Source: Podarcis vaucheri (lineage: Eukaryota). Taken from it: a stretch of 64,000 nucleotides of DNA. The notes beneath the pieces were generated by a model, which saw nothing but the letters and a program-made list of their open reading frames with translations, did no database searches and was not told the DNA's origin. This document shows positions 1 to 64,000 of this stretch, piece by piece (positions within the stretch are counted from its first letter, which is position 1; each line of letters begins with the position of its first letter). The stretch lies in assembly GCA_965113315.1 (NCBI GenBank), contig OZ220363.1; one strand, written 5' to 3'. Position numbers and translations under genes: made by a program.

Positions 1-188
1 CCCTCAGTTCCTTGGTTAATACAACAGGAATAAGAGGGATTTGCCACACAGGGTAGTTTTGAGGGGCAAATAAAATGAAGTTAAATTGCAGCACTCAGGA
101 AAGGGTTATTTTATAAAATTAAACTTTTATTACTACTGTCTAGTAGTGATTATGCAATTTAATATAATTTTTAGGCTGCATGTGCCTG

Positions 189-953
189 TGTTACTGAAGG
201 GGTGAAGGTCAGGATGACCAATGGAGAGCCAGGCTAAGGACCTCTAAAGCCATTTAAGAACCTCTGACACCATTTTAGAGAGCAAACTAGAAGCTAAAAG
301 CATAAAGTCATTTTAGAAAGCTAAAGACTATTTCTCTTTCTCATGTTTGTCACTTTGCCACCTTTTGCAGAGGCAGCAAGCATGCAAGCTTGTGGGTGCA
401 GCTAGCTTGCCCCTGCAGGAAGTTTGCCAGTTGAGGTTAAGCCATTTCTGAGAAACGACCCCTGACAAAGGCAAGTAGCAGGATGTTTGCTGACCGCCAG
501 GGTCCAGATAGAACTCTTAGGTGTGAAGTTGCTAAACCACAAGTACATTTCTTGGAAGCAGGGGGTTCAGGGGCACTTCCTGGAACTAGTACAGAGGTTA
601 AGTAGATTATAATCCAGTAGCGCCACCTAGTGGAATAGGCAACTTGGAACCGAAAGGACACACCAATTTATTAATTGGTTGAGCTTTAATGAATATGCAT
701 CAATGACCATAGGAAATTGTCAATCATTGGCTAAAGGGATGCCAAGGGGCTGAACTGTGCTTTGCAAAAAGGGTATATGAGTTAGCTGCCCCTAAGGAGG
801 GGTGGGCATTCTTCATTTTCCTGAATGCACCCTATTTGCTTTTTGTCTGACAAAAATCCAAATAAAAAAACTTTTTCTTTAAGAAACTTTGCTGCCTGAT
901 TTTTACATTCCTGGTCTGTATTTCTGAAGTCCCTTTCATTTCAACCCTTAACA
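189..953 (+). mobile_element. Probable solo LTR of an endogenous retrovirus/LTR element
   Basis: TGTTA...TAACA termini, TATA-like GTATAT near 773, AATAAA at 861-866; TSD not convincing. Confidence 0.45.
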
Positions 954-2199
954 CTTTATACATTACCTCTCTCTACTGCTGATGAGCTGGAGTGTCTTAC
1001 AGCACTGTTTGTATATCATTGTTTGTGATACTCCACTCAAACGATCTCGTTTGGGGAATAGTGTGTCCTAAGTGCAATTGTGTGCAAATGTGGAAAAGTG
1101 GATGAAATAGACAGATTTATGACTGCAATGCTAAGCATGCATAATTGGGAAGATAATGCATTGAAATTAATTGTACATATCTGAAAAGGGATGATTAGTA
1201 CTGGACTACATGACTCCATAAAAGGTTGCCTGTCCAGATATTGCTGAAACATTGGTTTTATTTTTTCAGTTATAGTCTATATGTTGGTAGGATATCCGAT
1301 GAAATCAGAGTTGTTTTAAATTAACACCTCCAGGTATTTTCAGTAGTACATTAATTTAAATACCTGTTTCCCGGAAAAGCAATTTTAACAATGGCTTTTA
1401 ATATATATATAATAAAATCAAAGAGCAAATTGCATGAGTAACATCTGTCACATCTCAATTTTTGAACAGTTCGCACAATCGGGCATGTCTTTATTGCAAG
1501 ATTGTATACTCAGGTACCAAACCACATGGTGAAACTAGTGTGAGCAGTTATATGGAGACATCCTCAGTCATCTGACATGCACTTTGTTTTGCTCCTGAGC
1601 TTTGAGAAGCAAACAACACCTCAAGTTGTCCTTGTGCACTTAGTGCTTCAGGCAAGCCTTTGGTGGTAATTACATTAGTAATTCAGTTTAATTGAGTTGT
1701 GTAGATGGCTCTTAGCAGAGCTTCATGATGGTAAAATATTTGAAACTACCTATGCCACATTATAATCTAAGAGCCCTATAGAGCTTCCTTGGTAGTGATT
1801 ACAAGCTCGCTACATGGGAAGAAAATTATATCTCCCCTCCCTCATGTGCTAGTCTCCCAAAGCATATTGTTTTGCTCTAATCAAGCCTGAAGTGGTTCCA
1901 GTAAATGATACAATATCCTGTCAAGATTAATAGCGGCGCAATGCAAATGATGCTTAAATGGCTTTCTGGTATTCTCTGGGCCAGAAGAGTTTGCCATCTT
2001 TTGAAGCAAAATAATATGGTGAGGAGGAAGAGGAAAGGAGCTACTTTCTGTAGGGAGTTCATTATACTTCCATTTTTTTTTTTACTTTTAGGTAATCAAT
2101 AGTGACTTGTTTTTCCTTCAATAACAAGTTCCAAAAATGAGAAGGGGGAAAATTGAATGGACAGAATTCAGCACAGAATCTGGAAATAACAGAAGAGGT

Positions 2200-2470
2200 T
2201 CTGTTATGGATCAGGAATTGTTTTAAGTAGCAGTATTAAAAGTTTTGGAAATAAATTGATCTCTAACTATAAGGATGTGGAAAGTAGAGCTCCCCAAGGA
2301 TTAGTATTGGGATCTTTGCTTTGGTAATAATAGGCTTATAAACAATATAGAGTTAGTAGGGGTGAGCAGTGTGGTGACTAACTTCTCGAGGGCATTTGTA
2401 TGGGCTCTGTGGAAAACAGGATTCTGGACTGGAAAGGCCTTTGGTGTAATCCAGCAGGACTCTTCCTAAG
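2200..2470 (+). mobile_element. Degraded CR1-type LINE fragment
   Basis: Near 2280-2320 resembles DNA encoding the CR1 RT motif SGVPQGSVLGP; bounds approximate. Confidence 0.5.
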
Positions 2471-2727
2471 CTCCCCCCCCCCAGTCATCTACTACATTCC
2501 AAAATGGTAATGTTTTACTTCATGTTACCCGATATTCCTCTGCTATAAATTGAATTGAAACAATTTCTACACAGGAAAATAATAATAGCCTAGGGTGCCA
2601 TAGGTTGAAACTAAAAGGAAAAAGTTCTCAGTGAATATTCTTGATGAGGTGAGTGAATGTTTTTGGTAACTGAAGTGATAAATCTGATTATGCCTTGAAG
2701 CATAATTACTAACTTGGAAGTCTTTTG

Positions 2728-2973
2728 CAGAGCCATAGCTAGGTGATTTTGCGCCCTGGCAGAACCCTTCTGATTGTGCCCCTTAGCCATCGACAAGTTA
2801 GCTCTTCCGCCTCTCCTCCACACACCCCTCTACCCATTCAAGTCACCCTCTATTTAAAACCATTTCTTAAGAGGCAATAATCAATATTTATATTTATGGA
2901 CATATTTTTGCGCCCCCCAAACACCTTCACCCCTGGCAGGGGCCGACCTCGCCACGCCCTAGCTATGGCCCTG
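2728..2973. mobile_element. Non-autonomous hAT-type DNA transposon
   Basis: TIR CAG(A/G)GCCATAGCTAGG; imperfect 8-bp TSD gtcttttg/gtctttga. Confidence 0.7.
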
Positions 2974-4877
2974 GTCTTTGACATCTTAATGACTCTTGCA
3001 GCTTCTTTTTAAAAAATAAAAAATAAGCCAGTTGGATTAAGTATTAAGTTCTGTGTTAATGTTTTTCTAATTCTTTGATGAAAATAATTTCAAAATGCAG
3101 AAAATGAACTCAAAAAGGTTCCCATTATCTCTCATGGGTGTGTTTTACTTCAAAAGAAGTAGGAGATTGTTTTATGTGGCACTTAAAGAGTTTGAGCGGT
3201 GTTGCTCAGCATGGAGGCAAAGGAGCCGTGTTCCTTGTTGTTGACCTCAGGGCATTGCCTCCTGTAATGTAATCTAGATGTCATTTTCGAGGCCTGCATG
3301 TTTCATTATAAACTAGACAAGGAAACACGAATCCTCATGTTTTCCTTATATTAAATGAGCATCATAACCAATTAGCTCAGTCAAAGGCACCAGAATTGTG
3401 CTTTCAGATTGAAGGCTTGCTGCTGTCACCACCACTCACTGAATATAATCGTTACACCAGCTGAGAAAATCGGGAGAACTTAATTAATATAGCATTGCAG
3501 CACAGTTGGCTGTAAGCGAACAACATGGCCACAAGGGCTCCAGTGTGTCTGGATGTCCATAAAAACACCCTTCGATTCAGAGATACAGGATGTAGAACAT
3601 AGCAACTTTTGTTGCTTTGAAGCTTTCAGGAAGAATGCTGATTTTGTACCATTGGTTAAAAGAGAAAGTGGGTCAGAATATCTCTACTGTGAATATGAAA
3701 TAATACCCAATTTGGGCTTTCTCTGCTTTTGGAAGGCTTTCCATTGTTCTTTAAAAAGGGCATGAGATGCTGCACATTAATATGCAACTCTTAAGTCTCC
3801 ATCGGTCTTTACTCCTATCGTATAATTCTGGCCATTCCCTATCCAGGAAACTGAACAAAGCATATGGCCAATGCATCAAGCACAATCTAACCCCATTGAG
3901 GCTGTAGCCCTATGTACACCTGTCATTAGGAAGCAAATTAAATTCAGTTTAGTTGGAATTATTCCCGAGTAAAAATTCTTAGAATTGTATTTTAAGTCCA
4001 CAATTCTCTGTCCTCTTAAGACTGTTAAAAACTATAGAATGGAGTTTCCATCTTGTCTTCTTCTAACCTAAAGCATTTCACTCACTCTAAAAGTTTGCAC
4101 ACCACTGAGATTTTTTCTGTTCATTAATGAAGTGGATATTGCTTATAAATTCTCTGTGAACATGTAGTCAGCGCTAGGTGGATGGTTGCTGCAGTATGAA
4201 ACAGAGTATAAAAAACATTTTCTTGTGAGTCCCCTACCTTCAGTTTTGAATGCATTTGACACTCTCCCATGGATCAGAAAAAAACCTGAAACATTATTGA
4301 ATCCAGAAGGCAGGACTGGACAAAGACATTTTGCCACCTGAGGCAAAACAGAAAATGCTGCTGCTGCTTCCCTAGCACTTTTTTTGCTGTTGCTGTGCAC
4401 GGTTCTGCCTCTTCCAGGCCTTCCTTCTGCCAGTGCTAGCTTCCTCCTCGTCACTTGATGGCCGCAGTGGCTGTGAAAAGGCATTTCCCCTTTTAGCTTT
4501 TCAGCAGCCACAAGGGAGGCGAGTTGCACTCCCTCCCTCACACCACTGCCGCCTGAAGCAACTGGAGGTGGACCAGGGAAACCCCGATGTGCAGAACGTG
4601 AGGTTAAACATAGGAGATAGGAGAGCAGCAGGTGGCAGTGGCTGCACTCTTCACAGGTGGTGCAAGAAGTGCAGGGAAAATGAATGGCAAGGTCTTGCGG
4701 AATATCTCCTCTCTCACTGAGTTTCAGCGAAAGGGGTGGGGGGTGCCTCAGGCAGCAAAACATTCTGCCTTTAACAGCAGGGGAACAGCAAACTGAATCT
4801 GTTAATCTTCACACTGGACTGCAGCCTTTAAGGACAGTGTAGAGAGCTAGAGAGGACAGTGCTTCCCTGCTCTACAG

Positions 4878-5153
4878 CAGGGGTCAGCAACCTAAGGCCC
4901 ATGGGCCACAAGCAGCCCACGGAGTCATTTAACTGGCCCACGAGCCACCCCTGAACCGAGGCGCCTGCTTGGCAAGTCCCCGCACGCTGCACTAAACCAG
5001 CACAGCGCAGTGCAGGGACTCACTTCCATGACCCCGAAAATCGCGTCTGTGCAGACGCTGGAAAATGCAGGTGCACGCACTCATGATTCAGCCCACGGAG
5101 GGATCTCCGCTGGAGTAAACCGGCGCAGGCGAGGTAAACCTTGCTGACCCCTG
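4878..5153. mobile_element. hAT MITE
   Basis: TIR CAGGGGTCAGCAA; perfect 8-bp TSD CTCTACAG at 4870-4877 and 5154-5161. Confidence 0.9.
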
Positions 5154-5831
5154 CTCTACAGAGTGTCTTTCCCTATGTTGCAGGGCTCAGCAATACTTTA
5201 TAGTTGTTTAAAATAGGTTTCACCAAAGGCTTTTACATTTGACCTGAAGAGCATTAAGTAGAATGAATCAGCCGAATCACATTCCACCATTAAAATGAGA
5301 AATGCAGGGTAGGGAGATTGTAGGTTCTATGGCTTATGTTTAGAAAACAGCTCAAGATATTGGTTTGAAGCTTAGTAGCATAGGAGAGGAAGGTTTGAGG
5401 ATGGTCTGTACTGAATTTGGTGTATATACTGAATTTACTGAAATGATAAATTTCTTACTTTGAATGAAATAGGATTGAACTGATGGTATAAAAACCCCAA
5501 TCATTAATCATTTATTATTTCAGTTTTATAACCTGCCCTTCTTCTGCAAAGGGGGCCCAGGATGGCTCGAGAAAAAAATGGCATAAAAACAATGGTAAAA
5601 CAACACTGCAATGTAATGATAAAGAAGATTTAGCTATTGCTTTGCACTTTGCAACTGAGTAGAAGAAACATCCGTACAAAGCCCAAAAGCATCCTGAGAG
5701 ACTACAGCTGGGCCCCATCCTTTTTGGTATCCCAAACAACAGAATCATAGCCCTGTGTGGTGTGACTTAAGGGATGTCAATGCCCAGTGAATGAAATCGG
5801 TAGATGTCAAAGTTGAAACATGCTTAAATTT

Positions 5832-5837
5832 TTTATT
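5832..5837 (-). terminator. Candidate polyadenylation signal AATAAA (alternative at 6044-6049)
   Basis: tttatt on plus strand about 480 nt past the stop codon; motif only. Confidence 0.55.
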
Positions 5838-6312
5838 AATCTTAAGAAAAAAGAGTAAAAAGGAAAGCAGCTTTATCTTTGTCAAAAGCACATGCCTGCT
5901 GACACTATACAAAACACTCCTTCTGTAGCAAAGGTTGCTCAGTAATTTAAAAGATAGTTGCCAAAAATAAACAGCATTGCACAGAAAATTTGAAGCAGAA
6001 GTTTAGTTTTCTACAGTACAATGTTATACATTTCTATCATCATTTTATTATATTTATAGGGATCCTTGGAAACTTTTCTAAATGCACTTGTTTTTGTAAA
6101 TAGTTAGCCAAAATGACCAAAAATGATCATGCAGGAAATAGAACATTAATTTGGTTAGGCAGCTGACCAAAGAAAAAAAGGTACTATTGACCTTTTCAGG
6201 GACATAGTGAGAGACATGAAGTAGATGGTGACTGGTTTTAGCTGCTTTGGAACATGTTGGGTTCTTTTTCCTGTGACGAATGCAAATTCACTACTTTTTC
6301 CTCTTCCTGTAG

Positions 6313-6487
6313 CTAAATTTTGGATTGTGGAATGCACGCAGTCATGCACTGACACTCGTCCACGTAGATGTAGTCATAGTCAATGATTTTGCCATCCTGG
6401 CATGTCAAGGTCACCTTTCTCCTATGGCTCTTGAGCTCCTGGCAGCAGGTACACTCACGTTGCATTGCATTTGCCTCACTGGAATAC
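6313..6487 (-). CDS. MUC5B: mucin last coding exon, cystine knot C-half ([17 protein letters not shown]...ACIPQSKI*)
   Basis: CAG acceptor, TAG stop at 6313-6315; CK domain totals 11 Cys as in VWF/mucin CK. Confidence 0.93.
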
Positions 6488-9400
6488 CTGTCCAAGTGAA
6501 ATAGATTAGATTAGAAGTTTTCCTGAAAATGTGACTCTGCCACATTTAGCAGTCTAGGCTCACTGTTAGATCTCACTATTCCCAGCTTAGATTTACCAAA
6601 TCCCAATGTTTGGCTTTAAGAGCAGGAGGTTTTTGCCTATCAAAACAGGCTTAGGTGAAGTGCTGATTTTAAAGAAATGTATTTGCTTTCAAAGCTTCTA
6701 TTTATAGTTTTGGTTTCATGAGCAATTTGGTCCTCAACATGCTCCCAAATCAAGGGGGGAACCAAAGCAACATGAGGAGTAGAGGAATGGGGATGCAAAA
6801 GGCTACGTCTACATAAAACACTTCCCTTTTACATGACTCAAGTTTTACTTCCAAACCAGAATATGGGAAGGGAAACAGATCTTCTAATATTCCTGTTGGA
6901 ACACACCAATGTTCCTACACATAGATTGAAGAATCTGTGCACAGATCAGGATTCTCTAGTTCTGCCATATGGATAGATGGAAAACCAGGGTACCAAGTAC
7001 ATGGAAACAATTTATTTTGTGAGTTTGGGTGTTCGAAATTACTGCACCTGAATGCTGCAGTGTCTAAATTGGAATAGTGATCCAACCCACTTACAATCTG
7101 TTGTTTAATAAGAATGATTAAAATACTGTTGTATATTCATTTTGCTTCTAATATTTTGAATAAAGCACACTAAAATTAGTACAGTTTCTCCCAAATGTAA
7201 AAATAATAAAGAATACAACAACATTTCTTCTGTATATAGTTGTGTAAAGTGTAGAATCAGGATGACAGTGTTTTATTCAGTGATTGGCAGTTAATACACA
7301 CACAGTAAATGACCACACGTACAACACTTCATGTTCCAGCTCTGGTGAAGATTACTTCCGAATCTGGGACTAAATCAAATTCAGCATCCTGTTGTGCAAT
7401 GGACTTTCACTTGTGCAAATGGGGCTTCCCATTCCTCTGCTGCCCACTCCAGTCTCCTGTGCACCCCTAAAGTCTGTTCCAGAGGGCTTGGGGGGGGGGG
7501 CTAAAGAACAAATTTGAGGGGGCACAGGGAGGAGGAGAGGAAGGGGAAGTCCTGTTGCATCCACTGCTGTGACACTGGATTTCTCCCCCTGGTTTTTTAT
7601 ATTAGGGACACAATGCAATTTTGAGAGCCCAAGCAGCAAGCTGAAGGGAAGTAATGGCACTGATAGATGTTACGTACACACCATACATTTAAAGCAAATT
7701 TTCATCCCAAAAAACAATCCTGGGGTTGGTTTATATTCCCCTCCCAGAGCTACTATTTCCAGCACCCTTAACAAACTAGGGTTCTGGGTACATTGTCATA
7801 ATGACAGAATGTAATCAGCATACTGGTGTATTCACATACAAGAGCTGAGAGTGCTCCTGCTTCAAAATGCATATGATGTTCACTGTGAGGACCTTTGTAA
7901 TTTTCTGCTTGGTACGACTTGAATATCCCAAAATGACGTGGATAAATGGATAGGACTTTTTTGTCACTTACTTTGAAGAGCTTGGACAAGCCCCTTCGCA
8001 GTAGGTCAGTTCCACAACTTCAGAAGATATGCATTCACTCTGACGTATAAGAGTTTGGTTCTTGTGAACCTTGCAGTCATTTGCTGAAAGAAAAAGAGAT
8101 GTGTGTGGGGGGGAATCAATAAATATCATGTCATAATGTTCACTGGTGTGGATTTGTACCTCTGGCTACAGATGAGCTACAGAACAAAAGAGGCATATAG
8201 ACATATGGCATCAAAGAGTAGGCTTAATTTAGGTCTTTAGTAATAGATAGCATTCTGCTAAATGCTATTTATAGACAGTTTCTTGTAGGTAGGTCTGTTT
8301 TTCAAAGCAACCATAGTTTGCTACTTGCCTGCTGTACTGCTTCCCTCAGGCATCTGATTGGCTACTGTGAGAAAAGGCTGTGGGACTAGATAGGCCATAA
8401 GCTTGATCCAACAGACTCATCTTATGTTCTTATGAAGACTCAGTGCAAAACAAGACTTTCAGCAAAAATAAGTAGGACAAACTACAGCTGCAGGTTTCAG
8501 AAGAGGTTTATCTCCATCTCAAACAATATATGAAGGTTAGATAACAGGAGATGGTTCTTAATCGAAATAGAGTTAACCTGGACCTAGGCACAGTATTGTT
8601 CAGTCATTTGTTGTAAAATGCCCTAGTAATCAACAAGGTAAGCAAAAACTTCACTTACTTTTAGGTTTACATGTTTGACAACAGCCATCAGGAGTCAGTT
8701 CAAGTTCATGCTATAGAACAGGAAAAGAAGGTTGTTGTTGTTGTTGTTTTAAAAAACAAAACACTACTGCTGCATGCAAAAGTGGGAACTTTCTAGTACT
8801 GGATTTGCACTGTGCCCTTACAGACCCCCCAAGTGTCCCTATATCCATTGTCCAGGATAAGTCTGAGTATTGTTTATTATTTTGAAGTAAAGTATTGTTT
8901 ATTATTTTAAAACTGGTGACAGTGATTGCACATGATATCTTACTCAAAAACGTCTTGAGAACTTATTGTCTGAGCTTTAACATAATTAGAGCAGAAATGA
9001 TTATAAATTAAGAATGGGAAAAAGAAAACTTACAGATTCACACTCCTCTGGATGAATGATGGGACATTTCCTTTTAGATTGGACCAGAATGAATGTATCA
9101 TTCATTTGCTCACATTCGTAGTAGCTGCAGTTATTTCCTCCTGGTGGCCAAATATCACCAGGCTGTTGTCATGAATAAAACACAGCATTATTCGTTTTGT
9201 TTTCAAGTTTTAGCATACCAAATATACTCTAAAATTAGCTAGATTGCCACTGCCCACAATCACATCTCATTGGTTCAGGACATGTCACAATTTATTCTAA
9301 CCCTCATTTTCCATAGCAACTCTGTAGTTATAATCCTAAACACGCTTGTTGGAAATTGCTATTTTTTTCTTAGACGCAGGTAAGTGGGCTTTGGCTTTGC

Positions 9401-12400
9401 ATGTGAGATATATTGCATGTGAGATATATTGCCACATTACCAAGACGACATTTGAACTTGCATCACCTGACATCCAAATCCAATACATCCTAAATATATT
9501 TGAATGATGAGAAATAATCAGAACTTAGAGCAGTCAAGGCTGCTTTTAAATGCTACTAAATCAATTCAAAACGTGACATTAATGGTAATGAACAATTCTA
9601 CCTTGTCCTACTGATTCTAATATTAACTGGGGTAGGGAACCCGCAGTCATTCATATGTTGCTGAACTACAATTCTGATCATCGCTGACCACTGAGGTTGA
9701 CGAGAGTTAGAATCCAACAACATTTGAAGGGCCACAAGTTCCCCACGCCTGATTTAAGCACTAACTCAGGTAGTCTGGCAACTTGGATCTCACTGGACCC
9801 AGCTTGACCTCAGTGCTTGATAAACACAAGGCAATTCCATAATCAGGTTTAACTAGCTAGCTTTTTATTTTGTGATTGGGCACCACCTATTTAGGGAGCA
9901 ACAGATTATTTGCAGGATCAGATTCTTCACCTCCTGCAAGTGACTCCCATTATTTTGGGTGCTAGTTTCTGTGTTTCCTTGTTTGATGTCTCACAGCTCA
10001 CTAGATCCTTAATCCACAGAACTTTCACATGCTTTCCTTTTGACCTTCTAGCTAAGTCGTAGATGAGTTCTCAAATATCAGGTAGACAGTTGCTTCCATG
10101 AGAGCCATGCTTACAGATACTGAATGACCATTCAAATCCCCACAGAACTGCCTGTTCAGCTTAGCCTGTTCACATTTCAGTCATTTACTTGGACCCCTCA
10201 GTGTTTATTTGTGTATGCACTGTAGACTTTGGTTCTCTAAATTCATGTGTCCCAATTTGAAAAGGCGGCCAAGAATGAGCAAAAAATATGCTTGAGAACG
10301 CCTACAATCATCATTGTCAGTTGGGTAAAGAAAGTAGAAGAGTGAGAATACATAATTACCTGTAGTATCTCAGTGGTTTCATTCATGTTGATTATGCATG
10401 CGTTCTGGACACACTTTCCACAACACTCCCCAGCTTCTACCTGGTACTCGTAACCCTGTTTGGCAGACAGGAAAAGTTAACCATGCATGATACGTGTGGA
10501 AGAGGCAGCCACCTGCAATGATTAAGGCTGCAATCCCAACCCCACTTACCTTGGGAAAAGACCCACTGAATTCAATAGCACTTACTTGTGTACAGACATA
10601 AGTTAGGATTGTTCTGCTGGGAAAGAAGCAGTAATAGGGGAAATAAAGATTTGTGCTTACCTCTTGGCAATCCTTATCACATGTAACTGGTTGACATTTT
10701 ACAAGATTTGTATTGGAGTCTGGGTCCTTTTCAGAGCTGCAGACACATGTTTCACAAGGCTTGCTAGGAACAGGCATTTCAGCCTGGGAAAAGTGAAAAA
10801 ATAGCAGTTGTATTTATAAACAGAGTGTATAAAGCAACTTTCTGAACCAAATATCAAATTCTTTTTAAAGATATCTAACATACAAAATGTTTTCAACTCT
10901 TGCTTTTATTTCACTTTATAAGAACTCCATTTATATTCTAAATAAGCAATCAGGGAACAGAAAAACGATGAATGATAGTAACTTATCAATGGCCACCAAG
11001 TGGATTCAGAAATGAGCAAATATTTGAAGCCACGTTTCTAAGAATCCAAGATACTTCTGTGGAAACATCCTTGATTTTTAAACTGAGTATTAATTCCTGT
11101 TTTATATTGCAACTGTGTTTGCCATGGTTACACCAATATTATATTTGCATTTTCCTAAGTAAACATGTAAAGTGTAAGAAGAAATATATGTCTAATAGGG
11201 TTGCCAGCTTCTTAACCAACCTCAGCTGCTGTGTTTAACAGCCATGTGATCTAGAGAGATAAGAAGGTATAATGTTCATTTCCATGCTGTGAAAAGTTTC
11301 AGCTGTTAATTTTCTAAAGTCAAGCTGCTGTTAATTTTAGAAAGTCAAGCTGCTGCACCAGAGCAGGTCAGGTGTTTTTCTAGCTATTTGGCAAACCTAA
11401 CCTAAACTTGCAGTGGCCATTCCTTGGCATGCATCCTTGAGTATTTTGTAATGTGGTTCTGACTTTCACATATGAGATGTGAGATGTTTACTGTGGGAAA
11501 TGTTAATATAGTCACAATGCAACCCAAGAAAAATATGATTGTGAAGCAGCACACTCATATCATGATTCATGATATATTGCGAGGTCAAAAATTATGAAAC
11601 AATATCACAATATGGATTTCAAGCCAGTTTTGAATGATATATATTGCCCAGCCGTACCCAGGATCCACATGACATTGTCATCAACATATCAACCCGTATT
11701 CCCCCCATCTTTAATTCAGATTTACTTTTTCCAGAGAAACTCTGCTAGGTTAAAAAAATGTTGCCAATTACCCATTTGCAATATCTCAACAACCCATTTC
11801 TAATATTAAGCTCCTGTCTAAATGCATCCCCAAACTACCCATTATTAGAAGGCAGAAAACAGTGGCTTGAGTTGCCTCAATGAATTGCTTTTCATCTGGC
11901 AGAAGTATCTGCCCATTGTCAAACATTTTCCATAGTTAATGAAGCAGGTGTCCTTTCGAAATGGCCATTTAAAAACTTCCCTGTCCGGACACTTAAGTAT
12001 AGGTGGTTTAAATAATTTAGAATGATTTGCACTTTTACTCAAAAAATGCTTGCTTGGGAAGTCCCCCCTCCCCCCCCCCAGCAGTATTCTAATATGGCCT
12101 CAAGTTCAAATTCATAACTTTAAAGTTTACATTTTATTTTGCACCTTCCCCAACCTACTAGAGTGCTCAAAGCGGCTTACGAAGGAACATTTTAAACGGT
12201 CAGAATCATAAAAAAGCCAATAAAACGACACAGTAAGTTGATTTGTTTGGCCCCCTAGTGCCCAAAAGTTGAAATGGTTTCTTGAGGGGAAAATTGGAAC
12301 TGAGCACCTTTTGAGGCCTGTGTTCTGGAGAGCAGTTCCAAGATGTCACAGGCCAAAAACGGCAAAACCCCCAAATAAAACCGGTTATTGTTCATCTCAC

Positions 12401-13614
12401 TGGCACATATACATTATGCTGGTGATGAAGGCCTACTGGATACATCAGTCTCCCTGAGCGCTGCAAACTTTGTAAACAGCAGTGTGACTGGGATGATGCA
12501 GCCAACTCAACAGCACAGCAGTCAGTGAAGATTTGCACATGCAAATCATTGCATAGTTTAGGCAGGGAGGTGCAAGTCGTGGCCCTCTAGGTATTGGGCT
12601 CCAAATTCCACCAGCCCCAGTCAGCATGCCCAATGGCCAGCGAGGGTGACAGGCAAGGATTTTTTTCAGCTGCAACTTGCCGGAACTCCGTTCTAGCACC
12701 TCTCAGGTGGGTGCCATTGCCATTTTCCTCCTCTGGAACACCCTCCTCAGGAAAGCTCACCTAGCACTGACTTCAATGTCTTTTTGGTATGAAGCCAAAA
12801 TAACCTTCTTTTATCTCCCCAGAACCTTATGGTGTTTTATATTATGTGGTTTTAACATCCGTTCTTATTGTTGTCTGGTGGTTCTGCCATTTCACGTTTC
12901 TTTTTGGTTGTTTTTAGCTACTCTTGAGAACCTTCACAATTGAAAGGTATAATAAATATGTCTGAAAATCAGTATATTAAAAAAAGCATGCTCAAACAGC
13001 ATTGCTTTGACTTGACAGGTACCCCTTGAAATTAATTTCTACTGCTGCTGCTACAGTCTCTGCCTACGACTGAAAAGGGAACAATAGAAAAGAAGGATTT
13101 TAATCTGTGTACATAGTATATATAGACATAAAACTCGCATTCTTACCCTGTAAACTGTTCCATTGACAAGACAGACATCTGGGATTGGTACTGAAAACAG
13201 AAACAGACAATTACTTTAAAATATGGTGGGGAAATTATGTTTATAAGGTCCATTCCTGGATCCTCATCCCCCTAAGCTTTCTTCATTTCACCTGCCTAAA
13301 TTAAGTGGGTGGGGGATCAATTTGATGTTGCTATTGTTTCACAGCTGGGAGGCAGATATCCTTGCTGATCTAGTGCAGATCAACTAGAGATCTACATCCA
13401 CCTTTTGCTGACTCCAGCTTTAAATATGGTAACTTATCTGACAAGGAAAATCTTTGAAAAAGATTGGGGGGCGGGGAGAGGAGCGTAAGGTGATACCTCA
13501 TTGCTCACTTGACTGTTGGATATAATCCTTTCTGTGCAAAAGTGAAAGGAGATACATGAACACTTTGCGTGTGTATTTATTTATTGCTTAAGGCAATGTA
13601 TATAGTCCCTCCCA

Positions 13615-13652
<38 letters not shown>

Positions 13653-16530
13653 ACCATCACAACAATCCTGTGAAATGGATTTAGGTGAGAGATAAAACTG
13701 TAAAGCACATTTGAAACATATTCTTTCCCTTAGGGAATGTTAGGCACTGTGGTTTGTTAAAGGTTGCCAGGAATTTTAACTGCGAGGGGTAAACTACCCT
13801 GGCCAGAATTCTTTTGGAGGAAATAATGTGCTTTAAAGGTATTTTGTGTACACAGTGACTGGCCCGAAGTTTGTTAAAGGTTGCCAGGAATTTTAACTGC
13901 GAGGGGTAAACTACCCTGGCCAGAATTCTTTTGGAGGAAATAATGTGCTTTAAAGGTATTTTGTGTACACAGTGACTGGCCCGAAGTTACTCAATGAGCT
14001 TTGCGGCCTAGTGGAGTTTTGAAGATGAGTTTCTCCAGCTTTTAGTCTGACACTAGTCCAAGGTGGCTTTGAAGTGTAGTTCATACTGTTTGATGCTGCA
14101 CTTCAGAATGTGTCTTCAGTTTCTAAAATGTTTTCATGGCAACATTTTTGTTTGTTTGTTTTAAGGAGGGGAGTGTGGAATGCTTCCACTGTACGTAAAT
14201 TATGTCTGGGTTCAGCCTAACTTGATGTTTTAATCTCTCTCATCTACTTTCTCTCTCTACATGTCAGAATGCTAGCACTTACTACAGGGAAAGCTGACAC
14301 AGCAGTCTCCTTCAAGCAGGACTGGGGTTGCCTCGTATCCAAGTTCACAAGGTTTCTTTTCGTTGGAGCAGGTAGTAGTATTGCATTCTGTGGAATAATC
14401 AGAAAACACAACAGAGCTGAAGAAGCAAGTCTAGCGCCCCAGCCTTAAATGTTTAGACCAGCAAATATTCCTGTGGTGCTAGGACAATAATCCTATTCAG
14501 TATCATGACTGGTGGGTGAGAGTGTACTGGGCTGGGGTAGGTATGCACGAGGAAGACCAGCATGCCCTCCTCCATCAGCCAGAGAAAAAACAGCTGAAGG
14601 AGGTTTGACACATACACTCACCGCCCAACACGTCACACACTAGTATTGTAGAGCTGAAGGACAGCATACTCCAGGGCATTAAAAGCTGCTAGGAGTTTAC
14701 TCCCCTTGCCTCCCAAGCCGGCCATCGTGGCAAGTGGGAGACCTATCCAATCCCCACCCACCATCCACAATAAGCTTGTTTCACCCCTCCAGGCTAAAAA
14801 GAACAGTAAGATCCAAGGTCTGAGTATGCCTCCCCCCCCCCCGCCCACCGCTTCCTTTCCCTCTCATGCCAGGTCTGTTATATGTCAAGACCTAGGGCAG
14901 GGACTGTCTTATTACTGATCATTGTAAGTTTTGCTGCGAGCCTTTTTCTGGCTAACAGGTGGACTAAAAATGCATTAAATAAATAAATACATTTCAGAAT
15001 TGACTTAGCTTGCCTTCAGATCATATTGTAAAGGAGGGAAAGGAGACTAGCAAATCTCCTGTTTCTGACAAGTCCTCCAGTCCTAAGCAGATTTCTGTCA
15101 AAAATTCCTACTAAGGTTGAAGGACATACTGCCAAGTTAATGTATGTAGGATTGCAGGTTAATTGTAGCAAAGCTCTTTTGACTATATGGTGAGCAAAGC
15201 AAAGCATCCAAACCCAGAGATTTAACTCTTTATCTGCCTGTCGGTCCCCATATGACAAGAGAAAATGGTGTGGTTTTTTTGTATTTTTTACAGATTGTTC
15301 TGTGTGGTTATTTACTATGGAGATAATTAAGCTGGGATAGAATTGTGCAACTGATGTTACCTGCCATCATGTAATGCTGTCTGGATGTCTCAACCAAAGC
15401 AACAGTAACCATAATAGCACAAATTGTTTCATCAACAGAGGGCAGAATTGGATTGATTGGCATTGGCTATCAATAAATAATACATGCAAATACGTACTGC
15501 ATTGAAGTTCTGGACAGCACGGGTCTTTTGGTGTCAGTACAGGGACAGGCACAAACCCTTCTTTCTCACATTTGGGTGGTTCCGATGACACACAGGTCTG
15601 TGGCTTGCACTGAACGCTCTCAGTCAATGGGTCACAAATACACTCTTGACAGTTGCTCTTCCATGAGGAGCCAGGCTATATGAAAAAGAAAGCAAATCAG
15701 TTAACACTGTATGGCAGCAATGAAACCTATCATCATCTGCTTACTTGTCAATTATTAGACCTTAAGCTTTCTTTAGAAGGAGCACCTAGTTGATCTTAAG
15801 TTTCCTGTAATATCAAACTTACGGTAACTGTGCAATAAGCTTTGGACCAGAGCCATACAATACAACTTGAAGGTGCTTCTTAAGGATTGTTTCCACCACC
15901 CCACAAATGGCTATAAAAAGACTTCCTTAAATTATAAGATACAGAAAGTTATGCTGAACCAGGTTAAATTTCCTTCTAGGCTGTTTCAGGGAGATGCACA
16001 TATATAGCATTGGTTCTATATGTGCCTTAGGCATGGCCTTCTGAGTCCTCTGAAAGTCTTGTTGGTCTTCTTCTGAAACCCAAGCAAAGTACTTACGATG
16101 GAGACCACAACCTCTACGAGCTGCTATTTTAATTTCCATCACTTCCATGCAAAGCCTTTCTTTGAGATCACAAAGTGTTGCATTAGATGTTAGTCCTACT
16201 CAAAATAGACCCATTGAAAGTGATGGACATGACTGAGTTTGGCCCATTAATATTAGTGTGTCTAATCTGATGTTTCAAAGGCTTCAGGGGACAACTGGTG
16301 TACCTCTCAGTCCAAAGGGGACTGGAAAGTGTGCTGTACAATCCATCTGACAGCTATAGAGCCCAGGAGAGGCTGGTATTTCAGACTATGTCTGCTTCTC
16401 CTTCAAAAGCACGTCTATATTTCTGACCAGCTCACTGTTTCTGCATGTTGATAATAATTATCTGGATCTACATGCCAGTTATGCATACCAAAACTACAAA
16501 TCTTCTACTGCTTTCTTTTGATTATTCTCC

Positions 16531-16578
<48 letters not shown>

Positions 16579-19500
16579 GTATAACAATAACAAGAAACTA
16601 AATTAAATAAAATATTGTGAATTCTCTCTCCCCCCCCCCATGGCTTTACCCTCCCTCCTAAAATCTGAAATGATCTCCAACTCCTACTGCAATATAAAAT
16701 GATGCCCTTGTCTGGTAAAGCAGAAGTTTAGCACTAATAATAACAGTTTGCCGCCTTGTGAATGTATGTGCAGGGGTGCAGGGTGTTGCAGTCATAGTGA
16801 GGCCAATTATTAGTCCCTTGTCAGTTCTGGATGATTCTCTATGTTGCCTTTGTATGGGCAATGGTCTAGGCATCATCTTTCCAAGTGAAATACTCACTGG
16901 TTTGGGCAATCCGTCTGGTCCCACGCAGCCTGGAAATAAATAAAGGCATAAGCATTCATACAGATCCCTTATATTCCATAAACATGTAAACTGCCTTAAC
17001 TTTAACACAAGTTTCCTGTAGCCATAACCATTTGCTTTTAAACATTATTATGCAGCTTTTTCCAGCTAAGTAACCAGTTTATACAGAGAATTTCACCACA
17101 TGATGAATTTTTACAGGATTCTTCCTGGGTTGTTCTTTAAAAACATACCTCCATGCAGTATAATGAAAATACAGGCAGAACAATACTGTATTAACCACAT
17201 AGTACTAAAACATAATTTCATCACATGGAGCGGAGCATTTATGTGTAACCACAGAAGGAAATGGATGCTGAGGGTGCCATAGCATCCTACTATTCTTCAC
17301 CACTTGTGGCATGCCCCCTGAAGGTCAGGTGCTCATTTTGTGTTTACAGACATAATTTGAAATTGCAGAAAGACATGCAAATGTTAGAAAAAGCTAAAGT
17401 TACCCTTGTGCTATTTAGGCCCTAATTATACACATGCACACACCTCTGAGCAGATAAGTAGAGGATTGCCCTTCCACATACCACCTCTAATGATCTTCAT
17501 AAGCTGTTTATTAGGGGCAACAGACCAGAAATAAACCATACAGGACAAGCGTAGCATAGTAACAGCAGCTTAGAAACTAGAAACTAGCAAATATACAAAA
17601 TAGCAAATAGCTTCAGGTAAGCCCCTGGAAATAATCCTTCCAGCTTTAGGTGGTTAACTGACTTCTTATTGTCACAGCCACCAACAGAAATTTGACTGCT
17701 GTCTTTAAATCTTGTGGGATTTTATCTCCCAGCAAATGTTTAACATAGAATTGTGCTGACCTTCCTGGTAATTTGGCCAGTAAAGGGCCAATCATTTGCT
17801 GATGAACTCCAGCACCTTTAATTATGCATCTGCTTTTGGTTTAAATTGATATAATTAGCCGATCAGGATTAGAGAAACTTACCGCATGTTTTGACACAGA
17901 TATCCGTGTATGTATTGAAGAGGATTTTGTCCTCTGGGCAGAAGCATCCTTCAGCAACATGCTCACTTGTATCTTTGGTTGGTCTGCAAGGAAAAGAAGA
18001 GCAGATAATATTATTTCCAGTTCTGTAATCAAACAGTTTAATAGCTTCAATGCTCACCTTCGTAAAAACACTATTTTTCTAAGGGATTACAGTATTTAAA
18101 TGCAAAAGAAAATTGGCGCTTTCCTAAGAAGTAAATAAATACTGGAGCCATTCACTATAGATGGCATAATAAGAGACAACAGGTTAATTGCAACAGTTTA
18201 TGTTAAGAGTAAGAATTGTGTGTTGGGAATCCGGTCAGCACAATTATTTGCATGTCTACTCAGAAATAAGTTTTTCAGGTCAATGGCACTTACTCTCAAG
18301 CAAGTGTGCATATGGTTGTAGGTTAACAGCGCACACTGAACCACGTCTACTCAGGTCAAAAGTGCTGTAGGCTGAATCTGGCCTATGGGCTGTCACTTCT
18401 CCACCCCCAATTTAAACCAGTGAAAGCTAGTCTGCCAGGCCACTGTGCTCAAGCTTTAAACACTACACTAGTAGGAAGAAATCTTTGAAAGGATCTTTCT
18501 TAATCTATTTACAGTGGTACTTTGGGTTACATATGCTTCAGGTTACAGACTCCGCTAACCCAGAAATAGTACCTCGGGTTAAGGATAAGAATAGAAATTA
18601 TGCTCCGGCGGTGCGGCAGCAGCAGGAGACCCCATTAGCTAAAGTGGTGCTTCAGGTTAAGAACGGTTTCAGGTTAAGAACGGACCTCCGGAACTAATTA
18701 AGTACTTAACCCGAGGTACCACTGTACAATGCTATCCAATTGCACTATGCATGGAATCAGGGTTGAAACAGAATCCCTTTTTTGAGCTAAGAACAAGGTA
18801 ATGCGGAATAGTTATCCTGGCTTTAAACTCTTTTCACCTGCTCTGCTTTACTTAATTTGGGACGGGCCCCACCTTTTAACACCCTTGACTTAAGGTAACC
18901 AAGCTGAATAAAGGTAAAGGTAAAGGTACCCCTGCCCGAACGGGCCAGTCTTGACAGACTCTGGGGTTTGTGCGCCCATCTCACATCTATAGGCCGGGGG
19001 CCAGCGCTGTCCGGAGACACTTCTGGGTCACGTGGCCAGCGTGACAAAGCTGCATCTGGTGAGCCAGCGCAGCACACGGAACGCTGTTTACCTTCCCACT
19101 GGTAAGCGGTACCTATTTATCTACTTGCACCCGGGGGTGCTTTCAAACTGCTAGGTTGGCAGGCGCTGGGACCGAGCAGCGGGAGCGCACCCCGCCGCGG
19201 GGATTCGAACCGCCGACCTTTCGATCGGCAAGCCCTAGGCGCTGAGGCTTTTACCCACAGCGCCACCCGCGTCCCAACCAAGCTGAATAGAGAGAGTTAA
19301 AGCTAGAATAACTATTCAACATTACCATGATTTATGCTATCAGGTAAGGATGCTAATCCATTTATGTGGCCTATACAGTATTTGTACTCTTGCCTCATTA
19401 ATCTGTGCAGAGTACAAGCGAGTATGTGATTCCAGGGTAGACGGGTTTAGCACCAAACGTTAGAATTACCATGCCCTGGATTAGCCATAGGGATAGGGCC

Positions 19501-21345
19501 TGGAGAACCTGAAAAGGTTTATGGTGCCCTGGAGGACTGACTAGATCTTGAAAACATCCTTGTAAAATGAGTAGAGTTGAAAGACCAAGGCAGGGACTTC
19601 TGTGGTGGGAACTGCTCAGGCTCTGGCAGGTTTAAAGTATCTACCAGCAAAGAATGCAGTTTAACCAGAATGCAGTTAAACCTGAAGCTGGCAATCATAA
19701 TTATTTGGAGAGGAATTGACATGGAATTAATGACCATATAAATAGATAAGAATGCATTTTTAAAAACAAATCCTATTAATTAATGCAACATTCCCCTAAA
19801 AAATTAACACATCAACTATCCGCTGCTGCCATACTTGGGACGATACTAACTAATTAAAGATCTTCATCTAAAGATTTTGATATGACCTTTATACATTCAC
19901 CATTTTCTAGTAAGTCATATACATATTTCATATTGTCTCTTATTCAAAGATACAAAAGTGTAGCCATTAGCATTCAGAGAGCTAATTATTTAGTTAATAC
20001 ATACCCATCATCACAGGTGACAGGGTGAATGGGGCCACATGCATTGTACACCTTGTCTTTGGGGCAGTGGTATGCTGTATATAAGAGAATAAAATGTGTC
20101 ATTAAGAAGCAGAATGACTCCAACATGAGGCAGAACTATGTATTACATGTTGTCATATTATGTTTTTCCCATTAGCTTTTTTAAAAAATCACATAAAGCA
20201 TCTATGGTTGGCATCAGATTGAATGAAGGAGTGGCTTTTGCAAAGGCAAGGCACACCCATACCCAGAGGACTGTTGTAAGCCCCAGTGCATGCTCAACCC
20301 TGACCTACAAATGGAAATATCCATAGCTGAGAACATGGATTCAATACAGACATCCACAGATGGATTCTGATCCAGTGGAGAGAACCTGTTGGTGGAAAGA
20401 GAGGGAGGCAACATTTGCCAATTCCCCCATCCTCTTGCAGTGCCACCTCCCATGTTGATCTGGAGGATCCTCCAACCCTCTGGAGCAGTTTCAGAGGTTG
20501 CAATGGGCTTCAGGGAGATGGAGCAATTAGCAAAAGTCAACTTCCCTTCCCTTCTGGATTCAATCCACTATGAAGTGCAGAAGCTGAAATCTTAATTCTT
20601 GTGAAAAAAAGACAAAGACTGAGGGAAACAAACATGCAACTGAAGTTAGAACATGCTATTGTTCAGTTTGCATTGATTACTATTCATCTGCTGACACCGT
20701 TTTGAATGGTTGATTGATTGGTTCACTCAGCTATTATTGCTCTACGATAAATTGCTGCTCACTTTAGGATAAGCGAAAATACGTTGTCTTCCACTTACGG
20801 CATTTTCCTAGCGTCATGTTCCTCCAGTCAGTACAAACCCCTTTAGCTATGCAGAGGGAAGCATATATCTCCAAATTGTAGCAAGGCACAGACTCATTGG
20901 AAGACTGACAGGCTTCAAGGAGGCAGTCTTCATAGTATATTCTGGGAGGCAGAACCTTATGGCATTCTTCAAAGACACTTCAAATACAAAAGAATACATG
21001 GTTGAACTATGGCTCATAAATATTGCAATGTCCCCTTGCCACCCCATTTTCAGTATGAAACTGCGACTGAAAGGATAATATTCTTAGCAAATATGTACAG
21101 TACATTTCACAATGATATCAATTCTAGAAAGATCAGCTTTGTATTACTATGGAAGTAAAAATCCTACAGTGTTGCAATGTTAAAGCTCTTTATGGTATAT
21201 AAGGTAGCCGAGATGCCTTGAAGATACTTAAACAATGCCATGCTTATTGTTGGATGGATCTTATGTTCTTTGTATACTGTGTTAGTTTTATGATGTTAGC
21301 CACCCTGAGCCTGGCTCCGGCTGGGGAGGGCGGGGTACAAATAAA

Positions 21346-21399
<54 letters not shown>

Positions 21400-24300
21400 C
21401 ATCTGTGAAATATAAGAACAATAAAGGAAAAGGGTGTTATCTATCCCTAGAAAACATTCCTGATGGCCTAGCAGTAGATAAAAACATAAGAATATAAGGT
21501 GAAAAGTTCTGCTGGAGCAGACCAAAGCTTTATCTTTCTAGTCCTGTGGTCAACCAGTGGCTTATGTCCTGCCCACAAGCTGGACAGATGAGGTCATGTG
21601 CACAATGTCTTGGTGATGATTTTATGTTCCTATGTGTTCATCAGAAGTGGGTTTTTTTAAAAAAATAAAGTTGTCAAAGCGATAGCTTGCTTTGCAGGAT
21701 CTAACAGCTGAAGCATTTGTAAAGGCTGTGTTGAACTTACTCGCTCACAATCAGCTCACACAGAGGAGATGGAGTGGTGCAGGGTGTTGGTGCTGGTGTT
21801 GTCGTTCTTGGCTCATGCGGTGTTGTTGTTGGAGGTGATGTTGTTGGCACTCCATAGCAATGGGGCTTGTTTTTATCGTAGGTCTTCCAGTAGCTGGCCA
21901 TTTCTGAGCAAGAGGAAGCTTCATGGCCGTTGGGGAGGCGGCAGTCATCTGTCTTGTCATTTGAACATACCCCTAGGAGGGAGAAAGGGTCGCATCGTAA
22001 GTGTGTTGAATATGCAGTATACATTAGTGTCACTTTGAATGACATTGAAATAACGAAGCGGACTTCCTAATTGAAAAAGCCATTGTTGCTATCATAAAGT
22101 GTACCTTATATGCATATTCTGTTTCCTACTCTTCAGTATGGATATATTAGTCAAACCCAGGCTTCCTCAACCTCAACTCTCCAGATGTTTTGAGACTACA
22201 ATTCCCATCACCCCGACCACTGGTCCTGCTAGCTAGGCATCATGGGAGTTGTAGGCCAAGGTTGAGGAAGCCTGGTCAAACCATAGGTCCACCAAGCCCA
22301 ATTAGGTCTACTCTGATGGGCAGCAGTTCTTTCTTCATCCCAAGAACTTTCAGATGTAGATACCAGGAACTGGACCTGGGATGGTCTAACACCACACACA
22401 TGTGTTCGGCCATGGAGCTGTGGCCCCTCCCCCCAATGGTTAATTTTTCTTTATTGCTTTTCTAATGCTCCACATCTTCCTATGTAAATAAATTTGTTTT
22501 GAAGGAATAACATTATGAAAAAGGATTTGAATGGTTGGGGATGTTTTGATCCCTTTACTTACCACATTGCCCCTCTGTGTTATGCTGAAATAGGTCAAAG
22601 GGGAGTTTTACTGAGAAAGTGAGCCCGTTGAAAGATATAAAAGCTTGGAGTGCAGGGATTTCGACACTCATGACAGTTCCAGTACTGGTGACAGAAATAC
22701 CATATTTGGTGAAATCTCCATTGACCGGCTCATGGTTGAAAAAAATCTGAAACAGCAGCACAAAAGAGGCAAAAGAATATAAATCTGGAGGATTCAGAGT
22801 CTTCCAGAGCACTTGAGGGCAATCAGTCCTGGCCATGCTGATATTTCCTAGCTGCCTGTTTTTATACTACTTTTAATACTGCAATGATTATTTTACTGTG
22901 TTATTGTATTTAATTAAAAACAGTAAGCCATAGTTTTTAACTGAAAACATACAGACACATGTATATATATGTGTGTGTGCACGCGTATGTCATTGATTCT
23001 ATAACCATTAACTGGAAGTAAAGTGCATTAAACTCAGTGGGGGCTTTCTTCTGAGTAGTCATTATAGAGATGCACAGTTTGAGGAATAGCATCTCAATTC
23101 TAAACATAATCTACCCCATGGGATTAAGTAGCATTCCTCAAACAGGCACTTTGCCATGATTGTTATGTAAATTTTACAACCCATTAGCTGGTTTATAAAT
23201 GTCATTTTGACATTTTTGTTTTGGTAAAAAATAATTATTGTAGGAAGCTGACACAGTTTGAGAAATCTGTGGCACACAGTACCTTGTTAATTCTCACTCC
23301 TTCATGCACTTCACTGCTTAGCACAACTTCCATTGAGTTGTAATTTACAATGATGGCTCTGGAACAGGGCTGAATTTTCGTGACATCACAGAAATAATTG
23401 TCAAGCAAAACACTGAAGTTTCCATGTATATTCACAATCTCTTTCACCAAGATGTAAGTGCAGTTGTCATAGAAAGTGTAATTAGTGCCATCAAATGTCA
23501 GATAGTTAGCATCCCAACCAGTGCAAATACCTGTAACAGAAATCAAAAGATCAAATAAGGTTCACCTGGAGTGTAGTCTTGAGCAAACCAGAGGACCAAA
23601 GTAAATATACACTATGAAATCATTGGTTATTATGCTGTTGCTTGTATTAACTTTGATGGGCTAGGTCCTAGTTTGGTACACCAATTAGAAAGTGGGAATA
23701 ATAAGAGAATTCTAGGAGAGCAATGTTGATGGTGCAGATTTTGTGGTGAAACAACTGCCATAGCCAGAGTCCTGATGACTAGTGACAGCCAGGGCAGGAA
23801 TTGGTTGAACCACAGCATTTTCTCCCTTACTCCTTTCCATTGAAATATGAAAAGCCACCCATTGACTTTTTTAGGAGTATGCTAGAGAAACAAGAAGTTT
23901 AGGCTTCTGCAAATCCATAGCCTTCCCTGAAAGACCCTCAAAAGTCTCACCTCCCTCAATAAATGGAATTGCAACTGCATGACATTACACCCCCTGAGCT
24001 TTGTATGATACAGTCCTGTAAGTTAAATATCTTAATCTCTCATTCCATATCATAAAGATATATGTACTTTTTCGGAATGCTCAGTTATACTTACATTCAC
24101 ATTCATAGCGTTCGACACAGCCATCCTTATCTACTATTTTTATCGGTGGGAGTCCACTCACACATACTGTCTTCTCTACAGGTGGTTGTGGCTTCAGAAC
24201 TATTTTGTTGTTTCCTTCACAAGTTGCCACAGTGCAGTTATTAAACATCCAAGTTTCATTGGTCTAGAGGGAAACCAGAGAAAAAATATTCTACAAGTGT

Positions 24301-27300
24301 CATACTCTTAGAAAGACACCATCTCCACTACCAAGGGTTCTTGTCCTACTGGAAGAGGAAAACCCATCTGGAGGCAAAATGGGGTGTTAGGGGGAGAGGC
24401 TGTTTCTCAATGGTAGAGCACATGGTGTGCGTGCAAAAGGTCCCATGTTTAATCCTTAGTAACTCCAGATAGCCCCAGGGAAGACTCCTATATGAAACCC
24501 TGAGGAGTCATTAGCAGTCAACAAGGACAAGAGTGAGATAGATAGACCCATAGTCTGCCTTGGTATAAGCCAGCTTGCTATGTTTTAGAAAAGTGAGGCA
24601 AACAAGAACATTTGGAATGGACTTGAGATTTCTCCATATATGACTCTGTGGCAGGGGTAGGCAACCTGTAGCCTAACCAAAGTTGTTGGATTCCAGTTCC
24701 CACCAGTTCCAACCACCAGTGGTCAGGGATAATGAGACTTTGAATCCAGTAACATCAAGATCCCCATCCATTTTCAGTGAGATCAATAGCACAAATAAGA
24801 TCTATAACAAGAGAGTCGATTGTGACCAAGTGCATGTTCACATGACAGCTCCTCATACCTCCCAAAACAGTGGTGCTCATACAGCATGAATTGTGGGCAA
24901 AAGTCCCTGGGGTAGTCAGGATTTTCTTTTCAACATAGACACCTTGTTCACCAAGAGAGGATTCATTTGATGGTTTTTAAGAGGGGTGAAAATGGAGTGA
25001 GAGAGGCATTTGGTCCAACAGCTTTCCCCAACATGGAGCCCTTTTGATGTTTAGGGCTACAGCCTCTCATCAGCTAGCAAAAGCTATCCCCAATGTATGT
25101 ATGAAAACAATGCTAATTACCTTTCTTGGTGGATCAATATTAGGGCAACCTGTTACAGGAGTTGTGGGGGTTGATACAGCTGCAGTAGTGTATACTCTGG
25201 TTGATGGAACAACAGTAGTGGGTGACGGAGAAGGCTGGGTTCCTGCAGTTGTAACTGATGGTGTTGATGGGTGGGAAGGAGTTGTTGAAGGACATGGTCC
25301 CTGGAACACCTCAATTTCACAGCTTCTGTTGCAAACTGCATAAAAACTGCATCCGGAACTATCAGTTCTATTGTATATTACTTCCCCTATTTTAAAAAAG
25401 GAGGGAATTTATCATAAAGCACCATGTACGAAAATTATAAAACAAAACATGTCATAACATTCTAAAATGCAAATAAAGTTCAGATGAATTTGTCTACTGA
25501 CATGCAGTGCAACTCTCAGCAGCAAGTCTGAGAAAGCGTGCATTGGATTGTGTAATTTGTAGTGGGCAAGCTCCAACCCCACACCACCATGGGAGATCAG
25601 CAAGAGGTTCAGCCGAGGCCTTTTCCCCAGTTGGTCCTTAGCCAGTAAATCATACACAAGTATAACTTGTGACTCACAATCCTAGGAAGTAAAAGGACAT
25701 GTTGGCCACCTGTTAAAAGTAATGGCTGGCAGATAGTAGTAGATGTACATGAATATGAGTCAGTTGTAAAAGGGGATAGGGGATAGGTGAGAGATGGATC
25801 TATTGACACCTCTGTGGTTCAATACTGTTCAAAGAATGTATGGCATGAGAGAATTACAGAATTCATCTCAGCTAATACTTTTGTTCCATAGGTTGTTAAA
25901 ACATATAAAGCAGTGTAGAGTAAAACACAGATACATAAATCCAATAAAGCATTGAAAATATCAGCCCCAAACTTGCAAAAAACAAACAAAAAACCCAGAT
26001 AAAGGAGGATTAATAAAATGATTTAAATGTAAATGTAAAAAGTAAGTAAAAAGGTTTCTACTCCTCCTCAAACTATACAGCAGAGCACCAAAGTAGACTC
26101 CCCTGTGGAGAGTGGTGCACAATCATGATGTAGGTATAAGGAAGGACGTATGTTGAGCATATGTACAATCAAAGCAATATGTGAATGAAAACATTGCTTC
26201 AGCTGCTTTTCAAATTCATTAAGAGAAACTCACCAGGAGAAAACAAGCCCTTACTAAATCCGGGCACACGGCAGAAACATGGAGTTGTTCTGCTCAAAGT
26301 GACTGTTGTAGTTCCTGTTGTAGAAGGTATGGAAGTACTTGTTGCTGCTGAAGACACAATAGAAAAGAAATAAATGTATAACAGTTGTTACGTACTGCTT
26401 GAAGACATACTGCTGGAAATGGATGCTACACACTGTAGATACTTAAGACTTCAGTGTACACTTCCAAAGCACCAACTGAAGCATAACAATTCAGAATTCC
26501 AACTGAGCTCAACTGGACTTACATGTATCTTTAGGGCTGGAGAATTTAACTTGATAATTGTACTACAAAAACCAGTTTAATGGATCAGATCAATACTTTG
26601 CTTACTTGCTGTTCTTATTATACACCTACCATACTATCAAGAAACAGGGGAATCCAGCTATATTCCTCCCAGTATCAAGAAACACACCCCTCCAGTCCAA
26701 AGGTGCTGTTAATAAAATTCCAAATATCTAGCCAGAGAGCTATCTACTACTTGTAATAGCATTGAAAACTTCTTTGAAAAATGCACACTGAGATCTAGGC
26801 AAACATTTTTGATAAGTTGCTAGCTGATAGACACTAAGTTTCATAATTGGGATACCAATTTTTGAAAAGGGTGGTATATGAAATAAGATCACCAAGCCCC
26901 CATTAATATGAAACAATTTGCTAACATTTGGCATGACACCTGTAATTGAGTAACATGTAATAAATTTAACTGTTGGAATATTTACCAAAGGTAACAAGAT
27001 TTTCATACCATGATATGCAGATTCATTCTGTAATTACCTGTTGTAACAACGACCAAAGGCTTAGTGGAAAATGGCACTCTGGTAGGGACAGTTGCTGTTT
27101 CTACAGTAATCCCAGTAGTGGATATCGTCGACACAGGTTTGGAAACATGGGTAGATGGAAGAGATGTGGTTGAAACGGTGGAAGCCACTCCAGAAGTGAT
27201 GGAAGGTGTGCTGACGGAGCCAGGGGTTGAGAAAGGGATGGTGGTCATGGGCTTTCCTGTTGTAATTCCAGGAGTGGTGGAAACAAGGGTGGTACTTTGG

Positions 27301-30300
27301 GTGGTAGTGACTACAATGGGAGGTGGTGAAGAAGCTGTGGAGGATGCTGGAGTTGTGCTCTTGCCAGCAGTGCTGCCTGGTGTTTCTGTGGTTGTTGGCT
27401 TTCCTGTGGTTACTCCTGGAGTTGTGGAAACAAGAGTGGAGCTTTGGGTGGTGGTAAATACAATGGGAGGTGGCATAGAAACCGTGGAGGATGCTGGAGC
27501 TGTGCTTTTGCCTGCCGTGCTGCCAGGTTTTTCTGTGGTAGACGCAGCAGGTGTGCTCAGTGGTGTTGTGCTAGGATGGCAGGGCTTGTATTCACAGCAC
27601 TGGTATCTAACCTGGAAGTTATAACACATCTTGTCTGTTTGCTTTGAATTTTCGCACAAAAGTCCAACATGGAGGTTACATTGCACTTCCTGACCAAGCA
27701 GATACAGGCTGACATCAGGGTGATTCTCAGCTCTGCATTCAATGTCTTGTGGATGTTTGCAAATATTTCCTCCAGCTTTTCGGATGGTCTCAAAATTCTC
27801 TATATCGCCATCATCTGGACTGCTGGTAGGACGGTGCAAATCATACCAGGAGGTCCAGTTACACTTGGGGAGGCACACAGTAGATGTACTTTCTAGCGTA
27901 GTGGTAACAAGGGGAGCCAGGGTAGTTGTTGTGGTCAGCAGGCCTGGAGGGGTTTGTGCAGTGGTCCCGGTGGTGGGTATTGTTGAGGAAGGCTTGGAAA
28001 CAGGAGTGGACTGGAGTGTTGTGGCTGTCACAGTGGGGACCACTCCAGTGGAGACGGCAGCAGTGCTGACTGAGCCTGGTGTTGTGAGAGGGAGGGTGGA
28101 AAGCGGCGTTGAGTGGGTGGTGGTGGTTGGCTTTCTTGTTGTAACTCCTGGTGTTGTCGGAACAAGGGTGGTGCTTTCGGTGGTGGTGAATACAACGGGA
28201 GGTGGCGTAGAGCCCGTGGAGGATGCTGGAGCCGTGCTTTTGCCTGCCGTGCTGCCTGGTGTTTCTGTGGTTGTTGGCTTTCCTGTGGTTACTCCCGGTG
28301 TTGTGGAAACAAGGGTGGTGCTTTCGGTGGTGGTATGGACAACAGGAGGTGGCGTAGAGCCCGTGGAGGATGCTGGAGCCGTGCTCTTGCCCACCGTGCT
28401 ACCTGGGGCTTCTGTGGTGGTGGCACTTGTTGTGACCAGTGGCGCTGGCGTGGTTTCACAGTGCTTGTAGTCGCAACACAGTGCTCTCATCTCATAGTCG
28501 TAACAAATCTTGTACTTCCCTTTCTGTTTGGCATTCTCACAAAGGAGTCCAGTGTTGCTATCGCAGATCATGTTCTGTCCAAGTTCAGATGCGCTGAGCT
28601 CTGGGTAGTCCACTCCTCTGCACTCCACCTTTTGAGGGTGCTCGCAGATAGTACCGCCCGATGCCTGGATGCTCTTAATGTCCTCGCGATCGCCATCCCC
28701 AGGGTCGGAGCTTGGAGTGTGAAAATTGAACCAAGAGGTCCACTGGCATTTGGGTTGGCAACCGGTAGTGGTGCTTCCTGGCGTAGTGGTAACAAGGGGA
28801 GCCAGGGTGGTTGTAGTGGTCAGCAGGCCTGGAGGGGTTTGTGCAGTGGTCCCGGTGGTGGGTATTGTTGAGGAAGGCTTGGAAACAGGAGTGGACTGGA
28901 GTGTTGTGGCTGTCACAGTGGGGACCACTCCAGTGGAGACGACAGCAGTGCTGACTGAGCCTGGTGTTGTGAGAGGGAGGGTGGAAAACGGCGTTGAGTG
29001 GGTGGTGGTGGTTGGCTTTCTTGTTGTAACTCCTGGTGTTGTCGGAACAAGGGTGGTGCTTTCGGTGGTGGTGAATACAACGGGAGGTGGCGTAGAGCCC
29101 GTGGAGGATGCTGGAGCCGTGCTCTTGCCTGCCGTGCTGCCTGGTGTTTCTGTGGTTGTTGGCTTTCCTGTGGTTACTCCCGGTGTTGTGGAAACAAGGG
29201 TGGTGCTTTCGGTGGTGGTATGGACAACAGGAGGTGGCGTAGAGCCCGTGGAGGATGCTGGAGCCGTGCTCTTGCCCACCGTGCTACCTGGGGCTTCTGT
29301 GGTGGTGGCACTTGTTGTGACCAGTGGCGCTGGCGTGGTTTCACAGTGCTTGTAGTCGCAACAGAGTGCTCTCATCTCATAGTCGTAACAGATCTTGTAC
29401 TTCCCTGTCTGTTTGGCATTCTCACAAAGGAGTCCAGTGTTGCTATCACAGATCATGTTCTGTCCAAGTTCAGATGCGCTGAGCTCTGGGTAGTCCACTC
29501 CTCTGCACTCCACCTTTTGAGGGTGCTCGCAGATGGTACCGCCCGATGCCTGGATGCTCTTAATGTCCTCGCGATCGCCATCCCCAGGGTCGGAGCTTGG
29601 AGTGTGAAAACTGAACCAAGAGGTCCACTGGCATTTGGGTTGGCAACCGGTAGTGGTGCTTCCTGGCGTAGTGGTAACAAGGGGAGCCAGGGTGGTTGTA
29701 GTGGTCAGCAGGCCTGGAGGGGTTTGTGCAGTGGTCCCGGTGGTGGGTATTGTTGAGGAAGGCTTGGAAACAGGAGTGGACTGGAGTGTTGTGGCTGTCA
29801 CAGTGGGGACCACTCCAGTGGAGACGGCAGCAGTGCTGACTGAGCCTGGTGTTGTGAGAGGGAGGGTGGAAAGCGGCGTTGAGTGGGTGGTGGTGGTTGG
29901 CTTTCTTGTTGTAACTCCTGGTGTTGTCGGAACAAGGGTGGTGCTTTCGGTGGTCGTGAATACAACGGGAGGTGGCGTAGAGCCCGTGGAGGATGCTGGA
30001 GCCGTGCTCTTGCCTGCCGTGCTGCCTGGTGTTTCTGTGGTTGTTGGCTTTCCTGTGGTTACTCCCGGTGTTGTGGAAACAAGGGTGGTGCTTTCGGTGG
30101 TGGTATGGACAACAGGAGGTGGCGTAGAGCCCGTGGAGGATGCTGGAGCCGTGCTCTTGCCCACCGTGCTACCTGGGGCTTCTGTGGTGGTGGCACTTGT
30201 TGTGACCAGTGGCGCTGGCGTGGTTTCACAGTGCTTGTAGTCGCAACACAGTGCTCTCATCTCATAGTCGTAACAGATCTTGTACTTCCCTGTCTGTTTG

Positions 30301-33300
30301 GCATTCTCACAAAGGAGTCCAGTGTTGCTATCGCAGATCATGTTCTGTCCAAGTTCAGATGCGCTGAGCTCTGGGTAGTCCACTCCTCTGCACTCCACCT
30401 TTTGAGGGTGCTCGCAGATGGTACCACCCGATGCCTGGATGCTCTTAATGTCCTCGCGATCGCCATCCCCAGGGTCGGAGCTTGGAGTGTGAAAATTGAA
30501 CCAAGAGGTCCACTGGCATTTGGGTTGGCAACCGGTAGTGGTGCTTCCTGGCGTAGTGGTAACAAGGGGAGCCAGGGTGGTTGTAGTGGTCAGCAGGCCT
30601 GGAGGGGTTTGTGCAGTGGTCCCGGTGGTGGGTATTGTTGAGGAAGGCTTGGAAACAGGAGTGGACTGGAGTGTTGTGGCTGTCACAGTGGGGACCACTC
30701 CAGTGGAGACGGCAGCAGTGCTGACTGAGCCTGGTGTTGTGAGAGGGAGGGTGGAAAGCGGCGTTGAGTGGGTGGTGGTGGTTGGCTTTCTTGTTGTAAC
30801 TCCTGGTGTTGTCGGAACAAGGGTGGTGCTTTCGGTGGTGGTGAATACAACGGGAGGTGGCGTAGATCCCGTGGAGGATGCTGGAGCCGTGCTCTTGCCT
30901 GCCGTGCTGCCTGGTGTTTCTGTGGTTGTTGGCTTTCCTGTGGTTACTCCCGGTGTTGTGGAAACAAGGGTGGTGCTTTCGGTGGTGGTATGGACAACAG
31001 GAGGTGGCGTAGAGCCCGTGGAGGATGCTGGAGCCGTGCTCTTGCCTGCCGTGCTGCCTGGTGTTTCTGTGGTTGTTGGCTTTCCTGTGGTTACTCCTGG
31101 TGTTGTGGAAACAAGGGTGGTGCTTTCGGTGGTGGTATGGACAACAGGAGGTGGCGTAGAGCCCGTGGAGGATGCTGGAGCCGTGCTCTTGCCCACCGTG
31201 CTACCTGGGGCTTCTGTGGTGGTGGCACTCGTTGTGACCAGTGGCGCTGGCGTGGTTTCACAGTGCTTGTAGTCGCAACACAGTGCTCTCATCTCATAGT
31301 CGTAACAGATCTTGTACTTCCCTGTCTGTTTGGCATTCTCACAAAGGAGTCCAGTGTTGCTATCGCAGATCATGTTCTGTCCAAGTTCAGATGCGCTGAG
31401 CTCTGGGTAGTCCACTCCTCTGCACTCCACCTTTTGAGGGTGCTCGCAGATAGTACCGCCCGATGCCTGGATGCTCTTAATGTCCTCGCGATCGCCATCC
31501 CCAGGGTCGGAGCTTGGAGTGTGAAAATTGAACCAAGAGGTCCACTGGCATTTGGGTTGGCAACCGGTAGTGGTGCTTCCTGGCGTAGTGGTAACAAAGG
31601 GAGCCAGGGTGGTTGTAGTGGTCAGCAGGCCTGGAGGGGTTTGTGCAGTGGTCCCGGTGGTGGGTATTGTTGAGGAAGGCTTGGAAACAGGAGTGGACTG
31701 GAGTGTTGTGGCTGTCACAGTGGGGACCACTCCAGTGGAGATGGCAGCAGTGCTGACTGAGCCTGGTGTTGTGAGAGGGAGGGTGGAAAGCGGCGTTGAG
31801 TGGGTGGTGGTGGTTGGCTTTCTTGTTGTAACTCCTGGTGTTGTCGGAACCAGGGTGGTGCTTTCGGTGGTGGTGAATACAACGGGAGGTGGCGTAGAGC
31901 CCGTGGAGGATGCTGGAGCCGTGCTCTTGCCTGCCGTGCTGCCTGGTGTTTCTGTGGTTGTTGGCTTTCCTGTGGTTACTCCCGGTGTTGTGGAAACAAG
32001 GGTGGTGCTTTCGGTGGTGGTATGGACAACAGGAGGTGGCGTAGAGCCCGTGGAGGATGCTGGAGCCGTGCTCTTGCCCACCGTGCTACCTGGGGCTTCT
32101 GTGGTGGTGGCACTTGTTGTGACCAGTGGCGCTGGCGTGGTTTCACAGTGCTTGTAGTCGCAACACAGTGCTCTCATCTCATAGTCGTAACAGATCTTGT
32201 ACTTCCCTGTCTGTTTGGCATTCTCACAAAGGAGTCCAGTGTTGCTATCGCAGATCATGTTCTGTCCAAGTTCAGATGCGCTGAGCTCTGGGTAGTCCAC
32301 TCCTCTGCACTCCACCTTTTGAGGGTGCTCGCAGATGGTACCGCCCGATGCCTGGATGCTCTTAATGTCCTCGCGATCGCCATCCCCAGGGTCGGAGCTT
32401 GGAGTGTGAAAATTGAACCAAGAGGTCCACTGGCATTTGGGTTGGCAACCGGTAGTGGTGCTTCCTGGCGTAGTGGTAACAAGGGGAGCCAGGGTGGTTG
32501 TAGTGGTCAGCAGGCCTGGAGGGGTTTGTGCAGTGGTCCCGGTGGTGGGTATTGTTGGGGAAGGCTTGGAAACAGGAGTGGACTGGAGTGTTGTGGCTGT
32601 CACAGTGGGGACCACTCCAGTGGAGAAGGCAGCAGTGCTGACTGAGCCTGGTGTTGTGAGAGGGAGGGTGGAAAGCGGCGTTGAGTGGGTGGTGGTGGTT
32701 GGCTTTCTTGTTGTAACTCCTGGTGTTGTCGGAACCAGGGTGGTGCTTTCGGTGGTCGTGAATACAACGGGAGGTGGCGTAGAGCCCGTGGAGGATGCTG
32801 GAGCCGTGCTCTTGCCTGCCGTGCTGCCTGGTGTTTCTGTGGTTGTTGGCTTTCCTGTGGTTACTCCCGGTGTTGTGGAAACAAGGGTGGTGCTTTCGGT
32901 GGTGGTATGGACAACAGGAGGTGGCGTAGAGCCCGTGGAGGATGCTGGAGCCGTGCTCTTGCCCACCGTGCTACCTGGGGCTTCTGTGGTGGTGGCACTT
33001 GTTGTGACCAGTGGCGCTGGCGTGGTTTCACAGTGCTTGTAGTCGCAACACAGTGCTCTCATCTCATAGTCGTAACAGATCTTGTACTTCCCTGTCTGTT
33101 TGGCATTCTCACAAAGGAGTCCAGTGTTGCTATCGCAGATCATGTTCTGTCCAAGTTCAGATGCGCTGAGCTCTGGGTAGTCCACTCCTCTGCACTCCAC
33201 CTTTTGAGGGTGCTCGCAGATGGTACCGCCCGATGCCTGGATGCTCTTAATGTCCTCGCGATCGCCATCCCCAGGGTCGGAGCTTGGAGTGTGAAAATTG

Positions 33301-36300
33301 AACCAAGAGGTCCACTGGCATTTGGGTTGGCAACCGGTAGTGGTGCTTCCTGGCGTAGTGGTAACAAGGGGAGCCAGGGTGGTTGTAGTGGTCAGCAGGC
33401 CTGGAGGGGTTTGTGCAGTGGTCCCGGTGGTGGGTATTGTTGAGGAAGGCTTGGAAACAGGAGTGGACTGGAGTGTTGTGGCTGTCACAGTGGGGACCAC
33501 TCCAGTGGAGAAGGCAGCAGTGCTGACTGAGCCTGGTGTTGTGAGAGGGAGGGTGGAAAGCGGCGTTGAGTGGGTGGTGGTGGTTGGCTTTCTTGTTGTA
33601 ACTCCTGGTGTTGTCGGAACCAGGGTGGTGCTTTCGGTGGTGGTGAATACAACGGGAGGTGGCGTAGAGCCCGTGGAGGATGCTGGAGCCGTGCTCTTGC
33701 CTGCCGTGCTGCCTGGTGTTTCTGTGGTTGTTGGCTTTCCTGTGGTTACTCCCGGTGTTGTGGAAACAAGGGTGGTGCTTTCGGTGGTGGTATGGACAAC
33801 AGGAGGTGGCGTAGAGCCCGTGGAGGATGCTGGAGCCGTGCTCTTGCCCACCGTGCTACCTGGGGCTTCTGTGGTGGTGGCACTTGTTGTGACCAGTGGC
33901 GCTGGCGTGGTTTCACAGTGCTTGTAGTCGCAACACAGTGCTCTCATCTCATAGTCGTAACAGATCTTGTACTTCCCTGTCTGTTTGGCATTCTCACAAA
34001 GGAGTCCAGTGTTGCTATCGCAGATCATGTTCTGTCCAAGTTCAGATGCGCTGAGCTCTGGGTAGTCCACTCCTCTGCACTCCACCTTTTGAGGGTGCTC
34101 GCAGATGGTACCGCCCGATGCCTGGATGCTCTTAATGTCCTCGCGATCGCCATCCCCAGGGTCGGAGCTTGGAGTGTGAAAATTGAACCAAGAGGTCCAC
34201 TGGCATTTGGGATGGCAACCGGTAGTGGTGCTTCCTGGCGTAGTGGTAACAAGGGGAGCCAGGGTGGTTGTAGTGGTCAGCAGGCCTGGAGGGGTTTGTG
34301 CAGTGGTCCCGGTGGTGGGTATTGTTGAGGAAGGCTTGGAAACAGGAGTGGACTGGAGTGTTGTGGCTGTCACAGTGGGGACCACTCCAGTGGAGACGGC
34401 AGCAGTGCTGACTGAGCCTGGTGTTGTGAGAGGGAGGGTGGAAAGCGGCGTTGAGTGGGTGGTGGTGGTTGGCTTTCTTGTTGTAACTCCTGGTGTTGTC
34501 GGAACAAGGGTGGTGCTTTCGGTGGTGGTGAATACAACGGGAGGTGGCGTAGAGCCCGTGGAGGATGCTGGAGCCGTGCTCTTGCCTGCCGTGCTACCGG
34601 GTGTTTCTGTGGTTGTTGGCTTTCCTGTGGTTACTCCCGGTGTTGTGGAAACAAGGGTGGTGCTTTCGGTGGTGGTATGGACAACAGGAGGTGGCATAGA
34701 GCCCGTGGAGGATGCTGGAGCCGTGCTCTTGCCCACCGTGCTACCTGGGGCTTCTGTGGTGGTGGCACTTGTTGTGACCAGTGGCGCTGGCGTGGTTTCA
34801 CAGTGCTTGTAGTCGCAACACAGTGCTCTCATCTCATAGTCGTAACAGATCTTGTACTTCCCTGTCTGTTTGGCATTCTCACAAAGGAGTCCAGTGTTGC
34901 TATCGCAGATCATGTTCTGTCCAAGTTCAGATGCGCTGAGCTCTGGGTAGTCCACTCCTCTGCACTCCACCTTTTGAGGGTGCTCGCAGATGGTACCGCC
35001 CGATGCCTGGATGCTCTTAATGTCCTCGCGATCGCCATCCCCAGGGTCGGAGCTTGGAGTGTGAAAATTGAACCAAGAGGTCCACTGGCATTTGGGTTGG
35101 CAACCGGTAGTGGTGCTTCCTGGCGTAGTGGTAACAAGGGGAGCCAGGGTGGTTGTAGTGGTCAGCAGGCCTGGAGGGGTTTGTGCAGTGGTCCCGGTGG
35201 TGGGTATTGTTGAGGAAGGCTTGGAAACAGGAGTGGACTGGAGTGTTGTGGCTGTCACAGTGGGGACCACTCCAGTGGAGACGGCAGCAGTGCTGACTGA
35301 GCCTGGTGTTGTGAGAGGGAGGGTGGAAAGCGGCGTTGAGTGGGTGGTGGTGGTTGGCTTTCTTGTTGTAACTCCTGGTGTTGTCGGAACAAGGGTGGTG
35401 CTTTCGGTGGTGGTGAATACAACGGGAGGTGGCGTAGAGCCCGTGGAGGATGCTGGAGCCGTGCTCTTGCCTGCCGTGCTACCGGGTGTTTCTGTGGTTG
35501 TTGGCTTTCCTGTGGTTACTCCCGGTGTTGTGGAAACAAGGGTGGTGCTTTCGGTGGTGGTATGGACAACAGGAGGTGGCATAGAGCCCGTGGAGGATGC
35601 TGGAGCCGTGCTCTTGCCCACCGTGCTACCTGGGGCTTCTGTGGTGGTGGCACTTGTTGTGACCAGTGGCGCTGGCGTGGTTTCACAGTGCTTGTAGTCG
35701 CAACACAGTGCTCTCATCTCATAGTCATAACAGATCTTGTACTTCCCTGTCTGTTTGGCATTCTCACAAAGGAGTCCAGTGTTGCTATCGCAGATCATGT
35801 TCTGTCCAAGTTCAGATGCGCTGAGCTCTGGGTAGTCCACTCCTCTGCACTCCACCTTTTGAGGGTGCTCGCAGATGGTACCGCCCGATGCCTGGATGCT
35901 CTTAATGTCCTCGCGATCGCCATCCCCAGGGTCGGAGCTTGGAGTGTGAAAATTGAACCAAGAGGTCCACTGGCATTTGGGTTGGCAACCGGTAGTGGTG
36001 CTTCCTGGTGTAGTGGTAACAAGGGGAGCCAGGGTGGTTGTAGTGGTCAGCAGGCCTGGAGGGGTTTGTGCAGTGGTCCCTGTGGTGGGTATTGTTGAGG
36101 AAGGCTTGGAAACAGGAGTGGACTGGAGTGTTGTAGCTGTCACAGTGGGGACCACTCCAGTGGAGACGGCAGCAGTGCTGACTGAGCCTGGTGTTGTGAG
36201 AGGGAGGGTGGAAAGCGGCGTTGAGTGGGTGGTGGTGGTTGGCTTTCTTGTTGTAACTCCTGGTGTTGTCGGAACAAGGGTGGTGCTTTCGGTGGTGGTG

Positions 36301-39300
36301 AATACAACGGGAGGTGGCGTAGAGCCCGTGGAGGATGCTGGAGCCGTGCTCTTGCCTGCCGTGCTGCCTGGTGTTTCTGTGGTTGTTGGCTTTCCTGTGG
36401 TTACTCCCGGTGTTGTGGAAACAAGGGTGGTGCTTTCGGTGGTGGTATGGACAACAGGAGGTGGCGTAGAGCCCGTGGAGGATGCTGGAGCCGTGCTCTT
36501 GCCCACCGTGCTACCTGGGGCTTCTGTGGTGGTGGCACTTGTTGTGACCAGTGGCGCTGGCGTGGTTTCACAGTGCTTGTAGTCGCAACACAGTGCTCTC
36601 ATCTCATAGTCGTAACAGACCTTGTACTTCCCTGTCTGTTTGGCATTCTCACAAAGGAGTCCAGTGTTGCTATCGCAGATCATGTTCTGTCCAAGTTCAG
36701 ATGCGCTGAGCTCTGGGTAGTCCACTCCTCTGCACTCCACCTTTTGAGGGTGCTCGCAGATGGTACCGCCCGATGCCTGGATGCTCTTAATGTCCTCGCG
36801 ATCGCCATCCCCAGGGTCGGAGCTTGGAGTGTGAAAACTGAACCAAGAGGTCCACTGGCATTTGGGTTGGCAACTGGTAGTGGTGCTTCCTGGCGTAGTG
36901 GTAACAAGGGGAGCCAGGGTGGTTGTTATGCCACCTGTCACTTTAGATGTAGTTCTGGATCCTGCTGTTGTTATTTCTGGTGTTGCTGCAGTTGTTGATG
37001 CACCACATGGTGTGTATATGCAGCATAGGAACCTGATTTCAAAATTCAGGCAGATTGGTGGTGTCTGATCCTTATTGTTGCATATCAAACCGTTAGACTT
37101 GGAACATTGTACCTTTTGTCCGAGGGTTTCTATGCTTTCATTAGGAAAGCGCTGAGCTCTGCATTCCACTTCATCTGGCATATTACATACTTTGTTTCCT
37201 CTATCTCTTATTTTCTCTGGTGTTTCATAATCCCCATTGTCTCGTCCAAATTTAGGGTAGCTGACATCATACCATTCTGTCCATTCACATGTTCTATGGA
37301 CACATACTGTTGTTTGCGCTGTAGTGGATTCTGTAAGAAACAACATCACTGGTTATTTTAATCCGGTTTATTTAGATCATAAATCTCCCTATCTGTTATC
37401 TGCCTCCTCTCTCCTTCTCCCATGTAACCTCTCTCCCAAGTTTTTTCTGTAGATGAGGCAGGGATTTGGGGGGAGGGGGGAACCAGAAGAGCACATTGGT
37501 GGAAGTGGATCATTCCATCTGGGGAGCTGCCATGCTTGAGCTGATTGAACCTTCAACTTAACTTTATGTTGATTTCCATCTTGTATATTTTTATTTTAAA
37601 ATAATATATGCAACATGTAACAAAAAATACTAACATGGTGTATTTGGGGATGTTTTCCTATGTTATAGAAGATTTGTAAAGTTTTTCATTATTTCTTCGT
37701 TTTCTTACATACTTTGTTTATAAATGCTTGCTTTTGATCATGTCGCATTTACATCTAGTTTGGTTGAGATAATTGGTAAAAAATTATGTTATGGAGCTGG
37801 CTCAAATACCTAAGTAGCGCTAAGGAGATTGCTCCATTAGTACAAGCCCTGTTGCACTAGTGGGACTCATTTGTGCTGGCTCTATTAACAGAAGTATTTA
37901 GTTGAATTTGTCCCTTTGTGTGGTGTTGTATGGCACCTCTGATTTTAACAGCTGACCCAAGATGTGGTGCTATTTGTGCTACTACTGCAGTGGTAGGAGC
38001 TGCTTCTCTGCTCTTTGGTGTGGTGCAGTGCATGTCTACTCAGAAGTATTATTCACTGTGTTCAATGGAACTTCTCTCAGCGAAGTTTGGAAAGAGTTGA
38101 AGCAAAAGATTTGGACTGAAATACCTGCTTCACTTGGTGTTGTAGTTGAAACTGTAGGTGGTATTGTGGTAGTCCCACCACATCTGAATAGTTCTCTGTG
38201 GATTGTTCCATTGACATCACACGTTGCAATCATGCACCAGCCCAAGCCATCTGTGGTGTTGTAGATGACATCCTTGTAGATATATGTCTTTCCTTCATAA
38301 TAGCAGTAGCATGCTGAAAATTGACAGAGTAAGAATGGTCAGGTAACATCATATGAAATATGATATAAGGTGCCATTCATAACTCACTACATACAGCTTA
38401 CCTTTGGCATCGTAGTTACACTCTATGCCTTTACTGGTGCATGTACTGTAAAAAAAATGATAGGAAAATGTGAGACCCAGGAATCATAAAACTGTATTCT
38501 GCTGTTTATTTTCTACTTAGTTTGGTCTGGAAGTTAATTTCATAGTTTTTCCCCTGCCCCCTTAAGCATTCATTTACCGTACGACTTCTTGTCTGTGATT
38601 TCATCTACCACTTTCACACTGAATTGCAAATAGGAACATTCTAATAATTTTCTTGTTCTGGTTTTTGGGATTTATTGTGTATGTAAAATCCAATTTAAAA
38701 TATTACTTCAGTCAATTAGATTCTCAGCATACTTCATTCTAATGGTATATTGTGAGTATATGATAAAGGATGCAATCAGAGCAACAAGATTCATTCTAGA
38801 ATCAACAAGAATAACATCTCAAGGGGTATACAGAGTACAGTAGTACCTCCGGTTGCGAACGGGATCCATTCTGGAGGTCCAGCCGGATCCCAAGGTTTTC
38901 GCTACCCGATGAAAAGGTTTGTTGCTTTCACAACCTGAAGTTTACGTTACCGAGAGTAACGTAACTGGAGGTGCTACTGTAATTGATCATTTATCTTAGT
39001 GTTGTCAAGCTATACAAACTTACCATGCCTGACATGTCTTTCTTGAGTCAAATGTTTTTCCTAGTGGATGATAGTTACCCTGATCATCATAACAGCCACA
39101 CACATCAACACACGTCATCTCATCCTCATTGAAATAAGGCCTGTCTGCTGGACAGTGTGGGTAGCAGCCTGAGACAAAGGAAGGTGTGAGGGAGGTAAGA
39201 GCAATATATAAAATCTGTCAAGAAAGCAATTCCATTTTATTTACTTTGGGGGGGGTATTTTAATTAATATTTGTCATTGGTCCAGTGCTGGGATCTTTCC

Positions 39301-39967
39301 ACCAATAGCTTTTCCACATGCTTCCAAGTTTCCATGAAAGGAAAAAGCTTGTGGTCATTTGCAGGTGTGTCGAATGAGCCCTTGATCACATCTAGGCTGG
39401 CTCATAGAATTTAAGCCTGACTGCAAGCCATTTGAAACCCAAAAAGATGAGAACACAAGGTGACCTATTTTCTATTGGTTTAGACAACCAACAACACTCC
39501 CCCAAACTTGAAACCTATTAAATGTTGTGCATAGCTGGCTTAATGACCCTATAAGTCACTAGAAGTCTTCTTACCTTCCAAGCCAGGCAACTGATAATGG
39601 CATCTCCCGCTTGGGTTTCTGCATGTCTTCATGCATGGGGCTCCACAAGGCTTGTAGTGCCATTCACATTCACGTTCATCATTGTAATAATCACAGAACA
39701 TTGCTAAGGGGAACCGAAAGAAAAAGGTTGAGGACCAGACATTCCACCATGGATCTGTATTGCTGTCAATGCCATTAAAATAATGGTGGGCACCATGACA
39801 AAGTATGCTCATGAGGCCAATACCTAAACTGATAAGAAGGTGGGAAGCAAAGGCATGAAGAAAGCACTGAAAATGAATGTAGTTATTTCTATTTATTACA
39901 ACATAGTTATATCAATAATCCTACATTAGGCAGTTGCTGATTCATTGAAGGTATTCACAGTACTGTA

Positions 39968-40008
<41 letters not shown>

Positions 40009-43000
40009 TCCAGACATTTTCTTCAGTGTGCTGTTTATTGTCATATATATCTAATGGAAAAATTATCTTGAAGCTAATATCTCATTTCCCCTTCACCCTC
40101 CTCCCACTTCCAGTATACATTCAAGTGTGGTCCAATACTCACGACAGAATGATGGTGTTCTCCATGATATGCACACTCCAAATTCACTACATGCTTGAGC
40201 ATACGCAGCTACAGCTGTACAGAAGCATTCACAATCTCCCCCCGTGTCACAAGCGCAGGAATCAGTTACACAAGCTTCGTAATATCTTGTTGGCTCAACC
40301 TGTTAAAACATTGAAGCATCAGCTATGGGTCCTGCTGACATTTCCTAAGTTTGTTCCATGGGCGATAGTATGATTGAGAAGTTGTTGGTAATATCCCCAC
40401 CCCCTGGGTTTGCAATTGCTTTCATAGATTGTTGGCTAGTGTGCAAAAGATCCAAAGGGCCAAACTAAATATGAGGTCTGAATGCATCTTTGCATTTAAT
40501 GTGTAAACAGTAATTATCAGCCCCTCCACCACACCAGCTGATTCTATTTACAGTGGTACCTCGGGTTAAGTACTTAATTCATTCTGGAGATCCGTTCTTA
40601 ACCTGAAACTGTTCTTAACCTGAAGCACCACTTTAGCTAATGGGGCCTCTTGCTGCTACCACGCCGCCGGAGCCCGATTTCTGGTCTTATCCTGAAGCAA
40701 AGTTCTTAACCTGAAGCACTATTTCTGGGTTAGCGGAGTGTGTAACCTGAAGCGTATGTAACCCGAGGTACCACTGTACATTAAATATTTGCATACAGCG
40801 TAACAAAAACTAAAACATAAGGAACGTAAGAAATTCAAAGTCAGCGAGAAGTTCACATCTAAAATGTCTATCCATGAAAAGTGTCCTTTCAGGGAGTGCT
40901 AGTTGCATTTTAAAAAATACCCCCAAAACCTTAAGGTGCAATGGGAAGGCACATTTAACATCCTTTCACACTTTGCTCTAAGTGGTGAAGATAGAGGCTC
41001 GGATCCAGAGTGTTCATACAGAAGACTGTACACCGACTGGTGTGCTCATGCAACTTGCTGAAGAATATGAGCACTGCTCATTCAGGCAGCGTGGATCACC
41101 TCTTGGAGAGAGGAGGGGAGGGGAAGGGGTATCCAGACTGACTCCCATACCCACTCTTTCCCCCCAAAAGACTGCACAGACCTGGAACTGCCCTCCCATT
41201 ATCTTTTTGCATTGGCACAAATACAGGCCTGTAAGCAAAATTCGATTTATGCACATGTATCTTGCCTGCTGTATTGGGGTGGTAAAAGTTCCATAGTTGA
41301 ATATTCACATCAAGAATTGATTAGCAAAAGAAGGCAATAAATTGGGGAGAAGAGTCGGTGGAAGAAGATTGGAAGAAATTTAAAGACTATTTACAGAAAT
41401 ATTGCAAAGTTAATGAATGTTAGAATGATGTCAGAATGAAGTTAAGTGGTTTAAGCAGCAATGTTTTAAAGGTGTATGAAAAATGGATTAATAACAGGTG
41501 AGAACTCAAAGTTATATTAAGTTAAAGGATTAAGATAAAAATAAAGAGGGGAAAAAACTGCTGAATTAACTAACTGAACTGGAATACAAAAAGGGAGGTG
41601 TGAGGAGGTCAGGGAAGTAAGGATATGAATATATGATATGGAAAGATTGATGTTTTTTTTCTTTTTTAAATGTTTTTTATCTTTTTCTGTATTTTGTATT
41701 TTTCTTTTTTCCCCTTTTTTATTTCTATTGTTGTCTTTTCGTCTATTTTTTTTTTTACTTATGTAACTTTTTTCCTTTGAAAACTTAATAAATATAATTT
41801 TTAAAAAAGAAGGCAATAAATTGGGTCATAACAGTCAGTTAGGGACTTCCCTTTAAAACAGGAAGAAAAGATATCAGCATAAGCTAATTTTCTGAATGGT
41901 CTGTCTTGACTTAGCCTGAATTCTTCTTATTAGTATTTTTCTAAATGGCTTCTTCACAATCCAAAGCATTAGAAACAGGATCTAGTGATAAACATTTACA
42001 CTGAACACACTCCAAAATCTAGAATATGACAGCAGTGGGACACATAGTAGAGGGTTGTTAAAGGCACTACTTAAAGGTGCTGCTAGACAGTCTTCAGAGT
42101 TGGTGACATCCTGTAGGGTGTTACGTGCCTTCTGTAATGGACTGTTGAAATCCATGAAACCACCACATGTATAATTATAGACTTGTAATTGCTCAGGAAT
42201 TGTGGTGAACACCTGAAAAATTCTAGACTTCAAGATAGTTCTGCCGCAAGGTATACCTGAGAGTGGCAGGCAGCAAAGGCCTTGCTGTTGATGATGCTGC
42301 ATTGCTTCTGTGCCCAGGACTTCCTGTAAGGGTTCTTGAAGCAAGGATCCTTTGTGCATTTGGCTTCAGGACATGTGGGAGACACCTTCCAACTATTACC
42401 AAACTCCAGCACATCACTTACTACAGACTGACTCCGGGTAGTGAAGTCATTCATTCCATTGCCATCATAGTTCCCACATAAACCACAGACCTGACCCTGC
42501 ACAAAGAAGCAATGAAAACACTTGAGTTACAGATAAATTGCATGAACCTCTTAGCCCAACTTAATTTTTTATTTTCTCCCATTTGGTTAATTAACACGCT
42601 GCCATCTCTTATTACAGGAAACTATCATTATTTGTTGCATTTAGAAAACACAAGCCATGTGTGCCTAGAGGTAAGAGATTTGTTTTTTCTTTCCTTCCTA
42701 TGAAGATTATTTTGCATTTGTTCAAAAATACACAAAAAGAAAGAATTTTATATTGTGTTCGATTTCTCAGTTATTGTTAATCTACAAGTTATTGTCTATT
42801 CATAACTTCATAACTTCTCCATCTTATTGCCATATGCTGATCAAAAGGGCAGCAGACATATATTGAAAATATACTGCATTGGTATAAAATTCATTGAAAT
42901 GTTCAAACATTGCTCATATTTTGAAATGATAACAGAACTATTATATTTGGTCTCCTTATCAAAACATGGTGTTTTCTGGGTCAGTTAAAAAGTAGATGCT

Positions 43001-46000
43001 TGCAAGGTAAGATTGCAAACAGATACTCATCTAAATCAGAATCATATACCTGTTTACTAATGGTACTTTATACAATATGGATGTCAAGCAGAGGCTGTTT
43101 GCAACTTCTTCCATGCGGCAGCAGCTCCCTGTGGAATAGCCCTGTTTGTTTGATATGCCCCATGTCATCTTCAAATAATCCCGGTGGAGGCAGTTACATG
43201 AAAGCCAGTCATGTCAGGAACCAATATATACCAAAGAGACAAGGCATATGAAGTAGTTTCCCTTATGAACCATCCTTTTTGCAGAGGCTATTTCAGAGGA
43301 CCTCCCCATGGTTTCTGTCTTGAAAATCAGCTCTTAAGGTGTGACTCTAAGCACACTTACAATTGAAATAATTGTTATGGAAATGAGTGGGATTTGCATC
43401 TAAATTATGCACATTTAAACTTAAAATGTAAGAGGCACTATTCTTGTAAAAAGTGCATCACCTTGAAATCATCACGTAATTTGATAAATACGCTGGTTTT
43501 CTTATCCCATAAAAGGATCAGCCCATTGTTTGCTTCAATAACCAAATACATGCCCATGTAGCGAATCTTGTAAGGTACTTGGCCTCCATCACCCCTTTGT
43601 ATTAATTCATGGCGCTCCTCACTGAGGATCAGATCATAGTTCTGGGGGAGCAAAATAAATAATGGGGGAAAGTCATTACAATGTTCAAAAACAAAAACCG
43701 GAGTTCATCATCCATCAACCCTACGTATAATGTGTTGCAGAAAATTCAGGCAGGGAGACTGTTGGGCAGTGAGGTGGGTGGTAAGCCAGAACTCCTAATC
43801 TGTCCTGGTTGCCCAGTGCCAGGATCACACACTCTAGATGCCACCCACCTCCAACTGCTCAGAAAGCCGAGAGAGAGAGAATTTCTACAGACCAGAGCAA
43901 CTTCCCCTCAGCGACCCTCAAGTCTGCCCTGATGCTGCACCAAGTACTGGTGTGTGAGAGTCCAACTCCACCCTGCTCACCCACCTAGGTCTCAGTGATG
44001 CAGAACAGATTGGCCTCCTCATTCATAATCAGACCAGGGATGAGGAAGGTCTTGTTCAGAGCTGACCTGGCATTCAGCAATAGTGCCTGCAGAATCGAGG
44101 GCTGGCTGATATGACAACCACAATTACCCAGGTTGGAGAAGGGGCTGGCACATGGCACAGTCACTAACTGCCTGTGACATGTGCCCCTTACCCGGTCTGC
44201 CCCGCCTCCCACATTATACCTTGCCCGTATCCTGAACCACTCTGATTGGGGCACTCCTCAATCTCCTCTATTTTCAAACGCATCTCCCCTTACTCAGTAA
44301 AAACAAACAAACAACAACAAACCACACAAATTAAAAACAGTTAAAACAATTGTAGCAGTGGCCTTATCTGTGCTGCTCTCAACTGCTGGTGCTGGCTTTG
44401 CCTGAAGGTGAGAGGCTCAGTAGGTGCAAGACTAGCAGGAGGGAGGGGGGGCTGTAGGTGGTGAGAGGATAGAAGTCTCTTCTCCTGCCCTCACTTTCTC
44501 TTTCCAGTTCACCTCCTTGCCTCACTTAGTTGCTTGTTTGGAACCTAGTATGCAGATTAAATCATCTCATGCTAAACCCTGATACGGTTCCCTAATAGTA
44601 CTGGTAACGCTACTCACCCCAAAGAAGACTTTAATAGATTTTGAGCAAGTGGTTCCAGTAGTACCACAGGGAACATTTTCGGTGATGACTCGGAATGTTC
44701 CGGGGGCAGAGTTGTTCTGTCCACAGTGATCCTAAGAAGGGGAGGGTGAAATAAGGGAAGAGATGACTTCATTCTGTGGTGTATTCAGCTTAATTCTCCA
44801 TTCATAAGGCCAAGACAAATTGCTCAGTACCTGAACTAGTGTATATTCACATTTCCCATTGAAAATGTAACGCTTGTCGTCAAAGGTGATATAATGCCCA
44901 TCTCCATAAACAGCACAGGTACCTAGGCATCTGTCCTTGGTGCATTCCCACATCCTGTTCTTACATACGCTGAGGGAGAAGAAGGGAGAAAACAGAGCAT
45001 TTTAAAGTGATTCCTTGGTTTGCACAGATATAAGCTGGCATGTATTCCTTTAACACAGGCTTAAATGACTTCTCTCTTAAATTAATCATAGGCAATGTGT
45101 GGAGAGGGGAGGGGAGAGCAAGGGAAGCTGCGTTATTTCTTACAACCTGTAAAACATCAGAAAGATGGGAATTAAAAGAAATGAGCTATGTAAGTTCTTT
45201 CACAGGCCACTCATGAACGTTACAAGTTCACTGTACCATATTGTGGACTAGCCTCAGGGGAGCCTAAGAAGAGTCTGCTGGATGAGGCCAATGGCCCCTC
45301 CTGCCCAGCATCTGTTCTCACAATGGCCAAGCAGGTGCCTTATAAAAGCCCAGACCTCCCTTAGAACACTTTCCTGATTTGTTCAGAAATAAGCAAGATG
45401 TATGGGTGTGACTGTGTGTATAATGTATCATTGTGCTAATGAGGATATGAAGTTCCTCCTATCCAGCTGTATTTGGTTACTTGGCTCATTCACCCCCACA
45501 TCAGCCCGTCAATGCACAAAAGTTACCATCAGAAGCTTTCTTCTAGGTGTGCCCACAGACTTGGGGTGTGGCAGGGGGTGACCAGGAAGGAAGCTTGTTC
45601 AGTGGTCACAGCCCATCTAAGGAACAGCCAGAGTGGTTTAGCTGGTGCCCATGCTACTATGTTTCTTTGGCAACAGATGAGGGCCACTTTGTTGTCTATG
45701 GCCTTTTAACGAACTTTAAAGTCTGAATTGACTGTTTTTAATTATGCTTTTATCTGCTGCCTTTCATGATGTTGTTTGTTGTATGTGGATTTTACATAAG
45801 TCACCCTGGAAAATTTAATTTGACAAATAGAATACACATTTATTAATAAAAAAATGTCATAGCCACATAATATTTTTAGGTATTTCTTTCTTTAGTTATT
45901 TATAGTATACATAGGTGTACATTAGAGAGTAAACTCTGGTGTACATGCATAATACGTGAAATGACCCTATGTATATCTGCCCACCTGTTATTCAACCTGA

Positions 46001-49000
46001 TAATTATTTATATTTTTGTGTTGGTTATTTTAGGAACATATAAGTTGATGGTAACAAGAGGCATTTTCTTTAAGAAGTCCTTACCAGGTGTTACAGTTGA
46101 CTTTAATCTTCTCTCCTGGTTGATATGTGGCATCATTGTGAATGCATGGACACTCTTCCATAGCGATGCAGCCCCCTTTACCATCTGACACCAGCCCAGC
46201 AGGGCACATGCAGCCAGAGACACACTGTGTGCTATACTGTAAAAGCCAAGAAAGCATTACTTCAGAAGAGAGAATAATGCTGATAACAATTGAATTAGTC
46301 CACTAAAACAGCACTGGATCAAAAGACTGTAGGCTGTGGGAATTCAAGTGGGTGAAAGCCTATGCTTGTTAAATTGTGAACTGACACAGCTCTTGTGCAT
46401 ACCCAGGAGCCCCAATTTGCAAGGTGGTCTCCAGTGTAAACATTAAGGTTTGAATGAGCAGTGGCTGGTCCACTTAACTTTGATGCTGGTGCATGTGAAG
46501 ACTGTTCCTTCCCTGACACTAAAGAGAATGGAAGATCCCATGCTTATCCCCTGCTTTTTTTGTAAACCACTTGTAGGTGGATGTGGGTGTGTTTAATTTA
46601 GTGGTATGTATATTTAATGAAATAAGTAAGAAATTATGCAAAGTTCCAATATATGCATTATAATCCTGCAGCTCAGGGATAGAGAATGTTTTCAGTCTGA
46701 GGTCCACCTTTCTTGTTGACAACCTTCCAGGATTTTCATGCCAGTGGTAGGTTGGGTCAGAGGTAAATGTGAATGGAGCAACAGATGTAACCCTAACCTT
46801 ATGTACAGTAGTCTACATTCTGATCATGCAAAAGGCAGAGGTTCACACACTTCTCCATCTTCCATCCTTCATCCAGACAAGCAATAGGCATTTGTCACAG
46901 TTCAAAACACATTCCAAACAAAAGCAAGGCAAAAGCACTTGAGGACACAAAGCAGGACCAGGGAGGGGAATGGGCTGAAAAGAGGCCTGAGGATACGGAG
47001 GCTGGGAGGGCTCTGTTCAGCTAACATCCTGAGATCCCTCACGCCCTACTCTAGATGGGGAAGAGGGTGAGGACAGGAGAGTGCCTTGTCTAAGGTCAGA
47101 TAATAAGCTTGTGACAAAAGCAAAGGACATTCTGATTGATAGCACAGTCTCTTAAAATATCATCCGGTCCTGCATACTTACACAGTGCATATCAAGAGTC
47201 TGACAGCTTTTCTGGCATTCAGCTCCAGTTTGGCCTGCAGTGGCATTTCTGCAGTTAAAGTAGACCATGGGGGCAACACAGACTAGCAGGGCAAAAAGAG
47301 AGAGAAAATGTGTAAGAGATGAAAGGACAGGCATGGGTACCACAGAACAGGAAGACCTCAAACAAACCTTTTGAACAGAAGTCTACTATGGTTTGTGGAA
47401 CTATTATATACGTAATTAACTATGAAGCCCGTATTAACTTGAAACTTTTAATGAATATGGTTTTCCAGTGAATATTTAATAATTGTGCCCAGTTGTCAAT
47501 TTGTAGCCATCTACAATATAAAAGGCTTTTAACAAAATAAGGAACACAGCCCAATTGTCTGCAACTTTCCAAGATGGAAAGTAAGTATATATAACATATT
47601 TTACATATATAGGTATATTCTCCTTACCCTGTTTTGTGTCCCCATCACCAATGCAGTTCAACTTTCCTTGGCTGCATGTGCTATGTAAAAGAAAGAGGAA
47701 TTAGGTTTCCTTTTGCATTCACTTTCTGGTTGTGCTTAAAACTTGGAGCCTTCAAGTTGTGAGTCTGTAGTTGTGCCCGATACAGAGTAGAGCAGTTGGG
47801 TTTACTCCAGAAATACCGGTGATTTAGGGATATTTAGAATCTGAAATTGAATCCCCGCGGCGGGGTGCGCTCCCGTCGTTCGGTCCCAGCGCCTGCCAAC
47901 CTAGCAGTTCGAAAGCTCCCCCGGGTGCAAGTAGATAAATAGGGACCGCTTACCAGCAGGAAGGTAAACGGCGTTCTGTGTGCTGCGCTGGCTCGCCAGA
48001 TGCAGCTTGTCACGCTGGCTACATGACCTGGAAGTGTCTGCGGACAGCGCTGGCTCCTGGCCTATTGAGTAAGGTGAGCGCACAACCCTAGAGTCTGTCA
48101 AGACTGGCCCGTACGGGCAGGGGTACCTTTACCTTTACCTTTTTTAGAATCTGAAAATGGGACCATACAGGTCACTAATTTGGATGTTTTTCCAAATTCT
48201 GTTGCTCTTTATGTATTTAGGCATTTTGGTCTATTTACTTATAAGATATGGAGGGGAAATTAGTTAGGTAGCGATAAAAGAATCTGGGACAAAATGCAAT
48301 CATTCCAGATACCGGCACTACTTAGTCATGTATTCTGATAATGCTAGAAGAGCTTTGCCATGAGTTGTAGTCCCTAACATTTGGAGGGCACCAGGTTGGT
48401 GAAGGCTGTACTAAAAAGTTAAAGGCAGCAGCTTGAATCCTCTTACCACAAAACACCAACGTCATGGAGCACTTCACCGGAGAGTATTGACGATCCTTTG
48501 TAATAGCATGGGCATTTGTTAGCAGGTACACATTTTCCATAATCATCCATGTAGGTTCCACTTTCACAGGTGCATCCATCAACTGGGACAAATTTGACAT
48601 TGCAGGTAACATCAGGTTCACTCAGAGATCGGCAGGTAGGTTGACAAGAACTGATGGAATAGCTGTAATTCAGGGATTTGGGGCATGAAGTGGTGTATCT
48701 GGCTGGAAAGAGAAAAAACAAACAGCTTGATTAATTGATTGATTGACTGAAAGCTTTTCTGTGACCTGCCTTTTCGTCCTAAGACACAGACATACACACA
48801 GTAGTTTACAAAAAAAGAATTAAAAAATAATAAGTTAAATTACTAAAAGAAGAATACATGTGGTTATATAGATAGCTAAATGCCCGCTGAAACAGAAGCC
48901 AGGCAGACCTTCAGGAGGGCCTTTCATAGTGAGGGTGCCACAACTAAAAATGCTCTGTCCCTAGTACCTATCTGCCACAGAGCATCAAGGAGACACAGAG

Positions 49001-52000
49001 CAGAACCTGCAAGGGCAGGTTCTTATGGGTGAGGGCAATCCTTTAGGTATCCAGGTCCCAGACTATGAATTTAATGGTTAAGACCAGTACTTGGAATTGA
49101 GACCAGAAGCAGATAGCCAGTGAAATTAGAGTAGTATTAGTGATGTGTTCTATACATTCATCTCAGATAGTAGTGTGGCTGCTGCATTGTGAAATCTGCA
49201 GCTCCCGGATGCTTTTGGAAGGCATCTCCACATAGAGTGCATTGCTGAAACCTAGCCTGGATAAAATCAAGGCATGAATGTCCATGACTAGATCCATCTT
49301 TTTTATTTTTATTTTTAAAAATGGGATTTTTTTTGGGGGGGGGGATGCGTCCTGAAGTCTATTACTCCAGACCATCACTAAGAGAACCCAGCAAGACAAG
49401 GAAAATGCTAAGATTCATTGGCACAAAAAGTTATTTCATTTTAAGACCCGAGACGGCTGTTTAGAAGACTTACAACAGACATTGGTCCTCCATCCTGGAA
49501 GCTCTACTTTTTCAGCTGCACAGGCTCTAACATAGGAAGAGAGGGCAGCACACATGCAATCCTCACTTCTTTCACAGTTGCAGGTGTCAAACATGCAATT
49601 CTAGAGAACAGGAAAATGCTCTTATTAAAAACAATCCATTCCAAGTCAATAATCCTTTTCCTACCGTTTCTCAATTTGACTAGATTAGATTTCACTTGTA
49701 ACTTTTTTTCAAACTAACATATCCCATTCAGTGTCATCTCTCATCCTTTAGCAGGCAGGGGCTCGATGTACTTGGCATCAGCAGTAGAATTGTATCATGT
49801 GCCTTCAGGCCATTTTAGCGATACAACAATTGCTGACCCAAATTGGATTTTCAGTTCTGAGTTTCACTATTGTCAGTCTTACATTTTGGTTCATAACTGG
49901 AAAGGGAAATCAACATTACTTGCAAGCAACTCAGGATTATAAGCATTATGCTTCAAATCAAAATGAAGTATCATGTGGCGTGTATGTGAATAAAAGGGGG
50001 AAATATTTATCTATATTTAGATCCAGGAGATGACGGAAGTATTCCTACTCAGACTAGACCCATTGAAATTAATGAACCCAAGTTACTTATGGCCATTAAC
50101 TTCTGTGGGTCTACTTTGAGTAGGACTATCACAGAATACTTGGGACGCGGGTGGCACTGTCGGTTAAACCACAGAGCCTAGGACTTGCTGATCAGAAGGT
50201 CAGTGGTTTGAATCCCCATGATGGGGTGGGCTCCCGTTACTCGGTCCCTGCTCCTGCCCACCTAGCAGTTCGAAAGCATGTCAAAGTGCAAGTAGATAAA
50301 TAGGTACTGCTCCAGGGGGAAGGTAAGCGGCATTTCCGTGCACTGCTCTGGTTCGCCAGAAGCAGCTTAGTCATGCTGGCCACATGACCCGGAAGCTGTA
50401 CGCCGGCTCCCTCGGCCAATAAAGCGAGATGAGCGCCACAACCCCAGAGTCGGTCATGACTGGACCTAATGGTCAGGGGTCCCTTTACCTTTACCTATCA
50501 CAGAATACTACTCATTGAGTTCAGACATTCATCTGAAACAGAAATCTTAAAGCCAGTGAGCTCATACATGTGCAACACTAGATTTCTCATCAGTTGATGA
50601 TACAGAGGAGAATATGTGAACTGACTCTTTTGAAAAGTTTATGTGTGGTGATATGGAATGGCATGAAAACATTGTCTGTGGTACAGTGATACCTCGGGTT
50701 AAGAACTTAATTCGTTCTAGAGGTCTATTCTTAACCTGAAACTGTTCTTAACCTTAAGCACCACTTTGGCTAATGGAGCCTCCTGCTGCCGCTGCGCCGC
50801 CAGAGCACAATTTCTGTTGAAGCAAAGTTCTTAACCCGAGGTAATATTTCTGGATTAGCGGAGTCTGTAACCTGAAGTGTATGTAACCCGAGGAACCACT
50901 GTATTTGATTTGTGATGGCCCATTCAGCGGCATAGCTAGCCGCTTGGGTGCTGGGTGCGGCATGCACGTCCTGCAGCTGGGGGGGTGGGACAAGCCACCC
51001 ATGGGGGCGGAGTGGGCTTTATGGAGCCTCTCTGCCATCTTCCCCTCAGCTGTAGGATGGCTGAGGGAGAGGCAGAGGGCAGATGCAAGTCCTACGCTGC
51101 CGTTTCAGGCAGCACAGAGCCTGCAGGCGCCCAAGCCACCACGTCACTCCCAGGAGAGACACGCTGCAGGCCCCGTGGTAGGTGCCGGCCCCCGTGGTGT
51201 AGCGCCCAGTGCCAGCCGCGTTTCGTTACGTTTGTTGACTGAACTAAAAAGTTTCATGAGCCCAATTTATTTTTTTAAAACTCATATTTTTGTCATTATG
51301 CCACCCCCCTCAGTGATGACACCTGGGGAGGCCTACACCCCCGCACCCCCTTCCTCCGCCACTGGGCCAATTTACTCATGGAATCAGCATTTGATACTGT
51401 AGTCATCAAGTGATGGGCATGCACTTGTGAACTAGTCCTTTAAACTCTCCTATGCCTTCTAGTCAAATCCTGACTGGCTTTTCTCCCAGCCTTCAGAACA
51501 TCCAGACGCTCTATTGAAATTCTTTCACATCGTCTTCACTCCTGGACATTCTGTTTATGCTCAGCATTTCACTGTCTCAGCATGGCCTATGTTAACTGCC
51601 CAGCACTCAGCTCCCCTACTCCCTTGTCAGTTTCACCCTCTCCAGTTGTTGATTTCTGCTTTTCTCTGTGAAATGACATATCTTGCTTCATCCCTGAAAC
51701 ATGTGATGGTATGGCTTGGATCCTATACTGATGACACCTTCCATTTAGTCCCACCCATTTGGTCTTGTCCCACCATTATGTTTCCTTATAGATTAGTGGT
51801 AACCAACATGGTGCCCTCCAGATGTTTATGACTACAATTCCCACCAGTCCCAGCTAGCATGGCCAATTGTCATGGACAGTGGGAGTTGCAGTCCAAAATA
51901 TCTGTAGGACACCAGGTTGCCTACCCCAACCAAAGATACTTTTCAACTTCCTCCAATAAACTGTTTTCAGTGAGAGGTAACAGATAACTTCCTACCGTAT

Positions 52001-55000
52001 GATAAGAAGCTGGATTAACTGAGGCATGACATTTAGCAAAAGGTCCTTCCGAGTCAGTCAGCAATCCACACCAATGCCGGGCATATTTTTCTACAAAGAG
52101 AAGAAATTAATCCATATCGTTTTGGGAATTTCTATAGGTGCAAATGGCAGCTTTTAGCTCAACTCACATCACTGACTCTAGACAGGATATCCTGGTGCTG
52201 CTACAATGCTTGTTCTACTCACTGCTGTTCACTCATTGCTGAACCTCCTGAAGCCATGGACTGAGGAAGGAAATGATCTAAATCTTGAAGATGTGCATGC
52301 TACAGATACCCAATATACCCAATTATGCCTAGGGCTGTTAGTTTATAGACTACTTGCAAAACTTACAAGCCACAGTCTAAAAAAGAGGTAGCCATGTGTA
52401 CATCCACTTACCGTATTTCAATGGGGGGTGGCATACCTAACTTCCTCTGTTTAGATTGTGGCTACAGGATCTTGATTTGCAAGGTTTTATTGTTATTTAT
52501 TTCCCCTGATTTCCCCATTTATTAATATTTGTTTTCAGTCAGTTCTTCTAATTTGTTTATTTCTATTAATTTCCCCCACGAGCTAGGTAGAATTATAATT
52601 TTGAAGTGTTTGTGAGTCTTGCTTATAATTCTCAAATATGCCTACCATTTTCAATGCTAAGCGTGCAAGGGTCCTCAAAACTTTGTTTGATGTTGGGACA
52701 TGCAGCCTGAGTTTTCCAGGTGTTAGCAAATGCAGATGCTGTTCCTTCCACCACTCCACTTATGGCTGTGAAGTCATCCATCTGGCGCTTGTCAAAGTTT
52801 CCACAGAGACCTTTGAAAGAAACCCCAAAGAGTTTTATAGTCCAGTTTTATAATACTTTGCCCTCCAGGCATGCCACAAATTTCTTTTTGCTTTAAAATA
52901 CTTCTTACCACAAGTCCTTCCTTTGAAAGATGGATCCACATGAATATACAATTGCATTGTGGGTACGAGCTGGATTACTAGCTGAAGGCCAACGTTTGTA
53001 TGCACAATGATGAAGAAGGACGAAGGTCTGAATATGGTTACATTAGCTATGGACAAAGAAGACACCATTCTTATGAGATTCAGAGTTGCAACTGCCACCC
53101 ATTACTCAGGAAAAGAAGAACCAGATTTGTGAAGGCCAATTCATGCAAGCCAAGCACATTGGCATGTTGTGACTGTGGGCTGGATGGATGTGTGAAGGGT
53201 TTGATACAAGTTGAAACAGTTATATGTTTACTTTCAGATTGTGCCCAACCATCAGCCCAATCTACATTGGCCACCATATCATCGTTTGCCCCAGTTTTGT
53301 TGATGATTAAGTGGTATGAACTGAAACAATAATGTGGCATGTATGGCATGGATCTAACAAATCGTAACCATCAAAGGATGGGGGAATATGATAGAATAGT
53401 CTGGCACCAGAATGATAATAATGATGGCACCAGACATTTTTTAGAAGGCAGTCCCATAAATGGGGTACAAAAAAGGGCTTATTTCTGGCAGCCAACTCCT
53501 TAATCTCTGGACACCAGGTGAAAGACCTTTCACAAAATATATCTCAGCTAATAAGTAGTTTCCTATAGGAGGTGGCTGTCCTTCACATACTCTGGTCTCA
53601 GCTACAGAGGTAGCTTAGGACCTTGTAGTAAACAGCAGCAGTTTATATTCTCATTATGGAGAGTCCTGGTTAACAAACTTGCTATCTAATCTGGAAGTTC
53701 CTTTCAAAGGTTGCCTTACATACAATGCATTATATTATAGTAGCTGTGGTTGGATGTTATTAAAACATGGCTGATGGTAAGAGAATCCTTCATTTCCAGG
53801 GGAAACCTCTACATTAGTTGTGGAGAACATTTGGTCTTCCAAGTGTTGCTGAACTACAACTACAACTCTGCTATTGGCCATGCTTCTTGGGGCTGATGGG
53901 AGTAGTGGTCTAGCAACATTCAGAGGGCCACAGGTTCCTCACATCTGCTCTACACAAACCCAACTTTCTTTTCCCAGCAGAACTGGAAAAGGGAAAATAG
54001 TAACCCAATCAAACCTTGCTAGCTTGTGGAGTAACAAGCCCTTCTGCTGAGTTTGCCCCTAAGATTTCAAAACTTTTAAGGCTGCCATGGCAAACAGAAG
54101 TTTCTGACATGCAACATACCTGCTGAGAGAGGCAACTGAGTGTAGAGCGAGTTGACTAATACACCACCATTAGGACTGATCACAATGGTCTGGTGACAAA
54201 GAGAAAAGGAGTAATAATGAGTTTGGTGATAAATTACATCTTCTGTTTCTTCTAATAAGCTTTATGGGGGGGATAAAAACTATTACATGCAGGTCCTGCT
54301 ATCAGATAAGTGAAATTAGGGAGTGTTCAGCATTAATATAACCAATCTTGAATGGTTGATTTTGAGGCCGGACACTTTTTACATCTATCTATCTATCATC
54401 TATCATCTAATATGCATGTTAAAAAAGGCAAAGCTTTTGGCAGGTTGCCAACCATAAGAAGCATATTGTTCCTAAATAAGTTCAAAGGATGCTCCATCAA
54501 TCCAATCCCGATTCTTTCCATCTCTCTGTGCATTCATTACTGTGAACAGTAAGGGGCACAAATTACACCATAATTTCATAAACTGGTAAAATACAAAGAT
54601 GAAAGGTTCTGAACAATATGGTTGACAGTGTTGGCTTTTATGATTTGAAACCTCAACTGATTATCCCACCCCCATGCCCCATTCTTCCTCCTTTTCAAAT
54701 AGTTCTTTCAACGACATTCTTCGAAACCAATTTAAAACACATTTTGCAGTCATTCTCTAATTGAACTTTTGTGAGTACTAAGTCATTTTGCTTTTCATGG
54801 ACTAAATGCCTTTTCATAGCTGATTATTGTCATGGAAGAGCTCCTTTTCATGGTGGAGCTGGCATCCCAGCAGAGAGTCCTACTCACAAAAAAGAGTCAG
54901 GAGAGATGATTTCTACTACTTTCCCTAGCAGCTTCCTGTACTGCTTCCCATGTTCTTCTGAGAGGTCCTCCAACTCTCTGGAGTAGCTCCTTGGGTGTTG

Positions 55001-58000
55001 CGGTTATCAACAAAAACCTCCCACTTCCATGAGTACAGTTCCACTCACTGGTTGTCTGGATTTGACCCATTGTCTTCAGGAATACATAAGGGCAATTTAT
55101 TTGATACTTTATATCTCTAATACTCTAATACAGACTCTAATACTCTGGGCATCAGCTAGAAAAAGCAAGTTGCCTTTACATACAGATTCTATTCTAGGAA
55201 TGGGTGGATCTGTCATTTTTGGTCTCTCTCAGATTTTCCAGTCTCAAGCTTAGTTCTCCACATTTCCAGATCAGTTTGCATTTTTACAAAAACTCTTCAT
55301 GAAAATTTATCAGCATTTTAATACAAACATTTTATGCAATTTTGTTTGTATGCAAATTGGCTCACATACACATTTTTGCAAAGCTGTTTCTCTTACTATA
55401 ATGCATTTTTGCATGTTATTTTCACTAATTCGATTTTTAAGCACACTTAAATTGTACTTAAAGTGTATTTTAAGCTTCAGTTTATGCATTTTTGCACAAA
55501 TTATTTGGCTACAGAACTGTACTGAAAATTTCATAGAAGTACAAATTTTGAAGAGTGCCTGTGTTTAAATCCCCATATAGTTTTGGAAAGTGTGAATTAG
55601 CCAGGTGTGCCTTTAAATGTGAATGGAATTGAATACCCACCCCACTAGTTACTCCTGTCTCTTAAGGCATTGTGGCTTATAAGGTGTTCTCTATCCTTTG
55701 GTTTAGAAACTTACAGTCTGGTCTCCATTGATGTTGAGGGCAACCATCTTCAAGCATGTCTCAGTCTCTGTCAGGCCACATTTGCGGAGTTCTCCGAGAA
55801 CACTAAATGTATCATCTCCACAAAACTAAAAAAGCAAGCCAACACCCAAGAATTACCATCTACATTGCAAACTTACTGCAATAGCGCCTAGAAATTAAGA
55901 TTGCACTGAAAAAGTATCGCAGATGCACAGTTCTAGCTTCCTTGAACTCAAAAGTATTTTGGTTTTAGGATTTGACTTAACTTCTTATAATGGTTGCTTT
56001 AGCTAGGGAAACTGATTCAGGATGTTTTAAATGAGAGAGTAGACATTTTGAATCAAAACTGTTGAACAGGAAAATCTGCTACTTCCTCCCTTTATAGATA
56101 TTGAATGTCTTGGGCTTCTTAAAAATATGTAAGCAAACTTTCCTAGTTGTCTCATGGGCCTTTTATTTGAATGTGTAGCATCTCCCTGAGCAACTTTATT
56201 TCAGTTTCATTGTCGTATCATATGTAATTCTCCTGAAATGAGATTCTGCCCCCCACCCCCCGCTTTATTAATTTTCCCCAAAGGTGTCTCTTCTGAGTCT
56301 GTGTCTTCTACACATCTAAAAAAACATTACTGCTTTATGGAAAATAATGGTGTGATAATGTAGAAGCAATAAGGAAGTGAGAGGGATTTAAAACTTGTAA
56401 AGGAAAACTGAATAAGCTGTGTGCCATGATATCCAAAGCAAGGGATTTACTACTGGAACAATTACACTGGTTTTATAATCCCAGAAAGAGGATTAGTGTG
56501 TGTTTGTGTGCCTGTATAGCACTGTGGTAATGGGGACATTTTTGCTAATTATAGTGACAGTATATCTTAAGCGACTTGCCTTTGAGAGAACGTAAACGCA
56601 ATCTCCATGGACATTATAACGTTTTTTATCAAAAGTGGAGATATGTGATCCACCTTCTACTGAGCAAATGCCAGGACATGGGAGTTCTATGCAGTTCCAT
56701 TGGCCCCCAATACAGGAACTTGAAGTAAAGGAAGAAAGAGAAGAAACATACATTTTAAGGAAAGATATTGCACTGACATTAGCTAATATTATTTTCCATT
56801 ATTAGTTCCATTCTTTGAAGTGTATGTGGAAACATTTGTAAAGTGTAGGAACCAGCACAGCTTTGTATTTAAAGAGTCAACATGTGGGAGCTTAAAAGCG
56901 TGGGACTCATCTACAGTGGTGCCTCGCAAGACGAAATTAATCCGTTCCGCGAGTATCTTCGTCTAGTGGTTTTTTCGTCTTGCAAAGCAACCCTATTAGC
57001 GGATTAGCGCTATTAGCGGTTTAGCGGCTATTAAAGGCTTAGCGGATTAGCTGCTAAAAGGCTATTAAAGGCTTAGCGGCTTAGAAAAGGGGGGTGGGAA
57101 GTGAAAAAAAATCTCAAGACTTGCAAGACATTTTCGTCTTGCGAAGCAAGCCCATAGGGAAATTCGTCCTGCGAAGCACATTGAAAAACGGAAAACCCTT
57201 TCGTCTAGCGGGTTTTCCGTCTTGCGAGGCATTCGTCTTGCGGGGCACCACTGTAATGCGGACTCATCTAATGCAGAGGAAGCTCCACACACGGACTGCT
57301 TGTCCAATAGGACTTTCCTTCCTCTCCTCCTGCCATGCCCCCTGGTGCCCTCTGAACTTGGTTGGGGGGTGTCATGAAAACCCCTGAAACAGCATGCGGG
57401 GGAAGTAGGGAAAGGACCAAAATGCTTGCCCTGATGGAATGATTGCCTTTCTCAAACTTGAGTCCCCAGATGTTGGACCACAACTCCCATCACCTCTGGT
57501 CCTGGTAGCTAGGAATGATGGGAGTTGTAGTCCACCAAAGGTGCCTTAGCGCAATGGTGAATTCTTCCCTATGAAGAGCTCCACAACTCAGTGGGAAGCA
57601 CAAACTTTACATGCAAACGGTTTCAGATTCAATTCCTGGAATTTCTAGTAAAAAGGGTGATGTAGCATGCAATGGGAAAGATCCCTGCCTGCCAGTCAGA
57701 GTAGATAACAATAGACAAGATGAACAAATAGTGTAATCTGGCAGAAGGCAGTTTCCTAGGATCCTATTGTTACTGCAGAATTTTAGCTTAATGATGTGAA
57801 AAGTCACTACTAAACCATCTCAGTGGTAATCCTGACCCATTGAATTGTACAAAAGACTGGCTTCATTTGGTCATGCCCAAATAGCAGCTCGGTATGTAGC
57901 AGAATGGGATGTGGGTGGTGCTGTGGTGTAAACCACTGAGCCTTTTGCTTGCCGATTGAAAGGTCGGCTCAGGGGCCTGTAGAATGGTCTTTGTGGGCCA

Positions 58001-61000
58001 CACGTTGCCGACCCCTGCACTAGGCAGAAGCCAAGGTAAGGAATCTATCACAAATACTGTTGAACTTTCATTGGGAATCATGTTCAGAAATAACTCATTC
58101 AAATACTTAGACAGAGCTTTTAAAATGTTGAAATCATGGATCAAGCCTAGATTCCTACACAAAGTACTTGTTCATCATATTAAAGGTTGTCAATTACCAA
58201 GAACGGCAGTTGTCTGAATAAGTTGTCCCTGGAGCATAGGATTTTCCATTGTAAACACAGGAACACTGCTCGTGGGGGATGCAGCCAGCATTGTCAATGT
58301 CATCATATACAGTTCCTAAAGGAAGAAATAACTTAAACATTATAATGGTTAAAGGATGTTAAATGATAGTTGGTTACATGCACAGCTTCCCTGACACAAA
58401 TTATAATTGTACAATCTCTATTCCTAAAAACAACATGCCTTTTTTGTAGATTTCCTTGCTTGCGCCTTGAATACCATGAGGCGAGTGCCCCATTAAGATC
58501 TGTGGTGCTTACTACTGAGCAAGTGTGTAAAGGGCTACAACAGTTGGATACAAAGGTGGAAGCTTACCTGGTGGACAGAAGCAACCATCCACACAGTGGT
58601 CCTCACACAGCTGAGATCTTTCAGAGTTGGAGCAAGTGTCTGTACATGGTGATTCACATTCTTGATACTGCATGTTGGAAGAGCATTCCATTGCTGAAAA
58701 GAAGGATATTAATTATAACTCAGTTACCCTTTGATATATACAGCACACTCAGCTAATCAACAATTCCTTATAGTGATTCTGCCTTGAACAGAGACCTGCC
58801 TTCTGTGTGTTGTATTTAATGCTTTTCTGCTGCAACTCCAAATGGCACCTGCTTTCTTTTGTAGCCACATACCACAACTGATGAATGCTTTGACTGGGGT
58901 CTATTATAATTCTTATGATTTTTTTCATTATGCTAGAGCAGTGGTGGAGAACACCAGCCCACCTGACTTCTGAATCTGGCCAGCTCCCCTGTGCCTGGTT
59001 TCATATGGTCTTAGGTGTGGGAAGCTTCAAGCTGTGGCTTGAATCTGACGCTTTTTGAATTTGGTGCCCTTTTCTGCTGCCCTGCAAGGTGACAGAAAAA
59101 AGTATCAAATGCAAAAGGTGCCAGAAGGAAGAATCAGAAGTAGACTTAAGAGTGTGGTCCTGATTCTTTAATTGAAGCCATTCTGCACTTTTGGAATTCA
59201 GGCCACAGCTGGAAATTCAGGCCCCATCGACCTGTCCAAGTGGCCCTGTCAGAGGGTTAGCCACTGTAGGATCTGACCCTCCAGCCAAAATGGAGTGGCC
59301 CTGCACATCATGTGACCAACCAGGCATGTATTGTGGCTTGCCATTTGCTCAGTGGTATATGTGCCTCCACTTTTTTGTGGGCCCTGGTGGCCTAGATGGT
59401 ATTTACCATTTGGTTAATAGACATTAGTTACATTTTATTAATATCTCCTTCTGAACAAATCTGCCTGATGGACTTTTTCTCCTTTCATAGTTTATTACTC
59501 AAGTGGTAAGACTGTGGGGAAAAGGTCCTCTCAAAAGCAGGAGCAATATAAGCTGGGGCATCTCTGATAACTTCATTCCTCTATGCGCTGCAGATCATAC
59601 CTCCCAGACTCGCCATTGCCCAAAACAGCAGAGTTGATGAGCAGATGAACATCTAAACTTCTAAATTAGTTGCATTTATCATTTGATTGCTGAAAACACA
59701 GTGTTCTGATACATTCAAATAACTCCTAGCTGTCACCATGTCCTCTAGATTGCTTCTTTTCCAGTTTCTCTCAGCTATCACCTGCAAGTTAGAGGTATCT
59801 CTCTATCTCCCACCACTTATGCAAGTCATTCATAAGCAGGACAAACTCAATATAGGGATCTATGAAACACTTCAGCTTCTTACAGCCTGGTGCTCATCCA
59901 CTAGTCAGGTGCTCATCCTGAGACCTGCAGGTATAGGGCAGTATACAAATTCAATTAATTAATTAATTAATTAATTAATTAATTAATACCTTTGAAAGCA
60001 TGCAACTTTGTGTGTACTCTACTTTTGGTTGTACTAGCTGTGATTTACACTTACGGCACAGGTCTGGGCTTCTCCAGTTCTGAGGTTCCCCACCAGCATG
60101 AGCACATTGCCGGGAATATTCAGCAAAAGTGTCGCAGAGACAGGAGGTGATATCTTCTTGTTTACAGAGGCACAGGTCTTGTACACAAGACTCAATGTAG
60201 TCATTAACTCCCACCACAGCATTGCATTGAAAGAATGAAGAGCCAGTCAGTACATGCTGGCAAAGCTCCTAGATGGAAAAGCAAAAGCAAAAAGTTTTTA
60301 TCAAGAAGGACTGTTTTTAATGGTGATTAACTGATCCTAGATCAGGGATGAGGAATCTGTGGCCTTCCGGATGTCGTCAGGCTCCAGCTCTCAATGTTTC
60401 TCATCAGTGGCCATTCTGGTTGGAGAGTCCAGCTACATGTGAAGAATGACAAGTTTACCCATTCCTGTCTTAGATGACAATGACATATTTAGTACACAGG
60501 GCACTTTGTAAAGCGCCATAAATACAAGGAAAAGAAATCAGGTTCTTGCAACAAGGAACTTATAATGTTAATTTCAGGAGCTGAGGAAACAACAATATAT
60601 TTTCTCTGCCATTACAATTCTTCCTTAAGATTTAAGCATCCTTTTGGAAATAAAACAAATGTAAAGTGTAAGAATAAGCAAAAAAATTCTTACAAATTCA
60701 TCAGTGCAGTTGCTCAGAGAGACCGGCGTAGGATCCTCACATTCTTCTGTCGGCCCATTCATTTTCTGCATATTCCCAAACTGCAAAGTAGTTATTTCGG
60801 CCCCTGTAATGAAAAACAGCAACCCATGACTTCAAAAAGATTCATATGAGAAAGTATCTTGCATAGAGGTTCTTGTTCCAGTTTGACAAATGTGATGCTG
60901 AGAGGGATAGCCACATGGTTCTTTCCCCTATTCTTAGTAAAGCACTATAGCACAATGGGATGTGCAGTAAATACCTTGTGGAAAACCAGATGCTCCCCCC

Positions 61001-62992
61001 CGCTGGGACAACCCTTCAGAGCACCAGCTGGGAGAACTGTACAAATCACATGGCTCTCTGTCAGCCAATGGGAGAGAAAAGGGCCAGCATGGGCTGAAAC
61101 ACACACCTGTCTCAATGGGGAAAGAGCTATTGACTGTATGGGAACAGCACATGATTCTGAACCCTAGTTGCATGGAAGTCGCTTCTCCATGGGCATGATC
61201 AAGGCAATGTTTAAACCAGTGTTTCCCTACCTTTTTTGGGCAAAGGCACACTTGTTTCATGAAAAAAATCTCGCGGCACACCCCCTCCGCTCCGGCCCTA
61301 AATAGGGCAAGCCACGCCCCCTCCAGCCAGCTGATTGGCTGGCCAGGAGGCATGGCCGGATGGGATTCCCCTGCTCTCGCGGGGGCTGAGATGGGATTCC
61401 CCGCTCATGTGGGGGCGGATGGGATTCGCTCGCTTGCCGCCCCGCATGTGCTCGCCGAGCATGCGCAGGCCCAGTAGCGAGCGGCGATGGGGCTAGCCGG
61501 AGAAGAGAGGGCGAGCCCCCTCCGCTCCGGCCCTAAATAGGGCAAGCCACGCCCCCTCCAGCCAGCCGATTGGCTGGCCAGGAGGCGTGGCCGGATGGGA
61601 TTCCCCTGCTCTCGCGGGGGCTGAGATGGGATTCCCCGCTCACGTGGGGAAGGGCGTGATGCCCGCAACCCCACCTCCTGGGGCAGGCCCGGAAGTGCAG
61701 GCCCAGTAGCGAGCGGCGATGGGATGTGGGAGCTCGCTCGCTCGCCGCCCCGCGTGTGCTCGCCGCCGCCGCCCCACCTCTCACCGCCCGACTCGCCCGC
61801 CTCCCTCCCACGGAACACAAGGCAACGTTCCACGGCACACTAGTGTGCCGCGGAACACCTGTTGGGAAACACTGGTTTAAACAACCAACTATGTGAGTGA
61901 GGATCCCAGCTTCAGATTTGCTACCCTTCCAGGAGGACTGTCAATTCCACAGAATTGCCATGTGTGGGTCAGCCCTCCAAACCCCAATGGCTGTTTACTG
62001 AGGCTGTTTGGGAGAAAAGCAGCTCCCCTGTAGCAACAGTAACTTTCAAAGGGCCTTTTGACTATGTGCAAGCTCCAGTACGCCTTCTCTATTGACGTAA
62101 AAACACCATTGGCCAACATTCCCCCTAACAGCAATCTCAGTAGGTAAGTATGATTGCAGCAAAAACAAGCCGAGGAGAAACAAGAGTACTCATTTTTCAG
62201 AAGTTAAAGCAGCAATGCTGAACCATCTATCAAAACAAGCGAACTATCTACACCCCACTCAAACAAATTATCACAGACAGAAAAACCAAGCAACTGTTCC
62301 GCTCAACAACAAAATGTCATCATGTTTTTTTAATTAAAAGGATAAAACATCGGGAAGAGCAAAGGGTCTTATGCACCGCAGCTTGTGCCTGAGGGCACTA
62401 TGGTGGCCTTGGTTTATAACCTCAGAAATAGAAATGTTTTTCCAATCACTAATTCATTTACTTAATGCTATCAATATCATCCATATGCTGAAAATCTACT
62501 TTGATGAGCATGAAAAGTGAAATTCACCAAATATCTAAATATTCAATGTGTGTTGTTGATTTTAAAAGTGAAGAATGACAGATATCAGACAAATCCACCA
62601 GGTTTTTATCCTCGGGGCTTTTTCTTATGATGGGTGCTCACTAGAACAGACTACTGGCACCTCATTCCCCCTCCCCCTGCCAATGACAGCCATTTTGTGC
62701 TGTCATTTTTATCAATATGTATATGAATACCAGCATGTCTTTCCTCCCCGCCCCCCAAAGCACTGCTTATACCACTTAAAATGTTTTGAAATGGATGAAA
62801 AGCCAAACCTCTGAAGAGATTGTAGTTCCACAGCACTCAATGAATCATGACATATAAATAGTTGATACCCAATTTCAATAAGCAGTGTTTTTGATACTTA
62901 CCGTTTGAAAAGAACTCATTGTATTGTGGAATGCCATTAAAATCCCCACAAAGTCCACAGGTCTGATTTGCATATTTTTTATCAAGTTCCAG
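6313..62992 (-). CDS. MUC5B: Gel-forming mucin, MUC5B-like (MUC5AC/MUC5B group); 45 coding exons in window, 5'-partial
   Basis: Exons chain with compatible phases and AG/GT(GC) sites to 16305 nt. VWD-C8-TIL x3, CysD/PTS central exon, VWD4, VWC and CK domains present. Post-PTS sequence PCFCR..FSPG|[23 protein letters not shown] and lack of GDPH favour MUC5B over MUC5AC/MUC2. Family is certain; exact orthology is inference. Confidence 0.8.
7972..8083 (-). CDS. MUC5B: mucin exon, cystine knot N-half (NDCKVHKNQ...[10 protein letters not shown])
   Basis: CAG/GTAAGT, 112 nt, CEGAC motif. Confidence 0.93.
8659..8710 (-). CDS. MUC5B: mucin exon ([17 protein letters not shown])
   Basis: TAG/GTAAGT, 52 nt. 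Confidence 0.9.
9034..9162 (-). CDS. MUC5B: mucin exon ([17 protein letters not shown]...PEECES)
   Basis: CAG/GTAAGT, 129 nt. Confidence 0.91.
10360..10455 (-). CDS. MUC5B: mucin exon ([20 protein letters not shown]...EILQ)
   Basis: CAG/GTAATT, 96 nt. Confidence 0.92.
10661..10783 (-). CDS. MUC5B: mucin exon, VWC ([15 protein letters not shown]...CDKDCQE)
   Basis: CAG/GTAAG, 123 nt. Confidence 0.92.
13147..13190 (-). CDS. MUC5B: mucin exon ([14 protein letters not shown])
   Basis: CAG/GTAAG, 44 nt. Confidence 0.88.
13616..13646. repeat. (CA)n microsatellite
   Basis: direct reading. Confidence 0.95.
13752..13985. repeat. Exact 117-bp tandem duplication
   Basis: 13752-13868 equals 13869-13985. 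Confidence 0.92.
14283..14387 (-). CDS. MUC5B: mucin exon ([17 protein letters not shown]...GDCCVSFPC)
   Basis: CAG/GTAAGT, 105 nt. Confidence 0.92.
15498..15675 (-). CDS. MUC5B: mucin exon, VWC-like ([15 protein letters not shown]...PCCPELQC)
   Basis: TAG/GTACGT, 178 nt. Confidence 0.92.
16533..16576. repeat. (CA)n microsatellite
   Basis: direct reading. Confidence 0.95.
16898..16929 (-). CDS. MUC5B: mucin micro-exon ([11 protein letters not shown])
   Basis: CAG/GTGAGT, 32 nt; CVGPDG motif typical of MUC5 C-termini. Confidence 0.9.
17883..17983 (-). CDS. MUC5B: mucin exon ([19 protein letters not shown]...CVKTC)
   Basis: CAG/GTAAGT, 101 nt. Confidence 0.92.
18512..18724. mobile_element. 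Tc1/mariner-type MITE (CAGTGGTACCTCGGGTTA family)
   Basis: TIRs with TA TSD; homologous to 40551-40776 and 50684-50901 in opposite orientation. Confidence 0.88.
18911..19275 (-). mobile_element. Full-length Sauria SINE
   Basis: tRNA-like head with B box GGTTCGAATCC, (ACCTTT)n tail, 14-bp TSD AACCAAGCTGAATA at 18897-18910 and 19276-19289. Confidence 0.93.
20005..20074 (-). CDS. MUC5B: mucin exon, TIL4 ([22 protein letters not shown])
   Basis: CAG/GTATGT, 70 nt. Confidence 0.91.
20799..20977 (-). CDS. MUC5B: mucin exon, C8-4 ([11 protein letters not shown]...[10 protein letters not shown])
   Basis: AAG/GTAAGT, 179 nt. Confidence 0.92.
21348..21399. repeat. (TTA)n microsatellite, probably the tail of a retroposon 3' end
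   Basis: direct reading; preceded by a GC-rich retroposon-like terminus. Confidence 0.9.
21741..21972 (-). CDS. MUC5B: mucin exon, VWD4 end ([13 protein letters not shown]...PLCELIVS)
   Basis: TAG/GTAAGT, 232 nt. Confidence 0.93.
22158..22274. mobile_element. hAT MITE (ACTACAATTCCCATCA core family)
   Basis: TIR CAGGCTTCCTCAACC; perfect 8-bp TSD GTCAAACC. Confidence 0.9.
22563..22746 (-). CDS. MUC5B: mucin exon, VWD4 (IFFNHEPV...HNTEGQC)
   Basis: CAG/GTAAGT, 184 nt. Confidence 0.93.
23283..23530 (-). CDS. MUC5B: mucin exon, start of VWD4 ([14 protein letters not shown]...VRINK)
   Basis: CAG/GTACTG, 248 nt. Confidence 0.93.
24095..24263 (-). CDS. MUC5B: mucin exon ([19 protein letters not shown]...[10 protein letters not shown])
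   Basis: TAG/GTAAGT, 169 nt. Confidence 0.91.
24392..24584 (+). mobile_element. Squam3-like tRNA-derived SINE, diverged
   Basis: A/B-box-like head (tcaatggtagagca...gtttaatcc) and gtataagccagcttgctatgtt tail; related copy near 57573-57760. Confidence 0.7.
25121..25386 (-). CDS. MUC5B: mucin exon ([22 protein letters not shown]...CPNIDPPRK)
   Basis: TAG/GTAATT, 266 nt. Confidence 0.92.
26234..26347 (-). CDS. MUC5B: mucin exon, PTS tail plus [16 protein letters not shown]
   Basis: CAGCAG acceptor, GTGAGT donor, 114 nt, phase 1-1; not in ORF track. Confidence 0.88.
27038..37330 (-). CDS. MUC5B: Giant central mucin exon (10293 nt): 12 CysD domains interleaved with PTS domains
   Basis: Uninterrupted ORF (track 27003..37349); CAG acceptor at 37331-37333 and GTAATT donor at 27037; phase 1-1; WxxW-containing 10-Cys CysD modules. 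Confidence 0.95.
27898..36925 (-). repeat. Coding tandem array: 10 x 885-bp CysD+PTS units, one unit 1032 bp
   Basis: Shadow ORFs recur every 885 nt except one 1032-nt step; 10x885+147=8997 matches anchors at 27898 and 36895. Confidence 0.96.
38125..38313 (-). CDS. MUC5B: mucin exon ([26 protein letters not shown]...PSEA)
   Basis: CAG/GTATTT, 189 nt. Confidence 0.92.
38402..38445 (-). CDS. MUC5B: mucin exon ([14 protein letters not shown])
   Basis: CAG/GTAAG, 44 nt. Confidence 0.9.
38838..38979. mobile_element. Tc1/mariner-type MITE
   Basis: TIR CAGTAG(T/C)ACCTCC(G/A)GTT, TA TSD. Confidence 0.82.
39024..39168 (-). CDS. MUC5B: mucin exon ([20 protein letters not shown]...TCQA)
   Basis: CAG/GTAAGT, 145 nt. 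Confidence 0.92.
39575..39703 (-). CDS. MUC5B: mucin exon, TIL3 ([20 protein letters not shown]...LPGLE)
   Basis: TAG/GTAAG, 129 nt. Confidence 0.94.
39968..40006. repeat. (CA)n microsatellite
   Basis: direct reading. Confidence 0.95.
40143..40299 (-). CDS. MUC5B: mucin exon, C8-3 ([27 protein letters not shown]...WRTPSFC)
   Basis: CAG/GTGAGT, 157 nt; conserved D3 multimerisation region. Confidence 0.94.
40551..40776. mobile_element. Tc1/mariner-type MITE
   Basis: Perfect TIR CAGTGGTACCTCGGGTTA, TA TSD. Confidence 0.9.
41347..41804 (+). mobile_element. 5'-truncated L1-type LINE 3' end
   Basis: ORF2-like C-terminus [24 protein letters not shown], 3' UTR, AATAAA at 41787-41792, short A tail, 21-bp TSD. 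Confidence 0.82.
42257..42496 (-). CDS. MUC5B: mucin exon, VWD3/C8-3 ([12 protein letters not shown]...AACHSQ)
   Basis: CAG/GTATAC, 240 nt, CGLC. Confidence 0.93.
43462..43641 (-). CDS. MUC5B: mucin exon, VWD3 (NYDLILSE...[16 protein letters not shown])
   Basis: CAG/GTGATG, 180 nt. Confidence 0.93.
43730..44340 (-). mobile_element. Degraded L2/CR1-group LINE, APE endonuclease N-terminus
   Basis: [11 protein letters not shown]...LFCITET* (stop where W is expected); bounds approximate. Confidence 0.7.
44618..44731 (-). CDS. MUC5B: mucin exon, VWD3 ([38 protein letters not shown])
   Basis: TAG/GTGAGT, 114 nt. Confidence 0.93.
44831..44969 (-). CDS. MUC5B: mucin exon, start of VWD3 (VCKNRMWEC...GDGHYITFD...YTLVQ)
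   Basis: CAG/GTACTG, 139 nt. Confidence 0.93.
46085..46236 (-). CDS. MUC5B: mucin exon, TIL'/E' ([12 protein letters not shown]...VNCNT)
   Basis: CAG/GTAAG, 152 nt. Confidence 0.93.
47182..47282 (-). CDS. MUC5B: mucin exon, TIL' ([10 protein letters not shown]...CQTLDMHC)
   Basis: TAG/GTAAGT, 101 nt. Confidence 0.93.
47628..47680 (-). CDS. MUC5B: mucin exon ([17 protein letters not shown])
   Basis: TAG/GTAAG, 53 nt. Confidence 0.9.
47847..48142 (+). mobile_element. 5'-truncated Sauria SINE
   Basis: Starts within the B box, (ACCTTT)n tail, 14-bp TSD TTTAGAATCTGAAA at 47833-47846 and 48143-48156. Confidence 0.92.
48447..48702 (-). CDS. MUC5B: mucin exon, TIL2/E2 ([10 protein letters not shown]...HDVGVL)
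   Basis: CAG/GTAAG, 256 nt. Confidence 0.93.
48760..49295 (-). mobile_element. Degraded L2 LINE 3' region
   Basis: [20 protein letters not shown] resembles the L2 RT C-terminal HALITSRLDYCNALY.GLP motif; bounds approximate. Confidence 0.7.
49474..49600 (-). CDS. MUC5B: mucin exon, C8-2 ([17 protein letters not shown]...WRTNVC)
   Basis: TAG/GTAAGT, 127 nt. Confidence 0.93.
50142..50494 (+). mobile_element. Full-length Sauria SINE (second subfamily)
   Basis: GGGACGCGGGTGGC head, ACCTTTACC tail, 15-bp TSD CTATCACAGAATACT at 50126-50140 and 50495-50509. Confidence 0.93.
50684..50901. mobile_element. Tc1/mariner-type MITE
   Basis: TIRs and TA TSD; same family as 40551-40776. Confidence 0.87.
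50925..51364. mobile_element. GC-rich hAT-type non-autonomous element
   Basis: CAG(C/T)GGC termini; 8-bp TSD ggcccatt/ggccaatt. Confidence 0.72.
51996..52090 (-). CDS. MUC5B: mucin exon, C8-2 ([31 protein letters not shown])
   Basis: TAG/GTAGG, 95 nt. Confidence 0.92.
52646..52810 (-). CDS. MUC5B: mucin exon, VWD2 end ([13 protein letters not shown]...DPCTLSIEN)
   Basis: AAG/GTAGG, 165 nt, completes CGLC. Confidence 0.93.
52909..53046 (-). CDS. MUC5B: mucin exon, VWD2 ([14 protein letters not shown]...FKGRTC)
   Basis: TAG/GTAAG, 138 nt. Confidence 0.93.
53815..53947. mobile_element. hAT MITE (ACTACAA core family)
   Basis: TSD ctctacat/ctctacac, degenerate TIRs. Confidence 0.65.
54120..54189 (-). 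CDS. MUC5B: mucin exon, VWD2 ([23 protein letters not shown])
   Basis: CAG/GTATGT, 70 nt. Confidence 0.9.
55715..55825 (-). CDS. MUC5B: mucin exon, VWD2 ([26 protein letters not shown]...)
   Basis: TAG/GTAAGT, 111 nt. Confidence 0.92.
56580..56718 (-). CDS. MUC5B: mucin exon, start of VWD2 (SCIGGQWNC...GGSHISTFD...YVLSK); GC donor
   Basis: AAG acceptor, AAG|GCAAGT donor, 139 nt. Confidence 0.9.
56914..57253. mobile_element. Tc1/mariner-type MITE with internal TTAGCGG repeats
   Basis: TIR CAGTGGTGCC(T/C)CGCAAGACGAA, TA TSD. Confidence 0.88.
58198..58315 (-). CDS. MUC5B: mucin exon, TIL1/E1 ([19 protein letters not shown]...NCRS)
   Basis: TAG/GTAATT, 118 nt. Confidence 0.92.
58568..58693 (-). 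CDS. MUC5B: mucin exon, TIL1 ([16 protein letters not shown]...GCFCPP)
   Basis: CAG/GTAAG, 126 nt, TIL cysteine pattern. Confidence 0.93.
59953..59987. repeat. (AATT)n palindromic microsatellite
   Basis: direct reading. Confidence 0.93.
60055..60268 (-). CDS. MUC5B: mucin exon, C8-1 domain (ELCQHVLTG...WRSPDLC)
   Basis: TAG/GTAAGT, 214 nt, C8 cysteine pattern. Confidence 0.93.
60343..60467. mobile_element. hAT MITE
   Basis: TSD tcctagat/tcttagat, CAGG termini. Confidence 0.62.
60694..60803 (-). CDS. MUC5B: mucin exon ([24 protein letters not shown]...CTDEF)
   Basis: CAG/GTAAG, 110 nt, phase-compatible. Confidence 0.93.
61217..61874. mobile_element. Young CpG-rich hAT non-autonomous element
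   Basis: TIR CAGTGTTTCCC; perfect 8-bp TSD GTTTAAAC; internal direct repeat of about 235 bp. Confidence 0.9.
62902..62992 (-). CDS. MUC5B: mucin exon, VWD1 C-terminal part ([30 protein letters not shown])
   Basis: CAG/GTAAGT boundaries, 91 nt, CGLC motif; not in ORF track. Confidence 0.93.
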
Positions 62993-63507
62993 CTGAAATT
63001 ATATAGGAGAAAGTTGATGAAAGTTAATATTACTCTCCATGATATAGATTGAAAATTGAAGACAGCAGCTGCACTGGAGACACCAAGATAACTTCCATCA
63101 ATGTTGCAATTCAAATTTAGTGAATAGAAAATTGGGGTATAATTTTTGAGTCTCAGCCAGTCTGTGCTATTCATAACAACCTAGTTTTCATTGTAATATT
63201 TACAGTATATATATAAAAGCAGCTGACTCTTCTCCACTTATGCTTTCTGTTCTTTGAATGGGATTCCCTGCTCTGCAATCTATAGATAAGGTTAGAGCCT
63301 ATAAAAGAGAATTTTTACTAGAAAATGAAAAATTGAAGCAACAGGTGGCACCTCCTGCAAAAATGTGAATATGCTAAATGTGTAATCCAAACGTGTTTTC
63401 ATCTCTTTGAAAATAGAGATAAAATGTCAAGTGGAAACATATCTTGGTTGATTTCTGCAGTTAGATACTGACTGCAAATAAGATTTGTAAGGGAAGTAAG
63501 TAAGTAA

Positions 63508-63874
63508 GGGGATGCGGGTGGCACTGTGGTCTAAACCTCTGAGCCTAGGGCTTGCTGATCGGAAGGTTAGTGGTTCGAATCCCCGTGATGGGGTGAGCTC
63601 CCATTGTTCGGTCCCAGCTCCTGCCAACCTAGCAGTTCGAAAGCACATCAAAGTTCAAGCAGACAAATAGGTATCGCTCCAGCGGGAAGGTAAATGGCGT
63701 TTCCGTGCGCTGCTCTGGTTTCACCAGAAGCGGCTTAGTCATGCAGGCCACATGACCCAGAAAAACTGTCTGTGGACAAACGTCGGGTCTCTCAGCCAGT
63801 AAAGCAAGATGAGTGCCGCAACCCCAGAGTCATTCGCGACTGGACTTAACTGTCAGGGGTCCTTTACCTTTTAC
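63508..63874 (+). mobile_element. Sauria SINE
   Basis: B box GGTTCGAATCC, cctttaccttt tail, homologous to 50142-50494. Confidence 0.9.
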
Positions 63875-64000
63875 TAAGAGCTTATTATGAACAGAACAGG
63901 ATGTTAGGTATGTATGTGTGTGAGAGAGGGTGGGGAGGGAGGCAGGCAGGCAGGCAGGCTGAATACTCCAAAGAGCCTTGTGCATATCAAAGCCCAATCT

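Follow-up and report, generated by a model that had tools for sequence, protein, structure and literature searches.

An exon of 10.3 kb in the lizard Podarcis vaucheri (contig OZ220363.1; the window, that is, the whole stretch of DNA analysed, is 64,000 nucleotides long) encodes twelve CysD domains that are set at nearly constant intervals by PTS spacers. The question raised by this locus is whether such a regular arrangement is an undescribed architecture specific to one lineage, as the first-pass annotation proposed, or a usual state of this mucin family. Our reading, to which we assign a probability of roughly 0.8, is that a lacertid lizard carries here a complete gel-forming mucin gene of the MUC5 type, of which this is the central exon. 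The gene lies in the MUC5B position beside TOLLIP and contains a CysD+PTS module present ten times in tandem (as assembled); unequal crossing-over and gene conversion have likely preserved its uniformity.

The central exon and its gene

The open frame runs from stop to stop at 27006-37352 on the minus strand (3449 aa), and the exon occupies 27038..37330 on that strand (10,293 nt, 3431 codons, phase 1-1) with an AG acceptor and a GT donor. The first-pass annotation had given a single exon with exactly these ends and no strand. The splice joints 37330/38125 and 27038/26347 are both joined in contigs of run X20, which comes from a related organism and whose status as RNA is a guess; raw RNA runs yielded four reads in X24 and one in X22, all fitting only partly. 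Open reading frames on the plus strand or in other frames across the array were rejected as shadows of the repeat, and no Pfam family was found in the three other open reading frames of at least 150 aa in the window (4146-4808, minus; 50887-51399, plus; 60937-61404, minus).

The Pfam profile Mucin2_WxxW (PF13330) matches twelve stretches of the exon at 87-95 bits (cut-off 22.4), in agreement with the twelve CysDs counted earlier. Each contains 10 Cys, and the tryptophan motif is WTEW in the first and WTSW in the other eleven. CysD1 (37005..37304, minus) is unique and orthologous between species, and is followed by a 44-aa PTS linker (36873-37004, minus). Unit U2 (35988..36872, minus) is 295 aa long and is made up of a 101-aa CysD (36570-36872) and a PTS spacer measured at 194 aa, where about 195 had been estimated. 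Units U3-U7 (31563..35987, minus) are five copies of 885 nt with 295 aa each, U8 (30531..31562, minus) reaches 344 aa by an additional, third copy of a PTS sub-repeat of 49 aa (147 nt), and U9-U11 (27876..30530, minus) have 295 aa each, with a diverged 3' end of U11 that marks the array boundary. The exon closes with CysD12 (27579..27875, minus), which is diverged (about 50% identity to an internal CysD), and a final PTS of 180 aa (27038..27578, minus). At 66% identity to the internal spacer, the final PTS appears from its sequence to be an older copy of the CysD+PTS unit.

The amplified unit is the whole CysD+PTS module, as the first-pass annotation held; all ten units are near-identical as it stated, but the length of 295 aa applies to nine of them, U8 being the exception. 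Along the exon the CysD-to-CysD spacing is 144, 295 (six times), 344 and 295 (three times). Units U2-U10 differ pairwise at 1-9 nucleotides, and U11 differs from the others at 15-19 owing to its diverged 3' end. With 92 Ser/Thr and 28 Pro, the 194-aa internal spacer is a PTS domain by the criterion used for gel-forming mucins (Ser+Thr at least 40%, Pro above 5%). An internal CysD matches MUC5AC CysD7 (8ov0) with E 3e-25 and a MUC5B CysD (8oer) with E 3e-23, and its acidic GD-x-E motif, which may serve calcium binding, aligns with the solved CysDs. For one internal CysD, structure prediction (pLDDT 90) gave a TM of 0.90 to 8ov0 and 0.88 to 8oer, which indicates that the domain has the CysD fold.

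The rest of the gene was located by tblastn with the mucin-5B-like proteins of Podarcis muralis (P0002) and Zootoca vivipara (P0008), with exon-by-exon identities of 72-100%. The upstream exons encode the D1-D2-D'-D3 head (38125..62992, minus) and the downstream exons encode D4, VWC and the cysteine-rich C-terminus (6316..26347, minus), and together they match residues 1-1308 and 4147-4988 of P0002. The first coding exon lies about 5.9 kb past the window end (G000:C1:78189862), so the gene runs out of the window. The layout is of the MUC2/MUC5 type, with three N-terminal VWD-C8-TIL assemblies, a central PTS region and a fourth VWD assembly, and the Pfam content of P0002 is 4 VWD, 4 C8, TIL and 10 CysD. 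The final exons correspond to the Cys-rich C-terminal end of P0002, a putative cystine knot by analogy with the family; no cystine-knot family appeared among the Pfam matches at E 0.001.

A TOLLIP CUE exon lies tail-to-tail with the mucin gene, 3.7 kb left of the window, and the upstream neighbours are a second MUC5 gene (MUC5AC-type) and then further VWD genes. The gene is the last mucin of the cluster, i.e., it is in the MUC5B position, and the same gene order has been described (PMC4948705). In head-region trees (one of them a FastTree of 44 rows, with P0109 omitted because its head is too short) it groups with gecko, anole, alligator and rhea in the clade of sauropsid 5B-position proteins (SH-aLRT 99). 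Mammalian 5AC and 5B cluster together in these trees; a joint 5B clade was not recovered in the free trees and was not rejected when imposed (AU p 0.113, 20 of the 44 rows). The gene is a sauropsid MUC5 in the MUC5B position.

The repeated CysDs and their possible roles

By analogy with the family, the D3 head and the C-terminal knot would be the sites at which the protein polymerises, and CysD1 may serve head assembly. O-glycosylation would turn each 194-aa spacer into a stiff brush about 30 nm long, since brushes of this kind extend by about 1 nm per 6 aa (PMC6874590). We lean somewhat towards the view, again by analogy with relatives, that the repeated CysDs stiffen the gel by acting as non-covalent stickers at even intervals. 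The CysD of MUC2 forms dimers (PMC3195396), and with a poly-CYS protein of twelve domains the mean mesh is 118 nm, down from 148 nm (PMC6861317). Gel stiffening was shown with engineered rCYSx12 and Oikosin1 (PMC4431476, PMC6861317), which carry 12-13 CysDs per chain and, unlike the window gene, have neither PTS spacers nor D domains. The idea that CysDs set mesh size has been published (PMC3195396, PMC4431476). The CysDs of MUC5AC and MUC5B are monomeric according to earlier work cited in PMC3195396, and docking of MUC5AC CysD1 was not seen in filaments (PMC11912381), so the partners of the stickers may be domains of another kind or other molecules.

In a possible, though doubtful, alternative the array mostly lengthens the glycosylated chain, and its repeated CysDs are for the most part passengers or have roles in folding, in packing or in binding other partners (D domains, transglutaminase links, microbes). 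MUC2 CysD1 docks on D1-D2 and not on another CysD, and isopeptide links have been reported (PMC7599080). In one snake orthologue there are four CysDs, and plain PTS repeats fill an interval of 1420 aa; between lacertids the internal CysDs diverge faster than CysD1 and CysD12. Against this, the 10 Cys, the WxxW and the GD motif are conserved in all units, and mucus is stiffened by the poly-CYS protein (PMC6861317). The complex prediction for two internal CysD copies (score 0.00, mark 0.32) points neither way.

Distribution of the array and the origin of its regularity

Runs of at least eight near-identical units are present in 28 of the 203 homologues retrieved; a query from rhea, covering 3160-10058 aa, gave 274 matches, of which the best 120 were analysed. 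All ten lizard orthologues placed in trees have the array, seven of them with at least 12 CysDs, and it also occurs in MUC5 proteins of alligator, ratites and turtles. This comparison contradicts the idea of an undescribed architecture confined to one lineage: the shared regular layout that the first-pass annotation had named as refuting it is essentially present in these groups, though not in the five snake orthologues. Runs of at least four units were found in none of these five and in only 5 of 14 archosaur and turtle 5B-position proteins, and some of the protein models may be incomplete. CysD counts elsewhere reach 24 in alligator, 28 in zebra finch, and 20 each in a bat and coho salmon. 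The uniform arrays have periods of 250 aa in a gecko, 236 in an alligator lizard, 266 in an anole and 223 in an agamid; in other sauropsids they are 256 (alligator), 276 (rhea), 221-232 (turtles) and 164-173 aa (finches), and outside the sauropsids 224 (bat), 261 (gundi) and 162 aa (coho salmon). Over 29 arrays the range is 162-343 aa.

The closest relatives are the orthologues in Podarcis muralis (295-aa unit; CysD 93% and spacer 98% identity) and Zootoca vivipara (294-aa unit; CysD 87% and spacer 91%). Both share the first CysD and the diverged last CysD with the window, CysD12 being 96-99% identical. P. muralis has 10 CysDs and an off-length unit of 388 aa, Zootoca has 7 and one of 344 aa, and the positions of the off-length units differ from that in the window, with its 12 CysDs. 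The sauropsid 5B-position MUC5 proteins of the same clade (geckos, Elgaria, Anolis, Pogona, Tiliqua, Alligator, Rhea) likewise have a homogenised CysD+PTS array after a unique CysD1. They differ in having periods of 212-276 aa, 10-24 CysDs and internal CysDs with 42-53% identity to those of the window, and their last CysD is usually homogenised, whereas that of the window is diverged.

Human MUC5B and MUC5AC each have one central exon of 10.4-10.9 kb with near-identical internal CysDs and homologous PTS parts (PMC9712336), and human alleles gain or lose CysDs jointly with PTS domains (PMC11344006). The human exon is called a super-repeat in the title of Desseyn 1997. MUC5B has 7 CysDs and MUC5AC has 9, and their PTS blocks are longer and uneven, consisting of 29-aa or 8-aa repeats (10, 11, 16 and 11 repeats in PTS3-6 of MUC5B). 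The lizard spacing is more uniform than that of either human mucin, as the first-pass annotation had said.

In a tree of 247 CysDs from 21 proteins the internal copies cluster by species and the first CysDs cluster together. The clustering of internal CysDs by species points to concerted evolution, probably via unequal crossing-over and gene conversion. Adjacent units are more alike than under random order (5.2 vs 6.3 differences, permutation p 0.017), and five of eight shared variants lie in contiguous units. GC3 is 0.61-0.63 in the ten internal CysDs, compared with 0.36 in CysD1, 0.475 in CysD12 and 0.43 in 26 other exon pieces. The raised value is what biased gene conversion would give, and selection could be an alternative cause. 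The uniform period would most simply be a by-product of whole-unit recombination, with a spacer length bounded by selection and not tuned to 295. It is tentatively suggested that a uniform (CysD-PTS)n array is the common MUC5 state across bony vertebrates, re-homogenised in each lineage at its own fixed period within a narrow band (162-343 aa), and that primates and snakes are outliers with lengthened plain PTS.

It is improbable that the lizard lineage evolved, under selection, a fixed 295-aa cross-link interval for a special mesh size. The 294/295-aa period is common to three lacertids, unlike other lizards, and primate MUC5B is less evenly spaced; however, uniform arrays that are equal or longer occur in the other lizards, alligator, rhea, turtles, finches, bat, gundi and coho salmon, uniformity is obtainable from whole-unit recombination alone, and CysD number differs among the three lacertid records, each of which has one off-length unit.

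An assembly expansion of a shorter repeat is very improbable: the units are 98-99.9% identical, no contig in the runs examined spans the array and the two X1 single-copy contigs differ twofold in depth, which leaves the depth ratio ambiguous, but each of the 45 pairs of units shows differences, no stop interrupts the frame, the 264 kb examined contains zero N, and the independent records of the two other lacertids carry the 294/295-aa unit. The depth of repeat contigs relative to single-copy flanks, about 8-12 in four runs under three organism labels (X1 7.9-11.7 against the CysD1 contig, X3 9.4-10.8, X5 7.7-9.1, X10 10.7), lends slight further support to the array, as contig depth is not copy number and the X1 or X3 values may depend on the assembly.

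Significance for MUC5 mucins

Published work already covers high CysD counts and concerted evolution, as well as the mesh-size idea and the gain of whole modules in human MUC5B, and the cross-vertebrate survey of uniform periods is the sole point for which no published match was found. No survey of how CysDs are spaced in reptiles or birds was found in the main texts searched, mostly outside subscription journals; the supplements and web tables of PMC4948705 list domain layouts and may show the arrays. As a single locus the gene is of minor importance: the allele is typical of lizard MUC5, and its number of CysDs is mid-range. Human MUC5B and MUC5AC are a poor yardstick for judging unusual mucin central exons. 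Near-perfect natural CysD-PTS repeats of differing period could serve as defined materials for tests of spacing and mesh. If the survey is unpublished and period tracks gel properties, these mucins would provide a natural series of spacer lengths, with sticker numbers of 7-28, in which to test how CysD number and distance affect mesh size.

The central exon and its array

The central mucin exon was placed by its splice signals at 37330-27038 (minus strand; 10,293 nt, phase 1-1), within a stop-free frame of 3449 aa at 37352-27006 on the same strand. In contigs of X20, a run from a related organism whose RNA status is a guess, introns of 794 and 690 nt are skipped exactly at the exon bounds; the contigs of the four DNA-type runs compared skip neither intron. 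The exon holds 12 matches to PF13330 (Pfam) with ten Cys each, and the intervals from CysD to CysD are 144, 295 (six times), 344, and 295 (three times) aa. The repeat unit consists of a 101-aa CysD and a 194-aa spacer (68 Thr, 28 Pro, 24 Ser) that carries two copies of a 49-aa sub-repeat. The last CysD shares ~50% identity with the internal CysDs, those of the ten near-identical units, and between the last PTS and the internal spacer the identity is 66%. This agrees with the regular layout described in the first-pass annotation, except that the eighth unit is off-length (344 aa) with three copies of the sub-repeat. The array (window 28001-36000) is a GC-rich island, 57% vs ~41% in the surroundings, with 30-38 CpG per unit.

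It is unlikely that the array is an assembly artefact: the two members of each of the 45 pairs of units differ from one another (by 1-19 nt), and separate records of two other lacertids, with 10 and 7 CysDs, carry the same unit. The depth of repeat contigs relative to single-copy flanks, ~8-12 in four runs, argues weakly in the same direction, as contig depth is not copy number and the ratio in run X1 would be 15-22 with its lower-depth intron contig as the reference. The count of ten units is an assembly-based figure.

The gene, its neighbours and its name

The whole gene was mapped by tblastn with the two best-matching proteins, both mucin-5B-like, from Podarcis muralis (P0002, 92%) and Zootoca vivipara (P0008, 85%), which marks the genome as that of a lacertid lizard. 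On the minus strand, the first coding exon lies ~5.9 kb past the window's right end, the head exons run from there to 38125, and the D4 and C-terminal exons follow the central exon, to 6316. The TOLLIP CUE exon is 3.7 kb left of the window, tail-to-tail with the mucin gene. A second MUC5 gene ends ~40 kb upstream; its central frame (L037:2456-9349, G000:C1:78246456-78253349, minus strand, 2298 aa) encodes ten CysDs at intervals of 160, 258, 324, 250, 216, 284, 181, 181, and 213 aa, the last seven near-identical, with uneven spacers (181-284 aa) of short Thr-rich repeats. VWD and CysD matches farther upstream are consistent with the order of ovomucin, MUC2, and MUC6 in PMC4948705. At the MUC2 position, four CysDs in separate short frames (L008-L010 and L018, G000:C1:78.44-78.45 Mb, 161-328 aa) suggest that the central region may be multi-exon like that of chicken MUC2 (layout in PMC11207715 and PMC3549977). 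Three long retroelement-like ORFs (LINE-, Ty3-, and DIRS-like by motif reading) sit between and beside the mucin genes on the minus strand, at G000:C1:78210233-78213262 (1010 aa), 78219204-78221255 (684 aa), and 78050895-78052769 (625 aa). By hand count, ~100 of the 150 VWD matches listed lie in one cluster on both strands at G000:C26:21.17-21.82 Mb, which we take to be a likely FCGBP-like expansion.

In head-region trees the window gene groups with the 5B-position proteins (last mucin of the cluster) of gecko, anole, alligator, and rhea, the neighbour gene groups with sauropsid MUC5AC, and mammalian 5AC and 5B form a clade of their own, as they do in PMC4948705. A joint mammalian and sauropsid 5B clade is not rejected (AU p 0.113). 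The name 'MUC5B' is therefore used here for the position of the gene.

Distribution of like arrays

The homologue set comprised 203 proteins (107 from a first search and 96 further from the best 120 of 274 matches in a second), with isoforms included; CysDs were counted with a profile built from these data, and a run was defined as consecutive CysD+spacer units that share 80% identity or more. At least 12 CysDs were found in 47 of the 203, and runs of at least eight near-identical units in 28; these are not prevalences because multi-CysD proteins rank first in searches. Among tree-placed proteins, runs of at least four occur in 10/10 lizard orthologues (at least eight in 7/10, at least 12 CysDs in 7/10), 5/14 archosaur or turtle 5B-position proteins, and 0/5 snake proteins. 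In annotation models, the CysD number and period are 15 and 250 aa in Gekko, 15 and 236 in Elgaria, 22 and 223 in Pogona, 24 and 256 in Alligator (22/23 intervals), 14 and 276 in Rhea, 28 and 164 in zebra finch, 20 and 224 in the bat Glossophaga, 13 and 261 in gundi, 20 and 162 in coho salmon, and 11 and 343 in a wrasse; MUC5AC-named proteins have 12-14 and 221-232 in turtles, 21 and 179 in Mergus, and 22-25 and 173 in sparrows. The modal period is 162-343 aa over 29 long arrays among the matches listed, window included, and the window array is mid-sized. Like arrays are so numerous and widely spread in these models that the window array is not a special case, and the lineage-specific architecture first proposed for it is not borne out.

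Snake orthologues (P0062, P0052, P0077, P0079, P0081) have only 2-4 CysDs, and in Erythrolamprus one interval, of 1420 aa, consists of plain PTS repeats; in snakes the spacer rather than the module may have been amplified, or the gene models may be incomplete.

Origin and proposed working

When 247 CysDs, drawn from 21 proteins, are placed in one tree, the internal copies cluster by species and the first CysDs cluster with each other; last CysDs are likewise separate in lacertids. Concerted evolution of the CYS domain is in print (PMC4431476). In human MUC5B, CysD2-6 are near-identical with homologous PTS tails (PMC9712336), and human alleles gain CysDs jointly with PTS domains (PMC11344006, PMC13345508). 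Within the window, adjacent units are more alike than chance order predicts (p 0.017) and 5/8 shared variants are in adjacent units, as predicted by tandem duplication through unequal crossing-over; the 3/8 that are scattered point to conversion or to recurrent change. Internal CysDs have a GC3 of 0.61-0.63, compared with 0.36 and 0.475 for the CysDs that flank them and 0.43 for other exons (0.46-0.51 vs 0.21-0.38 for a like contrast in the neighbour gene), and minority variants run GC to AT in 16 cases and AT to GC in 6, from which we infer that GC-biased gene conversion may have acted. Relative to the window units (27876-36872), ~7 (P0002) and ~13 (P0008) of 101 internal-CysD positions differ, against ~4 and ~10 of 199 in CysD1 and CysD12, a higher internal divergence (Fisher p 0.048 and 0.021; rounded counts, post hoc, uncorrected). 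The internal-CysD excess over its own spacer is found in Podarcis (p 0.035) but not in Zootoca (p 0.31; both post hoc, uncorrected).

In both sequence and predicted fold, one internal CysD resembles the solved MUC5AC CysD7 and MUC5B CysD. As in the family, the chain would polymerise through its two ends, head and tail, and its PTS spacers would become glycan brushes (PMC7599080); at ~6 aa per nm (PMC6874590), the predicted spacer length is roughly 30 nm. That the repeated CysDs act as stickers, putative non-covalent cross-link sites, is slightly more probable than not. Counting against a simple CysD-CysD link, MUC5AC and MUC5B CysDs were monomeric in earlier work cited by PMC3195396, MUC2 CysD1 docks onto D domains (PMC7599080), and MUC5AC CysD1 was not seen in filaments (PMC11912381).

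The locus is a real, well-formed, ordinary MUC5 mucin with a layout that recurs in most of the lizard orthologues and in many further vertebrates. For many species, mucins with as many as 25 CYS domains are in print, and the number and distance of these domains are expected to govern net tightness (PMC4431476); CysD/PTS alternation in bird and reptile MUC5 is noted in PMC1552070 and PMC4948705. A tabulation of uniform periods in sauropsids was not found in the literature searched, but one may already be in print. If unpublished, the comparative pattern of periods merits a short survey.
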